Origin: Amphiscolops sp. MND2022
Taxonomy: Eukaryota
Direction of reading: 5' to 3'
NCBI GenBank assembly: GCA_964187785.1
Contig: OZ076409.1
Location: 7,876,001 to 7,940,000 of the forward strand
Length of the DNA stretch: 64,000 nt
The first letter of the stretch is position 1. Each line of letters opens with the position of its first letter. Positions 1 through 64,000 of this stretch are shown one piece after another. The notes under the pieces are model-generated. The model was not told the DNA's origin, did no database searches, and saw only the letters and a list, made by a program, of their open reading frames with translations. The position numbers and the translations under genes were made by a program.

Positions 1-1998
1 AATCCGAGCCACCACTTTGGAGATACCTTGATGTCCCATGGCGTCATGCGCGCGCAATAAAATCTCATGCTGGTACAGTTGAGGCATGACGATCATGCAC
101 GGACGTTCGTGCAGGGGACGTTGGTTGGGAGGGTATCGTACGCAAAGCACACCATTCTTGTTAATGAACAGGAGAGTTTTCTTCTGACGGTAGTAGTTGC
201 GTGCGAACTCACGCACGTTCTCGGGAAACACGTCATGATCGATGGGTTCGTTTAACACCAACTTTTTGAGTGCTAGCACATGAACATCACGATTTTGGGC
301 TAGAATCAAATCTTTGATACCATGCACGGTGTGAGCATGTTCGTGAAGTTCAGTGTTGATGTCTTTAAGAGCCATAATTGAGTCGCGTACACCCGAGGGA
401 GTACCTTGCAGCGCAACAGGATTCGCCTCAGCCATGGCATAGACGGTACGTGAGGGTACATTTACGGCATGCGTCGGTAATAGATAATCTTCGCGTGCTT
501 CATCAGTCACGTCAATCCAGTCCTCAGGGTAGTCTGGATAGGCATCCTCGTGCGGTTGCAGAGCAAGGGAAGGCGGAGGCGGCAAGGGGGCTGCGAATGC
601 TTTTGCTGGTCTGTCCCTCCTGCTCGCTCGTTTGGTGCGGCGAAGCACGCGTAGCAATTGGTTGGGAGCCTTAGGCTCCAAGTTCTGCAGGTGCGCAGGT
701 AGTTCGGGATGATTCGGGATGACTCGACCCTGAAGGTCGAACCATGGGGCAACAGGTAGTTTATCAATTTCGTCAGCTGAAAGGAAATTCCAGCGTTCGC
801 CCGCTGCTGGCTGCTGTGCAAGCTGTTTCTCTCGGCATCGATACTCGTTGGTTCGTTTGCTCAAGCCATCGGCGTTTCGATGTTGAGTTCTTGGGCGGTG
901 TTCCACGCGAAAGTGATACTTTTCCAGGGTCATAATCCATCGGCCGATTAGCGCTTGATCCGTGGAGTAGGTTTTCAACCAGGACAAGGCTTGGTTATCC
1001 ACCCGCAGGGTGAATTTCCGGGGACATAAATAGCTGTGGTTCTTCACTATGAAATAGTAGGCGGCGAACATTTCAAGTTTGGGAGCTCCGTATTTAGCTT
1101 GCGTGGTAGTGAGCTTCTTGCTACCGTAAACTATCGGTCTCAGGCGTCGTTCACCCGGAGGACCTTGCCACTGGTGCAGGATACCCGAAATGGCGACAGC
1201 ACTAGCGTCTGTGTCCAACACAAACTCTCCTTCGGAATCAGGCTGCGCGAGCGCAGTTGCCTCGATCAGGGCTTTTTTGATCTCATTGAATGCGGTTTGT
1301 TGCTCAGGACCCCAGGCGAAGGTGGCATTCAATCCAGTGACGGCGTGCAGGGGTGCAACCAGCTTAGCGTGCCAAGGGATGAATTCGCGATAATAGTTGG
1401 CGAATCCAAGGAAACTCTGCATCTCTGTCTTGTTACGGGGAATTTCCCAATCGCGCAACTTGACAACGGCTTTCGGGTCGGGCTTCACTCCTTCTGCGGA
1501 AACCACTCGTCCCAAATACTTGATCTCCGATTTCATGAAATCGCATTTGGCCACGCGCATTTTGAAACCGGCTTCACGGAGGCATTCAAAGACTTCACGT
1601 AGGCGTACCATATGGTCTTCCACAGTCTCTGTGGCGATCACGATATCATCAATGTAGGCCATGACCATGCTGCCCTCACGATTGACAATATTCCTTAGCG
1701 CACGCGCTATTGACCGCTGAAACGTGGCAGATGCATTGCACATACCAAATGGCATTCGCCGCCACTCAAAAAGTCCTAGTTCACAAGCAAAAGCGGTTTT
1801 GTGGCGATCCGCCTTCCGCACAGGAATTTGCCAAAAGGCCCAAGCAAGGTCTATGCTGGTATAAATCTTCGCTTTGCCTAGCCGTGCCAGGCTTTCATCA
1901 ATACGGGGCAAGGGATAGGCATCCTTAATGGTTACCTCATTTAACGGGCGGAAGTCGCAGCAAAAGCGCAACTCCCCGTTTTTCTTTTTCACCATTAC
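1..1998 (-). CDS. pol: Pol fragment: reverse transcriptase, RNase H, N-terminus of integrase (runs off window edge, so absent from ORF track)
   Basis: Manual translation: VMVKKKNGELRFCCDFRPLN...DAYPLP...MPFGMCNA...AYIDDIVI (YIDD 1656-1645)...LDTDASAVAISGIL...VDNQAL...HRNADGLSK...LLRAHDAMGHQGISKVVARI. Confidence 0.93.
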
Positions 1999-2535
1999 AC
2001 TGTAATGGTGAAAAAGAAAAACGGGGAGTTGCGCTAGCGCCTGCGAGTCTCTCCGTAACCTCCTCGATGAATTTGATGAGCTATTCATGAAACACAAAGC
2101 GGACATCGGTCGGTGCACTATCGCTAAGCACACCGTGGAGGTGGAACCAGGGGCTGTACCGCATCGCGAAGGTGCTCGCCGGATGTCCCCTGAGAAGGCC
2201 GAACGTGCCAATCAGGAGGTGCGGAACCTCTTAGCTCTGGGAATGATACAGCCCTCGCTGTCCCCTTGGGCGAGCGGCATTGGCAATGCCGCTCGCCCAA
2301 GGGGACAGCGAGGGCTGTATCATTCCCAGAGCTAAGAGGTTCCGCACCTCCTGATTGGCACGTTCGGCCTTCTCAGGGGACATCCGGCGAGCACCTTCGC
2401 GATGCGGTACAGCCCCTGGTTCCACCTCCACGGTGTGCTTAGCGATAGTGCACCGACCGATGTCCGCTTTGTGTTTCATGAATAGCTCATCAAATTCATC
2501 GAGGAGGTTACGGAGAGACTCGCAGGCGCTAGCGC
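1966..2535. repeat. Two adjacent perfect fold-back palindromes (34-bp arms centred on 2000; 252-bp arms centred on 2283) interrupting pol
   Basis: 1966-1999 is the reverse complement of 2001-2034, and 2031-2282 of 2284-2535. The ORF track shows the same peptide (MKHKADIGRCT...) on both strands. Confidence 0.95.
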
Positions 2536-4326
2536 CCCATAAATCCTTGACCGCCTTGAGCTGAGATTCTGGCCCAGGAATCGGAGCCATTAGCTCTGGG
2601 TCTGTTCGCTTGCGAATCTCGCGCTCCGATAGTCCTGCCTCGCTAGGGTCAGTAGAGGACAAAAACTCAAATTCTGAAGAAGAGGTTAACTCAGAAGCAG
2701 TGGATAGATTCACTTCACTATAAATTTTATGAACAAAATTTGCACGACTGTCGTCGGCGTCAGTTTTTGTGCGGGTTGTAGTGGGAGAGTCCAAACATTG
2801 AGGTACTGCTTGGTATACTACCGTTATGGGTACTACGGTGCCCAGTTGTACACCACACCGCATGCGTTGAGGGTTGCTGGTGAGATTTATCAGGCTCACA
2901 AAGAGTGTTCCTGTCTCACTGACAGTGGCCACGCTGTCCTCTAAAAAGACGACATTGTGCAACGTAGTGTCAGACAAAGAGGCATTGAGCGCTACGCTTT
3001 GAAAAATCAGCGGCTCTAGTGCATTGGTGACGAGCTTGGCTCTAGCCACCGCTCGTTCGAAAGGTTGCAGGACCAAGTCACTGTCCAAAACGACTGGAGT
3101 AGCTATTGAAGTGTCACCTACCTGTGCGTGAGCATGATGCCACACAGGCTTCACTGGTGCTCGCACCACAATCTTCATAGATGTTAGATCCACTAACACC
3201 TGGTACGAGCGAAGGAAGTTCCGGCCAAGTAGGAAGTCTTCCACACCCATTGCGTCATCTACCACCACAAAGTTCGTTTCAAGTTCGTATCCTCCCAGCT
3301 GGAAATGGATATGTTCTGCGAGGCCGTAGGTCTTTATTGTCTTCCCGTTGGCTGCGTACAGGTCAACTTGGTAGGGCTTAAGGACCGTTCCGGTTCGAGC
3401 GGCCACTCTATTAAAGGCGGAAAACGTCAGTATGGAGACGCCCGAGCCAGTGTCCACCAGTCCTCGCAGCGGGATAGGTGCTGCATGAGGCACCACGAAA
3501 GAGACCACGAGCGACGCACGCTCATCTATACGCGCTTCACCGGTGGGCTCCTGATGATTGATGTTATAGCATTTGAGCTCCTGGGGACCCAGACAAATGC
3601 CAGGGGGAAATACATCCACCACCACACAGGCTTCGAATTTCATATCCACTCCATCCATTGAAGCACAGACTGGCACTGGGGAATATGTTGTCAGAGTCGC
3701 AGACTCTCCCGGAGCGTACCATTCTTTCGGTCGAGGCAACTCGTTTCGTTTGTAGAGGATAGACAATTCGACCCATAGCTTCGCCAGAGTTAGCGTCGGC
3801 CTACGTGTTTGCTCAGCCGCCAGCAACAGGTGAATTGAAATCAGCGTACGTCCTTGCGGATCGAACGTTGTGGGTTCCAAGCAGGTCTGAACCTGCTTAG
3901 CACCACAAGTGAACGTCATCGGAGTGTGGAACGCAGGCGGTTCCGCTGGATGTAGCATCAACACGCGGTCATCCTCCAAAGGTACGGTGTGCGCTGCGAT
4001 GCCAGCTGATTCGACCTCAGCCCATCGATTGTAGGCTAACTCGTCACTGGGCTTTGGCGCATGGGAGTGCTCGCCACATTGCACTTCCGCCTGATCGAAA
4101 AGTCCACAGCTCGTGCATTGATAGATCCCCGGATGACCTTCAAGGATACCATCGGTCGTGTCTTCCGTGGTCACCTTTACGCCCTCTGGTTCGGAGGCAG
4201 TCATTGGTTTTCGGGCCTGGTCGCGATTGGGGCACTCGCGAGCAAAATGTCCGTTTTGCCCACAGTGAAAACAAGCACCTACCGGCGCTCGGGCGGGCGC
4301 TGGGACAGCGGGAGCTGGGACATTCT
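2284..4326 (-). CDS. pol: Gag-Pol middle: CCHC zinc knuckle, degenerate protease-like domain, aspartic protease, dUTPase-like domain, start of RT
   Basis: Frame of ORF 2231-4204 extends upstream to QNVPAP...GACFHCGQNGHFARECP. Contains LVDTGSGVSIL...FLLGRNFL (retropepsin), VLQPFERAV...VSLINLTSNPQRMRCGVQLG, and SPWASGI at the start of RT. Confidence 0.88.
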
Positions 4327-6230
4327 GGGGGGGGGGGCGCCGGAGGTGGCAGGACGCCCTGCGGCATAACCATCTTGTTCGGCGGCAGTGGTGCGAAAGG
4401 ATGAGGTCTAGACCTCATGGCTAATCGGGGATCATAGGGTTGTTGAGGTTGGGTGGGTCTGGGACGATTTCGTTGCAGCTGACGTGTGGTAAATCGCAAG
4501 GACTCCACGGTAGGGGGTTCGGTAAGAAAAGTCTCCGAGGCGTACACTATGGCAAGTTCACGCCTCAACACTGGATCTCGCACACCTTCCATGAAGCGTT
4601 GCAAGATTTCATAGCGTTTGGTAATGATACTTTCTTGCGGGAATCCTTGGCTCCTGAGACCCTCTAAAGCGTCTAAGTACTGCATCCAGTCCTCTTTTTC
4701 TTGTTGGACGCGGCTTTGGAAGGTCTGCCGCACCTGCATACGATTTCCTCCCGCGCCAAATCGGCTAGATAGCAACTCGAACACCTTCTCGGGGGTGTCA
4801 CGTTCAGACTCAGCCTTGTTGATGATGTAGTTGCGAGCCTCACCCTCTAGGTGACCGATAATGCTCCAGGCCCGATCTTCGGCCGAGATTTTGGTTTGGA
4901 CTCTTTTCAAGTATCGCTGCATCACTAAAATCCAGCCATCAATAGACCCGTCCTTAGAGCCTCGATACACGCTGGGTTTGGTTTGAGCCAGGTCACGTCC
5001 CGCAAGCAACGGTGCTAGTTCTTTGGACATTGCTTTGGAAATGGCGGCAGTGAACCTCAATTGCTCGGGAGAAATGACTTCAGCCTCTCCTTCCTTGGGT
5101 GCCATTTCATCAGTACCGTCGTCACTGCCATGCGTAGCTTGCACTGAGAGGTTCGCCACGTCTTCTTTCTTGCGAGTGCTACTCGCACAAGGAGCGCCCG
5201 AGGGCATTCCATCCTCGGCTGTCCAGTCGGCGGTCAGATATAGGGAGTCCGTTCCAGAAGCCATGGTAGGGGCCGTCGCATACGCAGCTCCATCAGTCTG
5301 GGACCCCAGTGTGGCCTTAGTACAGGATAAATCAACTTCGGTGGAAGTATCTAGATAGATAGGTGACATTGGGTCCACACCTTGGTCCCGGGTGGCACTT
5401 CGAACTACGGAGGAGGTTATTTGACTCATCGACGAGGAGTCGTGGGGCCCTCTTACCTGCACCCGTGCAGGTTTACGCTCCACATCAGCCATGATGAGTA
5501 CGGGATCCTTGGCTCGGGTTTCAGGCGTCGTCGACTTGGAGGTGCTAGGCTTCAATGCACTCGCCAACTCGGGTTTTGTTGCCCGACCCGGGTGCGATGA
5601 TTCCGGAATCTTAATTGAATCCGCGACCGGCACACCTTCAGTGGCACCAGATTGTCGTGGGAGGGATCTTTCGCGCCTCATGATGTTGATAGCATTGAGC
5701 ACAGTGTGCATTTGGTTACTCAAATCATTGATCTGGGTTTCCACACGGAGTTCACGGGCCATCAAAAGGTCATTCATCTCACCCATTCTGTGGCCTAGTG
5801 CATCTACGCGAGCACTCTGCGTGTTCTGCGCGGTTCGCAGTTGATCACTGACCTGCAATCCTTCTCGCATCGTTGACTGCAATGTTCTCATATTTTCAGC
5901 GATGGCACGATGTTGGTCATTGCACCCAGCACGAGTGCTATCCAGTTCAGCTAAGGCACGTTGGGTCTCGGCTTGGGCTTCCAATATTGCGGCTTTATAC
6001 ACCGAAGATCGTTGGGACGATGCCACTGAACCTGCCACGCTCCTCGTACGAGGCACCTCAACTTGACGTTCACCTACATTTATCATGGGTGGTCGCACTT
6101 TCTTGTGTTTGCCATAGGCACAAACTCTAGTGTTACCTCGAGTGACTCCAGACCCTTGCGGTCTCGCACAACTCGCGTTCTCCGTGTAGGTAAGATCCTC
6201 GTCCACCGTGATCTGTAGGCGGGAGCTCAT
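4140..6230 (-). CDS. gag: Gag (coiled-coil plus retrotransposon capsid); the C-terminal knuckle lies in another frame after the G11 run at 4327-4337
   Basis: 696-aa ORF with PSVYRGSKDGSIDGWILVMQRYL...HLEGEARNYI...FQSRVQQEKEDW...FMEGVRDP, typical gypsy capsid motifs. Confidence 0.88.
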   Translation of the reverse strand: MSSRLQITVDEDLTYTENASCARPQGSGVTRGNTRVCAYGKHKKVRPPMINVGERQVEVPRTRSVAGSVASSQRSSVYKAAILEAQAETQRALAELDSTRAGCNDQHRAIAENMRTLQSTMREGLQVSDQLRTAQNTQSARVDALGHRMGEMNDLLMARELRVETQINDLSNQMHTVLNAINIMRRERSLPRQSGATEGVPVADSIKIPESSHPGRATKPELASALKPSTSKSTTPETRAKDPVLIMADVERKPARVQVRGPHDSSSMSQITSSVVRSATRDQGVDPMSPIYLDTSTEVDLSCTKATLGSQTDGAAYATAPTMASGTDSLYLTADWTAEDGMPSGAPCASSTRKKEDVANLSVQATHGSDDGTDEMAPKEGEAEVISPEQLRFTAAISKAMSKELAPLLAGRDLAQTKPSVYRGSKDGSIDGWILVMQRYLKRVQTKISAEDRAWSIIGHLEGEARNYIINKAESERDTPEKVFELLSSRFGAGGNRMQVRQTFQSRVQQEKEDWMQYLDALEGLRSQGFPQESIITKRYEILQRFMEGVRDPVLRRELAIVYASETFLTEPPTVESLRFTTRQLQRNRPRPTQPQQPYDPRLAMRSRPHPFAPLPPNKMVMPQGVLPPPAPPPPECPSSRCPSARPSAGRCLFSLWAKRTFCSRVPQSRPGPKTNDCLRTRGRKGDHGRHDRWYP

Positions 6231-6238
6231 CTTTTCTC

Positions 6239-6583
6239 CTAGGGGTGCGCGAGAGCACCCTTCCTCAGCTGCAAGTTCGTTGGTCGCGTTCGAGTTGGGC
6301 CACTCCTCTTCTGCTTCTTTGGCTCTTTCACGACAGGTTTCTTCGACCCATTGCTCGGTTCGACGAGAGCTCCCAGATGCAACGGAACCCTCAGAGGGGG
6401 GACCATGGCGGCCAATTCCTCCTTGCGTTGTTGCTCGATAGTGACTTCGTCAGACATTTCGTCTGAAAAATGCGAACCGTCCATTGTGGATCCTATGGTC
6501 ACCCATGACTGCGAACTCATGTCAAGCTTTTCCAGGCCTGGTAGGACCATTACACACGATGCCAATGACAGAGCAGGTGTCAA
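6239..6583 (-). CDS. Small ORF immediately upstream of gag, unknown function
   Basis: 114-aa ORF in the GC-rich part of the element, ending 8 nt before the gag ATG in a different frame. No recognisable domain. Confidence 0.25.
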   Translation of the reverse strand: MTPALSLASCVMVLPGLEKLDMSSQSWVTIGSTMDGSHFSDEMSDEVTIEQQRKEELAAMVPPLRVPLHLGALVEPSNGSKKPVVKEPKKQKRSGPTRTRPTNLQLRKGALAHP

Positions 6584-7777
6584 CGATTCGGACGTAGCCT
6601 TTAAAGAAGTCTCGAGGAACGCGGGATTGGTCGAGTCGCGGTTAGCTCTAGGCTCGTCTCGGTGTGGACTTAAGAAATTTGACTGTTTCGCAACGTCCCA
6701 AATTTCTCGAAATACGTTTTAAGGCTCGTAGGCTGTTCAAACTTGCACAGCGTTTTCCCACAAGCACACTGGGCCAGAAAATCAACCTGGTTTAGGGCAA
6801 AAAGTCTCCAGTCACTCACAGGAAGATTTTCAAAGAATTTTTGGATTTTCCAAAAATCGCACAACAACACTCAAGAGGCTCGTGTGTGCGCTGGAAGCGC
6901 TGTATCAAGCCCAAATTTGACCAGCGGATCTTGGGTACGCGTAGGTTTACGAAAATGAACACAGTTTTGAGCTGCGCCCCTTCTACACAGTTTCACCTAG
7001 GTACAGACGTGCGGTACCACTATGTACCGAAATACACTGTTTTTCACGTCTTTTTCAAGATTGCGGTCCACTGGAAAAAGCTAGCGAGCTCAAATTCTCT
7101 GCAGCAACGTAGGAACTAGCACAGGTTACGATGGTGGGCTGCAATATAGCCCCACCCGTCGGCTAAGGTGCCCGGGTTACTCGGAAAATATAAGAAAAAA
7201 CTGCCTTTTTGGACACCTTTTTGGGTGCCACGTTTTTCCTATTTTCTCAACAAGTATCACACGGATCAGCACCAAACTTGGTAGTCTATGCCTATGGGCA
7301 CCTATAATGCCACTAATTTGGTCGAATTGAAGCGCGAGCGCTTATTTGGGGTTTCGACCTACTACGTACGTTGTACACAAAAAAACACTGTTTTTGACGA
7401 CTTTTTTCACAAATTGACGAAGAGGATCACCTCAGAAAGTGATACGGCGGGCAAAATGGGACCAACGTGTCGCCCCACTATCCGTAGCACTGGGATAAAC
7501 CCTCAATTGGTTGTGCCCGTTAGGTATAAGGCACCGACAGTCCTGCAGTTTTGGATCTTTTCGGCTTTTTCAGCCTCTCTGGAATCAAAACGTCAGAGAG
7601 CTTTTCTCGACTTTGGGGAGCGATACGCCCACCAAATTTTCGGCACTAACGTTAAATTTTGTGGTGGTTACGAAAATGCAACCACTTTTTGGCTAGGGTT
7701 CAGGAATCGATGACCCGACCCTAGCTCAGAGACAGTCCGGTTTTGTGGAAAATTGATCAAATTCAGTGCGTTTTTAC

Positions 7778-8043
7778 ACTTTTCTCAGCACTGAAAAGGA
7801 ATTTTTGCACGCGGTTTTCACTACAATGCGTGGTTTTTACTATAGAAACAGAAAACGAGAGCACGAAAGCTCCTGACTAACAAAAAGACAGAGTGCCCAG
7901 GGGGTTTTTATTGTGTGCTAGGACACTCCTGAAACTAACTAAAATTTTAGGTTTTTCAACTTTTCTCAACACTGAAAAGGAATTTTTGCACGCGGTTTTC
8001 ACCACAATGCGCTATTTTTATTGCAAAAACAGAAAATAAGAGC
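7778..8043. repeat. Degenerate direct repeat (~85-bp conserved block, 181-bp period) in gypsy 5' leader
   Basis: ACTTTTCTCARCACTGAAAAGGAATTTTTGCACGCGGTTTTCACYACAATGCG at 7778 and 7959. Confidence 0.85.
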
Positions 8044-9219
8044 GTTCAGACTCGCTCTGGTCCACTAAGCTTCACTCTCAAGACTTTCAGACAATGCACT
8101 TTCTATGCCTAAAAACACCTTGAATTACCGGTTTTTTTGCACCGTGTCAGCCCCAGGCTGCCTGAATCCGCTGTAAAAGTTACAGTAAGTGTCCTGTGGG
8201 TTTACTACGCTTGACAAAACACCGTACACTGCTTTTTCACACTTCTACGCAAGTGTACGCCTGTGTTTCTGGGTGCCATTTTGGTCAAAATTCCATTTTT
8301 TTGCAATTTTCTGGTGCTAGATCGGCACCTTTATCACAACCAAAGGCAAAATTGCGGCCTTCTGTGCCTCGTACTAGCTTTCTCGAGCCTTGCAGCTGCT
8401 TTTTACAACACTTTTCACGAAGTTTTCCTGGTTCCGCTGAGCACAAGTGCTCAAAACCACGAAAAACACGAAAAAACGCAAAATCAGGGTTTTTTCACGC
8501 AAGTGCTATCTTTTTTGCAGAAAAGCACTTCGTAGGGTGTCGTTACATCTACAATAAAACATTACTGACCTGCACCAACGATTCCCCGTCGAAAAAGGTG
8601 CATTTTCAAAATTTTCACCGACCATGAGCCATTTGAGCGACGCGTCCGGTCACAGGGGGTGCACCTTCACCACGCTTTTTCTCCACATCCAGATAGAGAT
8701 ACGCGGTTTGGACCATTAGCATCGTCTGCAATTGCACTTGCTGTCCACCAAAAACCATACCTCTAGGACGTCTCCACGAGAAATGGGAGTAGAAAGTAGG
8801 CAACACACAATTTGACTTCCCCTTCGCCTCGCTGGTTCATGGTCAGCCATCCACCAGTTACCTTCTTGCATGGCATAAAATGGCTGAAAATAGCTTGCAA
8901 AACCTGTTAAACACCCGTAGCCACGTGCTACGGTCTTCAGCACCTGCAAAAAGATACCCGCTGATGGGCACACAACACATCACACAAAAATATCGATTTC
9001 CTTCCAAAACACCTAAAAATACCATTTTCGCACCTGAAAACGTGATTTTTTTCGGGTTTTCTCTGGTTCAACGCCTCTCCCAGTTCCAGTAGAATGTCAC
9101 ACGACTAAAAAAGGGTAAAACTCTGCTTCTCTCTCCTTTTCCAGAGTCGAAACGGGCTTGGCGCTGATTACCAGGGGGCCAGATCTTTTAAAAACCGCTA
9201 GGGAAAGCTTCCCAAGACG

Positions 9220-9237
9220 ATCCCTCTGTGGTCGCCA
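9220..9237 (-). promoter_or_regulatory. Primer-binding site (tRNA-Arg-like)
   Basis: Minus strand TGGCGACCACAGAGGGAT, complementary to a tRNA 3' end ...TCCCTCTGTGGTCG-CCA resembling animal tRNA-Arg(TCG); lies 15 nt from the LTR end. Confidence 0.7.
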
Positions 9238-9252
9238 AAAAATGAGGTTCTA

Positions 9253-9966
9253 TGTAACGATAAGCGCTGGCGCTTGAACCGCAACGTAGAGTGGAGGAAC
9301 TAGAACAGCGAATATAATCCGGGACTTAGATCTCCGCGGCCCTAGCTCATTTTCCCTCCGAAGGAGCCAGTCCCAAGGTGGGGGAACCGTCTTGTTGGAA
9401 ACTCTCTGGCCTGGTCCTAGTCTGTAACTGCTAAAAGTAACGGGCATCTTGCATGTCTCAAGACCACTGCTCAATTAGCCTTTAAAAAGGGGGCTGAAAA
9501 CAGGAGGATGTTGAGCCATAGTATTGGAGAATCTGATAAAATCGACATCAAAAGGGGGTAACTACAGATGTAAATGGGCAGCTCTCGAGCATATCAATCT
9601 ACTACAACAAGGAAAGCACAACAAGCATAACAGTATCAGAAGTTTGAGTTATTTAACAGGAGCGAATCGACCATGGCTTCCCAGCGCTAGCGCTCGTCAC
9701 CGCACCGGACACCGCAGGATCTTCAGGCGAGCATCTGGAACATCGGTTTCTGTTACCTACGTAGTGTAAACGCCAAAGATGGGCACATCACCGTGTTCTG
9801 GGGACTGATTTCTACGTCTTCTCCTCTCGTCGTCTCTCGCGGGGGCGATTTCTGATTTCTGATCTGCTTTTCTGACAGGTCTTTCGTCTGGAGCATGTTT
9901 GAGTGCCACGTCAGATTTGAACGAATTTTTGCTTCGAAAATTTTGACATGGGCAGTTGCCGTTACA
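9253..9966 (-). repeat. 5' LTR of gypsy element (714 bp)
   Basis: Perfect 7-bp terminal inverted repeats TGTAACG...CGTTACA, adjacent to the PBS. Partner LTR is outside the window. Confidence 0.8.
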
Positions 9967-11220
9967 ATTCAGTATGCATCCGTTGGTAAATCTTGTAGAA
10001 TTACACTGCATTCTCCACTACTGCAATTAAATTTGAAAATATTTTCCTCTTCTTTATGGACATGATCACGTTTTATTCACACATTAATTTCTCAACTACT
10101 CATCTGATTTAACCACCGCTTCTCAAATAGGACGCTGAAGATGACGCTAGTTTGCTGTTTACATTGTGAATGAAATTAAATTGCATTGAAATGGCGGCAA
10201 AATTGTGAACGTCTCAGATGCATTTAAAATTAGAACTGATGCATAATAAAACTCGCAGAACTTCACGGCTTGAAATTGCCGCCAAAACTTTGATGATTCT
10301 TTAAAGCAGCTTGATAAAAGTTGATGACAACAGGGAAATAATAACGCATTGAAGTTTCCGTAAGAGATTTAGAAAATCATTGAAAAAGTTGCTGGCAACT
10401 TTAAAGAACATATAAAAAATCCAAGCAAGTTCAACAAGGGAGGTTCGGTGACAGTGCAATTGGCCGACCGTTCAACTGGCCGACTGAGCAATTAGCCGAC
10501 CCGATCGAATATGATTGGATATCAGTGAAAACATTCCCAATTTCGTTATGCAAACATGATTCGCATCGAATCAAAAGTTTGATCTGTATAAAATGATTGT
10601 TACAATATTTGATATATCGGACATTAATGAAGACGTTTGATGTTTTTTACTCGTGAGGATGCTGAAAAGTCAATTGATAATTTTTTGGATAAGTTTCGTT
10701 TCTTAATGAACGTATTTACTTTCTCTTGAATTGATGTATATAACTACTCGTTACGTCATTTCCAATCAGGGTTGTACAAAAAAATAATTTATTTAAAAAA
10801 AAATAAATGAATAAAATAAAATAATTTATTTTTCATGCTAAACCTAGAACAAATTATTTCCGTTTGAGCAAATATGTTGTAAAGCGGCACGGGAATAATT
10901 TACCAGTACATTATGTACCTGTATTGAATAATTGTTCCTCTGAATACAATTGAATACAATTAATCGCTCAATATGTATTCTCTGACTATCGGAAGCGTTT
11001 CTGCTTATCAATTTTGAAGCGCCTATTTTTCTAATGATGAACAAAACATTTTGGGATATCAAACACGTTGCGTCTCTGTGCCAGTAATTTTTTGTGTGAA
11101 AAATAATTCAATTCGGGCATCAATAATTTTTCTCTGAGGTGAAAATGTGGGGATAATTAATTGTGATGTCGAATGATTATTTAAATGAATAATTGACACC
11201 CCTGTTTGCAATTGCTTCGT

Positions 11221-11600
11221 CGGCCATTTTTCGACTTCTTATGCAATCGTGACGTTTTTTCCCGACCTTTCAATGAAAATTTCCAATTTCTCAAAATCTG
11301 TCCGTACGATTTTTATGAAGTTTTACACAGTCTTTCTGCACCCAAAGGTGCTCCTGCGTAGGGAATGACATCAAAATCATATGACTAGGATCCGAGAGAC
11401 ATAGCCAAATTCAGTCCTAAAATGACCATAAAACGGCCATTTTTTGTTTTTTCAAAAACTGTCGTGTCCATAGGATTCGAAAGAAAATTTCTACAGTCAT
11501 TCTAAACCATATTGGGGTCCTATGTGTGCAATGACCTCAAAATCGTATGACTGGAATCGTCTTAGAAAAATAGCCAAAATCAGTCCGAAAATGACCAAAT
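11221..11600. repeat. Two degenerate tandem copies of a ~200-bp unit
   Basis: CGGCCATTTTT...TCAAAATCRTATGACT...ATAGCCAAA...CAGTCC...AAAATGACCA repeated. Confidence 0.7.
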
Positions 11601-12861
11601 GACAATAAAGTACTTAGTTTGTTTTTGAATACTTTATTCCGTTTCCGACTCCTTTATCGCACATGCTGGTTTAAAATCCAGTTGAGCGTAAATTCGCGGC
11701 TTATTGCACAATTATCTATTATATTGTCTATTATTTTAAAATTTGTATCAAATTTCAATTACATTGTTCTTTTTATTAAGTCACAATAATTTTTACTTCG
11801 TGTTATTACGTGAACTTTTAAAAAGTATAATACAATGTTTTTTTATTTGGATACGTACCTCTGGATGCAAGATAAAACCAACCCAAAATTTGAATCCAGT
11901 TGCGACACAAGAAAAATTTTGGAGGTGATTTTGTGACGTAACTGTTTGGAATTTGGAACAAAGACAAGTAGGCAAACACTGATTGCCTTCTAAGCGGTTG
12001 GTTTGATTAGCTGAAATTGATCGACAGTTGCGCAATTATGACGCAACTTCTCCAGGGATCATTTTGAAAACTCTGAAGACAAATAGAATTTTCGGTGCAC
12101 TGTTCACAGAATCGAAATCAGGGTTGAAAGATTTGTGAAGAAGTGGGGACTCAAGTTTAGAGAGCACGCTCGCTGAACAGCGGAGTTCTTGGCTACCTGG
12201 GAAGAGCTTTAAATTGGATTTGTTAATTTCCGCCCATATTCCATATGGTAAAAGGAAAATTAATCTCTCTGCCGTTCCCAAATTTTGCTATTATTCCTAT
12301 TGTAAAGTCGATTGGTGATGAAGTTTTTTTCACATAAGTCAACTCGAAACAATAATTTCGTAGCATATGTGTTTGCCAGGAGTTTCGATTGTTTTGCGAA
12401 AAAAGTTACTAAAAGAAAAATTGCCCCACACAAGTGTCAAAATGTTGCGAAAATGAAAACATTTCCAACCGTTTCAAGGATTTTTTGAACAAAATACCTT
12501 TCCTTTAGTGGACATCAATGTGCGCTTAGTTCAACCAAAATTAACCATATTGCACACTTTTTTAATACAGAGAAAAATGAGAGCTATAAAAATTACCCAA
12601 CTAGCATTCCCTCAAAAAACTTGCCTTTGACAGTTTTCTGCAAACTTGGTTGAAATTATTTGTTTCTGTTGATATGAAAATCTTCAAATTATCAACTGCT
12701 ATATGCAACAAGAAGCCGACTGAGTTTTTTCTGCTTCGACAGGATTTAGCTACAACATACTCTTCAAGCTCGCACGCGAAAAGTTCTGCACCTTTCTGTC
12801 TTTTCAGACTTTGCTTTGAGAAAGACTGAATTTTTTTTGAGATACTTTCTTTAGTAGCCCA

Positions 12862-13365
12862 TTTTTTTAGTCGGCGCGTTTTCCTTTTAAGGAAAAATGC
12901 CCGACTATAGCAGTGACCTCTTTGTTTTTTTTCTTCAGACTACAATCCTCACATTGATCGGTCCACTTTTTACAATTCTGCGCAGAGCACCTGAGGCCAA
13001 GTCCGCCCAAGGCAAACTTTACTCCAAAGGGTCCCCCCTTTCATTTTTTACTTTTTCAAGGAAACATACAAAACCGGACGTGCCCAAAGGGTCCCCCCTT
13101 TGGATTTTTTTCGGAACTGTGCGACTTTTTTTCGAAAATTTTTAAATGTCCCCAAAGGGTCCCCCCTTTGAGTTTTTTGATATTTTGCAACGTAATGTTT
13201 GTTAATAAATCCAGAAGGCCCCCCCCTTTTACATTTTTCGGCACTTTGCGACTTCTTTTGAAGGAAAATTTTTTTTTTCAAAAATTTCAATTTTTTTCCA
13301 AAAAAGGTGTTTTACGCTTTTTGAGCCTTAGATATGGCGCCGACTTTAGACGTTCTCGTCTTGTT
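12862..13365 (+). mobile_element. Helentron-associated (HINE/DINE-1-like) non-autonomous element
   Basis: Sub-terminal inverted motifs TTTAGTCGGCGC / GCGCCGACTTT, 3' end GACGTTCTCGTCTTGTT resembling the DINE-1 end, internal AAAGGGTCCCCCC repeats. Related copies at 25960-27445, 29929-30290 and 44849-45490. Confidence 0.55.
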
Positions 13366-15249
13366 CATTATTAAACTCCATGAAACACTAGACTTAATGA
13401 TCAAAAAGTTTTCGATCGGAACCCCCAATTTGCTCGTCGTAAAAGTGCATCAGGTGACAGTTTGCATCTATTCTGAAATCTCTGGGTCTTTAAATCTCTT
13501 GAAACGTTCAAAAATATTAAAGAATTTGCCTTAAGTAGTCAGAAACCGGATTTTTAGATTTTTGTGGGTTCATTTTGGGACTTTTTAACATGAAAAACAG
13601 GGATTACTCTTTTTGAAAGTGTTCACATTAGCTAGCTCGTTTGATCATGAGCTTTATAAATGCTCAATTTTATCTAAACATTCGAAGTCCTAGTGGAACT
13701 CCCATACATTTCTTGCAAGAATCTTGCAGAAGTGGTACATATCAGACACTATCTGCAAGAATCTTGCAAGTATCATCGATTTCAGACAAACCTGTAAGAT
13801 TCTGGCAGATCAAACATTTCTTGCAGAGTCAGAAGTTTCTTGAAAGATTCTTGAACGGATCTCTCAAGACAATGTCTGAAACTTGAAAGATATTCTGCAA
13901 GAAAATGTGTGGAATGTACGGAAACGTCAAGATTGTTTTTTCAATTTTAAATCAAGAATATGTTCAAAATGAATGTGAATGTCTCGTATATGGAGTCGCA
14001 CGGACTTAAATGTGACCGAAGTTGATGAAAAATGATTTGTTTCTTTTAGAACTACCGGTTTTGGGAGCTGCACGTTTGCCACGATGGTGACCCTGGACAG
14101 TCGCTTGAGTCGTGTTCTAACTTCCGAGGATCTTGATGAAGGATAAACTAGTTTAATCATGACTTTTTGCAGTAGTATCAAGAAACGGAAATTTTGACTG
14201 TTTTCAGGTTTCTTGGTGTCACTGTGAGACAAAACCTTTCGTATTTAACTTCAAAATATAGCCTTGGGATGCTGTTCCATTCGGCCTGGGACTTTTTCGA
14301 CTTTTTAATCCACGAAAATAATAGAAAAACGTACACATTGGCATAAAAAGCATGAAAATTGTCAAATTATACCGTTTTTTGATTGTTAAGGGTCAATTTG
14401 GACTCAATCGAAAACTGTAAGAAAATATATTGCACGAAACTAAGTTTGGATCAATAGAGCTTTTGGGCGAACCCTTCCGATATGGGTACGACGTTTCAAC
14501 ATGACAGTTTTTGGAAAAAAGTGATAGAAAACCCAGCTAAGTTAGTCACTTTAGCTGACGATTTGAAAATATGGGCAGAAAACAAGAAAAGACAAACGTG
14601 TTGAAAACATTCGTGGCATTATTATCGTCACAGCTCAGCAAAACGTTTATCAGTTTCTCAGTAACCGTTTTCATAGAAAAATTTTGATTGCACTTGAAAT
14701 GCACAACATTAGATATCAGGAGTTATTGATGTCAGGGGAACCAATGTTGCCCGTTAATTTTGTCCATCTTGGAGTTTTCTTGTTTTACGACGCTGTGAAG
14801 TCTGGAAATTTTTTTTAGTGAAACCCAGTTTGTTTTATTTTCGCGATCTTGTCCCTCTCTTCTTTCCAGTCGAAAACCTATGTTTCCTGGGTACTTCCAC
14901 TTCTCGCAAAAAAACAGACGTCTTTCATAACGTACTTATTTAGCTACTCTCATACTTGTTAGAAATTACCAAACAACTTGACCAGATTCTGCTGAAAGTA
15001 TCCTGAAGAACCGTTTCAGCTTATAGTGAATGTACTGATTCTGTCAGGAGGTTTGCTGCAGGCCTTCAGTATTTAGGACCAGTCAATGAGCGTTCTTCAG
15101 ACTCTACCCTTTTGCGTCGCCCTGACTCGCTACCAAACTTGCAAGAATAGCTAAGTCACTCTGACTTCTTTTTGTTTCCGAGGTGCAGACGGTATTTCTC
15201 AGGCCTGTCGCGATAGTAATAACTAGGAAATTAGATGCCGAGTATTCCA

Positions 15250-17150
15250 ATCACTCAATGGAAAATCTATTGTAACGACACACTTCAAGCGTCGCTTATT
15301 GACCTCCATTACTTCTGGAGACCAAGTTTCGTCTGAAAGGAATATGTTTTATTCCATGCGAACAAAAATAAATAAGCGATTTTTGTGGAAAGTTTGTGAA
15401 GCGTAGACCTTGAAAACCAAACTTGGTGAGGGCGCAGCCTTCGCGTTTCCACCCGACCTTTCGAAACAGCGAAAAAGGTATTACAAGACGTTTTTGCCAT
15501 GTCAATGTCTAGACTGGCCCAATAAAAAAAGTTTTTCTATCAATTTTTTAAATATTCTTAGATCTCAGTTCGGACACCATTGACTTGAGTGATACAAAAT
15601 TGAAAGTAGTAAATGAATCAACCACGGTCCCCTGAAATAAGTTGCAAAACACCGCTCGCTGGTGAAGCAACCCACACCGTCCACATAATAGGAAGAAAAG
15701 TTACTTTGTGAAAGTACGTGCTATTTGATGCTATTTGTTTGTATGTGGTTGCCAGAGAATTTGATGAGTTGTGAGAGATACTGTCAAGTTGGCACTATTT
15801 ATGCCACACTTTTGGAAACCACTAGTAATATTCCTGACAAAAGTCAAAATCTCTCCTAACGAGATCAGGTCAGGTCGAAATACACCAATTTGGGAAGAAC
15901 GCAAAAATGTATGTTGTAAATTGCATAGAGCGCACGTTACTGGTCGCTCAGAAAAACATGGACGTAGTTCTGAAAAAATTGTATGAAAACGACGAAGAAC
16001 GCAATTTTAGTTGAACATAATGCGATATCATTGGAATATCCCAGCACCAAAAATTTTGCAATATATTGCGCACGGTACCAAAACCCGACCAAATGTGTCT
16101 TTTTAGACGCCTTACAATGCCCGATATAAACTTTTTCTGAAGAAGACCTGAAACAAAGGTATAGGCTTCAACTTAGGTTTGTCGCATCGGATCACTGAAT
16201 GTCGCCCTGACATCCCGTTATTGAGTGTTTTCGTTACATAGGCTTGGTTGACGCTCGCATACATTGTTTCAGGGAGCTAGAATGACAGAAAGGCGAGTTT
16301 GGCAATGACAACTAAGTGTAAGTTTCACGACGTATCAAACGTTCCTAACATCCTTGTTGAGCAACCGCACTTGGCCTACGATGGACTTCATCGCAATCAG
16401 CTGTCAATTTCCGACGATTCAGCCAGTATTGCACACGGTGTGTAACTTTCAGGTCGCTAGCATCAATGGAAGTGATTTTCATCCTTCTCGGATGTGCGTT
16501 TTGACAAAAAGCAGCTGATTTTAAGAATTTTTGCACAAAAAACGCACAATTTCCACTATTTGACCCTGAGCCCTGAAAACCCAAGTAAAACATTTTTTTC
16601 ATTCACCTTTCGCAGAAACGTTCAATTTAGTTATTTGCCCGTTCCTATAGTCTTGGTCTGACCAAAAACGGCACAGGAGAGGTAGTAGTGAAAACCGCAC
16701 ACAAACTAACTGTCTTTTATTGGTTTTTTGAAGTTGAGACTTTGAACACGGTGCGTTGCTGAAAAAAAACAAGTCTCGTGGAGACCAACAAAGTCTAACA
16801 GCAATGCTTTTCCGGATTGTACAACATTGGTAACCCATCAGAAGTCACTCACGATTTACTATCTTTCACTTGAAATACCCTCATATGCTACCCTTTCTAC
16901 CGATTCCCTCACTTTTACCAACTTGTGTTGTCAGAATAAAGGGCAGCCCTAGTAAAAACAAAACCTAGTGATCAATTTAGCGATCACATTGAAAGCAAAC
17001 TGGAAACGCAAAAACTCTTTTGTTCAAACCAATCACCAGCCCGGTGATGGATGGAATGAAGCACAAATCAGTGTAAAGACCACCATAGGCATCTCCAGAA
17101 TTCTCGCTTAGATCTGAGTACTACAAACAAACTAGTGGCGTCCTGTAAAA
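15250..17150 (-). pseudogene. Highly degraded LTR-retrotransposon pol relic (RT/RNase H/integrase traces)
   Basis: Fragmentary motifs in gypsy order on the minus strand: DL..FW-like RT near 17100, TSIDASD (RNase H) in ORF 16345-16602, FCSHGIKHIPF...SNG (integrase core) in ORF 15296-15505. Confidence 0.45.
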
Positions 17151-20100
17151 GTGTACTGGACGTAGGGGTGTGAGTAATGACCGTTTTTCACACCCTGTCG
17201 CTGTAAATAACACTGAGCAAAGAGCTTCAATTAAAACGTTTTGTTCTCTTGCGGACAAGAAAGGCAAGTGCCGGATTTGTTAAAGGGTCGGACGGCCAAC
17301 TACCTCTCGTCGCTTCCTCTTTCGCAGAGGGAAGGGATCGAGTAGGACAACTGTGCAATTCAAAAGTAACTTCGGATAAATCAGCAAAAATAGAAATTGA
17401 AACTGTAGACAATTCGTGAGTCCGAAGACACCGGAGTCCGTCAGAACTACAGACGAAACTAATCTAGAACCTAGTAACCTTCACAGCACCAAGCCGTGTG
17501 CAAGCAACGTCGAAGAACTGTTTGAATTGAACACAAGCGCTGAAGACATCTTTGATAAAATGATAGCCCAGACAATTTTGATCATTTGATAGCCAGCATG
17601 TTTTCAAAAGTCATGTCTGATAATCGATCCAACGCCGAGCAAACCACTTAGATTGCGCAAGCAAACCAACCAAATTACAGTGCAAGGGATCCCTCTGACA
17701 CCTGGCCTCTACTCGGTGGCTGATGCCTCCATAGAGATCTTAGACTCTAACTGTTCTAACTCGAAGTTAAACAAAACGAAGTTGACAACACAGCAAAACT
17801 CCAGTACTTGGGTACACAAGGCAAGTACAACCGCAACACCAACGAGCGGTACTTCGGCATCAAAATCAAGCGCCGACCTTTTGGAATCTCGGGCACTAGC
17901 GCCGACTGTCAACATTAACCCATTTGATGAAACTTTGCTGAAAGTAACTGCAACGACCCGCAAAGGACAACTAGGTGAACCAAAAAACAACCTCCAAGAC
18001 TTGCTTACTGTATGCCAACACCTTTGGGCGGTACTGCCATCACTGACCAACTAAAGAGTTTAATTGGATCTCCTGATCCAAGTATGGGCAAGGTTGCCAC
18101 TACAGATTCAAAAATCACCAGAGGCATCAAGGCGTCATTGGCAGTTCGAGAGGACTTTGGCCATTGTGTGGCTAAATTAACGCAAGTGCAGGCTTGAATA
18201 AAGCAAAAAAAAACAAGAAAAAGGATCAATAGACCGAGCTCCTAAATAAAAGAAATGGATAAGATACGGTAGGGCTTAGTTGAACTGGAAATTGAGGGAA
18301 TAATTAGTAAAGACAAAGTAGAATCATTGACAGCTTCAAAAAGTAACCAAATCAGTCACCGAGAAACATTGACGAGGACGAAACCGTCATTATTTTCTTT
18401 TGGCGACAATTTTCCCGGCCGTTGCTCAGTAGCACGCAAACAAAAGCTACCACGAACAAACTTGAAAACAGAACCAGAAGCGTATGAATAAGAAATGCCT
18501 GCAACAATGCAGAGACAAATATTAGCTGAAGTGACAACAACAGCAATGTCTAAAGGCTTGGAACTGGTTAGCGGCTACAAAGACAAAAAATAGACCCACG
18601 AAGTACCACGGAACGCGTGATGGACTCGTCGAAGGATGAATGATGTACATGAAAAGATATGCAGAGAAGGCACACGCAAACGCTACACTTTTAGACGGAA
18701 CTTGGACGAGCGATCAGTTCTTAGAGAAAAAAGCTAGAAACTACAATGCAAACAAATCAGAAGCAGCGCGAAACAGACCAAAACGTCTTTCCTCTCTTCG
18801 CTAGAAAAAATGGCACAGGCTCTATCAAGATCCATCTCCATTAGAAAATCCGTACACAGGCCCACTCGAACTCTTAGAGCAATCACGGTTTCTCGGATGA
18901 GGAAGTAGCTGTACGATGGTACAAAAGATGCATAAGTTGATTGATAGAAAGCGGCCAGCCACAATTCCAGCGGAATCAACCGACTCAGAATATCAAGTGA
19001 GAGTAATTTCCGCAACAGAAGCAGAAGGCCCTGCTCGCTCAGTGGTTATTACTTGTGGCGAAAAATAAGAAATGACTATACTGGAAGCCCCAGCAGCGAA
19101 CTTTAATAAAACATGACTTTCCATACACTTGCTGCTGTCAGCAGAACCAAAGCTGCGACCTAACTTGACATTGACTCAACTAAAGGAAGATCTTTGTATA
19201 AAGATAACGTCATGACAGCCCTTAAATTTACAAGAGACGACGAGACCAATGTAACTACAGTGCAAAAGGTCAAGACGATTGTGCCAGTAGCAACTAGGCG
19301 TTGACTTGAAATCTGATGCGATAGTAGTCAGGGAAAGATACTTTTTTTACGGCCTGCATCTTGGGAGATGTGTCAGGATTGCTAGAAACCGGTTTTACGT
19401 GCTTGTGAGATGTATCTGTACTTTGAGTGAGAATTTACGTGACCTCGGAGCTCTAAAATGAAGGTCCTTTGGCGGTACAAAGTATCCCTAGGAGACACAA
19501 TTTGGGACAAAAACTGATGTATAGAGTTGTTGATATACTCTGGTCTCCAGTCCAGGCAGCCTAAACATTGTCCCAGCTCGAGTATATTCTTTACAGCATG
19601 TAATTTTGCTGCACTTTACATATCCACAACAACAATTTATGATTTTAAAAGACATTTAATACTTAACCGAGGCGAAAAATTGTTTAGTTGCGAAAATCAA
19701 GTATTATAACTTGGTGACTTGGAGACAGATGATCGTAATGAACTTTCAACATTAATTCATTTGCCATATTTCATATTCACCTAGTATTTGCCGGTATTAT
19801 GTCTCTCGAAACGATTTAGGTTCATTTAATTTGCTTTCCGGCTGAGTCATCTGAACCTTATTTACTGGAAAACCGATAAAACTAAGTAGCATTCTTTTAT
19901 AGCCAGCTTTTTTATTACAGCATCTACTATAAAAAAACATATAGCTTTCACAAGTTATCAGTGGCTGAAACTATAGAGAGCAAAATTTAATCTGTAAATA
20001 TATTATTATATCTACTCTAAGTATACTTTCACTCTCACTTGACCGCCCAAAAAAGTCTGTTTAAAATTATTTTGATAGTAATCGGTGTCATTCGAAGCGT

Positions 20101-20741
20101 AAACTATGCATTATAAAATCATAAATATTTTTTATTGGTTTCTTCACAGCGCAGGTATTTAATTTGCTGTGGCAAGCGCTGGCAACTGAAAAGATTTTAC
20201 GCGCTAGTATTCACACAAAAACTGAATGGAGCTGAAACTTCTTTGGCTTGACATCCAATTAAATGTTTGACTTCTAATCAATTCAAATTATGTTTTTAAG
20301 GCTCCGTGCTTCACAAAGACCTCTCTATGAGACTATTCTTCGCGCTAGCTGCATTTATATCTCCAACGGATAGAGATTTTTTAATTCATAAATCGACTCT
20401 ACAGCAAATTTCTTTTGCTTTTACGATGCACAAAAAAACAATACCTCTTGAGCCTATAAACTGATTAAAAACACAGGCTAAGCTTTATGGAAACCTTTCT
20501 ATATTCCCCTTTGATTTCTCTACATGATTACATAATTTTATCCTTCTATTAACCACTCATCTTAACTATAGTGGGTTGGAGTCTCAATTGAAAAAATAAT
20601 TTGTAGAAAAATGGATTATGCGTGGAAACATTGTTGAATGTTGATTGCAAAAATGTGACGACTTCGGAAAAAATTGGAAACCACTAAATTTTGGTCTGTC
20701 TGAATAATATTTCAATTTTGCTACAAAGACAACCACCAACT

Positions 20742-21145
20742 ATGTCTGTAAGTACCCTCACGTCTGAATGGTTTGCAGCCCCCGTTATAAACGAAAGTGG
20801 AAACATTGAATACATTCCCCTGGATCAAGACATTCTCCAACTCCCAGTTTTTGCCCTTATTCAAGACGCCTGTGAGCTGAACTTCATTCCGGACGAAGAC
20901 ATAAAATCAGGCAATTGGTCGCTGCAAGATGAAAAACTGGTTCTTCAAACGGGATTGGACGTCAGATTGACCAATGAGGGCGTGGTTGCTCTTCAGGTTG
21001 AGATGAAAACGTCACACCCCAAATTCATTTCAGCTCCTATTCTGACTGGATGTCAGATCCAGAGGAAGGATAAATTGGCAGTTATTTCCATACATTATCA
21101 TTTTTTATTGAAAAAACACAACAACAGAGAAGAAAAAGTGTCAAG
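20742..21145 (+). CDS. Sphingosine-kinase-like gene, exon 1 (N-terminal PH-like region)
   Basis: ATG at 20742, open frame to ...REEKVSR, ends at AG|GT. Joins exon 2 in frame. Confidence 0.7.
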
Positions 21146-21146
21146 G

Positions 21147-22334
21147 TAGGACCAGCGTGAAATCACGCGCGAACATGCTCAAAAATCACGCTTTTATTCA
21201 CGCTATTTTGAATCGAAAATAACGCTAAATTCACGGACAAAAAATTAGGCAAATGGCTGAATTCAATTCAATTTTCGGACCATGTTATCCCCCAGGTACA
21301 CCTTATTGGGAACCCCCCCCCCAAGCACAAAAGCACATTTTGGACAATTCAGGGAAAATTTTTTTTCCATATTATTGTCCAAAATAGCAGAAATTCACGT
21401 TTGAAACAAGCTAAAATTGTATAAAAAGGCCCCTATTTCAGCGCAAATTTTGTCCACTGTAAAATCTAATGAGCAACTTTTAACTGACAGTCAGAGAGAA
21501 GTTTGAGAAGTTATTTTTCCCAATTCTAGTTATTTTTCCCAATTCTGCCGGGATGGACGCCGAATAAGCAGTTATGCTTTTCTAAGTCGGCACCCTTTCG
21601 GATACTAATTGGTACTAAAATGGCACCATATTTGTGGTCAAGTAGTGGTAGACTTTAAGCTGTGGTTTCAAAGTGACTTGCTCAAGGTCACAAAGGCCTG
21701 ACTGCTCACCGTTGCTCTTTTTGTTTAGCTTTTCTCCGCCAAATGCGTTGCGTTATTTTTTGTCCTTGACCATACCGCTAAGCTATGGATTAAGGACTTG
21801 CTTAAGGACCAACAATGGTGAGTTGAGAGAGATTCGAACCTGATACAGTCCAGTACAGGCCGAATACTCTAACCTGACAGTCAATGTAATGATTAGTATT
21901 ATGTCGACATCAATTATTTTATTGGGCCAAAATTTCAACGCAAACGATGTCGACATAATGGTATTTGAACCTTCTGTCTTATTCCCCCGCCGCAGTTTTT
22001 GGGGGAAATAGATGACATGGTCCCAATCTTCCTGAACTTATATACAAAAACAGCACTGGTTTGATAATTTCGGGGCCCAACCCTTGGCGGTTTGGAGAGA
22101 CAGTATTTGAAAACTAGAATAGGTACTTAGAAACCATCATTCTCCGCCGATTTCTAGTTCCTTTTCATTGTTCTATGTTGTTCGATTTTCTGGAATAATC
22201 TAGAATACGTACTTCAAAACCATCATATTCCGCCGATTTCTAGTTCCGCTGTAGTATCACGCCAAGTGACGCAGCACTCGCCAAGTGGCTAGTAAATCAC
22301 GCAAATTCAGGCGCGTGAATTTATGCTGGCCCTA
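21147..22334. mobile_element. hAT-like MITE forming a putative intron (21146-22341)
   Basis: TIRs TAGGACCAGCGTGAAATCACGCGC / GCGCGTGAATTTATGCTGGCCCTA; degenerate 8-bp TSD TGTCAAGG (21139-21146) / TATCCAGG (22335-22342). Confidence 0.8.
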
Positions 22335-22341
22335 TATCCAG

Positions 22342-23011
22342 GTACGTTTGCGCAGCTGATAGCCAATCAACTCTCACAGCTTTAAATAAATTTTACAAGT
22401 GCATACAACTTGTGATTCGAGGAGTTAATCTGAACGATATTGAGGATATTGACAACTTCAACTGGGAACCGGAACACGTGCTAGTGATTGTCAATCCAAA
22501 AAGCGGAGACGGAAAAGGCGTCCATATTTTCAAAACTTTGGTTTCCAGAATGCTCGATCTTCTTTGCATGAAATACAAATACGTGGTTACGTCATATTCT
22601 GGCCACGCCCAAAGCTATGCATCTAGGGAGCAACTTACAATTTACAAAGGGGGCATTATATTGATTTCCGGCGATGGTTTATACAGTGAGTTTATAAACG
22701 GGGTTATGGAAAGAATGGACCGGAAGTCCGTGTGTAGAGTCCCGCTGTCAATCATCCCCGCTGGAACTAACAATACCCTGTCGGGTCCTTGCTGCAATAC
22801 AGGGGAGAACACACCAAAAAAGAGTTCGCACCTGTTAATTGCATGTTTGCCTTCCATAAAAGGTCAGGTCCAACACAAAGATCGGATTTTGCAAACCGGA
22901 ATCAACAAAATATCAAAGTGCCACTGCGCTTCATTTCGAGCGATGAACTCTTTGGAAAGTTTTGTAAGAGTAGCGCCGCAAAAGGCATCATATTTTTCTA
23001 GTTTTTTCTAA
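22342..23011 (+). CDS. Sphingosine-kinase-like gene, exon 2 (DAGK catalytic domain); apparent frameshifts after ~22780 near the gap
   Basis: Motifs VLVIVNPKSGDGKG, SGDGLYSEFING, PLSIIPAGTNN of the DAGK/SphK family. The SphK-like continuation (LLQYRGEH...NCMFA) is in another frame. Confidence 0.8.
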
Positions 23012-23028
23012 GGAAAATGACTATGAAC

Positions 23029-23228
23029 NNNNNNNNNNNNNNNNNNNNNNNNNNNNNNNNNNNNNNNNNNNNNNNNNNNNNNNNNNNNNNNNNNNNNNNN
23101 NNNNNNNNNNNNNNNNNNNNNNNNNNNNNNNNNNNNNNNNNNNNNNNNNNNNNNNNNNNNNNNNNNNNNNNNNNNNNNNNNNNNNNNNNNNNNNNNNNNN
23201 NNNNNNNNNNNNNNNNNNNNNNNNNNNN
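23029..23228. other. Assembly gap (200 N)
   Basis: Run of N. Confidence 1.
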
Positions 23229-23662
23229 AGTTTTACTTTAAATGAAGCATCTTTACACATCAAGTGAATCGACCAGTAAAATTGAGTTGTATCGTAACCT
23301 TAGCATCACATTGAGTGAAATAATATCACTTCAAGTAAGCGCTAGCTGCGAACGAAGGAAAACAAGGCAATGCAATTTCAGTTCAAATGAATTAAACTTC
23401 AACTTGAGTGAGCCGATCGCAGCGAATTACCTTTCAGTAGGTAGTGAGAAATGAAACTTTTACCGAGAAAACTTAGTAGAAAAAAATGCTTTTGTTTCAA
23501 GTCGTTTTTCATTGGCTGTCAATGCCATTCGGTATTCAACTAAATTGGATTGCTCTTTTGAATAAATAAAATTTGTGTAATAGAGCAATCTACCAAAATA
23601 GGATACCATAAACTAATTTAATCAGTTTCTCTTTTAATTATGAACAGCTAAAACGTTATATA

Positions 23663-24438
23663 CCCAGTGGAAAAAATGTTGAAACTCTTGCCAAGAATCT
23701 TGCAATTTCCCAAGAATTGAGCGCCAAGAATATGTACGATCTTGCAAGATCTTGCCAAGAACTTCAAGAAAAATGCCTAATTTTTTCGACTGAAAAAATG
23801 CACAAAAAGGGTTTTTAGTACAAAATCTTCTCGGGAAAAACCAAGAATCTTGTCAAGAAATCCAAGAAAATCCAAGAAATGCCAAGAATCTTGCCAAGAA
23901 ATCCAGGAAAATCAAAGAAAAAGGCCTTAACTTTCATTAATATTTCGTAAAAGTAACGCTCTAAAGCATCACTAAAATAGAGAATTTGTGAACTGAAATT
24001 AGTATACTGTATTAGTATACTACAGTTCCAGGTTTAAAAAGACAATATGTCAATTGGTATCAAACTTTGTTTTGTGTTATTACAACGTTATCAATCTGAT
24101 TCGACAATTTGGCTCCAAAATCCTTTTGAGGTTTCCCTGATTTCATATTTGATATTTTTCCATATTTCCGCTGGAAATTTCATTATAAACAAAATTCGTT
24201 CCATACGAACGCTCCTGGTTGGTGTTTGATGGAATGCACAAATTATAACAGACTTGCTAAATGCAGTTCCACCTCCCGGATTTCTTGACAAGAATCTTGC
24301 CAAGATTCTTGTCAAGAAGTTCAAGATTTTTCAACGGTCCAAGATAATTCAAGATTTTATCAATGGTTTCAAGAGGTAACGGGAATTTGCGGGAAAATCC
24401 AAGATCTTGGCAAGAGTTTCAAGATATTTTACACTGGG
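23663..24438. mobile_element. CCC...GGG MITE with CAAGA/TCTTG sub-repeats, 2-bp TSD TA (EnSpm/CACTA-Mirage-like)
   Basis: TA|CCCAGTG...CACTGGG|TA with long imperfect TIRs. Confidence 0.8.
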
Positions 24439-25959
24439 TAGTCTCACAGGGTCCATTATATCCTGTTTTCGAGATCATTTTTTCAAAAAAAAATCAAAAA
24501 AGAATACCTTTTTACAGAGTTTGGTATGTATTTATTAACAAGATCTTCTTGACCGACAACTTGAAAAAAGAAAAAAGAAAATCACTGAATTTCTACATGC
24601 ATATTTAAAATAAATAAAATTTTAAAATGACATGATGAAGAACAGTGTGCACAGAAATATGACAGATACAAATTATTGAGAAAAATTATACAATTATTAT
24701 TTAAAACGGTAAGCCTTCCAACATTTTTGACCAAATTGAGGATTTTCGAAGTCATTCACAAACTTTCCAGTAAAGCAACGTCTAACTTTCAGACAAGAAT
24801 TTTTAGACAAGCTAATTTTTATTAAACAAGCACTCGTTACAAAATCTGATCGCTTAGGCACCCCGAGATCTTGTGACGTAACAGAAATCAGGAACCGAAA
24901 CTTAGTTTACTACTCTGGACTTCATTACACGTGGGGCAACTTAGCCGATATTTACCACAGCAGCAAGAGGTTCACAATCCTGGGAAAGTACCGGATGGTC
25001 CCTCTAGTAATGATCAAGCTGTTACGTAATCGTGGATCCGACGGAAGTCTATGGTACCGTCACATCTCTTCACCCCCGGATAGCGAACTAATCAAACTAC
25101 AGAACAACTGTTTCAGCATGTTTCTAATCACAAACATCAGCAATATTACTTTCGGAGTGACGGCTTGCAAGAACAAATTTCCAGGCTCTGGAGAACTGGT
25201 CCTCTGTTTCGTTAAATACCCCATCAGCCGAAGAAGAATAGTCTCACTAATCCGAAAAGCAATCAGCACAGGTGACGTGATGACCATTCTATCTGATTTT
25301 CATAGGTATTCGAAATCTGAAAATCAAAAAAATCATGCAGTCAAAAATTCTAAGAGTAAAATTCAATCTTAGTAAACTGAAAAGTAAACTGAAATTGAAG
25401 AAAATTTCTTTGACCACGAATGTTTTTACTTTTCTGAAGATACCGGGTTGATCTCAAAAGAAAGAGCATCTGTATCTTGAAAAATCATAGAAGTTAGACA
25501 TGAAAACAATACAGTCATACATCGACCATAAAAAAGGAAAAAAAACATTCAAATCGTACAATCACAATAGTGTGGTCGTTTTAAAAACTTGATTATCTAG
25601 ACATGGAAATTAGCATAACGTAGTCAATTAACCTTCACGTTGATAAAATTGTTGGTTACTCCATCGACAAAACCTCAGCGTCATCAAACTCGCCATTTTA
25701 TGGCATCTTCTATTGTTTTATCAAGGGTTGATTTCGAATGAAGCACCAATTTCCCTGAAAAATGGGCATGACAGTAACGAAAGCGTTGATGTTTAGGTAA
25801 ACTGTAATTAAACATAGTGGTAACTTATATGTAGTTCGAGTATGCAAAGGTCTCAATGTATCCATATTTGATACATACCTCAGGTCAATAAAAAATGATC
25901 TCAAGTTCCATTTTGAGCTTATACAAAATATGCTCATCACAATTAGAAATGTTTGTTAG

Positions 25960-27445
25960 AAACAAGCCAGGAACGCACTCAAGTTGGGGCAGGTACCGCT
26001 CAAGGTTCAAACAGAGTAAAGTGTTGTAACCAGGCCAAAAGACTTTAGTGCTAAAATGTTTATGAAATTTACAGTGACAAAAATACCAGACGGATACGCG
26101 TAAGACTCGAAAACAGCATTTTCCCTAACTCGAAACAACGAAAAACCCAAACTCTGAAAGTTTTTTGAAATTCTTTTTTTTTCAGAGAAAGTCCATAGGA
26201 CCGAAAACTCAAGAGTAGACCCATTACATTCGCAAAACATTTGTTCAACGCCGAAAATTACTTGAAAATAGAGGGTACCCCATTACCGAAAGAGAACTGT
26301 TTCGAAAAAAGTAGCAGTGCCGTAGGGCTATAGGTCTTTTGTACATACTTCCAGAAATCTCTCATCAGTCCCACAGGATTGAAAAAAAGTCGAAAGTTAC
26401 CCTTAAACTTGCGAAAACGGTTTAGCTCAAACGAAAATTTCTTTTTAAAAAATTGAAAAATGAGCAAAAAATTTTAAATCTTCGGTCATTTCATTGAGGA
26501 GTCCTCTATGCTCGCAAAACTTTTCGTTTCCAGTATAATATAGAGGAGAATTATAGCGTGCTTTTACGACTTCTCGAAGAAAACGATATATCGAAACATA
26601 TAAGATTCGAACCACTGCCTCCTCATTGAAAAAACGCAATTTACTTCGTAAAAATTCCGATATAGCCTGCAGGGCCAAATGGGAGCGTTAATGTGGAAGC
26701 TCCGCCTCCTCCTAAGTAAAAGGCAAATCACTCCGGATATAACGTCAAATAATAGACCAGTGTAAAAACTCTTGAAACTCTTGCCAAGATCTTGCATATT
26801 CTTACATACTCCTGTTTACTCTTGAAACTCTTGATAAGATCTTGTTTATTCTTGCTTCACTTGAATTTTTTGATAGTATTCTTGGTAAGAGTCTTATCAA
26901 GAGTGTCAAGAGAATGGATAAGTTGTAAAACAAACAGCAATTTTGTTTACAAGTATTTTGCTGTTGTTCGCACTACCAGCTACACTATCATTCTTTGAAG
27001 TATTGGATATAGGAAAACACAAAGTAGTGAATTTCAGAAGGTGATAGCTTAGTTGGTAGCGCGAACAATTGCGGCATAATAGGTACGCTGATCAAGCTGC
27101 AGTTGGCGGCGAGTTTTGTTTGTTTTCATTCACTTTTGTCAGTTCATCTCTTGAATTTCTTGGCAGGATCTTGCAAGATCTTGCAAATTCGTGGATTTCT
27201 TGGTAAGAATCTTGGCAAGATTCTTACCAAAAAATCCAGGAATATCCAAGATTCTTATCAAGAGTTGCAAGAGTTTTTACACTGGGAGGATATAGCGAGT
27301 ATAGAAAGATTCTTAGGACAGAATAGAAACTTCGAAAATAGAAAATTTATAGAAAGTTTTTTAAAACAGTGAGTTCGCCGGTCTTAAAAACAGCCACTGT
27401 TATAGCCGTTTTCTTTTTCAAAAAAGCGCTGACTGATAATAGGTT
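25960..27445 (-). mobile_element. Degenerate HINE/DINE-1-like copy with a nested MITE
   Basis: Begins AACAAGCCAGGAACGCACTCAAGTTGGGGC and ends AAGCGCTGACTGA, like the other family copies. Confidence 0.4.
26756..27286. mobile_element. CCC...GGG-family MITE, 2-bp TSD AG
   Basis: AG|ACCAGTGTAAAAACTCTTG...CAAGAGTTTTTACACTGGG|AG. Confidence 0.75.
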
Positions 27446-29928
27446 TTAGAATAATCTGCTAAAAAACTTTGAAGTTTTTCAATGACTTCATTCAAAACAT
27501 TCATTTTTTTTCAAAGATCATGTTAGAAAACATGCAAATACAGTAACCATATCCGAAATTTTCCCTCATGGCGTTATCAAAAACCCTTTTTTAAAATCAT
27601 TTTCGACAACTAGAGTCAATACATGGAGCCTTTGTATGAACAGAATGTTAGATCAACCTGGGAATTCAATTCTATCAAGGAATGTTTTTCTCGACGCATA
27701 TAATGCATTTTCGGTTTTCTGTAAAATACTTTAGCCCTATTCAATAAAAATTTCCGGGAAAAGAACTTTTTCACAAAAGATGAGATATTGATAGAAAATT
27801 TCTACTTTTTAAACCTTGATACCTAACTTAACAAATAAATATTTTTATTTTTCAAGAATATAATATTTAAATACTATATTTCACATCCCTGCTTGTTTCT
27901 CCCCGCGTAAATGGGGGTGAAATAGGCCAGACAACTGATATGATGAGAAAAGTGCCGGTTTTTTTTGCTCTTATTGTCTTGAGAACAGCTGACTAGCCAA
28001 TAGTGCACGCGAATAAGTCTTTGAATTCATCCTTTAGCTTCTGACGATGCTGTTTCAAGGTTTTTCTTTCGTTTTTCATCTCTGTCAAATCCTCAGGTCG
28101 GCAGTTACCAATCAATAAGTTGAAAGTTAATCAAGAGTTTTTTAATTGCCTCAATCGATTCTAATATCAGACGGCAATCTCTAGTTGAAACCGCAGGAAC
28201 TTTTCACATGCTGCAAACCTGCATGTAGGGTAATTTTTCTATGAAAAACCTGGAAACTTCCATGATCTTTGGTTGGTAAATCATGTACAATTACAGTGCA
28301 TTTTCCCCTACTGCAATTAATTTAGAAAAAAAGTTTTACTTCATCGCCGATACGATCACTTTGTATTCACACTTCGTTTTCTCAACCACTCATTTGATGT
28401 GATCACCGCTTCTCAAATTCGTAATATTTTTTTTGAAATGTATTGCATTCTGGAGGAGAAAATCAGATGGTTTAAATTTTAGAGTAACACTCAAACCTTG
28501 CTTGAAAATGAGGAAAAAGTTCAGATTCTAACGAACATTCTCCCAGCGAGGTTCACTTCCTGCAACCGACAGAAATTGCCAAAAAAATATTACTTTAAAA
28601 TTTTTTTTTCAGGAACATGCATTTTGTTTCAAAAATGTTAACAGCAAATAACCAAGATATGGCATTCTAGTGACACTCAAAAGATCAGGTGGTATGTATT
28701 ATAGCCGAACAGGACTAAAGACGAAAAGTATTTTAGCAGAAAAAGATTCATTTCTCAATTGTAATTGGCCAAACCACTTTGGCTTCAGTTTGGTAACTAT
28801 TATCTAACAATTAGATGCAATCAGAAGAAATAAATTAATGCATGTAGATTCGGTTATAATCCCAAGCAGCTATCATCCTGTTCGGCCGAAATTACGGCTG
28901 CCAAAAAATCACACTAGTGATTTAGTAGAAGTGACGTCATTGATAACATAAATTTGGATGTAAAATATTGTTTTTAGGATATATTTTTGAAAAATAATAA
29001 TTTTATTTGTTGCTGGTTAACAAAAAATATATTTATTATTTTGTCTTATATTGTGTGGAAAAAGTATATTGCTCGAACAAAGATTTCGTTCGTACATTTT
29101 TTGAACTGCTATTATAACCATCACTAATTTTCCCAAACTAACTTCCTGAATCGATTTTTCTACTCGATTAGTAACTAAATCCGAATACTTAATAACAGTT
29201 GGCCGGGAAATTGAATTGAGTTTCGTGTATTTCGTGTATACGATTATACTAATACATTTGCGTTAATGCTGCTCAAAATGCATTAAATGAAAATCAAACT
29301 ATATTGGCCTAAATACAAATACAGTGGAACAATACAATAAATATATTGTATTGTACAAATCTAAAAACAAACATATTTTATTTTTTTTATTGTCAATATT
29401 TTGAAATGCAATGTATTTTTTCACATCCCTCAACATGGTGATGATCTAGAGATGAGTTTGATTTGAATGGTCATCACTGATGCTGTCAGGTGATCATATG
29501 GGCACCCAAGAGTTCGAAACGATCCCCATCCAGAGTTGCGTGTTCCAGCCGTCAGAGAAGTCCGGAGCTAGTCTGGCTCTGTGTGATGGAGAGCCGCTCC
29601 CTCAAGCCAGTGTGGAAATGCGGATACTCCATAATGCCTATTATCTCAAGTACTAATTCCAGTTTGTCCACTGATGGTATTTCATAGATAAACGTTTTTA
29701 TAGAAATTCGGATATAATTCAACTTTTTCAATGTGTTAATAGTTTTTGTGTTGAAGGACATACTTGACAGACATTGTTTGAATAGACTCTTTGAAAAATT
29801 TGGGTTTCAAAAGTGTCAAAATTTTATTGATTTCGCGATTGCGTATTGGAGAAAAAAGTATTCTGGCGTAGATTTGATTATTTTACATTATATTTCTACA
29901 TTCGCTGCATTGGCTGACTGTAGTTAGT

Positions 29929-30290
29929 ACAAGACGGGAACGCCTCAAGTCGGCGCTATATCTAAGGCTCAATTAAAATCGAGGGGGGCATTTGGACACA
30001 AAACAAGTTTCGAGAAAAAGTCGCACAGTGCTGAAAAAAATCGAAAGGGGGGACCCTTAAGTCCCGTCCCGTTTTGTAGGTTACGTTTAAAAAGTGAAAA
30101 ACCAAAGGGACCCTCTGGAATAACTTAGATGCCTTTCCCGGGTATTCGTTTAGTTTCCTTTAGTTGAACAAACTGAACAAAACGACAACGTTCGTCGCAA
30201 AGAGTCTGTCTCGAAGAAACAAAAAAGGAAAAAAAACGAGTGACTGTAATAGTTGGGCTCTTTTATTAAGATAAGCGCCGACTGAAAATA
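29929..30290 (-). mobile_element. HINE/DINE-1-like copy
   Basis: ACAAGACGGGAACGCCTCAAGTCGGCGCTATATCTAAGGCTCAA ... AAGCGCCGACTGAAAA matches the reverse complement of the 12862-13365 ends. Confidence 0.55.
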
Positions 30291-30874
30291 GGGGCTCTTC
30301 GGTCTCACATAGTTATCTCGATTTAGTTTAAAATGTAAAAAGATCAAAGGGGGGATTTAGACTAGTTTTAAAGCAGACTAGTTTTAGAACTGGACAAAAT
30401 GTGCACTCAAAAAAAACTCGCATGTCCTGCCAGCTCCAGCCGCGCCAGACACACGCGATAATAATTAGGTCAAAAAACGAGTGGAATGTAATGACCGGCG
30501 TGTAATGTCACTTCAGAGCTTGAAAAAGTTGTTTTTTTTTCTATTTTGTTTTTATCTCACGTGCTACGTCAACCAAAACACGCAAGGCGAAAAAATCGCC
30601 TCTGAAATTAAATTTGTGTAAGAAAGACATGGGAAAGCTTTAATTTTTTGCTCAACAACTTCGAATAAAGTTTTTGATACGTAATGAAATCTTCATCCAA
30701 ATATGGTTCGAAGCGTCGCATAAATATCGTCAGTTCGTTCTCACTTACGATGTGCGAGGGTTACTTTGCGCTGAAATATTGATGTGATTGGGAATGATGA
30801 GTGTAAAGAAAGTTGGCAATACAAACAGTAAATTGAACCCCACCACTAAGCCAATACAGTGGACATAATGATAA

Positions 30875-31921
30875 CCCGGGTGGACCCTCTTACTAGCATC
30901 TTGGCTGTCTTGGCAAGATCTTGCCAAATTCTTACTACATCTTGGCAACCATGGATCCCATGGCAAGATTCTTATTAAGATCTTACTAAGATAATACTTA
31001 TTCCAAGATCGTATCTTATCACGATGGACAAAATTTTAAGATTATAAAAAAACACCATACCTTCGGTACAAGCAGCCGAGACTCAATCTAAAGGCTCATT
31101 TCACCCAACAACGACTATTTCTACTCGTTTTCATAATGGAAATGCCTAAACCTGCTGAAAAAATTTTGCATGCAAAAATGCGTGAAAAATTACGATAACG
31201 CAGTCTGGCTTCCAAAATTTTGACGAGAATCCTAATAACTGCTCACCTGTTTAGGACTGAGAAATGCGAATGTACCAAATGAAAGGCCATTTCAAGGGCT
31301 TTCCAAAACTTGTACTTTATCACTCCTGTCGATTCCAGAGGCGGAGAAATATGCCCTCAAACGTCTAGATCCACTATCGGAAAGTTACAAAGAAAAGACC
31401 TTAAAATCCTGAAATTTTTGTGAAAATCATATTTCCAGCTCTCTTTAAGCCTGTTTCAGCAGCCTTATTACTGCTGGAAACGGCGGTCATTGCTCTAATT
31501 TGGGTAATGATTCAGCTCGAGGCTTATCTGACGCCGTCATTGGCGACAGTTTTGCAATTGAAAGAACAATATCGGTATGGAAATGGTTGTAAAAATCATT
31601 CAGTAATTTTGTTTTGAGTGATGTCTAGATTATTTTTTCATAACTCTTAATTTAATGGTTTTCTGATTCTACTTTTTCTCGATATCGAGCAGTTCGTAGC
31701 ATTTTTTTCTTGCCATATTCGGCTTCTTAGTTAGATTTTTCTTGCCATATTGGGCTTCTTAGTAAGATTTTTCTTGGAAACATGGCTCTCTTGATAAGAT
31801 CTTACCATGGCATCTTGCAATTCTTGGCAATATCTTGTCACGATCTTAGCTAAGATTTTCCAAGATCTTGGCAAGATCTTGCCAAGATCTTACTAAGATA
31901 TCCATGGAGGGTCGACCCGGG
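30875..31921. mobile_element. CCC...GGG-family MITE inserted in copia 3' LTR, 2-bp TSD AA
   Basis: Intact LTR reads GATAACTGAA; interrupted LTR reads GATAA|CCCGGGTGGACCCTC...GAGGGTCGACCCGGG|AACTGAA. Confidence 0.9.
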
Positions 31922-32499
31922 AACTGAAAATAGTAGGAAACTAAATCAACAATCACCCAATATTTTAGGACTAAGATTTACATATTGAAAATAACCTCTC
32001 ACCAAATAGCAAACTGTATCAATCATGGCGTCAATTATTTGGTCTGAGAATTGAAGCAAGATATGAACGAATGCTCAGTCATCGCGTGGAGAGTAAGGAA
32101 AGGCAAATTGAGTGCATGCAGAGTGAATCAAAGTGACCGAAGTACTGTAGTGTAAATGCAAAAAGTTGACTGGTTCAAATTAATACATTATATGGACACC
32201 AGACATGAAATGCACAGTGAATAGAAATGAGTGAAGTAATGCAGTGTAAATGCAAGAAGTTGACTGGTTCGAAATGAATACGTTATGAGAAAACCAGACT
32301 TAAAATGGACAATGAAATGCACAAAACTGACTGCACAATGAGGTCAATTTGCACAATAAGATGATAATGACGAAATTTTGAAATTTTTGAATTAAACAGA
32401 CATGCACAGCAAAATGACAATATGATGTTCTTTATTGAGACAAGATTTGAAACATAAATGAATTGTGACAGAAACAATTAGAAGGATCATCAATATAAA

Positions 32500-35400
32500 A
32501 GAATATACTAATAAAAAGAAACATAAATTGTCCATTTCTGACCAAATTCTGCAAGTTTTTACCACAATTTGCACGCTGCTTTGTCAAAATATCTGCTAAT
32601 TGCAAATAAGATGGGATCCATTTCATAATCAGGGGGTCGTTCTGATCACTCGTAAGCTGCTTTAGGGAGCCGATATCAACTCTCAACCGTTTTTCTTGTA
32701 CAGTTTTCGTTGATTTGACGGATTCTATCAAACTTTTATTGTCTACAAGGGCGGTCTCAGGAATTTGTGAGCCAGTCAGCTCTTTCAGAATCTTCTCGAG
32801 AATAAATACTCTATCGATACCATCCAGACAAGCCATTGTTTCCGCCGCTAGAGTGCTTTTGACGATTTGTTTGAGTTTGTGAGACTGCCAGGTCACAATA
32901 GCGCCACGATCACCCATTTCCGGGTTCCCAATCACAACTAAATGGCCACCTTGTGTACCACCGTCTTCCAGATTTCCCATGAGGCATCCGAAAAGGAATA
33001 AAGCCGCCACTTGTCGACTGCTCCAAGGTCGGGGAAGAAAATACATGGCTTTGGGCCAAATTTGACAGTTCTCACTAGCTTGGTAAGGACTACAAGATCT
33101 CCAAATGTACTTTTCGGAATTTTACTGACGAAGGAAGTTCTAGCGAAAGCAACTTCTGGAATTGCCTGGACAGCCAACCACTGTAGCTGTCCCAGAACTT
33201 TTCTCATGGCGTTTCTTCTTTTCAGTCGTTTCTAGAACTTTCTATTTCAGTCGTGGGATCAGTTTTCTTACGATCTCCTGTCGATTGGATTCCCACTAAA
33301 TCTATTTTCTCGAGATATCCCTCCAATCTAACGTTGATTCCAGTACTAGTGCGTTCAATATCCATGCCCAAGTAAATGTAAGGTAACGTTATCTTGGTTC
33401 CAATGGCAAAAATCATTTAGGGGGTTAACCACATTCTTGTAAAACTCAGGACAACCAGCTGTCCAAAAATCATCAACATAAACACATATCAGTCCTAACA
33501 AGTCAGAACCTTTCTTCAAATAAAACAATGACGAGTCCAAAGGAGAAACTGTGCAATTCAACGCAACTAATTCTTGTCGTACTCGATCATACCAGTGTCT
33601 GGAAGCATCTAATAATCCATAAACGCTCTTTTTGAGTTGCCAAAGACCAGTTTCTTCACTTTCAGGAGGAGGTACAACAAAAACTTGTCGTTCCAGTGGC
33701 TGTACTTGGACGAAAGCTGTTTTTACGTCCAAAACTTCCGAGTTCCAGCTTTTTCTGGAAGCTAAAAGGGTCATCATTAGCCTGAAAGTATCTTTTCCAT
33801 AGGTGGGCGAGTCTGTTATCAAACTTTCCGGACTCTCTTGAAATCCTTTCGTCACTAATCGAGCTTTCAATTTTCCGTCGGACTTTCGCGTAAGAATCCA
33901 TCGTGTCGCAATTGTCGTCTGACCACGATCAGGGACTCTTTCATAGACATGACTTGAGTCCAACTTTTGAGCTCACCCTCTTTTGCCTTGGCAAACTCGT
34001 CTTCATCGATCTCATTTGTTACGTAAGCTGTGTCTTGCTGTTTTTCTCCGATTAGTGACCAGGATTCTACATCCTTTTCAAAACCTACAGGTCCAGTTTT
34101 GCCTTTCATGTGCTCAGGACTGTTATATTGAAATATTTACCAATTTTTGTTCTTTCCGGTACTTTTTCCTGCTTTTCCTATTACCGGAAAATTCACTTCC
34201 TGAAGAACATTCATATTTCGTTTTAAAGCGTATATCTGCATTTCTTCCAGGAATCTGAGAAGTGTCAACGAGTGGTTTGTCACCATGTAAAGCACAATGT
34301 TCAGTGAAAATTACCGATGCTGCATCAGGCTCGAGTGATTCAAGCGTCAGCGATGACAGTTCTGACGAAAGTTCGTTTTTAGCCAATTCAGACTCAATGT
34401 TCGTCGAACCTGCAGGACAGTTCGGAGTAGCTACAGGCTCCGTCTGCTGTTGGTCGATAGTCTCAGAAACACGGTATTCATCACTTCCGACCAACCGCAA
34501 TCTGTTTTTATGCGTTTTTACGACATTCCCTCCATTTCTCAAAATTGCAACAACGCCATCCATTCCAATAATTGTTTCCGGTCCATGCTATTCATCAGAT
34601 TCCGCTCTTTTTAAGAAAATTCGATCTCCAGTGACAAAAGTGTTTCATTCATTCTGAGCTTTGCTTTCAGGGCTTTTTTGATACGGCCATCGTTCTTCAT
34701 GCTAGTATACTCTTCCCGGGATCGTTTGAGCACCAACAGATGCTGCCTGAACTCCTCGCTAGTTGTCAACTTTTCTAAACCTGGCGGACCGAGTTCCATG
34801 ACGTTTGGTAATTGCGGATTCTGTCCAAAAACTATCTGCTGGGGAGAAAAACCATCCTTATTACTCAAACATTTTTTTGCGAAACAGCAATAATGAACCA
34901 GAGTTCGCTCAGGGAGTTTGAGATTATTGTCGTTTTGCAATTTTTCGAACAATGACCTGAGAACAGCATTGTGACCCTTGCAAACACCGTTTGACCACGG
35001 GCTTTCAGCAGCTGTTGTCTTTATGAAAATGCCATAATTTTCCGCCAAGGATCGAAAGCCACTATTGTAAAATTCTCGGCCATTGTCGGTCAATGTAGAA
35101 CCTGGCACACCAGATATGCTTATCCACTCTGTCGGAAACGCATGAATTATAGTTTCGCTTGTCATATACAATTCGCGCACTGCTGAACCTTGAATAAACA
35201 TCAATAAAATGGCAATAATACACGTTTTTTCTGATATAATGGAGGTCGATGGCGACAGTTTCGTTGAACTTGGAAGCCAATGGTAACGATACCGCTGGTT
35301 TCGCCCTGGGTCGATTGTGTTTGAGGCAAATATTGCAGTTTTCAAGGACGTTTTGAACGATAGTTCTGTGCACTTTGAAATTCGACGATTTTATGAGTCT

Positions 35401-36728
35401 CAGAAGGCGATCTTGTCCACAATGACCAAATTGGCGATGAAGTTTCATGACGTCTCGTTCAGTCAATTGTTTGTCGTGGGAGAAAAACGAGAAAGAACTG
35501 AAAACAATCTCTTTCATCTTCATAGCTAAATGACCAGTGGAGAGTTGAAATAATCTGATACTATGGCCCAAAATTTCCATTTTTTCAATATCCAGATCAA
35601 TCTTGGCGCCCATTTTTTTCAGTGATTTGGCACTTATGAGCAAGGGCAACTCCGTGTTGATGACCTCAGTGAGAATAAAGCACTTCAGATTGCCTATTTA
35701 CAAAGGTATTTGTAAGTTCCCAAACTCCTGAACGATTTTCCACCACCAAAAAGATTGGAGACATTTTTCGGCAATTCATATTCAAGTGATTCGCCCAATT
35801 CGGCAGAGAACTGATTGACCCAATCTTTTCCTGCCACTGATCTTGCACACCCAGTGTCAATTATTCCCAGTGCTCGACATTCTTCAAGCATGGACTCTGA
35901 TACGGTGGCAAAGGTCAAAAAGACTTTTTCTTCGTCACTTCTCTGTTGTTGCAAATCAGGACAATCTTTCCTCCAGTGAAACCGGGAGCCACAATTAGCG
36001 CTAGTAGACACTTGTCCGGATGCGTTCACTGGGTTTGTACCGTTCTGACGGATCTGTGAACTGCCAAAATTCCTTTTAACATTGAATCTTCCACGTCCTC
36101 AACCGCAATTAGTCCAGTAGATCGGGCTGTCTTCATTTCCTTCGTCCATGGGTGTTACAAAAGTTGGTTCGGGGTTTATCGAAGGTACGTCTCCTGTATC
36201 ACATTTTACGCAGCTCGTGAAAATTCTACGTAAAGACGGTCTCATGGCATCAAAGTTGAGATCAGGTGTGGCAGACAAAACCAAATGTCAATCCTTTATA
36301 TCGAGACCGGCACAATGAAGCAGTTTGCAAGCAAGAACTTCTGATGGGACATCAATTTTGAAGTTTTTTTAATTCTGCGTAGAGTCTTTCGAAGTCTTGT
36401 TTGTATTCGGTCATATTTCTATCAAGTCTTGCTACTGTTTCGAAATTGACAAAGGCCTCAAATGTCGATCGGTCTCCTCACGACCGAATTTAGATTTGAG
36501 CTTGACCAATAACTTTGTCAAGCCGTCCTCCGCATTCAGTTCTACACTGCTGAACTCAAGAGCTGCTTCTCGCTTCCTACCAGTAAGAGACAAGGCAACC
36601 GCAGGGCCTTGCTTTGCCTTGGCAAGATCTGTCACTGCCACCCATAGCTGTATTTCTGCATTCCAGCGCTCGAAAGGCACTTCATCATTCCATAGTGGTG
36701 GGGTTATTGAAAACTTGGTAGAACTCAT
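32500..36728 (-). pseudogene. Copia gag-pol, broken by many frameshifts and stops
   Basis: PPLWNDEVPFERW (gag), CGSRFHWRKDCP, IIDTGCARSVAG (PR), LHRQFGH...C..C and TDNGREF...SPWSNG (IN), KLKARLV...YVDDF (RT), QLADILTK (RH) spread over many short ORFs. Confidence 0.9.
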
Positions 36729-36729
36729 C

Positions 36730-36738
36730 CTGCTACCA
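36730..36738 (-). promoter_or_regulatory. Copia PBS (tRNA-iMet)
   Basis: TGGTAGCAG directly after the LTR terminal CA; the gag ATG follows 1 nt later. Confidence 0.8.
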
Positions 36739-37693
36739 TGTAAATAAAGTTGGCAATACAAACAGTAAATTGAACCCCACCACTAAGCCAATACAGTGGA
36801 CATAATGATAACTGAAAATAGCAGGAAACTAAATCAACAATGAGCAATCTAGATTTCAAAATTTTCTGTTTCAAAAAACCCCACACCATATTTGTTTTGG
36901 AAAATTAGTGAAAATTTAATTTAAAAAGACTTGAATACAATCCAGAAACCTTCAATTTAGTTTCATTTCCAGTGTGACGATTTGGAATTGAGATATAAAA
37001 TTTGTTCACACTTTTTCCCTTTGAAGTCACTCATTTTTGATTAGAAAATTAGCAGTTCCTGTTTTGAGTCACAACAAACAGTGAATATGATCAAAATTAT
37101 AGTTAAATGGAGTGAAAAATGTTTTTTCTGGACAAAAATTTATTCCAATGTAGGTTAACTTCCTGTTATGAAAGAAGGTTTTACTTTTAGTTAGGCCAGT
37201 CTGATATTGTTAAGGAAATTTACTTTCAAAACGTTTGGTGGTGGGGGGGGGCAACAAAAAAGAGCCTTCAAAACACTGTCGGAACTTCGAACGACAAAAA
37301 TATTGGTCACTTGATAAGCTCCAAATAGGCGTTCTATTTTCTCAGCAACACAATTTGTGGAACCAGTTGATTAATCTTCGAGTAGAGATGCTTCGAACCA
37401 TGAAAAAAAATCGTTGTCATCAGTCATTTTGATTTCAGTTTTTTTAAATGTGAAAGCTCTTTTGCTTCCGAAAAGTGTTGTCAATTAGAATGACTGTCAA
37501 GCTAACTAACAGTCTTCAAAGCTGATCCGAATCACTTGTTGACTAACTTTTTATGCATTCTTAGAACAGTGATATATTTGCTTATCTTTGCTGGAAAGAT
37601 CAATCTAGACATATACGAATCTAAATGAACAAAACAATCAATGAGCTAGAAGACACCCACTAAGCACCGCGATTTTTTCCGCTAAAAATGTAC

Positions 37694-37766
37694 GGCATCA
37701 GCACGAGTTCCAACCAACGATCTCCTGTCTGCCAGGCAGACGCACTACCAACTGCGCCTTGGTGAC
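37694..37766 (-). mobile_element. tRNA-derived SINE head or tRNA pseudogene
   Basis: GGCGCAGTTGGTAGTGCGTCTGCCTGGCAGACAGGAGATCGTTGGTTGGAACTC with A/B-box-like motifs but an imperfect cloverleaf; related degenerate copy at ~41855-41933. Confidence 0.5.
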
Positions 37767-37989
37767 TAGAATTTGCACTTTTAAAGGGAGTACTAAAGTT
37801 GAGATTTTGCAGAAATTGGATAAAAACGCGGCAAAAAAATTTGGCAAAAATTATAGGTGGGCGGAAAATGGAAACTGCACCAAAAGCACTTAAACTGAAG
37901 AAACTCAAGAGCATATGCAATTTGCAAGAAAAATAAAAAATATAAATTAGCAACGAATTTAATGTTTCTATACAATCGAAAAATGCAAA

Positions 37990-39620
37990 AATTTGAAAAC
38001 TATCAGAATGCTGAAGATCGATACCCTGGCATATGTGGTCAAAAAATGAGCAGGTAGATTTGCTGCAAAGAAACTAATTGAAAACAAAAAAATCCAACCA
38101 GACTGAATTAAAAACAAAGGTAAAAACAATTTCCGAAAGAAACCTCTGTATCGAGAAATTGATCAACAAGCAGAGTGACTACACGAGAGAAAAGTATGAA
38201 AATCAACGAAATACGGTAATGTCTTTAGTTGAAACAGCCCACCAAAAACGCAATTTCCGCACACTTGGAACTAATCCTTCCTCAAAGACAATTTTCAAGT
38301 CGCCAAGAAGAAATAACAAAAAATCCAAATGTAACGATATGCAATGACTTTCTATACAGTCGAGGCTAAATTTTCCTCAACAACCACACCAAACGTGGAG
38401 TAAAATCAAAATACGAGATTTGCAAAGCCTATGGCGCAATCACTAACCAATCCTAAAGAAGTGATCAAATCAATAATCAGCATGCAATTAAAAAACTATG
38501 GGAATGATGACGTCAGTAATTTGATTCTGATATGTTGTTAGCCAATCATTGAAAAAGTTTTAACAGAAGTTTTCAATGACTACTTTGAAAAATTGAGAAG
38601 AGTTTTTGACGCACTAAACAACCAAAGGTCTTCGGCTTAAAAAAAAGACAGGTTACACCAACGATTCTGAACATTATCAACCAATAACTTGCTCAGTTAC
38701 CTGAGGAAAGTATCTGAAACGTTTCACCAAAAAAACGTTCAAGTTTCTCAATGAAAATAGCCTTTTCAAACCAATGCATAATGGATTAGTGCCAAAGCAA
38801 TCCATTGTGTTTGTGATAGCCATTGTTATGGATTGAATACGAATTTAAATCGACAAAAATCTTGAAGAGCCTGTTTCATCGACAGGAAAAGCCTGTTTCT
38901 CTCGAAATGTGTAAAAACGACCGAGCTTATCACCGATGACAAATCAGTATTGAAATCCGCTAAGCTTCATAATGTTATAATAGAAACAAAACAGACAGCG
39001 ACCGAATAAGTGACTGGTTTTCATTCTACAGCTTATCATGAAATGTTTCCAAAGGTGACTATCTAAAGTTCTGACCTGGAAAATCAGAACAATTGGTGTT
39101 TCTGAACGGAACCGTTAATACTGAAAACACATATAAGTGTTCAGGACTATACATAGATAGTGAATGGTTATTCGGAGAACATCAAAAACAAATTTGGAAG
39201 AAATTTTACAAATTTTGTTGGTTGATCTAAAGAAAGAGATATATGTACTCTACTCACTATGTTCTCTTTTTTTTTCAATTCGTATACTAAATCGGTTATA
39301 ACATAGGACTCCTAGTACATGGAAGAGCAGCAAAATCAACAATAAATTTAAATTGCCAGACCAAAGGCGCATTTTGTGAGTTATGTTCCACAAAACGAAA
39401 TCTGACAGCTTTGAGGTTAAATCGAAAGGCAAAGACGTATCAACAGTTTTTGAATTGTTCAGTAGAGAAGTGTTGATTGAATAATTTAAACAAATGAGAA
39501 TTACATCTTCTCCACGTCACAACCAGCAAACTGATAATGCATATCATTACAACTCCAGGTGGTGGAAGCTTGGACTACTGTCTTCTACGTTTGCCCGAAC
39601 TTAAACTAAATTAATGTCAT
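37990..39620 (+). pseudogene. Old, heavily degraded LINE RT relic
   Basis: ORF 38078-38347 (RNTVMSLVETAHQKRNFRTLGTNPSSKTIFKS) resembles RNKITSMIREAKREANFKKLGENPSSKTFYRT of the LINE at 48350-50760. Confidence 0.65.
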
Positions 39621-39630
39621 TTGCAAGCAC

Positions 39631-39861
39631 TTAAACTGGTTATGTTCTTTGGACACAAAGAAGACGAGCTGTGAGACTCATTCTCTGTCCATATTGATTG
39701 TCATTTCAATTTTGTAAACTAAATACGTTAACTAATGACTTTCATTTGTTAAACTGGTTTATGTTCTTTGGACATAAAGAAGACGAGTTGTGAGACTCAT
39801 TCTCTGTCCATATTAATTGTCCTTTCAATTTTCTAAACTAAATACGTTAACTAATGACTTT
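39631..39861. repeat. Tandem duplication of ~118 bp
   Basis: TTAAACTGGTT...GAAGACGAG...CTAATGACTTT occurs twice. Confidence 0.9.
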
Positions 39862-40366
39862 AATTTTCACTAACTTCTTCGTTTTCAATTTTGAATTTTG
39901 ATATTGTATTATCTCCTCGTTGCCACTTAAAGATGATTTCAGTTCAAGTAATCTTTGATTGAAAAGAAAATTCAAGAATATTTTACGCACCGGAGTAGTT
40001 CATTAGATCAATTACTTTTGGTTCAAAAACAACATTGATCAAGAGGCGTCGATTTCTTTTTTTTTTTCGACTATCAAAAACAGAAAGTTATACAATTGAA
40101 TTTGTTTTTGACAATTCTAACTTGCGCACCGATGTATAGAACCAAATCGTTTGACACTGCAATGCACTAATACAACAATCTCATTCAATCGCCTCATATG
40201 GTTTTCTGGTACTTCTCAGGTGAACCATAAAAACGGAACGCATGAAATTTTGAGTCTTCGAAGTATTATTATTTGTAATTAAGACTCTCAATTTTTCAAG
40301 TGTTCAAAGTTATCGTGAAACTTTTGTTGTCAAATTTTTGTAACGTTGGCAACTCAAAATAATTTT

Positions 40367-40685
40367 GGATCTCTTTCACTATGTCCCCCCCCCCCCCCTA
40401 TATCACTCGTTACACTATGTCCCCCCTAGAGTAAAAGAATGTTTGAGGCTCATTTATATTCATTTCCTATTGGCTAATCTCTCATGCTATTCTGTCAATC
40501 AATTGATCTCGTCATAACTAACGACACTTTTTATTGGTTCTTATTATCAAAATCCCCGCTCAGCCAATCAGAAAAGTTGTTAGATAAGAGCAGATCTGCG
40601 CTATTAGAATGTGCAATACATGTATTTAATAGCGTTTCACTATGTCCCCCTTTTTGCTGTAGGGGGGATATAGTGAAAGAGATCC
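40367..40685. mobile_element. 319-bp MITE, GG...CC termini, 8-bp TSD (Merlin-like)
   Basis: ATAATTTT|GGATCTCTTTCACTAT...ATAGTGAAAGAGATCC|ATAATTTT. Confidence 0.85.
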
Positions 40686-42631
40686 ATAATTTTCATACGT
40701 TACGTATTTTCGGTTCACCTGGTTCTAAGTGAACCAAAAAACGGAACGCATAAAAATTTTTGAGCTCTCAAACTGTCAAATAATTGAAAACAAACTTTTG
40801 AAAACAATTATGAACGCTGAATTTCAGCTCGTCAATCGTTCAATTTGACAACCTTGCTTGCACACATTCGAGAGTCAAAAAACTTTCACACATCAGAAGT
40901 GCCAACAAAATGACTGGTAAAGATGTCTAGACATTCTCGAAAGGTTTAAAACGTGCTTAGTTGAAGATGTGATAACATAAGGAGAGAATAATTGGCAGAC
41001 AAAAGGAAAGATTATCAGTGCCTTGTTTCAAAAATTTACGATTTTGAAGAGTGAATATTTGGTGTGTATTTAAACTTCGTCATATGCTTTTCAACGATTG
41101 ACAAACACGTTTGTTTTTCCGAAGTTTTATAAAATATCAGTCAGTTAGGAAATCCTTTTTTAGCAACTTTTAGTTTTCTGTCTTCCAGGCAAAATTTTTC
41201 TCCAGGATGTTTTTGCGTAGAAACTGATTAGTGGAGCGAATTGTTTTTTCTGCAAAATTATCATCCAAAAAAGTCGAAATCTAAAACTTTCAAAAGCAAT
41301 TATTTCAAACTTCCTTCACTCATTTTTTGTAGTGGTCCTAACTGAAAAGCAGCAAACTGTTTGGAGTTTTGACTGTTTTTTGTGGAAATACTTGGTTCGT
41401 AAGTAACACATAAACGCGTCTTTTGACTATTTTGAAGTTCGGTTCATCTCAAAATTGTTTCGAACATCTACCAAGTACAGCTTGATGTTTTTAGATCCCC
41501 AATGTGCTACTTTTTGCAGTCCGTTTACATTTCATGAAAATGTTTTTCTGACTTCTCCCCGCGATACTTTATCCTTTCCATGAAGAAGTCGTTCAGCAAT
41601 TTTGGAAGTTACTAAAAATCTATTTCAATATCGGAGATTCCCGTTTCTCGGCTCTGTGAGATTGAAACCTATTTCAAAAACATTTTCTTGAAAATTCGAA
41701 GAAAATTTTGAAAAACTCGGGCTGGGAGCCGACTCAAGTCGTTCTCGGCTTGGTCAGTTCTCGTTCCGTTTCATCTTCATTCATTTTTGGAAAAACTCCA
41801 TCGAAATTGTTAAAAAACGTCTTTTTTTCAACATATTCTATGATTTCCTCCCGCAAAAATTTCAGGCTCCAGCGTGGGTTCGAGCTCACGACCACCTGGC
41901 TGCCCGGCGGACGCACTTCCTACTCAGTAACGGTGATTAAAAAATCCACATACTCTATTACCAGAGTAATAAATCTGGCTGAATTTGTAAACAAAAGTAA
42001 CGCTACACAGATGGTGATGTTCCTCCCACTACACAGAAAACTGTGGGGGCTGAAATTACAAAGTTTTCCTGCAACCATTTTCTGACTGACTGCAACCAGT
42101 TTCTTGGGCAAACAAAACATTTGGTCTTAAAAAATGATACTCGTTCTAATAAATGCCAAAGTGCGGTAACCTACAAATTTTGTAAAATCTAGAAGTGAAA
42201 AAAGATTTTCGAAAAAGTGCATTCTGGGTCTAAAATGTAAAAATGGAAAGAAAAGTATTACACAGTGTAATGAAAACTGTGGTGATCCTTAGGTATCAAA
42301 CTGTTCAAGATATTCAAAATTGTGAGATATGCAATTTGGCCCCTCTGGGTGGTCTTTAGATCGTAAACTCGAAATCTGGGATGAGGGTCAAAAATGGTAA
42401 CAAAATGCGCCAACTTAAACACTTCAGTGCTTTGTTGTTCGGATATCTTAAAGCTGAAGACGATTGCAGATAGAAGACAACTTGCTAGAGCATTTTTGTA
42501 AATTCTTGCAAGATGCTTGCAGAACACAAAAAATTTTTCTTGTAAAGTTCATAATAGTCCATCTATGCATTCTTTCGACTTTGATGTAGGTTACTCGATC
42601 AAACTAAAAACGTTCTGAGACAATCTGTCTT

Positions 42632-43519
42632 CCCGGGTTTCCCGACCAGGCCGATCATAATCTGAGCATATTTTGGCACCAAACAAATCATACAAATTTC
42701 CTTACTATGATCTTGCCATGAGATCTTGCCTGGAATCATATATGGTCCTGAGTATGATCGGCCTGGAATCATATATGGTCCTGAGTATGATCGGCCTGGA
42801 GTCATATATGGTCAAGAGTATGATCAGCCTGGAATCATAATTTTTTTCAAACGCGGGTTAACGTGACATGCAACCCAAACAAAAATTTTCAAATATTGAG
42901 AACAGCCTGCATTATAAGCTGAGAGCAATAGAGCTACATTCGACCTTTTGTATCTGCGAACGATACATTGCAGGTCAGAACTCCGTTAAGCTGTAAGCGG
43001 AGTTAAAGACAAACTATAGTCACTCAATTTGTTCTCAGCCACTACTTAGTTAATAACTAACTCTTTTGTTACAGCAGTACCCACTTTGAAGTGTGATTTT
43101 CGATTATTTGGAAAAAAAATATCATTAATTCAGCAAAAGTTGTCAAAAACTGATGATTGCAACCTTGTTTTCTGTTTGGTGATTGTGTTGGACCTTTGGT
43201 TCAGGAATATCTTGTAATTTCATCAGTGTATGCGTTAAAGGACTACATTATCCTAATTTTCTTTTTATGGCTTCAGACTGACCATACTCTGGGCCATGAA
43301 GGTTTATGGTTCCAGACTGATCATAGACTGAAACATAAATGGCCCAGAATATGGTCAGACTGGAACCATAAACTTTGCTTTTTTATGGAACATGACGTAT
43401 CATAGTCTGGACCATATATGTCCAGAGTATGGTTAGCCTGGAACCATAAACCTTTATGATCCAGAGTATGATCAGCCAGAGTATGATTGACCAGTTTTCG
43501 TATGGGAGGGAAACCCGGG
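42632..43519. mobile_element. CCC...GGG MITE with GATCATA/TATGATC sub-repeats, 2-bp TSD TT
   Basis: TT|CCCGGGTTTCCC...GGGAAACCCGGG|TT; internal 33-bp tandem at ~42729-42838. Confidence 0.8.
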
Positions 43520-44848
43520 TTCTCTTTTCCGTGATCACCTCAACTTCCAGTTAAATTACAACAAAGAGTAAAGCTTGAGTAGGCGCGAAACATTTCACCG
43601 TAATTCTTGGACCTGCTTGTAAAAATAAAGATTGATATGAAAAGACAAGACGCTCGCTGTGCATTGGGATATTTTCCGCCTTCCAATGCGAGAGTTTTTT
43701 TTTCGAACTTCCGCCTCCCCCATAGTATAACGCAATATAGTTCGGGTATAACATCGAAAAGTCGGATATAGCGCAATACTTTCGAACCTCCACTTCCTCC
43801 TTAGTGGAACGAAATACATGGAACGAAACGAATCATGAATGAATAACAAGTAACTGATATAGTCAAGTAACTATATAAAATAGTCAAGTAGTTAAAATAG
43901 TCGAGTGATGGATATCGTAGAGATTTGGCAGAATTTGGAAAAAAACGCATCACAGATCATGATTTTCCTTCCCCATTATATGTGGTCGGAAAATAACAAC
44001 ATCTTCCTCAGTTTGTTTCAATTCATCACGATAAACTTCATCGCAATCATCATTTTCAAAGAAAACCTAAAGAACAAAGGATTGATCTTCCGCTTGAATA
44101 ATATTCGACACACAATTACCTTCTCTAAACATAATGCAGACACACACCATCAATTTGTAGCTAATTTGTTTTCATATCCTTCTATCAAACCTTTCATTCA
44201 ATCATTTCCTTCTTACATCAAGCATCGCTTTTCCTTGATGATTTCCTGAAAAGGTTTCTAAAACACCATCTTTGAATTTAAATTGCTTAGAAGTTGCTTA
44301 CTCCGTCAAAAATAAACTTCTACAAGGCATGTACTCTTAGCGGGATTGTTTTTTCGTTTTTTCCCCCAACAGTTTCTGACTGGAACTACTAGGCTAAGAT
44401 AACATTGATGAAAAATATTTGTTCCATACGAGGATCATAGTATGAAGTATGGGATACGGTAATCGTATGATTATCATGGATTCATTTTCTGTATGGTCTT
44501 TTTATGATTCATACATTACAAATTTTGACTTTTTCGACATATTTAGGTAGAAGGCAAGAAATGACTCCTTGATTTTGGTCCCGTGGTTACTTAGGTCACC
44601 TGGGCGTGTTAACGGGGGTTGAAAAGCAGGTGTACACGGGTTGAAATCTCAGGCTGGGCTCAACTTTTATGTCGACAAAAGTGGATGATACCTAAGGTTC
44701 CCAAATTAGGGTTTTTCGTCACTGTGCAACTTTTTGGAGAATCATTCGAAAATGTTTGGAGAAAACAGCGATTCCAGGGGCGCCAATTGGTCTCCTCTAT
44801 TTCGTTCAACTCATTCGAAAACTGAATGCAACAAAAAGGTCTCTCTTG

Positions 44849-45490
44849 TTTTTTAGTCGGCGCTTCATGAAGTGAAACGCGACTATTATAGTGACTCTTT
44901 TCTTATTTCTTTTTTTTTTCAATCCACGCGAACTGACCAAAATAGTTCTTAAAAGTCCTACGAAATTTTATGGTCCCAAATTGAATCATTTGGCCTAGCG
45001 AACTGAACCAAAAAGGTGTTTCCTCTTTTTCCGCGTAACATACAATACCAGGAGAAACTGAAGGGTCCCAACTTTCAGTTTTTTCGGCATTGTGAGACTT
45101 TTTTTCCGAAAAATGTTTTTCCCCAAAGGGTCCCCGCTTCAGTTTTTTGATGTTTTGCGACAAAATGGATGTTGAAAAATCTCAAATGGTCCCCCCGTTC
45201 AGTTTTTTGGTATTGTGAGACTTTTTGTCGGAAGAAATTTCACGTAAGGGTCCCCCCTTTATTTTTTGATGTATTGCAACAAAGAATGTTTAAAAAATGC
45301 GAAAGGGCCCTCCTTTTAGCGAGCCCCCGGCGCGCCAATTCGGTTCAACTTTTGGGATTTTCGGGTACTATAACAGAATACTCGACACTTGACACTAAGT
45401 TCTTTTGACACTAAGTCCTTTTGACATTAAGTCCTTTTGCTATTTTTGAGTCTTAGATATGGCGCCGACTTATGCCAATCCCGCCTTGTT
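44849..45490 (+). mobile_element. HINE/DINE-1-like copy
   Basis: TTTTAGTCGGCGC start, TAGATATGGCGCCGACTT...CTTGTT end, AAGGGTCCCC repeats. Confidence 0.55.
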
Positions 45491-45562
45491 TCAGCATTTT
45501 GTGACTTTGTTTACAAAAATTCCATCAAAAATCCGTTAGGAACTCTTTCCTTCGGTTATTTC

Positions 45563-46147
45563 GGCACCGCGACAATTCTTACAAACGACATTTCGTACAA
45601 TAGCCAAAAACCCGACATGTCGTACACGGACAATTGGTACAAAAATGAAACCGGACAATTCGTACAAAAAACATTTCGTACAAAAGACATTTCGTACAAA
45701 ATTAAATTGAAAAGATTTGGAAAATAGGTCTCAAACAACAGAATTACTAGCTTTCAGTGCTGTTACAGCCAATATGCATGGAACTTGATTCAATTAAAGA
45801 GGTTAGCATATATGTTGTATGGCTCGGTCACTTCGCTCCCTTCGCCAAGTAGCAACATTGAGGCATGTCCAAATTGCACGTCGCTCCGCTTCGCTTCGCT
45901 CCTGCATTTAGGGCACTAGGGGTATGTGAACATAACTACGTTATAATAATAAGTTGTATAATATAAATTGCACGAAATGTCGGGTTTCGTTTTTGTACGA
46001 AATGTCCGGTTTCCTTTTTGTACGAAATGTCCGGTTTCCTTTTTGTACGAAATGTCGGGTTTCGCTTTTGTACGAAATGTCTGGTTTTGGTTTTTGTACG
46101 AGATGTCGTGTGTACGAAATGTCGTGTGTACGAATTGTCGTGCCCCC
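45563..46147. mobile_element. Mutator/foldback-like MITE with tandem TGTACGAAATGTC arms
   Basis: Inverted arrays GACATTTCGTACA / TGTACGAAATGTC; degenerate 9-bp TSD GGTTATTTC / GATTGTTTC. Confidence 0.7.
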
Positions 46148-48349
46148 GATTGTTTCGATGATTCAAATCTTAAGCATGACTAGCTCAGATGAGCAAACGC
46201 AGAGTGCGGCTGTTTTTGAAACAAAATCCTATCATTGGATCCACACCTAAAATTTTTGAAGTTTAGAAAATTCCTTTTCAGCCTGAAAAGTTCGCCTTTT
46301 GGAATTTTTGGCATTTGGCTTTCTCTATAAACTAATTAGACCCCTTCAACAAAAAACAATTCAACAAAAGAAAGGATTCCACAATAACCGGGAGGTGAGA
46401 ATATGCGAAAAAGGGGCAAAGGTGGTCTAAAAATGCGGCTACTTAAACATCTCAGAGCTTTGTTGTTTGTACATTCTAAAGTTCAATACAATTGCAGATA
46501 AAAGACCACTTTTTTGAACATTTTTTGTAAATTCCTTCAAGACGCTTTCAGGGCACAGAAGCTCGTTTTTGTAAAATTCATACAATAATCCATCTATGCA
46601 TTCTTGTGGACAAAATTCTTTTCAGTTATACAAACGTCTTCTACAGACTGAACCTCCTTATATTTTTCTCAACCCTTCACGCTTTTTTGTAATGGCTGTT
46701 AACCAACTAGAACCAATTCGCAGCTATTCAGCGTTAATTTGACGCATCTTTTCAAAATAGGCTTTGTATGGTAGTACCTTTTTATTAAACCTATATTGTT
46801 GAAAAGAACGCTAGATTCAAACAGTTAACTGTGAAATCAATTCCCATTAAATCTTGAATGCGGAATGTCTCCGATTTTACATCAAAAGTGCGGAATTCGA
46901 CAAAACTTTTTGGTTGTGGCTCGGCAAAGCTAAAACAGATCACTTAGTTAAACAAAAAGAAACGAAATGCATTAAATCCGAAAAACGGACGTCAATACCA
47001 AATAAATTCTGAAAATTTTGTGTCTTCTGAGGATGAAAGCAGAGGAAACAGTTTTCGTCGAAATTTCATTTTCAAACTCTAGTTGCAAAGTCCTTTGAAG
47101 TAGAGTTTAGATCTTTAGGGACATTTTCTAAAACGGAATATTCCAGCTTTTTATAAAGAATTGTTAAAATCTAGTTGTTAAAAACATTATCCACTGTTCA
47201 AGTTCACAAACCAAAAGTTTTGTCATTGTCCGGGAATCGAACTCGAGTAGTTAGGATTTTGAACTTTGTGACAGCCTTCAAGTTGTTTCCTCCCCGGACA
47301 TCATTTTTCCTTGTTATAATTTCAACTTTTTTGCAGAGCAAAACTTTCCTAGCCCAGGAAGAGGTTTTGGGAAACATTAATTTTTACTCCATTTTGTTTG
47401 GTATCGTTATGCGCAATTCGCAGAGTTAGGACTGCCATTGGCCAACGTTCAACTTGAAGAATCAATCGATCTTAAATTCTCTCTCTCTCTCTCTCTTTAT
47501 CTCTCAATCTCTCTCTGCCTGTGTTCTGTGTTAAACACTGCTTGAGCATCGATCTCTGTCTTTCAAACACTGATTTTAAACGGAAGAGAGCTATTTTATG
47601 CACGGACAAACCGCTCACGTATATCTGTTTCGTTACGCTTATGAGCCTAAAACGCTTTTCAAAACACTTCTGAACAAAAATGAGAAGGAGTCAAGGCATT
47701 CAAGTTGGTTGCACCAGAACAGACTTTCGCTGTTAGCGTAGCATATTCGTATTGTTGTTCTACGCAAAAATTAGCTGAGCATATCAGCATATCTGAATTG
47801 CTTCGGTTTATGCGTTGACTTCCAAAGTCCGCATACAACAAAATCTTGAAGCTTCTCAAAACTAGTTTCCAGACGCTTCTTTGATGAGGATAACTTTTCT
47901 GGTGAACTTCCGGCAAATCGGTTTCACAACAAGAGTTTTAGAAAACAACTGTCGATTGAAGTTCGGAATGATATGCAATATTTCATTTTCGCTAGCCAGG
48001 AGATTGGTTCGTTGTCAAAACAACGAAATGATAACTTGCTCGAACGGGTAGTGAACGTTTCGATTCCCTTACACAACTTCCAGTGTCCAATGATAAAAAG
48101 TTGAAAGTTTATTTCGTTAGATGGTAAATCAAATACAACAAGTGTATTATAGAAAGTACAGCATCTAACCAGGACAAAAAACGAGCAATATTGCTCTTTA
48201 AAAATTTTTGCCCTTGAAAGCCACAATCATAGAGGAAATGCCTGAGTGTATTGGGAGAGCTCAGTAAAACATATCAAATAGTTCCTTCCTGTCAAGGATA
48301 TAATTGATTCTTACTTTTTTCCAGGTGCATTTTAACTTTTTGTTTGCTG

Positions 48350-50760
48350 TACCTCTTGATGTCTTCCGGTATCAAACACATCAACTTCAGCCAATAATAA
48401 TCCTTTGTTAAGACATTTTTAGGCTTCTCTCTTTTAGAACAGTTCTCTTTGAAAGAGCTGATAGCAGCCCTTTTCTTTTTTTAGTAGTGTTGTAATCGTG
48501 ATGGTTGTATTTAAACTTCAAAAATTCATTCGGTGATTCTCCACGTAATTGTTTCAATGAAGACTTCATGAATGAACATTTCATACAAATTGCTTAAGCA
48601 ATTAGTACTATAACTTTGAGAAAATGAGTCAGATTTTGTTTTGAAATAAATAGCTCTCAGAATTCTTCTTTGGGCAAAATCAATGCTTCTTAAGGTGGTC
48701 TTCAATGCACTTCCGTATATTATCAGTCCATACCGTATCACAGACTCTGCAAAAGCTTTATAAAACGTAAGGAGATGCTTTTTTGTATATAAATCGCGCA
48801 CTCTATAAATTATTCCGCTAAGCTTGCTCAATTTTTTTGTAACGTAACCGATGTGATATTTAAAGGTGAAATTTTCTTCAAAATAGACGCCAAAATACTT
48901 ACACTGTGGTTTTCGTTCTATTTTTTCTCCCAAAAGACGTAATTCATAGCCAAAACTCCGTCCGAAAGCCATAACTTCACATTTAGTTATATTAACTGAT
49001 AAGAAGTTATTTGAAACCACGTGGATAAGGATTCTATGTCATTATCTAATTGACGCTCACAATTGTGACCTGCATTCAAAATTGTACTATCATCATGTAG
49101 TTGCTGCGTATATCGCAACTTCGCTAGTATCACATTGTTGCGGAAGGTCATTTAATACACTAGAAAAGGGAAAGGACCCAGGATGGAACTTTGAGGAACA
49201 CCAAACTTGATTGGAAGTTTGCTTGACCTAATATTTTTCACTTGAATATAAAAGAAACGATTCTTCAAATAATCTTCCAAAATTTTCAAAAAGGTCCTCT
49301 GAAGCCATAATCTTCAAGTCTTTGATGGAGAATTCTATGATCTATTGAGTCGAAGGCCTTTTGGAAGTCGATAAAACGAGACACTCCGCTTTTTTTCCGA
49401 TCAGTTTTGTCCCGTATGTATTCAGTGATATCTTTAATTGCATGGCAGCACGAAAGTTTTTTCCTGAAACCATATTGATGTTCAGAGAACGAGTCCTTTT
49501 TAGAGAAAAATTAAGTCATTTGTTTCAGCAAAATTGTTTCAAAGATTTTCGAGATTGGGCTCAGAAGATTTATAGGCCTGTAATTCTCAAGTTTGGTGTT
49601 ATCGCCTTTTTTGTACATAGCAACTACTTTAGCAATTTTCAGGGAGTTAGGAAATCGTCGTTCAAGAATGCAATTATTGAAAGCTTCGCATAAATATTTT
49701 TCTATAATAGGTGAACAGCACTTAAGTGTTTTGTTACTGATACCATCATGACCTGTGCTTTTCTTGTTTTTCAGATTTTTAAGTATTTTTCCAATTTCAA
49801 CTTCATCTGTTTGTTTCAAGACCATTGTTTTTTCAATTTTCCTAATTGAAGATTGATATGAGTCTCTTTGAATATCTCCAGCTATTTTTTCGCCAACTGT
49901 TGAGAAAAAAGAATTAAGCTCGTCGGCTGCTAAACTAACCGCTGGGTTATTATGAGTTTTTAGGGTTCGATAGAATGTCTTTGACGATGGATTTTCGCCC
50001 AATTTTTTGAAGTTCGCTTCCCGTTTAGCTTCTCTGATCATCGATGTTATTTTATTTCTGAACTTTCTGTATTTTCCCCCCGCCGCGTTTGATAGCTTGG
50101 ATTCTTTACCCAATTTTTAAATAATTCATCTCGTTTCGAGATGGCATTTTTTAAATTGTTAGTGATCCAATCTGCACTATTCTTTGGTTTGGGATGTGTT
50201 TGGAGTGGTGCGAAACGGTTAACTGTCGACATAATATTTTCAGCACTAAATACCAATTGCTCATCCGCTTTCTTGTTATAGTCTATTCCTTTAAATTTTT
50301 GATCTTGCTCTCTACTGAGGTATCGATGTTGAAATCACCAAATATAATCGTTTCATTATTCAATGTTTTCACGAATAAAAACAGTTTTTCAAATTCCGGC
50401 ATAAATGTGGTCAACCGGCATGTTTGCGGTCTATATATGAGACAAAAATTTATTTTGCTTTTATTAGTGAAGGTAATTTCAACTATAACATACTCTATCG
50501 GTGACTCAAAAGATATTATTCTGTAGCTCAAGTCGGCTCGTACATAAAAACCCACTCCCCCTGCTTTTTCGTTTGTTTGCCTGGGCACAGATTCGAAAGG
50601 ATGATAGTTTTCGATGTCCTCAATTGAATCGTTCTCACTGAGCCAGGTTTCGGTTATCAGTATTAGTGCTGGGTCAGCATGTAGCGTTTTTAACAAAAGG
50701 ATAAGTTCACCGTGATGTTATCTTAAAGATCTTATATTCAAGACAAGAAGAAGGATTTCT
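48350..50760 (-). pseudogene. Non-LTR retrotransposon (CR1/L2-like LINE) ORF2: APE endonuclease plus RT, frameshifted
   Basis: ILITETWL, GGVGFYV, IYRP, IIFGDFNID (APE); KSTGHDGI, AKVVAMYKKGD..ENYRPINLLS, GVPQ, CKYFGV (RT). Confidence 0.9.
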
Positions 50761-51424
50761 CCCTTGCTATCATAAATGTTTTTGTGGCTCTCAACTTTTG
50801 CAATGGGCAACACTTGTATCTTTTGCATGTAAAAGCAACTAACGTCGTTTTTTGTTCGATTAGTTCATTTAAAATGAAACGGAACAAAGTAGTCAATGAC
50901 ATTTGCAGTGAAACAAGATCGTCGAGGCAAAGAATCTTTCTTAAACATCAGTGTTGGAATGATCCAAGTTACGATCAATTCATTTTAAGTAACTGTTATT
51001 GTAAACGCATAATGTCAATGAAGACTGTAAAATTTCCAGCCGAAAAGTGATTGTTGTTCACAAACGAATCATAGAAATTATCTCAATGAAACTTCAAAAT
51101 GTAGCATCGGAACAAAATACTGAGTCAGAGTTGAAAGAGCCATACTATTGCAAACCATTGCTGTATCAGTGCCCTCAATAAGGCCACGGTCTAATAACAC
51201 TTTGATTCGTGCAAAATTTCGATGAATAGACATATAACAGTGATGACTATCGATTGGCATCGGATGCTTCGCACCAAAAAGTGTTTCGCATTAAGTAGCT
51301 TTGTTTTACAGGATGCTCGAAGCTTAAAGGGGAAGACGATAGCGAAATTAAAAGTAGTTTTGACGTTGGTGTGTAGATTTTCGCTTCTGTTGCATTTTGG
51401 TGACATCGATTAAAAACTGTAAAC

Positions 51425-51879
51425 GGTGCCGTTGTAAGTTCACCATGTTTAAGTTCGCCACGTATAAGTTAGCCCGTAAAACTTAGCCACGTTTAAGTTA
51501 GCAACCATATAAGATCGCCACGTTTATTTTCGCCACATTTCAGCTAATGAAAGAATTCCATATCAGCGATTATTTTCACTTGGTTATATTTAGTGGCGAT
51601 TAGCATACTTGTTATATGGCTCGGTCGCTTCGCTCCTTTCGCCAAGTAGCAACATTGAGGCATGGCCATATGGCACGTCGCTCCGCTTCGCTTCGCTCCT
51701 GCATTTAGGGCACTAGGGGTATGTGAACATATCTGACTACGTTATCGTAATTTTGAATGCTCGAATTTGATTGGCCGAAAATGTGGCGAACATATATGGT
51801 GGCTAAATTAAATATGGCTAAGATTTACGGGCTAACTTATATGTGGCGAACTTAAAAGTGGCGAACTTAAACGGACACG
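51425..51879. mobile_element. Mutator/foldback-like MITE with AAGTTCGCCAC arms
   Basis: Inverted arrays AAGTTCGCCAC / GTGGCGAACTT; flanking duplication CTGTAAAC. Confidence 0.75.
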
Positions 51880-53822
51880 CTGTAAACACCAATAATGATT
51901 CATCCAAAATATTATACAGTCCGTGTAATACAATCGACTGCTGTCCTAATCCAGAACCTTTCTGAGACAATTCAGGTTTCGAGTATGCGGGCACATACGC
52001 TTCAATTCCCCCAAAAAAAACTGGTATCCAATTTCAAATGTCTCATAACTGAATTAGTATGGAAAATGCTTAGAATTTATTGGTTTTTCAAGTCAATTTA
52101 AGCAATGTCTGGTTGTCGAAAACTTGTTTGTAGATGCATTTTTTTCTCTGAAAGAACGAATTGCAGCCAGATTTTTGACCTTTTTCCATTCGACTTTTGG
52201 TATTAATGGCTCAATGTTGTACACGCAAACTATCACATTTCTGTTAGCTATAGAATATTTCTCTGATAAAAGCGACCCAGTTATAATTGTGGGATTAGAG
52301 CAGGAAATGATTTTTCTCAAGTCTATGAAAAACTTATATTATCTCTGTAGGATTTTTGACTTTTCGCTCATGATTTGGTGTTTATTAAATTTTAGTTCAT
52401 CAGCAAGGTAGATTTTACGGGGTGATATCGTATAAAAGTAAAGATTACACTAAGTACTTCAAGTACCTCGCACTATTATTTAATGTCAATAATATCGTCT
52501 CTAGTTCCGCGGACAACCAAAATAACCATTCTTAGCTGCTATGAAGCGACCGCGCAACGTATTAATGCAGTGAGACGGCCGCCACCACCTAAACCTATGT
52601 AAGAAAATTCTATTCGGAACGAAACTTTAACATTGAATTTCTCAATACCTATTGCGAATATAAGAAAAATTAAACCACCAAAATGCTCCTTTTCGACCTG
52701 ACTACGTGTTGAGTAAACATTTAAGAACTTTTCAGAAACGAATTTCCACAGAAAAAGCATTAGAAGTCATAAAATACTGTGAATAGAAATTTAGTCAAAT
52801 TACTATGTTAATACATGTGTTTGAGGGTAAGCGAGAGTGAAAACTCCGCCGTGTGCGTGAACAGCATAGAATGCAACTCACCCAAGCGTGTCAGAAAGCG
52901 AAAGGAATGAAAATTAGAACGCGCTGTGAGTGGCTGTACGCGTAGCTAATAAGAAAACGGCCGCCGCACACTTTGAATTAATCCCCCCTCTTAATAGAAA
53001 TAAAAAATCAAAACCCGATTTCTCGAAGATGAAAAAAGATAGCAACAAACGGTTTTCAGCATTCACAAGCCCATCTAAAGGAGAGCTTAAGTTGAGAATA
53101 TGAGCGTTGTGCGACCCCGGGAACCTATCGGGGGGAAGCTTTGAAAATAAGTGCATTTAAAATTTTGACGATTTTCCAAAATTGAGTTTCGTTTAAAAAT
53201 TTCGTGTGATCGCTACAGTTGTCAGAAAATGTTCGGATATGGCCTAAATTAAAGATAAATGGATGCCTTAACTTGTGTTAATTGGAAAATAAATAATATT
53301 CAGTAGTTTTTGAGAACTGAGCCAGCAAACGTTAAAAACAGCCCTAAAATGGCCTAAAAAACCGTTTTTCGCATGTTATCGCTTAGTACTCAACGTGTAA
53401 GCGCACAATAGCCGCCCCCTTCACAGCGTACTTGAGAATTGAAGTGGAGGAGTGAATAGAATAATAAATAGAGTGCTGCGGTGCGCTAGCGAAGAACCCC
53501 AAAGAATTTAAAGTTGTGATTTCTCTCTGCCGATAGGGATGTCGACCTACCAAAATGCTAACCCCCCCCCGCCGCACGTTTTGGGCGATATCGAACTGAA
53601 ACTTTCAGGGTAGACGCACAAGACCCAGGCGCACAGCGTTTAGCAGAAGCGTTTTTCCGAAAAAGGACCTGGTTTTGATATATTGGCCTCCAAAGTTGAA
53701 AGTCCAGACATGAAAATCGGGAAAATGACTATTTTCAGAAAAAGTACTATCAAATTTTGTTGAGAAAAGATAGAGACCTCATCTAAAGTGCAAAATACTC
53801 CTAATGACTTGGGCTAACGTTG

Positions 53823-53829
53823 TATATAA
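53823..53829 (+). promoter_or_regulatory. Candidate LTR TATA box
   Basis: TATATAA followed by GCCCCC; position inference only. Confidence 0.35.
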
Positions 53830-54582
53830 GCCCCCAGCCTGTATCTTTCAAATTGACTGAGTACTAGCACTCCAAAGTTGAGATTTGCGTGAAAACCGAT
53901 GGGTGATTTTTGACTACCAAATTTAAAGGCGTTTTTCACTATGAAGGAGTTGAAATAGAAAGAAAACTATGGAGTAAATTTTTGTAGCCCACGATTTGTA
54001 CTTTCAAATGGTGTACTTGGTTTTTGCCCCCCGTGATCGGAACACCTTGTTTTTGCCCTTAGAATTTGTAACACGAAAATCGACTTTTTTAGATATGAAT
54101 TAAAATCGCCTTTTAGGTCATTGTAAATTGTAGAAAATTGTTTCCTTCAGCCATTTTTAGCTGAAGAGAGTTGTCAGGAACCGCGTGAGAAAAAGAGACC
54201 TGGCAAAAAGTGCAAATGTCAATCAGTAAGCCGAAGTTCAAGTCGTGCTTACAAAAGTGGGAAACACTGAGTCAGTAGCACCACCCCTTAAATTCTATTG
54301 AAAACGAAGTAAAACCATCAGTCATGATTGACAAGGAGGTGGAACTAGGACCGACTCGTGATGAGAAATGTACTTTTGACGAATCTTCAGTCCCGAAGTA
54401 AGGAAAACTGATTTGCTCAACACTTAGTCAGGCCCCCAAAAAGGAAAGATGACAAATTACGGATACGTAAATGACTAAAGTGCCGAAGAAGTAACTTTGG
54501 CCGAAGTGTGTGTCAATTCAGAGACACACACCGTGAGTTACAACCTAGAGAACAGTTTGACTTATTGTTGTGTCGGCGATTT

Positions 54583-54972
54583 TTATCTGCAGCTACAAGT
54601 GAGGTGGAACTCCAAGACCTTGTGTTGAGATAACTTCGGAACAGGATTTTGCCGTAAGTGAGGTGGAACTCCAAGACCTTCTTCAAAATCCTTAGCTTCA
54701 ATCGTGAGTGAGGTGGAACGCCAAGACCTTCGTTGAAGCGTTCCAATCGTGCGTGAGGTGAGACTCCAAGACCGTCGTTGGAACAAACTGTTGCAATCGC
54801 GAGTGAGGTGACTCCAAGACCTCCGTTGTGGCACCCGTTCTCGAACCCTGTTCAATCGTGCGTGAGGTGAGAATCCAAGACCGTCGTTGAACATTCTTGT
54901 ACTCTTAATCGTGCGTGAGGTGTTGGACTCCAAGACCGTCGTTAGGATACAATTGCTTTCACTCCAAGACCG
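54583..54972 (+). ncRNA. Array of seven structured RNA hairpins plus a partial eighth motif, with a conserved apex, in the 5' LTR
   Basis: Core GTGAGGT(G/R)nACTCCAAGACC at 54599, 54658, 54708, 54753, 54803, 54862 and 54915, each closed by a different complementary stem. Confidence 0.75.
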
Positions 54973-55396
54973 ATAGAGATTTGCGGCGAGTTGCTTTATT
55001 CGATATATTACTGATATCACTCCCTATCCTCACGGATAACCAAAATCAACACCTTGCTAGAACCCTGCTTATTAATTGTCTGTGTTATATGCCTTCTAGT
55101 ATTAACCGTAATATTCACCGTATTTATCGATGTTACCTCATAGTACATTCTATTATTCGTGGTTGTGAAATTGTGTTTGTGTCTATTAATTGTCTTATTT
55201 TATTATTTTGTATTAATTGATGTTCAAACTGCTCTTTTCATTCGCGAAAAGACCCCCTCGTATTTTTAACAGCCTAAGAGTAGCGAGACAAACCCCTGAA
55301 AGAGGGAAAAATAGCAAAGTTGTAAAGATCGTGATTTCCTTGTCACACTTACCCCCACCGCCTTCGATTAAGTTGATTCGTCTCTTCTTCGGAGTT

Positions 55397-55402
55397 AATA
55401 AA
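55397..55402 (+). terminator. Candidate polyadenylation signal in LTR
   Basis: AATAAA ~120 nt before the LTR end (also at 60543 in the 3' LTR). Confidence 0.4.
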
Positions 55403-55523
55403 AATTTATGTAGATACTCAGCCAGTCCTTGTCTCGTGCATGGTACCTACGGGTTTAATTGAGTTGTAGTGGAGCTATTCTCAACAAATAGTTAAAGCTA
55501 CTGGAAAACTAAAAATCTTACAT

Positions 55524-55542
55524 TGGCGCTCCTGGGTGGGCT
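55524..55542 (+). promoter_or_regulatory. Primer-binding site (tRNA-Asn-like)
   Basis: TGGCGCTCCTGGGTGGGCT, 1 nt after the LTR; its complement AGCCCACCCAGGAGCG-CCA resembles the animal tRNA-Asn 3' end. Confidence 0.8.
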
Positions 55543-55634
55543 TTCTTTGCGTCTTTGTTATTTCCTCTTTCTTTGCTTACTTCTTTCCCATAGCTTCCCT
55601 TCACCCCTTGTGAGTTGCTGAACTCTTCTTGACG

Positions 55635-56897
55635 ATGTCTGGAGACGACGACAACGATCAGCAGATTTCCCCCGCCACCCAAGAAGATCCCAACGGCACC
55701 CACACTCCCGTCACAGGTGGTAGTAAACCACTCCTCAGTAAGTCCACTAAATTTTCCTTCGTAGGATTGGCCGACACGGAAAAGGAGTGTAAACGAGATG
55801 CTTATCGGCGATTGAAAGAAATGGAAAAAGAAGTTAAAAGATTCAAAATTGAAGCAGACCTAGATTCTGACGACTCCATGGTTCTTGAAAATGAATCCAA
55901 AAGAAGACAAAAACCTTTATATGAAAAATCACCAATAAAACCTGAAAAATTCCCTAGTAAGGACTATAACCGCTGGGAAAATTGGATAAAACACTTCAAG
56001 GCAGTTGCTAAAGCCAATGGATGGAATGATGGTCAAAAAATTGCAGCAATGCCTACTTGTTTAACATCATGGGCCATTGAAGAATTCGAAACTATCCCCC
56101 GAAGGTATATCGAAAAAGAACCAGGTTGTTATTCGCCGCGGTTTGACGAACTTCTTGAGGTTCTTAAACCCAAAATGCAACAGTATCGCAGTCAGCGAGC
56201 CACGCGGGCCGAATTTAAAGCCGTTAAACAATGGGAAAATGAGAACCTAAGAGAATTCTCGAGAAGAGTACGTCACCTCGCCGATATAGCCTTTCCTGAG
56301 AAACCCCTCCGGGAAAGAGAACGCGACATGAGAGATCAATTTATCGAAGGACTTTTTGATTCGCGGGTGCAAATCAATTTGTATGAAGACGAGCGTGACC
56401 GTGACTTCGGTGAAACTTTGCAACGTGCACAGGAACTCGAAATAATCCACAAGACTCAAGAATCGAGAAAAGACCGGAAATTCGATAAACTCCGCTACTC
56501 ACAAAATGATCTCGAGTATTCCGATACAGTAAGAGCTGGCTATTCAAACAATAACCAAATTGAAGAAAAATTTGCAGCTATAGAAACATCGTTAATCAAT
56601 GTGGCAAGTCGTTTTGATCGTTTCGAAAATTCAATTTGTCAACACATCTCCAAGCAAACTGAACAAATCTCGAAACTAGCCAACTCAACAACCAGCCAAA
56701 TTGAAACCCTCGTGCAAAGTATAAAAGACATGTCATCTGCGATGGTAGGAGCGGCGGGAAGTTCGCAACAGTCGGCTGGTGGGCAGTCTCAAAATGTAAA
56801 AATAACCCAACCCCCGCCTGAAGAAGCAGAATGCTTTCATTGCAAATCATATGGCCACTACGCTCGACAGTGCCCGAACAGAACCAAGTCAAAATAA
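55635..56897 (+). CDS. gag: Gag protein (420 aa): capsid, coiled coil, C-terminal CCHC knuckle
   Basis: KPEKFPSKDYNRWENWIKHFKAVAKANGW...QWENENLREFSRRV...DQFIEGL and CFHCKSYGHYARQCP; uninterrupted ORF. Confidence 0.93.
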   Translation: MSGDDDNDQQISPATQEDPNGTHTPVTGGSKPLLSKSTKFSFVGLADTEKECKRDAYRRLKEMEKEVKRFKIEADLDSDDSMVLENESKRRQKPLYEKSPIKPEKFPSKDYNRWENWIKHFKAVAKANGWNDGQKIAAMPTCLTSWAIEEFETIPRRYIEKEPGCYSPRFDELLEVLKPKMQQYRSQRATRAEFKAVKQWENENLREFSRRVRHLADIAFPEKPLRERERDMRDQFIEGLFDSRVQINLYEDERDRDFGETLQRAQELEIIHKTQESRKDRKFDKLRYSQNDLEYSDTVRAGYSNNNQIEEKFAAIETSLINVASRFDRFENSICQHISKQTEQISKLANSTTSQIETLVQSIKDMSSAMVGAAGSSQQSAGGQSQNVKITQPPPEEAECFHCKSYGHYARQCPNRTKSK

Positions 56898-57476
56898 CAA
56901 CAATTCGTGAATCAGGACAGCAGCGGAGCCGTAGATGATCTTCAATAGTGGCCAAAAGACGACATGATGACCATAAGCTGAAACACGGGAACCCGATGTG
57001 TGAAAAAAGCCTTCCACCGCTAGTACAGTACCCCATACGTGAGATGAAATTTTTCACATTAATAACTTGTATCCAAATCAAACAAATTTACCCCCCCTGT
57101 GTTTTTTTTGCCCCAATGAAAAGCTCGAAAACTATATTTTCTCCTCGCTTGAAAAAAAAATGAAAATAGGAGTAAAGTAATATAGAGTAACTCAAGTGCT
57201 CAAAACATCCTCCAGTCAATTAAAAAATTTTTTTTTCTCGATGGAATTGGAGAGCTTAAGGTGTTATAGTAGGCTTATAATTAATTAAATGGATATTAAT
57301 AGAAAGTGAAGTGATTTAGTATTGTATTTCAAGCACTTGTTTACAAAATAAAAGAGATTAAGTTGATGAAACAAGGCTACATTACAACCTGACTGGACTA
57401 CAAATTAACGAATCAGAACGCCCCTACAATAGGAATAAAATTTAAATAAACCAACTACTCAGGAGAGTAGTAGTCC

Positions 57477-57489
57477 AAGTGGGGGGGAA
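57477..57489 (+). promoter_or_regulatory. Polypurine tract
   Basis: AAGTGGGGGGGAA directly before the 3' LTR TG. Confidence 0.85.
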
Positions 57490-60400
57490 TGTAGGATTTT
57501 TGACTTTTCGCTCATGATTTGGTGTTTATTAAATTTTAGTTCATCAGCAAGGTAGATTTTACGGGGTGATATCGTATAAAAGTAAAGATTACACTAAGTA
57601 CTTCAAGTACCTCGCACTATTATTTAATGTCAATAATATCGTCTCTAGTTCCGCGGACAACCAAAATAACCATTCTTAGCTGCTATGAAGCGACCGCGCA
57701 ACGTATTAATGCAGTGAGACGGCCGCCACCACCTAAACCTATGTAAGAAAATTCTATTCGGAACGAAACTTTAACATTGAATTTCTCAATACCTATTGCG
57801 AATATAAGAAAAATTAAACCACCAAAATGCTCCTTTTCGACCTGACTACGTGTTGAGTAAACATTTAAGAACTTTTCAGAAACGAATTTCCACAGAAAAA
57901 GCATTAGAAGTCATAAAATACTGTGAATAGAAATTTAGTCAAATTACTATGTTAATACATGTGTTTGAGGGTAAGCGAGAGTGAAAACTCCGCCGTGTGC
58001 GTGAACAGCATAGAATGCAACTCACCCAAGCGTGTCAGAAAGCGAAAGGAATGAAAATTAGAACGCGCTGTGAGTGGCTGTACGCGTAGCTAATAAGAAA
58101 ACGGCCGCCGCACACTTTGAATTAATCCCCCCTCTTAATAGAAATAAAAAATCAAAACCCGATTTCTCGAAGATGAAAAAAGATAGCAACAAACGGTTTT
58201 CAGCATTCACAAGCCCATCTAAAGGAGAGCTTAAGTTGAGAATATGAGCGTTGTGCGACCCCGGGAACCTATCGGGGGGAAGCTTTGAAAATAAGTGCAT
58301 TTAAAATTTTGACGATTTTCCAAAATTGAGTTTCGTTTAAAAATTTCGTGTGATCGCTACAGTTGTCAGAAAATGTTCGGATATGGCCTAAATTAAAGAT
58401 AAATGGATGCCTTAACTTGTGTTAATTGGAAAATAAATAATATTCAGTAGTTTTTGAGAACTGAGCCAGCAAACGTTAAAAACAGCCCTAAAATGGCCTA
58501 AAAAACCGTTTTTCGCATGTTATCGCTTAGTACTCAACGTGTAAGCGCACAATAGCCGCCCCCTTCACAGCGTACTTGAGAATTGAAGTGGAGGAGTGAA
58601 TAGAATAATAAATAGAGTGCTGCGGTGCGCTAGCGAAGAACCCCAAAGAATTTAAAGTTGTGATTTCTCTCTGCCGATAGGGATGTCGACCTACCAAAAT
58701 GCTAACCCCCCCCCCGCCGCACGTTTTGGGCGATATCGAACTGAAACTTTCAGGGTAGACGCACAAGACCCAGGCGCACAGCGTTTAGCAGAAGCGTTTT
58801 TCCGAAAAAGGACCTGGTTTTGATATATTGGCCTCCAAAGTTGAAAGTCCAGACATGAAAATCGGGAAAATGACTATTTTCAGAAAAAGTACTATCAAAT
58901 TTTGTTGAGAAAAGATAGAGACCTCATCTAAAGTGCAAAATACTCCTAATGACTTGGGCTAACGTTGTATATAAGCCCCCAGCCTGTATCTTTCAAATTG
59001 ACTGAGTACTAGCACTCCAAAGTTGAGATTTGCGTGAAAACCGATGGGTGATTTTTGACTACCAAACTTTAAAGGCGTTTTTCACTATGAAGGAGTTGAA
59101 ATAGAAAGAAAACCATGGAGTAAATTTTTGTAGCCCACGATTTGTACTTTCAAATGGTGTACTTGGTTTTTGCCCCCCGTGATCGAGACACCTTGTTTTT
59201 GCCCTTAGAATTTGTAACACGAAAATCGACTTTTTTAGATATGAATTAAAATCGCCTTTTAGGTCATTGTAAATTGTAGAAAATTGTTTCCTTCAGCCAT
59301 TTTTAGCTGAAGAGAGTTGTCAGGAACCGCGTGAGAAAAAGAGACCTGGCAAAAAGTGCAAATGTCAATCAGTAAGCCGAAGTTCAAGTCGTGCTTACAA
59401 AAGTGGGAAACACTGAGTCAGTAGCACCACCCCTTAAATTCTATTGAAAACGAAGTAAAACCATCAGTCATGATTGACAAGGAGGTGGAACTAGGACCGA
59501 CTCGTGATGAGAAATGTACTTTTGACGAATCTTCAGTCCCGAAGTAAGGAAAACTGATTTGCTCAACACTTAGTCAGGCCCCCAAAAAGGAAAGATGACA
59601 AATTACGGATACGTAAATGACTAAAGTGCCGAAGAAGTAACTTTGGCCGAAGTGTGTGTCAATTCAGAGACACACACCGTGAGTTACAACCTAGAGAACA
59701 GTTTGACTTATTGTTGTGTCGGCGATTTTTATCTGCAGCTACAAGTGAGGTGGAACTCCAAGACCTTGTGTTGAGATAACTTCGGAACAGGATTTTGCCG
59801 TAAGTGAGGTGGAACTCCAAGACCTTCTTCAAAATCCTTAGCTTCAATCGTGAGTGAGGTGGAACGCCAAGACCTTCGTTGAAGCGTTCCAATCGTGCGT
59901 GAGGTGAGACTCCAAGACCGTCGTTGGAACAAACTGTTGCAATCGCGAGTGAGGTGACTCCAAGACCTCCGTTGTGGCACCCGTTCTCGAACCCTGTTCA
60001 ATCGTGCGTGAGGTGAGAATCCAAGACCGTCGTTGAACATTCTTGTACTCTTAATCGTGCGTGAGGTGTTGGACTCCAAGACCGTCGTTAGGATACAATT
60101 GCTTTCACTCCAAGACCGATAGAGATTTGCGGCGAGTTGCTTTATTCGATATATTACTGATATCACTCCCTATCCTCACGGATAACCAAAATCAACACCT
60201 TGCTAGAACCCTGCTTATTAATTGTCTGTGTTATATGCCTTCTAGTATTAACCGTAATATTCACCGTATTTATCGATGTTACCTCATAGTACATTCTATT
60301 ATTCGTGGTTGTGAAATTGTGTTTGTGTCTATTAATTGTCTTATTTTATTATTTTGTATTAATTGATGTTCAAACTGCTCTTTTCATTCGCGAAAAGACC

Positions 60401-60668
60401 CCCTCGTATTTTTAACAGCCTAAGAGTAGCGAGACAAACCCCTGAAAGAGGGAAAAATAGCAAAGTTGTAAAGATCGTGATTTCCTTGTCACACTTACCC
60501 CCACCGCCTTCGATTAAGTTGATTCGTCTCTTCTTCGGAGTTAATAAAAATTTATGTAGATACTCAGCCAGTCCTTGTCTCGTGCATGGTACCTACGGGT
60601 TTAATTGAGTTGTAGTGGAGCTATTCTCAACAAATAGTTAAAGCTACTGGAAAACTAAAAATCTTACA
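57490..60668 (+). repeat. 3' LTR (3179 bp)
   Basis: Copy of 52346-55522; differences seen are two 1-nt indels and about three substituted bases. Confidence 0.97.
59729..60118 (+). ncRNA. Second copy of hairpin array in 3' LTR
   Basis: Same sequence as 54583-54972, offset +5146. Confidence 0.75.
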
Positions 60669-61447
60669 ATCTCTCTGCACACCAATTCTGGTGCGATTTA
60701 TGAAAAATGGGGTAATTTCTTTTTTTTTCGATTCTAATTCTTTCACGCGCACTCAAACAAGGAAGCTTAATCTCTTCAAAATCACTTCAACTTTTGAACC
60801 AATTGTTGCTGAAATTAACGTTTCTTCTAATGTTTGTCATTCAAAATTGACTCATTTTGTTATCCCCATTTGAATCGGTCGATCACTCGACTGTTCCAAG
60901 AATAAAATAGGCCAAATAAAAATTCTATCCGCGGTCAACGAGTTGATGAAAATGGAATAAAATTAAAACAATCGTTGACAGACAATGTTCGCCGCATGGG
61001 CGTCATGTAACATTTGCTGGAAACTGTATTCAAATGTTCGAATGATAATTTGAAAGGACATATTGTGTTGTATGGAAAATAAATTGGTTAACAGCCGTTG
61101 CGTTTCTCCTACTACTGCTGCTTGTAAAATTTAAAGTTATAGAATTATAGAGTGGAGAACCAGAACCGACCGGCGTTGTTGGTATCATTATTATCATCAT
61201 TATTGGTGCAACCAAAGCCAAGCCGTCGTTACAGGCTGCAGAAAAACTGCAGTGGCTCTGTAAAATTTACACTGCGACTACGGAAGTTGAAGTTGAAGAC
61301 AGAGAACAAGCGATCTTCTCACAGCTTAGAACGCCTCAGTGCAGAATTCGCACCATCGTTCGTTGGAAGTGTTAGCTGGTAGTTGTTAGTTGTTACATCA
61401 TACCAACGCTCTTACCGCTTTTCTCACTTCTCTTCCAAAAAATTCTC

Positions 61448-61488
<41 letters not shown>

Positions 61489-61810
61489 CTTACATTTTGC
61501 AGTTCAGCTAAACTTGCAGTACTTCGCTCCTTCGTCTATAGTTGCTGAATTCTCTCTCAAACCAGAAGCAGCATTTGTTATTACCAGGCCGGAAAAAATT
61601 GAAAACCATTCAAAGTTGAACTACGTACAACATCCATATCCATTTAATATTGAATTTTTTGTTGACCTAATTGGCACTTTTATTTCGAACAACACTTGAA
61701 ATTTTGTCGTCCATTTTGACTGACATGAACTAATTTATTTGTTCTAACTACGAGACATTTATTGTTGTATTGTGAGGAGTTTATTCGTTTGCTCAACAAA
61801 TTTTTGGGAA

Positions 61811-62236
61811 CCCAGTGTGTGAAATATCTTGTAACTCTTGCCAAGAATCTTGCAAATTCCTGAAAGCCTTGGTAAGAATATTGGCGAGATTCTTGCCAAG
61901 AGCGCCAAGAATATGTACGATCTTGCAAGATCTTGCCAAGAACTTCAAGAAAAATGCCGACCGGAAAAACGCACAAAAATGGTTTCTAGTACAAAAAAAT
62001 TCTTCTGGAATGCTACCAGGGTCATTAACTAAAAAGTGACACGTGCAAATTTCATACCCGAAAATGAATTCGAATTTTTCACCTCTTGAATTTCCTGATA
62101 GGAATCTTGACAAAAATTTCATTCTTTTCTATCGGTCCAAGATAATACAAGATCCTATCAAGGGTTTCAAGAGGTAACAGGAATTTGCAAATAAGCCCAA
62201 GATCTTGGCAAGAGTTTCAAGATATTTTACACAGGG
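61811..62236. mobile_element. CCC...GGG-family MITE, 2-bp TSD AA
   Basis: AA|CCCAGTGTGTGAAATATCTTG...CAAGATATTTTACACAGGG|AA; homologous to 23663-24438. Confidence 0.8.
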
Positions 62237-64000
62237 AAGGAATTCACTTTTTTACTAGAAATCTACTCAAAACATGGGGTGTACTTCAAGTACAGAAGTT
62301 GATCCGGCGCCCGCAATTTACGGACAAGAGAACCCGAACGAACCAAACGCGCCACAGCGCAACCAGAATGCCATGAAAAACTCTAAAAAGTAAGTAATGC
62401 AAAGCAGAAACAAAATTTGACCTCTCTACCTCAGATTCAAACTCACTGACAAAATAGATCAGAAAAAAACTCAATAACTTCTTGATTTTGGACTTTTTTC
62501 TGATTTTTAATTCAGAACGGTCAATCGTCATACTTGAAATCAAGTTCTAGGATCGAAAATTTTAACTTTTCAATTTCAACTTTTCAATTTTTTTGACATG
62601 AGTCATATTTTCTGGTGCATCGATTATTGAATTTTCCAGCCGTTCTAAACTACCCTAGTTAAAAAAATTCACGCCTTTAGCAAAATTCTTACAAATAATT
62701 TTGTGAGATCTTGTAAGAAGATGTATTATTTGACACTAACTCGTTCAAGATTCTTGTGAGATTTGCGAATTTTAGCTGAAAACGGTACAAAAAATGCATA
62801 AATTTCACAAAACTTCTGCAAATTTTGCATGAGTCGATTTGAGGAAACTTTGAAAGAACCTTCGCTTTTAGCAACAAAATGACCGTTGAACAAAATGACT
62901 GAAACAGCTGAGAAAAAAAAAGAAAAAGTTCATTTCTATTTGCATTGTAATTCAGTACAACAGTGTAGTTCTATGAACAACCAAAGCAGTTTCTGAGATG
63001 AAGCTACACTTTGCATTTATTCATTCGTAACTGTTTTAATTGTTTTGATCTGTTGATACGATTCTTGCCAAAACTTCTACGACGATTATGAAGTATTGCA
63101 AAATCTACCAAGTGCGTACCCACCCAATAGAAAAACATTCTCGTAGCCTGAAGAATGCTCAACAAGAATGTTTGGTGAAAAATACGGGATAAAATATGCA
63201 ACAAGTAGCCCCCCCCCAACGGAATAATTTGCCACGCAATCTCTTCTACTACTACACTATTTTGAAGCTCAAAAGTAGCCAATGCACTATGAAAATGCAT
63301 ACAAGTTTAGAGGAATGAAAGTTTTCACACTTTTTGATTCATCTTATCCCATTTTTGAAGAAAACACCTGACTTATGAACACACTACGTGGCGAATTGAT
63401 TAGTTGTTGAACTAAGTGAAAACCAGCACCTACCCTACCAAGTTCATGTACAAAAACTCACAAAAAATTCCAAAAAAGGAAAAATTTGATTATTTTGACA
63501 ATTTTGGGTCATTTTGAAGCGCTTTACAACAAAAAACTTACATATAGCTCTTCCACAATGCCTACTGGATAGCGGATTCGGTTGATGCTTGCTATTTACA
63601 CCACTAATCTACGAAATAGAACGAAATCTTTACAAAATATGCATGAAAACTTCAAACACTTTCGTATATTTTTAGGGGTATTAAAGTTTTGTATAGTTGG
63701 CCGCAAAAAAAATGAGACTAGGAAAAATGCATATAAAATTTGAACTACTGAACGTATGAACTTAATAAATGTATGCTTTTGAAGATAAATAAATGGACTA
63801 CAAATAGATAGCTTTAAAGTCTAATTTGTTTTCCTTTTGAAGAAATAACTTCGTTTAAACGAACTGAAACTGAATCGATCAAATTGGACCTCATTTCAGA
63901 TGTCAAAATGTGTTGACTTTCTTCAATTTTTTCTCTCAATTGGGGAACAATTTTCGGGGTTTTCTTCTCAACTTCGTTCTTCAATATCTGCCAAACATTT

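Follow-up and report, generated by a model that had tools for sequence, protein, structure and literature searches.

In the acoel Amphiscolops sp. MND2022, the reading frame of a kinase gene runs into a transposable element and meets a stop codon at the element's first bases. The question raised by this locus is whether the insertion destroyed the gene or became one of its introns. The window analysed is a 64,000-nt stretch of contig OZ076409.1 (assembly GCA_964187785.1, positions 7,876,001 to 7,940,000, forward strand), and positions given below are those of the window unless another locus is named. A first-pass annotation, made from the letters of the window, had proposed a transposon-driven intron gain in a host gene. 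This proposal is supported by the assignment of the element to a hAT family, by an empty site in relatives, by constraint on the gene, and by the presence of other copies of the family at apparent introns. We consider it highly probable that a hAT MITE, 433 bp long at the time, entered a coding exon and is excised precisely, as a newly formed GT-AG intron; this would account for the conservation of the gene.

Structure of the insertion

The element occupies 21147-22334 (1188 bp) and ends in outer TIR arms of 24 nt (21147-21170 and 22311-22334, 83%). It lies between two copies of an 8-bp target site duplication (TSD) on the + strand, TGTCAAGG at 21139-21146 and TATCCAGG at 22335-22342, which are identical at 6/8 positions. 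Recomputation returned the same coordinates, element length and 8-bp TSDs as the first-pass annotation. The last G of the left TSD copy is the G of the donor GT, positions 6-7 of the right copy are the acceptor AG, and position 8 of the right copy is exonic. The predicted intron 1 (21146-22341, + strand, 1196 nt, phase 2, GTAGGA...TATCCAG) consists of this G, the element and 7 nt of the right TSD copy, and nothing else. Both the GT-AG removal of 21146-22341 and the stop that it avoids had been described earlier, and both hold in the window frame: excision gives a continuous ...EEKVSR|YVCAADS..., and without splicing the kinase frame ends at TAG 21147-21149. The frame is shifted if the element alone is excised, and is restored only by removal of the element plus one TSD length.

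The two differences between the TSD copies had been interpreted as optimization of the acceptor, from AAG to CAG. This interpretation is unsupported: the differences (GTG/GTA, TCA/TCC) fall at third codon positions and are synonymous, so that V-S-R is encoded by either TSD version, either may be ancestral, and the proposed change lacks polarity. A CTRAY motif is a branch-type motif found near acceptors. No motif of this type was found in the last 70 nt of the window copy, and the other three cases described below (L064, L216 and L168) keep one.

The element had also been described as a single 1188-bp MITE of hAT type. The type stands, but the structure is composite, as seen in searches of the element against its own genome. 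An outer hAT MITE has its left arm at 21147-21276 and its right arm at 22032-22334, each including its TIR. Between these arms lies a second TIR element (21277-22023), a high-copy repeat with GGACCATGT ends and its own 8-bp TSD (21269-21276 and 22024-22031, 7/8 identical). The second element in turn contains a repeat on the - strand (21494-21873), flanked by a 10-bp TSD (21484-21493 and 21874-21883) and present in many own-genome copies at 86-87%, which by eye appears SINE-like, with a tRNA-like head. Rfam gave no match anywhere in the element, including this repeat. Subtraction of both nested insertions leaves an outer MITE of 433 bp. The divergence of the window copy is 13.7% from a consensus built on 20 other long copies, whose own values range from 5.3 to 12%, although the consensus mixes subfamilies, so that divergence from it overstates age; the best own-genome match of the window copy is 84%. 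Judged from these comparisons, the insertion is old.

In the proposed mechanism, the MITE would have entered the exon at an 8-bp target ending AGG. The donor would have been formed by the last G of the left TSD copy and the first T of the element, and the acceptor by the AG inside the right copy, and splicing would have been effective early enough for the gene to survive. The two further elements would later have landed in the intron, enlarging it from 441 to 1196 nt.

The interrupted gene

The predicted gene model consists of four exons on the + strand, encoding 501 aa with no internal stop. Exon 1 (20742-21145) runs from the ATG to ...EEKVS plus the AG of an Arg codon; its start, MSVST, matches the related proteins P0047 and P0048, and 39/83 residues are identical to P0047 over aa 1-84. 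Exon 2 (22342-22862) encodes a DAGK_cat domain (PF00781, E 6e-18), and its best PDB match is human sphingosine kinase 1 (E 4e-15). Exon 3 (24858-25271) and exon 4 (29490-29656, including the stop codon) are identical to P0047 at 76/138 and 27/54 residues, respectively. Exons 1, 3 and 4 gave no Pfam match. The whole model aligns to XP_075239891.1 and XP_063715242.1, annotated as ‘sphingosine kinase 1-like’ in Convolutriloba macropyga and Symsagittifera roscoffensis, so the gene name first given to the locus agrees with the annotation of its orthologues. With a DAGK_cat domain carrying the SGDG motif and full-length orthology to annotated sphingosine kinases, the gene is classified as sphingosine kinase 1-like, and its product is a predicted enzyme. 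The assembly contains 11 kinase matches, of which the others are at most 35% identical, so there is no close paralogue among them. Four ceramide kinase-like paralogues (L024, L026, L027 and L029) have open frames of 390-574 aa, and hence few or no introns.

The gene contains two further introns, both GT-AG, phase 1 and on the + strand. Intron 2 (22863-24857), which contains an assembly gap, is apparently common to the species of P0043, an ENA protein entry, and is absent from the P0047/P0196 and P0048 ORFs. Its site at 22863 coincides in position (AAAG|GT) and in phase with a break in the distant paralogues L022, L023 and L025; the presence of this position in these paralogues, yet its absence in the named acoel orthologues, indicates either parallel gain or repeated loss. 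Intron 3 (25272-29489) carries a perfect 13-bp inverted repeat (25277-25289 and 29465-29477), with CAGGTGA at both borders, is absent from the Convolutriloba- and Symsagittifera-type ORFs, and is possibly an older TE-derived intron. Assignment of introns 2 and 3 to TE families was rejected, since their outer ends matched the window alone and the end pattern gave 3 matches vs 1 in the control. A repeat detected in intron 3 was likewise rejected as a terminal family, since its end lies 59 nt inside the intron. A CAAGA-rich palindromic MITE-like repeat occurs in several copies in and beyond the gene's introns (23661-24440, 26757-27285 and 30860-31925), and retrotransposon ORFs were identified by Pfam (gag/protease, RVT_2, integrase and zinc knuckle) at 2231-6449, 32432-35697 and 55614-56897 of the window.

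Empty site, constraint and competing explanations

Absence of intron 1 from relatives, which the first-pass annotation had named as a check on its reading, was found at the protein level in three entries. P0043 (253 aa, 80% identical) contains EEKVSRYIC in one ORF, and its similarity to the window is lost exactly at intron 2. P0196 (511 aa, from a 5.5-kb ENA contig, with 2 differences from the RefSeq protein) crosses the site uninterrupted, as does P0048. P0048 and P0198 are two halves of a Symsagittifera-type protein, split at another position, which indicates that such ENA entries are unspliced ORF calls. The paralogue L030 also crosses the intron position in one frame. The site thus appears empty in the orthologues, as known from protein entries that we judge to be unspliced calls, pointing to gain of the intron. 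P0043 was obtained by a search among proteins of near length, while the search among longer proteins gave no homologue, and no related locus was found in the metagenome contigs searched. Similarity to P0043 ends upstream of a CAG|GT-like site at window position 20997 (Q|VEMK), and this break suggests a separate intron gain in that relative.

Constraint on the gene was assessed over aa 85-283, in which the window differs at 1 of the 88 sites that are invariant in P0043, P0047 and P0197. Had the gene died at insertion, the expected number of changes at these sites would be 16.5 at 9% neutral change and 24.4 at 13.7%, and none of 3000 simulations at either value gave two or fewer; at lower neutral change, P is 0.003 at 5% and 0.07 (not significant) at 3%. 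In a relative-rate count over the 139 sites at which two outgroups agree, 1 was changed in the window alone and 6 in P0043 alone. The probability of 501 stop-free codons is 0.007 at 9% neutral change and 0.0007 at 13.7%. Taken as a record of the time since the insertion, these counts indicate strong constraint on the gene. With a frame that meets a stop immediately unless it is spliced, such constraint is most simply maintained by splicing, and the element is likely removed from the RNA as a new GT-AG intron.

A related but unlikely explanation is that the intron was gained and long spliced, with death of the gene, or damage to it, following only recently. Exon 2 contains a -1/+1 frameshift pair (22783-22855, + strand), located in a GGG run and a CC run, which scrambles ~23 codons of a segment conserved in three orthologues, and the presence of several other kinase paralogues among the 11 matches is also compatible with loss of this gene. 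Against this, the ancestral frame of the scrambled segment is still 22/24 identical to P0043, and the 501 codons are without a stop. Both changes alter homopolymer length and lie 170-250 bp from a 200-N gap (23029-23228), as would fit an assembly error, which we prefer to the alternative of a recent real change. If the frameshift pair is real, the gene may now be impaired; whichever its origin, the comparisons above place the gene under constraint for most of the time since the insertion.

The exact excision favoured here also has to be weighed against splicing of the element mainly at other sites, such as the upstream GT at 21140, an alternative donor that is in frame with a net change of -6 and the loss of two codons. 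This is very improbable: of the S-R codons that it would remove, P0043 retains both, and the two named orthologues also have the R. In addition, the usual donor consensus is better matched by AG|GTAGGA. We give hardly any credence to immediate death of the gene upon insertion, with a GT-AG fit arising by chance. The fit alone is weak evidence of splicing, because an exact option is present at 8/63 other sites of the family, with 7.7% expected from target preference alone; however, the single change at 88 invariant sites where 16-24 are expected, the relative-rate count of 1 (window) vs 6 (P0043), and the two later nested insertions that mark the MITE as old largely refute this explanation. Equally hard to credit is a jump of the MITE into a pre-existing intron, most of which it then replaced: secondary insertion is common, and several sampled copies are located near exon ends inside introns, but three related ORFs and L030 read through the site, and intron 1, holding only a G, the element and seven TSD bases, retains no non-TE intron sequence and hence did not arise by later insertion into an older intron.

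The hAT family and its copies in other genes

Exact matches to the 24-mer of the outer TIR number 60 in the genome, and a looser TIR pattern has 289, each with 0 in the control. For pairing of ends, 100 of the 289 looser matches were listed and 120 loci were fetched, among which 59 unique copies have both ends and an 8-bp TSD (two or fewer mismatches), perfect in 37/59. As is typical of MITEs, the TIR is short and many copies are non-coding and of similar length, 42/59 being 246-433 bp long. A later addition of five paired copies gave 64 sites in all, with 40 ends left without a partner. Two long copies, L164 and L165, have both arms in common with the MITE, and an ORF between these arms in L164 matches Dimer_Tnp_hAT (PF05699, E 6e-9) in Pfam. 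The transposase remains are broken in both, and no intact partner was seen among the copies examined; L164 and L165 are candidates for the autonomous lineage of the family. Based on its 8-bp TSDs, TIRs and transposase remains with the same ends, the family is classified as a non-autonomous MITE of the hAT superfamily, in line with the initial assignment of the window element. L165 has the same TSD 8-mer as the window; it was rejected as a related site, since the flanks are unrelated and the match is a coincidence. The copy at L154:1500-2246 has a TSD, AAGGTGAG, which is a full donor consensus, and may have duplicated an existing splice site.

The first-pass annotation had pointed to other TIR copies whose ends coincide with intron boundaries as relevant to its reading, and three such copies match apparent introns. 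In L064, located in an EamA-type gene, the TSD is GGTACTTC and removal is exact, in-frame and GT-AG, with the donor within the TSD and the acceptor composed of the last A of the TIR and the first G of the TSD. Its site is read through by the paralogues L199 (EamA, E 6e-8) and L200, and a lead to the identity of the L064 gene is provided by Atlas (EamA, 0.86). This gene (L064 / L194-L197, G000:C1:102.36 Mb) is broken at least four times over a region that L199 encodes in a single 250-aa frame; only one of the breaks is the MITE. In L216, located 4.4 kb downstream of the HLH exon of a bHLH gene on the same strand, the register is as in L064, the TSD is 7/8 and removal is exact. The intron-side TSD copy reads GTAAG, whereas the exon copy is bound to retain a C, since an A there would make the stop codon TAA; the donor change in L216 is therefore polarized. 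In L168, located between the Ras and BTB exons of a RhoBTB-like gene, the donor is G|T and the acceptor A|G, with a net gain of 6 nt. The fragments beside the L064, L168 and L216 copies gave no match in Pfam.

The window, L064, L216 and L168 have the same arm at the 5' side in 4/4 cases and unrelated flanks; similarity among them reaches both exon-intron borders, in the same orientation, and does not extend into the exons, as in introners. Three registers are present among the four: AG in the TSD (window), a TSD starting GGT (L064 and L216), and G......G with +6 nt (L168). The four candidate introns belong to predicted models in four gene families, and the empty-site comparison covers the window and L064. 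The EamA-type, bHLH and RhoBTB genes likely also splice out their copies of the family. A further copy, L070, has a +3 option and 53/64 open codons, and may be a fifth case. The copy at L109:1500-1905 (G000:C2:3.57 Mb) has a 9-bp-looking duplication and breaks up an EF-hand-like stretch; its ends offer no in-frame splice option, and it may be a counter-example. No neighbouring exons were recognized beside L109, and neither L070 nor L109 was placed in a gene.

Among the paired sites, 4/64 look exonic and spliceable. A splice option flanked on either side by 40 or more open codons is present at 4/63 sites (window excluded) vs 0.88 expected, although one of these, L101, looks intronic by eye. A first count gave exact splice options at 13/59 sites vs 9.5% from random flanks; with target preference modelled, the count is 8/63 vs 7.7% (GT only, P 0.11), and a family-wide excess of exact options was rejected. 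In-frame options occur at 22/63 sites, compared with 14.7% if targets are random and 23% if the target preference of the family is modelled (P 0.02), in a model built from the same sites with which it is compared. We conclude that the family is predisposed to spliceable insertion and that selection filters the exonic copies. Its TA...TA ends would contribute the T to the donor GT and the A to the acceptor AG, with the G coming from the target; selection would keep those few exonic insertions that splice in frame, making the family an opportunistic intron maker.

In Gozashti et al. 2025 (PMC12130899), an introner is defined as an element that is removed from exons by splicing, through signals that it encodes or co-opts, and that accounts for four or more introns in genes unrelated to one another. 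The name introner given to the window element holds in this loose published sense, although most sampled copies of the family are not introns; the sister cases just reach the four-intron threshold if RNA confirms them. Supplement file 8 of that study includes hAT introners that co-opt both splice sites (Panicum virgatum fam14, Styela clava fam1 and Fusarium oxysporum FOLYT1), the last with ‘8bp TSD, TA/TA termini’ (PMC12130899). The acoel family is like these hAT introners in its superfamily, 8-bp TSD, TA...TA ends, splice sites derived wholly or partly from the target, and few introns. It is unlike them in being old (5-14% from consensus), in its acoel-type animal host, in its mostly non-coding copies, in the three registers among four cases, and in an intron enlarged by nested elements. 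Two types of introner are distinguished in Gozashti et al. 2022 (PMC9860276), the Florenciella type, which co-opts both sites, and the Aureococcus type, which adds codons; the window, L064 and L216 resemble the former, and L168 the latter. The introner families of that account are recent and gene-enriched, whereas the acoel family is old and its sampled copies are mostly non-coding. Burst-type introners (Micromonas and Aureococcus) have mostly intronic copies and a consistent register, neither of which was found here, and the acoel family is thus not of this type. The maize element Ds is itself a hAT element. Transposon insertion at the proto-splice site AGGT, including cases of Ds, is covered in a review (PMC3443670); as in that model, the target AGG followed by T is duplicated in the window and yields a donor and an acceptor, while, unlike in those cases, the TIR provides the T of the donor, and the gain is no laboratory allele but old and subject to selection. 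The hAT route to introners is thus already known. No report of an acoel introner was found in the literature searched, including 12/14 supplement files of PMC12130899, and by this search the acoel case is new.

The kinase gene is one ORF in the Convolutriloba-type, has one other break in the Symsagittifera-type and another apparent break in the closest relative, and has three introns here. It is possible, though we hold the idea only tentatively, that the acoel lineage has repeatedly gained introns from several DNA-transposon families. If so, a hAT family in which about one third of insertions are spliceable in frame on one strand would be a standing source of introns in an early-branching bilaterian, with gains that can be dated by nested elements. 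Few intron gains in animals are well documented, and in most of these the donor cannot be traced. The kinase gene combines a donor family, a target duplication, an empty site in relatives and continued constraint, and is accompanied by three sister cases. An ordinary hAT family with TA ends would make introns by borrowing a G from the target, and the acoel family may serve as a test bed for whether introners begin as opportunists.

Follow-up and report, generated by a model that had tools for sequence, protein, structure and literature searches.

Anatomy of the element

The window, the whole 64,000-nucleotide stretch of DNA that was analysed, contains an LTR retrotransposon of 8,323 bp at positions 52346..60668, the 1,967-bp interior of which is without pol. 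All of its features lie on the + strand. The element is flanked by the 5-bp TSD ATCTC at 52341..52345 and by the same 5 nt at 60669..60673, adjoining the end of the 3′ LTR. The 5′ LTR (52346..55522; 3,177 bp, TGTAGG...CTTACA) and the 3′ LTR (57490..60668; 3,179 bp) align with 99.843% identity, three mismatches and two gaps, and together make up 6,356 of the 8,323 bp (76%). TG...CA LTRs, a TSD, a tRNA PBS and a PPT, the structural hallmarks of LTR retrotransposons, are all present. None of the eight ORFs tested in the LTR (≥70 aa) has a Pfam match and a scan of the LTR against Rfam gave no match at E≤1. A TATA-like box (TATTTTTAA, 55261..55269) and a putative polyadenylation signal AATAAA (55397..55402) were read from the sequence, and the candidate U3/R border (transcription start) and candidate R/U5 border would lie near 55290 and 55420, respectively. 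The PBS (55524..55541) is an exact 18-nt complement of the 3′ end of tRNA-Asn(GTT) plus CCA. The tRNA-Asn 3′-end pattern occurs 404 times across the host genome, and ARAGORN identified tRNA-Asn gtt at three of the four pattern loci that were fetched; given this exact match to tRNA loci in the host genome, the primer is taken to be the host's own tRNA-Asn(GTT).

The gag ORF (55635..56897) encodes a 420-aa Gag with a CCHC knuckle (56832..56879) and is followed by a non-coding tail (56898..57476) and by the PPT (57477..57489), a purine-rich run before the 3′ LTR. No open frame was found in the 592 nt from 56898 to 57489, and a tblastn search of the tail for pol remnants with the Pol and IN of the helper (see below) gave a best E of 0.37. 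All of the items that a preliminary description had reported as seen, namely the TSD, near-identical LTRs, PBS, PPT, 420-aa CCHC Gag and absence of pol, were reproduced. The anatomy, the other copies and the helper are all taken from one assembly. The host genome contains seven Wnt gene matches, all over the Pfam cut-off, and the presence of Wnt genes identifies the host as a metazoan.

The gag-only family and its helper

A 22-mer diagnostic of the pol-less end of Gag is found at 29 places in the 1.07-Gb genome (27 loci that were read and two more), distributed over 13 large contigs and a single small contig, and the 1,967-bp interior matches 26 other places over its full or nearly full length at 86–100%. 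Perfect, private 5-bp TSDs are present in 8 of the 11 copies checked (the window copy and 7 of 10 others), the remaining three being unreadable. The copies fall into five subfamilies that are up to ∼20% apart in the 5′ part and have the pol-less junction in common. Hence the genome holds what the preliminary description had anticipated, a gag-only family, whose ∼29 copies are alike in their pol-less structure and differ in their TSDs. The identity between the two LTRs, taken over the first 1,900 bp, is 99.74–99.90% in four of five copies, and the fifth gives 99.89% over an alignment of only 928 bp. The claim that the window element moved recently, and hence with Pol and IN supplied in trans, also stands, as its LTRs are 99.84% identical, it has its own TSD and it carries no pol.

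An autonomous partner with the same LTR termini, tRNA-Asn PBS and PPT had been predicted and was found. This helper is a Ty3/gypsy family of ∼14–15 kb, with an RT marker at 186 places in the genome and the LTR-end/PBS junction (≤1 mismatch) at 254. The two full helper copies that were read have TGTAGG...CTTACA ends and a PBS and PPT identical to those of the gag-only element, and the 24 nt before the 3′ LTR (PPT) do not differ between any of the 12 elements read, of which five are gag-only and seven helper. The helper encodes a 464-aa Gag and, past a T_TTA_AAC heptamer, Pol in the −1 frame; the Pfam domains PR, RT, RNase H and IN are in the Ty3/gypsy order. The window Gag is 78% identical to the helper Gag, and it is on this identity and the LTRs held in common that the gag-only element is assigned to Ty3/gypsy. 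Helper LTRs measure 3.0–3.8 kb, so that giant LTRs are not a peculiarity of the gag-only element. The LTR–LTR identity of seven helper copies (first 1,900 bp) is 99.16–99.90% and the helper is equally young as the gag-only copies. One helper copy, on C8, matches positions 1–2214 of the gag-only LTR at 96.5–98%, and 40 scored matches to the first 400 bp of the LTR include 5 pairs ∼5.1 kb apart and 9 pairs 10.8–11.06 kb apart. The IN frame is broken at the macrodomain/IN junction in both fully read helper copies. A continuous PR/RT-RH-macro-IN arrangement is found in the natural public-set proteins P0105, P0111, P0112 and P0114, and an intact helper is therefore known only from the public protein set.

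Comparison with the helper delimits a gag-only-specific 3′ module (56416..57489) that comprises the C-terminal part of Gag, the tail and the PPT. The gag part of this module is 57–79% identical to the helper. The tail is partly homologous to the helper 3′ untranslated region, matching the sequence between the helper IN stop and 3′ LTR at 57007-57168 (76%) and 57278-57508 (91%). The module is nearly uniform among the 27 gag-only copies: shared variants number 0.017 per site in 56415-56895, compared with 0.256 in the 5′ and middle parts of gag.

Mosaic copies, the U3 array and Gag

Mosaics were detected by sliding identity and by runs of informative sites. By informative sites, the window copy contains a patch of helper (auto1) type at 55292..55919, which covers R-U5, the PBS and the leader and extends over ∼95 codons at the start of gag. 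From 55292 to 55680, 69 consecutive informative sites agree with helper copy L028, and agreement with L028 continues at most informative sites up to 55919. The patch is flanked by a gag-only backbone of B type, supported by 62 consecutive sites at 54956-55275 and by 127 of ∼136 sites at 55928-56799. One breakpoint (55275-55292) lies just 3′ of the TATA-like box, at the candidate U3/R border, and another (55510-55520) coincides with the U5/PBS border; these are the places that RT strand transfer predicts. Gag-only mosaics in general combine one homogeneous 3′ module with 5′ parts from at least three lineages, and in copy L027 an open, chimeric Gag has its first ∼250 aa from a third lineage (∼74% nucleotide identity to helpers). 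On sequence grounds, the mosaics point to co-packaging with helper RNA, and the free exchange of leader and 5′ gag with helpers implies shared particles and not separate ones.

The U3 tandem array (54590..54944, with a twin in the 3′ LTR at ∼59736-60090) consists of seven units of ∼37 nt with the core CCAAGACC, placed 45–61 nt apart. It is located 350–700 nt 5′ of the candidate transcription start, within a variable tandem-repeat spot at which the helpers have a different repeat in roughly 1 to 28 copies. An array of at least six motifs is present in 21 of 27 gag-only copies compared with none of the four helper copies read. In three of the 27 (L008, L012 and L025) it is replaced by the ∼30-bp repeat of the helper, and the array-less L008 has a perfect TSD of its own. 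Varying U3 repeats are the usual picture for promoter/enhancer repeats. Relative to shuffled sequence, the predicted folding gives a z-score of +0.56 when the array is taken whole and a range from −1.58 to +1.52 when the seven units are taken singly, and the LTR has a single inverted repeat besides the array. What had been termed a hairpin array is a plain U3 tandem repeat, with a folding signal absent against shuffles.

In the window Gag, Pfam zf-CCHC matches residues 400–415 (E 2e-4). For PF03732 (Retrotrans_gag) the protein itself falls short of E 0.01, but the family is matched by 11 of 36 aligned relatives (best 2.2e-7), and the Atlas neighbours of the window Gag are PNMA, Retrotrans_gag and Ty3_capsid clusters (0.91–0.94). 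In the public set, no other Gag C-terminus comes closer than 61% identity. The gag frame is open in 15 of the 27 gag-only copies. The other 12 carry 20 disabling lesions, each private to one copy, and hence there is no sign that a broken copy has been propagated. Single-nucleotide deletions account for 12 of the 20, and both of the two that were looked at closely sit in short base runs; some lesions may be assembly errors. Codons 261–420, which have no close helper counterpart in the host genome, show dN/dS of 0.18–0.20 at dS of 0.91–0.97 against the helper, length differences from the helper Gag are in frame and the CCHC motif is retained. Among the gag-only copies 24 of 82 variants in 3′ gag are synonymous, compared with 21% expected from random single changes, and the gag-only-specific variation in this region looks near-neutral. 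There is no clean evidence of selection on the gag-only Gag, because most of the subfamily divergence is in parts that may be helper-imported, and the open chimeric gags are weak evidence for it since homologous recombination alone preserves the frame. On balance, we lean slightly towards the element needing its own Gag.

Propagation and comparison with known elements

Very probably, the element derives from a Ty3/gypsy family with giant LTRs that resides in a metazoan genome, and is a non-autonomous form with gag as its only gene. We propose that an ancestral deletion of ∼5.8–6 kb, extending from just past the Gag zinc knuckle into the 3′ untranslated region, would have removed the frameshift site, protease, RT, RNase H, macrodomain and integrase. 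Transcription would be driven by the element's own U3, its own 420-aa Gag would be produced, tRNA-Asn would prime reverse transcription, and integration would be carried out by Pol and IN from autonomous relatives whose LTR termini, PBS and PPT are the same. Element RNA would at least sometimes be packaged alongside helper RNA, and strand transfer and copy-choice by RT would repeatedly bring new 5′ parts (R-U5, PBS, leader and 5′ gag) from several helper lineages to one persistent 3′ module consisting of the Gag C-terminus and knuckle, the tail, the PPT and most of U3. The proposal builds on the observed anatomy, the ∼29-copy family with private TSDs, the helper family, and the mosaics with their breakpoints, and it would involve trans-complementation, co-assembly of two Gags and co-packaging. 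A bolder version, rather unlikely and raised here tentatively, is a long-lived 'satellite' retroelement in which the 3′ module, with its own Gag needed in cis, is serially grafted onto the 5′ halves of active helpers. The persistent unit would be the private Gag C-terminus with its knuckle, the tail and the element's own U3, carried across at least three helper lineages. If so, it would resemble a capsid-encoding satellite virus of a retrotransposon and not a decaying deletion mutant.

The preliminary description had proposed a two-part private system, in which a capsid of the element itself would recognise a private RNA array, structured and located in the LTR, and merely capture the Pol of a helper. 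We consider this quite improbable. The Gag C-terminus and its knuckle do form one homogeneous module together with the tail and the greater part of U3, in which the CCAAGACC array lies, the array is frequent in gag-only copies and absent from the helper copies read, and the nearest public-set Gag C-terminus is distant; however, the linkage of knuckle, tail and U3 is explained by the position of the deletion junction alone. The idea is unsupported since the array has no folding signal (nor an Rfam match) and the helper repeat, found at the same spot upstream of the candidate start, can take its place in copies with the same Gag end, and leader and 5′ gag are exchanged with helpers. A Gag that is a mere passenger, with a frame kept open by youth and by cis-acting RNA signals in gag while the helper supplies all proteins, is possible, if somewhat unlikely. 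It would suit the near-neutral appearance of the gag-only-specific variants, the youth of every copy and the trans mobility of non-coding plant elements, as given in the available part of PMC4350172, but not the lack of any lesion common to two copies, the dN/dS of ∼0.2 at dS ∼0.9, or the in-frame indels and retained CCHC.

It is exceedingly improbable that the window element was a full-length copy that underwent a one-off deletion after it had inserted, or that it is an artefact of assembly. A search of the assembly for a second, empty-site copy of the upstream flank found none, which would be compatible with either, but the identical junction at 29 places on 14 contigs, the private TSDs and the common junction of five divergent subfamilies argue against both. 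The 29 places likewise contradict the possibility, named in advance as refuting, that all other copies carry pol. A host-serving or anti-helper Gag, acting like a restriction factor or a domesticated capsid, is very improbable: a Pol-less extra Gag could conceivably disturb the Gag:Gag-Pol balance of the helper, but the family has multiple LTR-bounded copies, was mobile recently and is half decayed, with no single conserved locus seen. No sign was seen of domestication of the Arc/PNMA-like kind, the mark of which is a single LTR-less host locus conserved across species, the ∼29 copies being LTR-bounded and recently inserted.

TR-GAG elements of plants have LTRs, a PBS, a PPT and a TSD, with Gag as the sole open frame and trans mobilization presumed; in the available part of PMC4350172 they are <4 kb and described for plants only, the word 'animal' being absent from that text, and the autonomous partner of TR-GAG1 was not found. 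The window element is similar in that Gag is its sole ORF and protease, RT and IN are lacking, but differs in its length of 8,323 bp, its 3.2-kb LTRs and its metazoan host, and, unlike TR-GAG1, the gag-only family has an identified partner with which recombination is documented. It is not a TRIM or LARD, the interiors of which have no coding capacity, as its 420-aa gag is open. Judged by titles or abstract openings, the TR-GAG literature among the matches listed is plant-focused, and further literature searches for a description of an animal gag-only LTR element found none. With the gag-only family, plant TR-GAG elements have a well-documented counterpart in an animal. The case adds an animal family that, at ∼29 copies, is small enough for each copy to be read individually, a helper family that was identified, insertion sites that are private, and mapped breakpoints that suggest where R starts and that two RNAs share particles. 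These four additions make it testable whether a retrotransposon parasite needs its own capsid protein. Nothing is overturned, as non-autonomous derivatives and template switching were already established.

The gag-only family also resembles the barley pair BARE2/BARE1, in which, according to the available parts of the sources, a non-autonomous element is complemented by, and shares particles with, a close autonomous relative (PMC3735527), BARE2 receiving functional Gag from BARE-1 (PMC4350172). Unlike BARE2, the non-autonomous partner here retains Gag and is without Pol. In soybean, a plant, Du et al. (2010) reportedly described 'LTR swapping' between autonomous and non-autonomous partners, the latter not being defined by a retained gag. 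The present family is similar in that the LTR and other modules are exchanged between it and its helper. As in the animal pairs MaLR/MERVL and ETn/MusD, the gag-only family would be trans-mobilized by an autonomous family with similar LTRs. Template switching inside particles is described in the available part of PMC5131818. To our knowledge, an intact gag that is the sole gene is not the defining feature of MaLR or ETn. A further comparison is with an animal retroelement that is LTR-less. HeT-A, found with TART at Drosophila telomeres, encodes Gag only and relies on the RT of a partner; both are non-LTR elements that integrate by another mechanism and serve the host. The gag-only family is like HeT-A in being animal, Gag-only and partner-dependent, and unlike it in being bounded by LTRs.

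Structure and distribution of the pol-less element

The element at 52346–60668 is bounded by a 5′ LTR of 3,177 bp (52346–55522) and a 3′ LTR of 3,179 bp (57490–60668), each starting with TGTAGG and ending with CTTACA. The two LTRs are 99.843% identical by pairwise alignment (3 mismatches and 2 gaps), and ATCTC flanks the element on both outer sides as a 5-bp target-site duplication (TSD). An 18-nt primer-binding site (PBS) begins one base past the 5′ LTR and is perfectly complementary to the 3′ end of the host tRNA-Asn(GTT) with CCA added, and a purine-rich tract (PPT) directly adjoins the 3′ LTR. The single gene, gag (55635–56897), encodes a protein of 420 residues in which Pfam detects a single CCHC knuckle (E 2e-4). 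No open frame is present in the 592 nt between the gag stop and the 3′ LTR, where a tblastn search for a pol remnant with helper Pol and integrase gave at best E 0.37, and none of eight LTR ORFs matched Pfam. Every feature that the preliminary description had recorded by inspection, namely the TSD, near-identical LTRs, PBS, PPT, 420-residue CCHC Gag and pol-less tail, was reproduced. The remaining window DNA is rich in transposable elements; regions at 2231–6446 (−), 33355–33969 (−), 34611–35694 (−), 22319–23008 (+) and 23029–23228 include an ORF, not related to the element, that has a zinc knuckle and an aspartic protease, a fragment of a copia-type RT and fragments of integrase, as well as one host exon coding for a diacylglycerol-kinase catalytic domain and a 200-N gap.

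The 1.07-Gb assembly that contains the window (1,929 contigs) was searched for related copies. The host is an animal, since the assembly contains Wnt genes (seven matches, every one above the Pfam cut-off). The 20-nt 3′-end pattern of the tRNA-Asn type occurs 404 times genome-wide, and ARAGORN called tRNA-Asn gtt at three of four pattern loci, all four lying outside a very large tandem array of such 3′ ends (G000:C7, ∼47638000–47687000 and beyond) in which most of the 404 are found, spaced roughly 0.2–1.2 kb. The 1,967-bp interior of the element has 26 other full-length or nearly full-length matches with 86–100% identity and a further one, L027, that aligned only from interior position 402 on. 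A 22-mer spanning the pol-less end of Gag was found at 29 genomic places (≤1 mismatch), comprising the 27 loci read and two on contig C10, and its reversed control at none. Outer ends were read for ten other gag-only copies. Seven have perfect 5-bp TSDs, all different (GTGAC, ATAAT, AATTA, TTTGT, TTTAT, GCTGT and GATGG), and for the remaining copies L003, L004 and L012 the sequence slice did not reach a readable 3′ end. The window copy and seven others each have their own TSD, which implies at least eight insertions of one and the same pol-less unit, and hence a family, not an accident. A search of the assembly for an empty site with the upstream flank returned only the locus itself and 35–43-nt matches involving the initial ∼40 nt of the flank. 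The two C10 markers (G000:C10:57444460–57447448) lie 2.1 kb apart on the same strand, a spacing too small for a full LTR between them, and each adjoins gag sequence of the older type; the pair could reflect a partial copy, either tandem or nested.

In its mode of action the gag-only element resembles the plant TR-GAG elements (PMC4350172): it shares with them a coding capacity limited to gag, and differs from them in size (<4 kb for TR-GAG) and in the plant host for which they are described. It also differs from BARE2, which, according to PMC4350172, receives its Gag from BARE-1. No description of animal gag-only LTR elements was found in the literature searched, which leaves out most subscription journals and repeat databases. 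The element is a new and unusually well-resolved animal example of an established type of non-autonomous LTR retrotransposon.

The autonomous partner and its Pol

Thirteen other genome matches cover interior positions 1–1269 only, with 86–88% identity. Extension of the match on contig C5 yielded a full element (the helper) with ∼3.8-kb LTRs that have the same first and last bases as those of the window element, and with an identical PBS and PPT. It encodes a 464-residue Gag, a 1,007-residue frame in −1 with protease, RT and RNase H domains, and then a 603-residue frame with the zinc-binding, core and C-terminal domains of integrase (all by Pfam), and this domain order is that of Ty3/gypsy. The helper copies on C5 and C8 have overlapping gag and pol: the heptamer T_TTA_AAC lies in the gag frame 24 nt before the gag stop, and just past it Pol is open in the −1 frame. 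This heptamer is absent from the gag-only interior of the window element. In both fully read helpers (G000:C5:32073000–32087000 and G000:C8:34214608–34228871) the integrase frame is discontinuous with the RT–RNase H–macrodomain frame at their junction, across which the public proteins P0105, P0111, P0112 and P0114 are continuous, and the break may be a genuine lesion or an artefact of assembly.

The opening 400 bp of the window LTR, used as query, gave 828 candidates, of which 40 were scored. Among these 40 were five pairs 5,089–5,195 bp apart (gag-only), nine pairs at 10.8–11.06 kb, one 13.57-kb pair, one 5.41-kb pair and eight singles. A 10.8-kb pair on C8 belongs to a helper copy whose 3.0-kb LTR is 96.5–98% identical to positions 1–2214 of the window LTR. 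At G000:C1:36897352–36903161, LTR starts 5,410 bp apart accompany a normal LTR-end/PBS junction without the gag-only marker, and may be another kind of short derivative within this family. Genome-wide, a 22-mer from the helper RT occurs at 186 places (≤2 mismatches) and the LTR-end/PBS junction at 254 (≤1 mismatch).

On sequence comparison, the gag-only form corresponds to the helper minus ∼5.8–6 kb that starts just past the knuckle and reaches the 3′ untranslated region; the window tail still matches parts of that region (76% and 91%). Over the first 1,900 bp, LTR–LTR identity is 99.74–99.90% in four gag-only copies and 99.16–99.90% in seven helper copies, and a fifth gag-only copy gives 99.89% over a 928-bp alignment only. 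Both forms have been mobile in the same recent period. The proposal that Pol is supplied in trans by an autonomous partner sharing the LTR termini and PBS is thus supported, together with the family itself. The pair resembles a partnership in soybean that is said to operate by ‘LTR swapping’.

A further domain of ∼140 residues lies in the helper Pol, after RNase H and before integrase (L031:5650–6423 (−) in the C5 helper, and also in the C8 helper). It is homologous to human OARD1/C6orf130, an ADP-ribose hydrolase of the macrodomain class, and matched five chains among PDB sequences by phmmer (E 9e-20 to 3e-19) and Pfam Macro at E 0.11 only. Its LITK and PRIGC..D motifs line up with human OARD1 and presumably include the catalytic residues of that enzyme. 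Fourteen public proteins of Pol size share this region with 47–98% identity, and all of them have RT, RNase H or integrase domains. An Atlas search with the domain gave no usable match, and a literature search on macrodomains and LTR retrotransposons returned no paper on such a domain, judged by title. The macrodomain may be the more unusual feature of the family.

Mosaic structure of the gag-only copies

Sliding-window and module identities among the 27 gag-only copies differ along the interior. The 3′ module, which consists of the Gag C-terminus, tail and PPT, is 94–100% identical, and the 5′ parts joined to it are 68–100% identical. Shared variants per site number 0.286 in the leader, 0.256 in 5′ and middle gag, 0.017 in gag 56415–56895 and 0.086 in the tail. 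The window copy tracks L010, a gag-only copy of the 95% type, over 62 consecutive informative sites (54956–55275), then the helper L028 over 69 consecutive informative sites (55292–55680) and mostly to 55919, beyond which it returns to L010 (127 of ∼136 informative sites, up to 56799). L010 itself tracks the older gag-only copy L021 to 55510, helpers from 55520 to ∼56445, and then L021 again, and in this genome the closest relative of L021 mid-gag other than gag-only copies is only 84–87% identical. L027 has the PBS and 3′ module of the other gag-only copies joined to a leader and first ∼250 Gag residues from a third lineage (∼74% nucleotide identity to helpers); it has its own start codon, an open chimeric gag frame, a perfect TSD and LTRs that are 99.9% alike.

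The first breakpoint of the window copy (55275–55292) lies 6–31 nt downstream of TATTTTTAA (55261–55269), and AATAAA is present at 55397–55402; from these positions R would extend from ∼55290 to ∼55420. If so, the helper-type patch is exactly R-U5-PBS-leader-5′ gag, and the breakpoint of L010 sits at the putative U5/PBS border. In retroviruses such recombinants come from two different RNAs within one particle. The mosaic of the window copy would result if minus-strand strong-stop DNA copied from a helper RNA moved to the 3′ end of a gag-only RNA and a single copy-choice switch inside gag followed. As the breakpoints fit the rule of two RNAs per particle, we read the mosaics as evidence that gag-only RNA may be co-packaged with helper RNA. 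Template switching within particles is described in PMC5131818. Gene conversion between genomic copies is an alternative source of the mosaics.

Requirement for Gag and the U3 array

Window and helper Gag are 78% identical over the BLASTP alignment, with 92 of 97 residues identical at 1–97, 148 of 163 at 98–260, 53 of 70 at 261–330 and 59 of 90 at 331–420, the last with 44 gap columns. The 104 relatives of window Gag are all unnamed, and Pfam Retrotrans_gag is matched by 11 of 36 aligned relatives and not by window Gag itself. The nearest Atlas clusters are of the PNMA, Retrotrans_gag and Ty3_capsid types (0.91–0.94), and a profile from the Gag alignment matched among PDB sequences only zinc knuckles (E 0.006 and weaker) and the coiled coil of a spike S2′ chain (E 7.5e-4).

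Whether the gag-only element needs its own Gag was assessed from all 27 copies, and the evidence leans modestly towards such a need. The gag frame is open in 15 copies. Twenty disabling lesions are spread over the other 12, namely 12 one-base and 2 longer deletions, 5 stops and 1 lost start. Each occurs in one copy only, so the data show no case in which a broken copy gave rise to another. However, some of the one-base deletions may be assembly errors. Codons 261–420, which are without a close helper counterpart in this genome, give dN/dS of 0.18–0.20 at dS of 0.91–0.97 against the helper, differences in gag length are in frame, and the knuckle region is the best-conserved stretch of gag, with several 22-mers identical in 26 of 27 copies. 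Against this, variants among copies in 56415–56895 (24 synonymous and 58 non-synonymous) are 29% synonymous versus the 21% that random single changes would give, a near-neutral result of little power, and most of the divergence between gag-only subfamilies lies in parts that may come from helpers. Whole-gene dN/dS between subfamilies was dropped as a gauge of selection on the lineage of gag-only copies, since much of the divergence may, as the mosaics show, be imported.

The preliminary description had further suggested that a private capsid recognizes a private array of RNA hairpins in the LTR. The array comprises seven units of ∼37 nt spaced 45–61 nt (54590–54944) and would lie in U3, upstream of the candidate transcription start, which is the usual location of promoter or enhancer repeats. 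As RNA it folds no better than shuffled sequence (z +0.56; 73 of 100 shuffles did equally well or better; single units, z −1.58 to +1.52), and Rfam gave no match at E≤1 over 52346–57600. In the part of the LTR read, the core motif occurs at least six times in 21 of the 27 gag-only copies, four times in two and zero or one time in four, and once in each of the four helper copies read. Helpers carry a different tandem repeat of ∼30 bp at this spot, which replaces the array in the gag-only copies L008 (∼10 repeats), L012 (∼28) and L025 (∼7). The array is therefore common in the gag-only form and not needed by it, L008 having an open gag and its own TSD, and the suggested private capsid and hairpin system is not supported. 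The ∼30-bp repeat is present in ∼1 copy in the C8 helper and 4 in the C5 helper, and its varying number helps to account for LTR lengths from 3.0 to 3.8 kb.

Follow-up and report, generated by a model that had tools for sequence, protein, structure and literature searches.

The LTRs of a young Ty3/gypsy retrotransposon were found to carry a tandem array of units that each hold a bipartite core between two unit-specific arms, and the complementarity of these arms is far beyond chance. The array occupies positions 54583–54972 of the 64-kb window (the whole stretch of DNA that was analysed), and an identical second copy occupies 59729–60118 in the 3′ LTR; each copy consists of seven units and a partial eighth. 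Its anatomy, covariation, box conservation and element context were established as described below, and we consider it somewhat better than an even bet that the array is a multimerised protein-docking RNA module, whose most likely role would be CTE-like export or expression, with Gag binding as the next candidate. An earlier note had taken this CRISPR-looking repeat for a battery of hairpins in a retrotransposon LTR, with diversified covarying stems and a conserved apex; the LTR location was confirmed, and the hairpin reading was supported by permutation, covariation and RNAalifold.

The host element at 52346–60668 is complete and very young, with 3.18-kb LTRs, and its class is given by structural features, namely TG...CA LTR ends, a target-site duplication, a PBS, a polypurine tract (PPT) and gag with a CCHC motif. 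The target-site duplication ATCTC was read from the flanks at 52341–52345 and 60669–60673. Using blastn of the two halves, the 5′ LTR (3177 nt with TG...CA ends, 52346–55522) and the 3′ LTR (3179 nt, 57490–60668), both on the plus strand like all features given below, were determined to be 99.84% identical over 3179 columns, and all five differences (three substitutions and two one-base indels) fall outside the array. By sequence comparison, the 17 nt PBS at 55524–55540 can pair with the 3′ terminus, CCA included, of tRNA-Asn(GUU), of which a matching gene was found by ARAGORN (L319:163–236), and the PPT GGGGGGGAA at 57481–57489 adjoins the 3′ LTR. Between them lies a gag-only frame of 427 codons (55614–56897, its first ATG being at 55635) that includes a single CCHC zinc knuckle (zf-CCHC, E=2e-4), whose Atlas neighbours are Ty3-type Gag clusters. 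The polarity of the element is fixed by the PBS with its tRNA-Asn match, the PPT and gag. No pol was found in the internal region of the window copy by open frames or domain search, and the pol order PR-RT-RH-IN was read in an autonomous copy (L031). Autonomous copies with the same LTR do occur and, like the gag-only form, encode a Gag that bears a CCHC knuckle. All 40 hits that were scored, of 621 LTR candidates, are 99–100% identical, which points to family activity, and among these 40 the LTR pairs are spaced at 5.1–5.4 kb (10 pairs), 11.0 kb (4 pairs) and 13.1 kb (1 pair); the gag-only form is common and retains the array-bearing LTR. The gene-like start of the 64-kb window belongs to another gypsy element.

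Within the 5′ LTR, a candidate TATA box TATATAAG, a motif reading only, lies at 53823–53830, 750 nt 5′ of the array, and is loosely kept in 13 diverged copies. The best-conserved part of the LTR (55280–55522, 0.86–0.94 identity to diverged copies), with AATAAA at 55397–55402, appears to represent R/U5 plus the att end. As judged from these motifs and the conservation, the array is probably located in U3, upstream of R/U5, because it lies upstream of this best-conserved terminal ~240 nt with AATAAA. From its 3′ edge, 550 nt remain to the LTR end and the PBS at 55524, and it spans 550–940 nt upstream of them.

The units follow the plan GTGAGGTG-N(3–7)-CCAAGACC between unit-specific complementary arms, and the 64-kb window contains 14 such bipartite cores, seven at 54599–54937 and seven in the 3′ LTR at 59745–60083, against 0 expected from shuffles. 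Only exact matches were used in the core searches, because the counts at two mismatches (1262 forward and 1360 reverse) were barely above those of a reversed-pattern control (1110 and 1098). All seven units reported by the earlier note were recovered where it had placed them, with core-to-core spacings of 59, 50, 45, 50, 59 and 53 nt, as compared with the 45–59 nt it had given, and core lengths of 19–23 nt. In the family, an LTR carries 7–9 units of 45–56 nt each. Tandem Repeats Finder detected the array in part only, at 54653–54828, with a period of 50, 3.7 copies and 76% matches.

By folding and core scan, unit 1 was delimited at 54583–54633 (core 54599–54619; arms TTATCT/AGATAA, CAGC/GUUG and ACAAG/CUUGU), with a fold of −15.7 kcal/mol that 1/300 shuffles matched in stability. 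Folding, core scan and arm permutation together defined unit 2 at 54643–54692 (core 54658–54678; arms AGGATTTTG/CAAAATCCT), of which one arm reads CAAGATCCT in older copies, a U.G wobble, and unit 5 at 54789–54833 (core 54803–54821; arms TGTTGCAA/TTGTGGCA), which has three G.U pairs on the plus sense and a weak minus-strand fold of −6.3 kcal/mol. Covariation was an additional line of evidence for the other four units: unit 3 at 54695–54739 (core 54708–54728; arms GCTTCAA/TTGAAGC plus CG/CG), unit 4 at 54740–54784 (core 54753–54773; arms GTTCCAA/TTGGAAC plus CG/CG), unit 6 at 54849–54893 (core 54862–54882; arms TGTTCAA/TTGAACA plus CG/CG) and unit 7 at 54897–54952 (core 54915–54937; arms TTGTA-C-TCTTAA/TTAGGA-T-ACAA). 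Unit 4 gave the best match to the covariance model R1 (78.3 bits), and this model had no matches in the 64-kb window beyond the two LTR arrays. The partial eighth unit at 54955–54972 has the 3′ box only (CTCCAAGACC at 54962–54971) and is kept in nearly all diverged copies. An isolated degenerate unit, which the earlier note had also noticed, lies ~250 nt upstream of the array at 54321–54367 (core-like sequence 54336–54352; arms TCATGA/TCGTGA); it is common to relatives as class 11 (10 copies, flank duplex −8.9 kcal/mol on the plus strand), and its 3′ box still reads CAAGAC in older copies.

Every unit, folded alone, closes its outer stem, and each of the arm pairs that had been listed as complementary is so. 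The mean flank duplex energy was −9.7 kcal/mol for cognate arms versus −4.7 kcal/mol for non-cognate combinations, and the cognate assignment was the single best of 5040 permutations, with 6/7 units ranking first in both row and column. When 12 unit classes were derived from 342 unit copies of 52 sources, 0/100000 permutations reached the observed sum. Of the 96 cells in an alignment of eight unit classes, 96.9% are paired, versus 85.9 ± 1.8% in shuffled alignments (0/500 reached the observed value) and 26–54% when the partners were slid, and five pairs change on both sides. One of them confirms the compensatory CAA/TTG to TAA/TTA change proposed for unit 7, since pair 10–48 is C-G in six classes and U-A in two, a genuine double change. 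Supportively, RNAalifold independently found the same helix together with an inner covarying pair, which is C-G in five units and A-U in three.

Covariation is likewise present across family members. In a model-fitted alignment of 112 distinct copies, 90.1% of cells pair versus 77.4% when shuffled, 199 double-changed cells were counted versus 60 expected, and all nine outer pairs covary. Older sister lineages (69–85% identical) have kept the architecture with wholly different arms that still pair, for instance CTAC-GC/GC-TA-GTAG, TCTTAAC/GTTAAGA and ATCCAA/TTGGAT. Compared with 37 diverged loci, the two boxes are conserved at 0.91 and 0.89, whereas the flanking LTR scores 0.79, the outer stems 0.78 and the core centre 0.75; the box values are somewhat overestimated, as each locus had been picked for having one exact core.

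The array hairpins are thermodynamically ordinary, not unusually stable, a feature that the earlier note had not anticipated. On the plus strand the whole array folds at −122.6 versus a dinucleotide-shuffle mean of −126.9 (z +0.65; 76/100 shuffles fold at least as well), the minus strand gives z +1.82 versus dinucleotide shuffles, and only 2/7 single units reach p<0.05 against shuffles. G-U pairs had been taken to mark the plus strand as the folded one, and only a weak trend in that direction was obtained. The active copy has five G.U pairs, in 3/7 units, and no A.C within helices; the arm duplex energies are uniform on the plus strand (−8.3 to −10.8), whereas three are weak on the minus strand (−4.9 to −6.6). 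The class medoids contain eight internal G-U pairs on the plus versus three on the minus strand, and the mean plus-minus energy difference was −0.87 versus a baseline of 0.05 (sd 2.4). Among variants at the 121 positions with a Watson-Crick majority, 19 shared ones were G.U-plus versus 14 G.U-minus (p=0.49) and private ones numbered 31 versus 31, with 99 transversions. An earlier, cruder count of 18 versus 14 is unreliable, as its transition-tolerant aligner over-extends helices into non-helical sequence; in the count that preceded it, helices had been stopped at mismatches. A search for sequencing runs turned up no RNA data; two runs with small shares (0.10 and 0.06) yielded 10 short low-depth contigs, none of them over the array, and are uninformative on expression. 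We infer that the folded molecule is RNA rather than DNA and of plus sense.

Several other identities were considered and rejected. The array is no CRISPR array, as its apparent spacers are mutually complementary half-arms, its cores measure 19–23 nt, and it is located in a eukaryotic Ty3/gypsy LTR in a 1.07-Gb genome. A cluster of pre-miRNAs or small RNAs would need helices of ~22 bp or more, whereas those of the array total about 12–14 pairs at most, with bulges; the small-RNA-precursor role that had been put forward is thus unlikely. A coding tandem repeat was dismissed because the 146-codon frame on the minus strand runs through the core in three different phases and has no Pfam match; its stop-free length ranges from 68 to 145 codons across 37 copies. 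A kappaB-like reading of GGAACTCC was also dropped, since this stretch differs between units and belongs to the core segment of lowest conservation (0.75). In agreement with the expectation that the motif is not a known one, a search of 52000–61000 on both strands against 4227 Rfam families gave no matches at E<=1. Exact bipartite-core scans of metagenome and viral collections returned 118 and 108 stretches, with no array among the 160 loci listed; each listed locus holds one isolated match, which was taken as chance. When pairing of the core with the primer tRNA-Asn, the leader, the rest of the LTR, gag or the post-gag region was evaluated, 33 to 188 of 200 shuffled cores did at least as well, and no exact reverse complement of either box occurs within the element. 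A literature search of titles and abstract starts found no comparable hairpin array in LTRs, which is not proof of absence.

In the reading that we favour, the array would act in cis as a multimerised structured element, and autonomous and gag-only forms alike carry it in the LTR. Each unit is predicted to fold into a ~12-bp hairpin, with an outer helix of 6–9 variable pairs, a CG/CG step and a three-pair inner helix closing on G-C, and to expose the invariant boxes UGAGGUG and CCAAGAC in an internal or apical loop around a variable centre. The stems have diverged between units and lineages with pairing retained, and the boxes have been retained in sequence. Such a row could offer 7–9 places at which one protein would dock on the sense genomic RNA, the diversified stems allowing each unit to fold locally, and a host factor may be recruited through the exposed AAGAC loop and work by multivalency.

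Within this reading, a CTE-like role is favoured by the predicted exposure of AAGAC in an internal loop and by the 4–8 tandem copies that published CTE-type hairpins need. The CTE motif is described as a conserved AAGACA in an internal loop (PMC4330393, PMC4174252), and CTEs are reported to retain, close to the loop, a sequence that resembles a 5′ splice site (PMC4338338). According to the gamma-CTE report, one to three tandem copies had little effect and four and eight had a clear effect (PMC4174252), and export elements are described in LTR/U3 sequence (PMC11379458). AAGAC is present in 7/7 window units, with C as the sixth base, so that they read AAGACC, not AAGACA; among the eight aligned unit classes, two read GAGAC, one medoid deviates at the A after the motif's G and another at the C. 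RNAalifold puts AAGAC on the 3′ side of the loop, between G-C and GG/CC pairs, which lack covariation support because they are invariant. The CTE resemblance of the box is a post-hoc 5/6 match. A two-fold symmetric two-loop CTE stem was not found, the units being independent 45–56-nt hairpins. A six-frame genome search found no match to PF09162, the RNA-binding domain of Tap, and its controls were likewise silent, so that it is uninformative. A bolder version would regard the row of 7–9 weak self-folding hairpins as a natural counterpart of engineered 4x–8x CTE or MS2 arrays, in which an NXF1-type AAGAC loop beside the 5′ splice-site mimic GUGAG, on stems actively diversified against misfolding or recombination, would hijack host export and U1-type machinery for an intronless genomic RNA by multivalency alone, the module having been passed on to a gag-only parasite; taken as a whole, we regard this version as rather unlikely.

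Three other explanations were weighed against a CTE-like platform. Docking of Gag or nucleocapsid, a sub-case of an RNA docking platform with another partner, would make the exposed purine-rich UGAGGUG a high-affinity site for the CCHC knuckle of the element itself, and the row would nucleate assembly or packaging. Exposed G-rich loops are the usual targets of retroviral nucleocapsid. Both forms of the element encode the knuckle, and the gag-only form is common among the 40 scored of 621 candidates (10 versus 4 + 1 LTR pairs) and retains the array LTR; as both forms carry the array, both would be packaged. A purine loop is reported to be critical for Gag binding in MMTV (PMC8096270), and the available account of Ty3 RNA describes packaging that depended on UTRs or POL, with Gag binding sites not precisely defined (PMC4974528). 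The array lies, however, outside the classical packaging place, the leader downstream of the PBS, being 550–940 nt upstream and probably in U3, and a pure GNG-type knuckle site leaves unexplained why CCAAGAC is conserved as well as the G-rich box. We therefore consider Gag docking unlikely, though worth keeping as the second candidate for the role. A DNA-level U3 enhancer, with tandem transcription-factor sites upstream of the LTR promoter and an arm complementarity that is incidental or serves a cruciform, would fit the probable U3 location, itself deduced from conservation, and the strand test does not prove RNA. Tandem U3 repeats acting as enhancers are a classical LTR feature. Such a factor site would account for the boxes but not for unit-specific covarying arms 30 nt apart; palindromic half-sites would keep their sequence rather than covary, and a core centre that varies over 3–7 nt sits uneasily with a single rigid composite site on DNA. 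We hold an enhancer to be very improbable.

A further explanation dispenses with selection on the fold. Template switching, by a replicative polymerase or the reverse transcriptase, could copy arm onto arm and mimic compensation, leaving a repeat with no structural function or with function in the boxes only. The mechanism is a published one, template switching in DNA replication being described as able to create and maintain RNA hairpins (PMC8794818). The ordinary stability of the hairpins agrees with it, as does the G-U strand asymmetry, which would be expected of RNA-level selection and is not significant. Nevertheless, repeated events would be needed in each of twelve unit classes and in several lineages, and switching yields Watson-Crick copies, whereas 3/7 units of the active copy hold G.U pairs. 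Intermediates also occur among the copies, one unit-2 pair being G-C in 18, G-U in 12, A-C in 3 and A-U in 2 (counted with the over-extending aligner). Furthermore, decayed copies lose pairing symmetrically, as judged from their private variants, which implies that there is no ongoing homogenisation in the genome, and the boxes are conserved above background, so that something is under selection. A mutational origin of the array is accordingly, in our estimation, a long shot.

RNA recognition for export, trafficking and packaging is described as poorly defined in Ty3/gypsy elements, yeast Ty3 included (PMC4974528). The present family offers a clean handle on it, as its unit is short and modular, holds two invariant boxes and is present in 7–9 copies per LTR, the natural stem variants already serve as compensatory-mutation controls, and hundreds of near-identical genomic copies, autonomous and gag-only, exist. 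Should a host export factor or Gag dock on the boxes, the array would exemplify in nature how multimerised weak sites can work and would provide a ready-made RNA tag; if template switching keeps the arms complementary, it would be a striking test case for a mutational route to RNA-like hairpins.

Among known systems, TR-GAG non-autonomous LTR retrotransposons resemble the window copy in having two LTRs, a PBS, a PPT and gag as the sole frame, but they are elements described in plants, and the family studied here includes an autonomous partner that shares the LTR. Retroviral and Ty packaging signals may be compared by analogy, as they present hairpins with exposed purine-rich sequence, a CCHC Gag from the same element and several cooperating sites; in contrast, the array is a regular tandem that sits within the LTR, a long way 5′ of the PBS and outside both leader and gag, and its second, non-purine box is equally conserved. 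The CTEs (MPMV, NXF1 intron-10 and the gammaretroviral gamma-CTE) are comparable in being cis-acting structured RNA in unspliced retroelement RNA, although for the array the RNA is presumed. They are reported to have a helix-flanked internal loop with AAGAC(A) and a nearby GURAG 5′ splice-site-like sequence (PMC4174252, PMC4330393, PMC4338338), much as is predicted for the array, and to act in several copies, MPMV having two loops and the gamma-CTE having needed 4–8 tandem copies. They differ in that the box of the array is AAGACC, its 7–9 independent short hairpins stand against one two-fold symmetric ~150-nt stem, its AAGAC and splice-site-like boxes stand apart from each other, and its host is a Ty3/gypsy retrotransposon. 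LTR-borne export elements (HML-2 RcRE in U3, the MER11/HML-8 LTR-derived CTE, MusD MTE and IAP RTE) are likewise described as LTR-derived or located in the 3′ UTR and as composed of several stem-loops (PMC11379458), but they form complex multi-stem folds with no repeated unit and have no sequence similarity to the array; for the MER11 element, the same report states that NXF1-type loops were not found by its authors (PMC11379458). Engineered MS2/PP7 arrays are artificial, bind phage coat protein and have no homology to the array, yet by analogy alone they come close to its design, with tandem hairpins whose protein-binding loop is constant and whose stems or linkers are diversified on purpose.

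The unit core was bipartite, consisting of GTGAGGTG, 3-7 variable bases and CCAAGACC, and it had 14 matches in the whole 64-kb window, half of them within 54599-54937 and half within 59745-60083, where shuffles expect 0. The 3′ box alone, allowing at most one mismatch, had 17 matches versus 2.7 expected, and one of these (54962-54971, plus strand) marked a partial eighth unit. The array of seven tandem units and this partial eighth spans 54583-54972 on the plus strand, and Tandem Repeats Finder reported just its more regular middle (54653-54828, period 50, 3.7 copies, 76% matches). The outer stem closed in every unit folded singly. When arm duplexes were computed using only the 18 nt on each side of each core, cognate arms averaged −9.7 kcal/mol versus −4.7 for non-cognate ones, the true left/right assignment was the single best among all 5040 permutations, and for six of the seven units the cognate arm ranked first in row and in column. 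The seven units and the complementary flanks that the earlier note had claimed were thus both borne out.

The host is a complete element on the plus strand (52346-60668) with one array copy per LTR. Its LTRs (3177 and 3179 nt) were 99.84% identical, with five differences and none inside the array, and the element had TG...CA termini, was flanked by a target duplication of 5 bp (ATCTC) and contained a polypurine tract (PPT). A 17-nt primer-binding site (PBS) at 55524-55540 was the exact complement of the tRNA-Asn(GUU) 3′-end plus CCA, as taken from the gene of the same genome. The 1967-nt internal region encoded as its sole product a Gag of 427 codons that carries a single CCHC zinc knuckle, and because the PBS, PPT and gag set the polarity, the genomic-RNA sense is the window plus strand. 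In the 1.07-Gb genome, a first look gave 621 candidates for the array region, and all of the 40 scored were 99-100% identical; their LTRs formed ten pairs spaced 5.1-5.4 kb, four at 11.0 kb, one at 13.1 kb and ten singles. One 11-kb copy that was read (L031) carried gag and a 1610-codon pol, and the pol order of protease, RT, RNase H and integrase identified it as Ty3/gypsy; the remaining 11-kb pairs are, judged by spacing alone, probably autonomous copies too. The near-identical LTRs and copies, the gag-only window copy and the pol of the 11-kb copy therefore indicate that the array is owned by a very young, abundant family, whose autonomous and gag-only (TR-GAG-like) forms have a common LTR. 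Among the 40 scored matches the gag-only spacing was commoner than the autonomous one, which makes the non-autonomous form look like the more successful of the two. L031 also carried a 184-codon antisense open frame without a Pfam match (7138-7692, minus) in the ~1.6-kb stretch between pol and the 3′ LTR. The 17-nt PBS complement (tRNA-Asn 3′-end with CCA) occurred with at most one mismatch at 781 places in the genome (reversed control, 0) and was exact in 100 of 100 among the matches listed; since these places outnumber the 621 array candidates, additional families may prime with the same tRNA-Asn.

Elsewhere in the window, the minus strand held another Ty3/gypsy element (1-6449) that is unrelated to the first; its RT and RNase H lay in 1-2211, its CCHC knuckle and protease in 2234-4414. 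Two 93-nt direct repeats (7770-7862 and 7951-8043; 86% alike, 181 nt apart) lay upstream of this element in its own orientation, and the pair, at 7770-8043, may represent a further repeat within an LTR or a leader. Two 108-nt direct repeats at 39640-39866 (94% alike, 119 nt apart) were unrelated to the array, and 23029-23228 is an assembly gap of 200 N.

A genome search with the exact core pattern found arrays unlike those of the young family. A core variant missing from this family occurred at 53 places (reversed-pattern control, 0), and 51 loci with it were retrieved, a retrieval that demanded one exact core; over the region, 14 of them were 94-99.5% and 37 were 69-85% identical to the window, and the 36 of the 51 that covered the whole array were aligned. 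Older lineages kept units 1-5 with small changes and then carried different units, whose new arms (among them CTAC-GC/GC-TA-GTAG, TCTTAAC/GTTAAGA and ATCCAA-TT-GAA/TTC-G-TTGGAT) were novel in sequence and unchanged in architecture. The 342 unit copies from 52 sources sorted into 12 classes with 10-41 copies each, a single pair and 40 singletons, and with the class medoids (one real copy per class) the cognate arm assignment exceeded all 100000 random permutations. Identity to the 37 diverged loci, each taken in its best alignment, was 0.912 for the 5′ box (UGAGGUG) and 0.886 for the 3′ box (CCAAGAC), both somewhat inflated because the loci were selected by one exact core, and 0.746 for the core centre, 0.782 for the outer stems, 0.813 for the linkers and 0.792 for the surrounding LTR. 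Even so, the boxes stood out as fixed and the centre as free, with stems changing at the background rate yet staying paired. At one diverged locus (L040, G000:C3:29863000-29868000), the first array unit occurred twice on one strand, 3088 nt apart, which hints at an old copy whose LTRs are in tandem or nested.

Covariation, for which the earlier note had proposed a check, was present in an alignment of eight unit classes with a common register (A3). Under an author-specified 12-pair structure, standard pairs filled 96.9% of 96 cells, compared with 85.9 ± 1.8 in shuffles (observed value reached in 0 of 500) and 26-54% with slid partners; five pairs, in 12 cells, had changed on both sides, and the new stems of sister lineages still paired. 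RNAalifold, run on A3 without a supplied structure, returned the same outer helix and CG/CG step, and added three inner pairs (one G-U/G-C/A-U, one covarying between C-G in five units and A-U in three, and an invariant closing G-C) as well as two invariant GG/CC pairs within the core. R1, the covariance model built from A3, gave 128 matches over the window plus 22 loci, every one on the array sense strand, and those in the window were confined to the two arrays. In the alignment of 112 distinct rows, which is fitted to R1 and so leans towards structure, 90.1% of 1401 cells paired versus 77.4 ± 0.7 shuffled and 31-49% slid, 199 cells were double-changed versus 60 expected, and covariation was found in all nine outer pairs. 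Within the core, invariant UGA of the 5′ box faced invariant AGA of the 3′ box (A3 20-22 and 36-40; window 54620-54700 region), bounded by the closing G-C pair and the GG/CC pairs; this may resemble the tandem sheared 5′-GA/3′-AG pairs beside a short bulge of a kink-turn or loop-E-type internal loop.

The case for hairpins rests on covariation, not on energy. Compared with dinucleotide shuffles, the array lacked excess stability on the plus strand (−122.6 versus −126.9 kcal/mol, z +0.65, 76 of 100 shuffles at least as stable) and on the minus strand (z +1.82, 96 of 100 folding at least as well), and of the seven units taken singly, just two did better than their shuffles (p<0.05). The earlier note had read G-U pairs as pointing to the plus strand, and the class medoids trended weakly that way, with eight internal G.U pairs on plus versus three on minus; helices of the active copy had five G.U and no A.C pairs, and its arm duplexes were uniform on plus (−8.3 to −10.8) and included three weak ones on minus. 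The mean plus-minus energy difference (−0.87), however, lay inside the non-cognate baseline (0.05, sd 2.4), and the variants common to at least two elements, counted over 121 positions Watson-Crick in the class majority, leaned only slightly to plus (19 versus 14, p=0.49). Over the same positions, private variants were symmetric (plus-sense wobble 31, minus-sense 31), as predicted for neutral decay. Plus-sense RNA is favoured as the folded molecule but not demonstrated. The sequencing runs listed included none of RNA, and two of them that were examined left the array uncovered, which bears neither way on its expression. The ~240-nt LTR end (55280-55522), with AATAAA at 55397-55402, was best conserved (0.86-0.94), and a candidate upstream TATA box (TATATAAG, 53823-53830) was only loosely kept. 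From this sequence layout, R/U5 would be the terminal LTR part and the array would lie in U3, so that the genomic RNA would carry it in its 3′ UTR; use of the upstream TATA would instead place the array in a long R.

Hairpin-like complementarity can also be made and kept without selection by template switching within inverted repeats, a process described in PMC8794818 as able to create and maintain it and one compatible with the 19 versus 14 shared variants (p=0.49) of the strand test. As the whole story, it is argued against by the G.U pairs that the active copy holds, by stepwise states between copies (for one pair of unit 2, G-C in 18, G-U in 12, A-C in 3 and A-U in 2), by the conservation of the boxes and by the fact that dead copies have lost pairing symmetrically. 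An enhancer in U3, acting at the DNA level, would account for the boxes and their position but would leave the covarying arms unexplained.

Several other identities were rejected. The LTR context and the unit anatomy ruled out a CRISPR array, and together with the covarying arms they agree with the earlier note, which had seen a hairpin battery in a retrotransposon LTR; its remark that it recognised no known Rfam motif also stood, the Rfam search giving 0 matches at E≤1. Its small-RNA-precursor role did not, as miRNA-type precursors would require much longer stems and those of the array units are far too short. A coding repeat was dismissed, as the 146-codon stop-free minus-strand frame over the array read the core in three different frames and lacked a Pfam match. 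Over 54583-55023 and its equivalents in 37 copies, the minus strand was nearly stop-free in every frame (68-145 codons versus 32-54 on plus), and TTA, CTA and TCA were very rare on the array plus strand; we attribute the open frame to the composition of the units. The boxes paired with the primer tRNA, leader, gag and other element parts no better than shuffled cores did, which excluded them as trans or cis base-pairing sites.

Structured cis-acting RNAs are a known kind in retroelements, and exposed purine loops are targets of retroviral Gag/NC. Each unit would present two invariant single-stranded boxes on a short helix, and because such boxes recur 7-9 times on stems kept mutually different, the array could serve one protein as a multivalent docking platform; stem diversity would favour local folding, unit by unit. 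Overall, we lean slightly towards an RNA docking platform, whose partner might plausibly be a host export or expression factor or the element's own Gag. Among the literature listed, titles and abstract openings described no LTR with a regular row of 7-9 covarying hairpins that share a fixed bipartite loop. The G-rich box resembles the purine loops of Gag/NC targets, and a purine loop critical for MMTV Gag binding is reported in PMC8096270; for Ty3, Gag binding sites are described as undefined (PMC4974528). The position of the array far upstream of the PBS argues somewhat against a classical packaging signal. Within the docking platform, a role like that of a constitutive transport element (CTE) is weighted above Gag docking. 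In the CTEs of MPMV and the NXF1 intron, NXF1/TAP is reported to bind an AAGACA internal loop, one Tap-p15 per unit (PMC4330393); a 5′ splice-site-like sequence is described as retained near the CTE loop (PMC4338338), and LTR/U3 sequence as able to house export elements (PMC11379458). For the weak gammaretroviral gamma-CTE, one to three tandem copies are described as having little effect, four an obvious one and eight more (PMC4174252). As leads and not tests, being post hoc and five letters each, two resemblances may link the array to these systems: every unit would expose AAGAC on one loop side and, opposite it, GUGAG, which is the core of a 5′ splice site, whereas the array box reads AAGACC and that of the CTE AAGACA.
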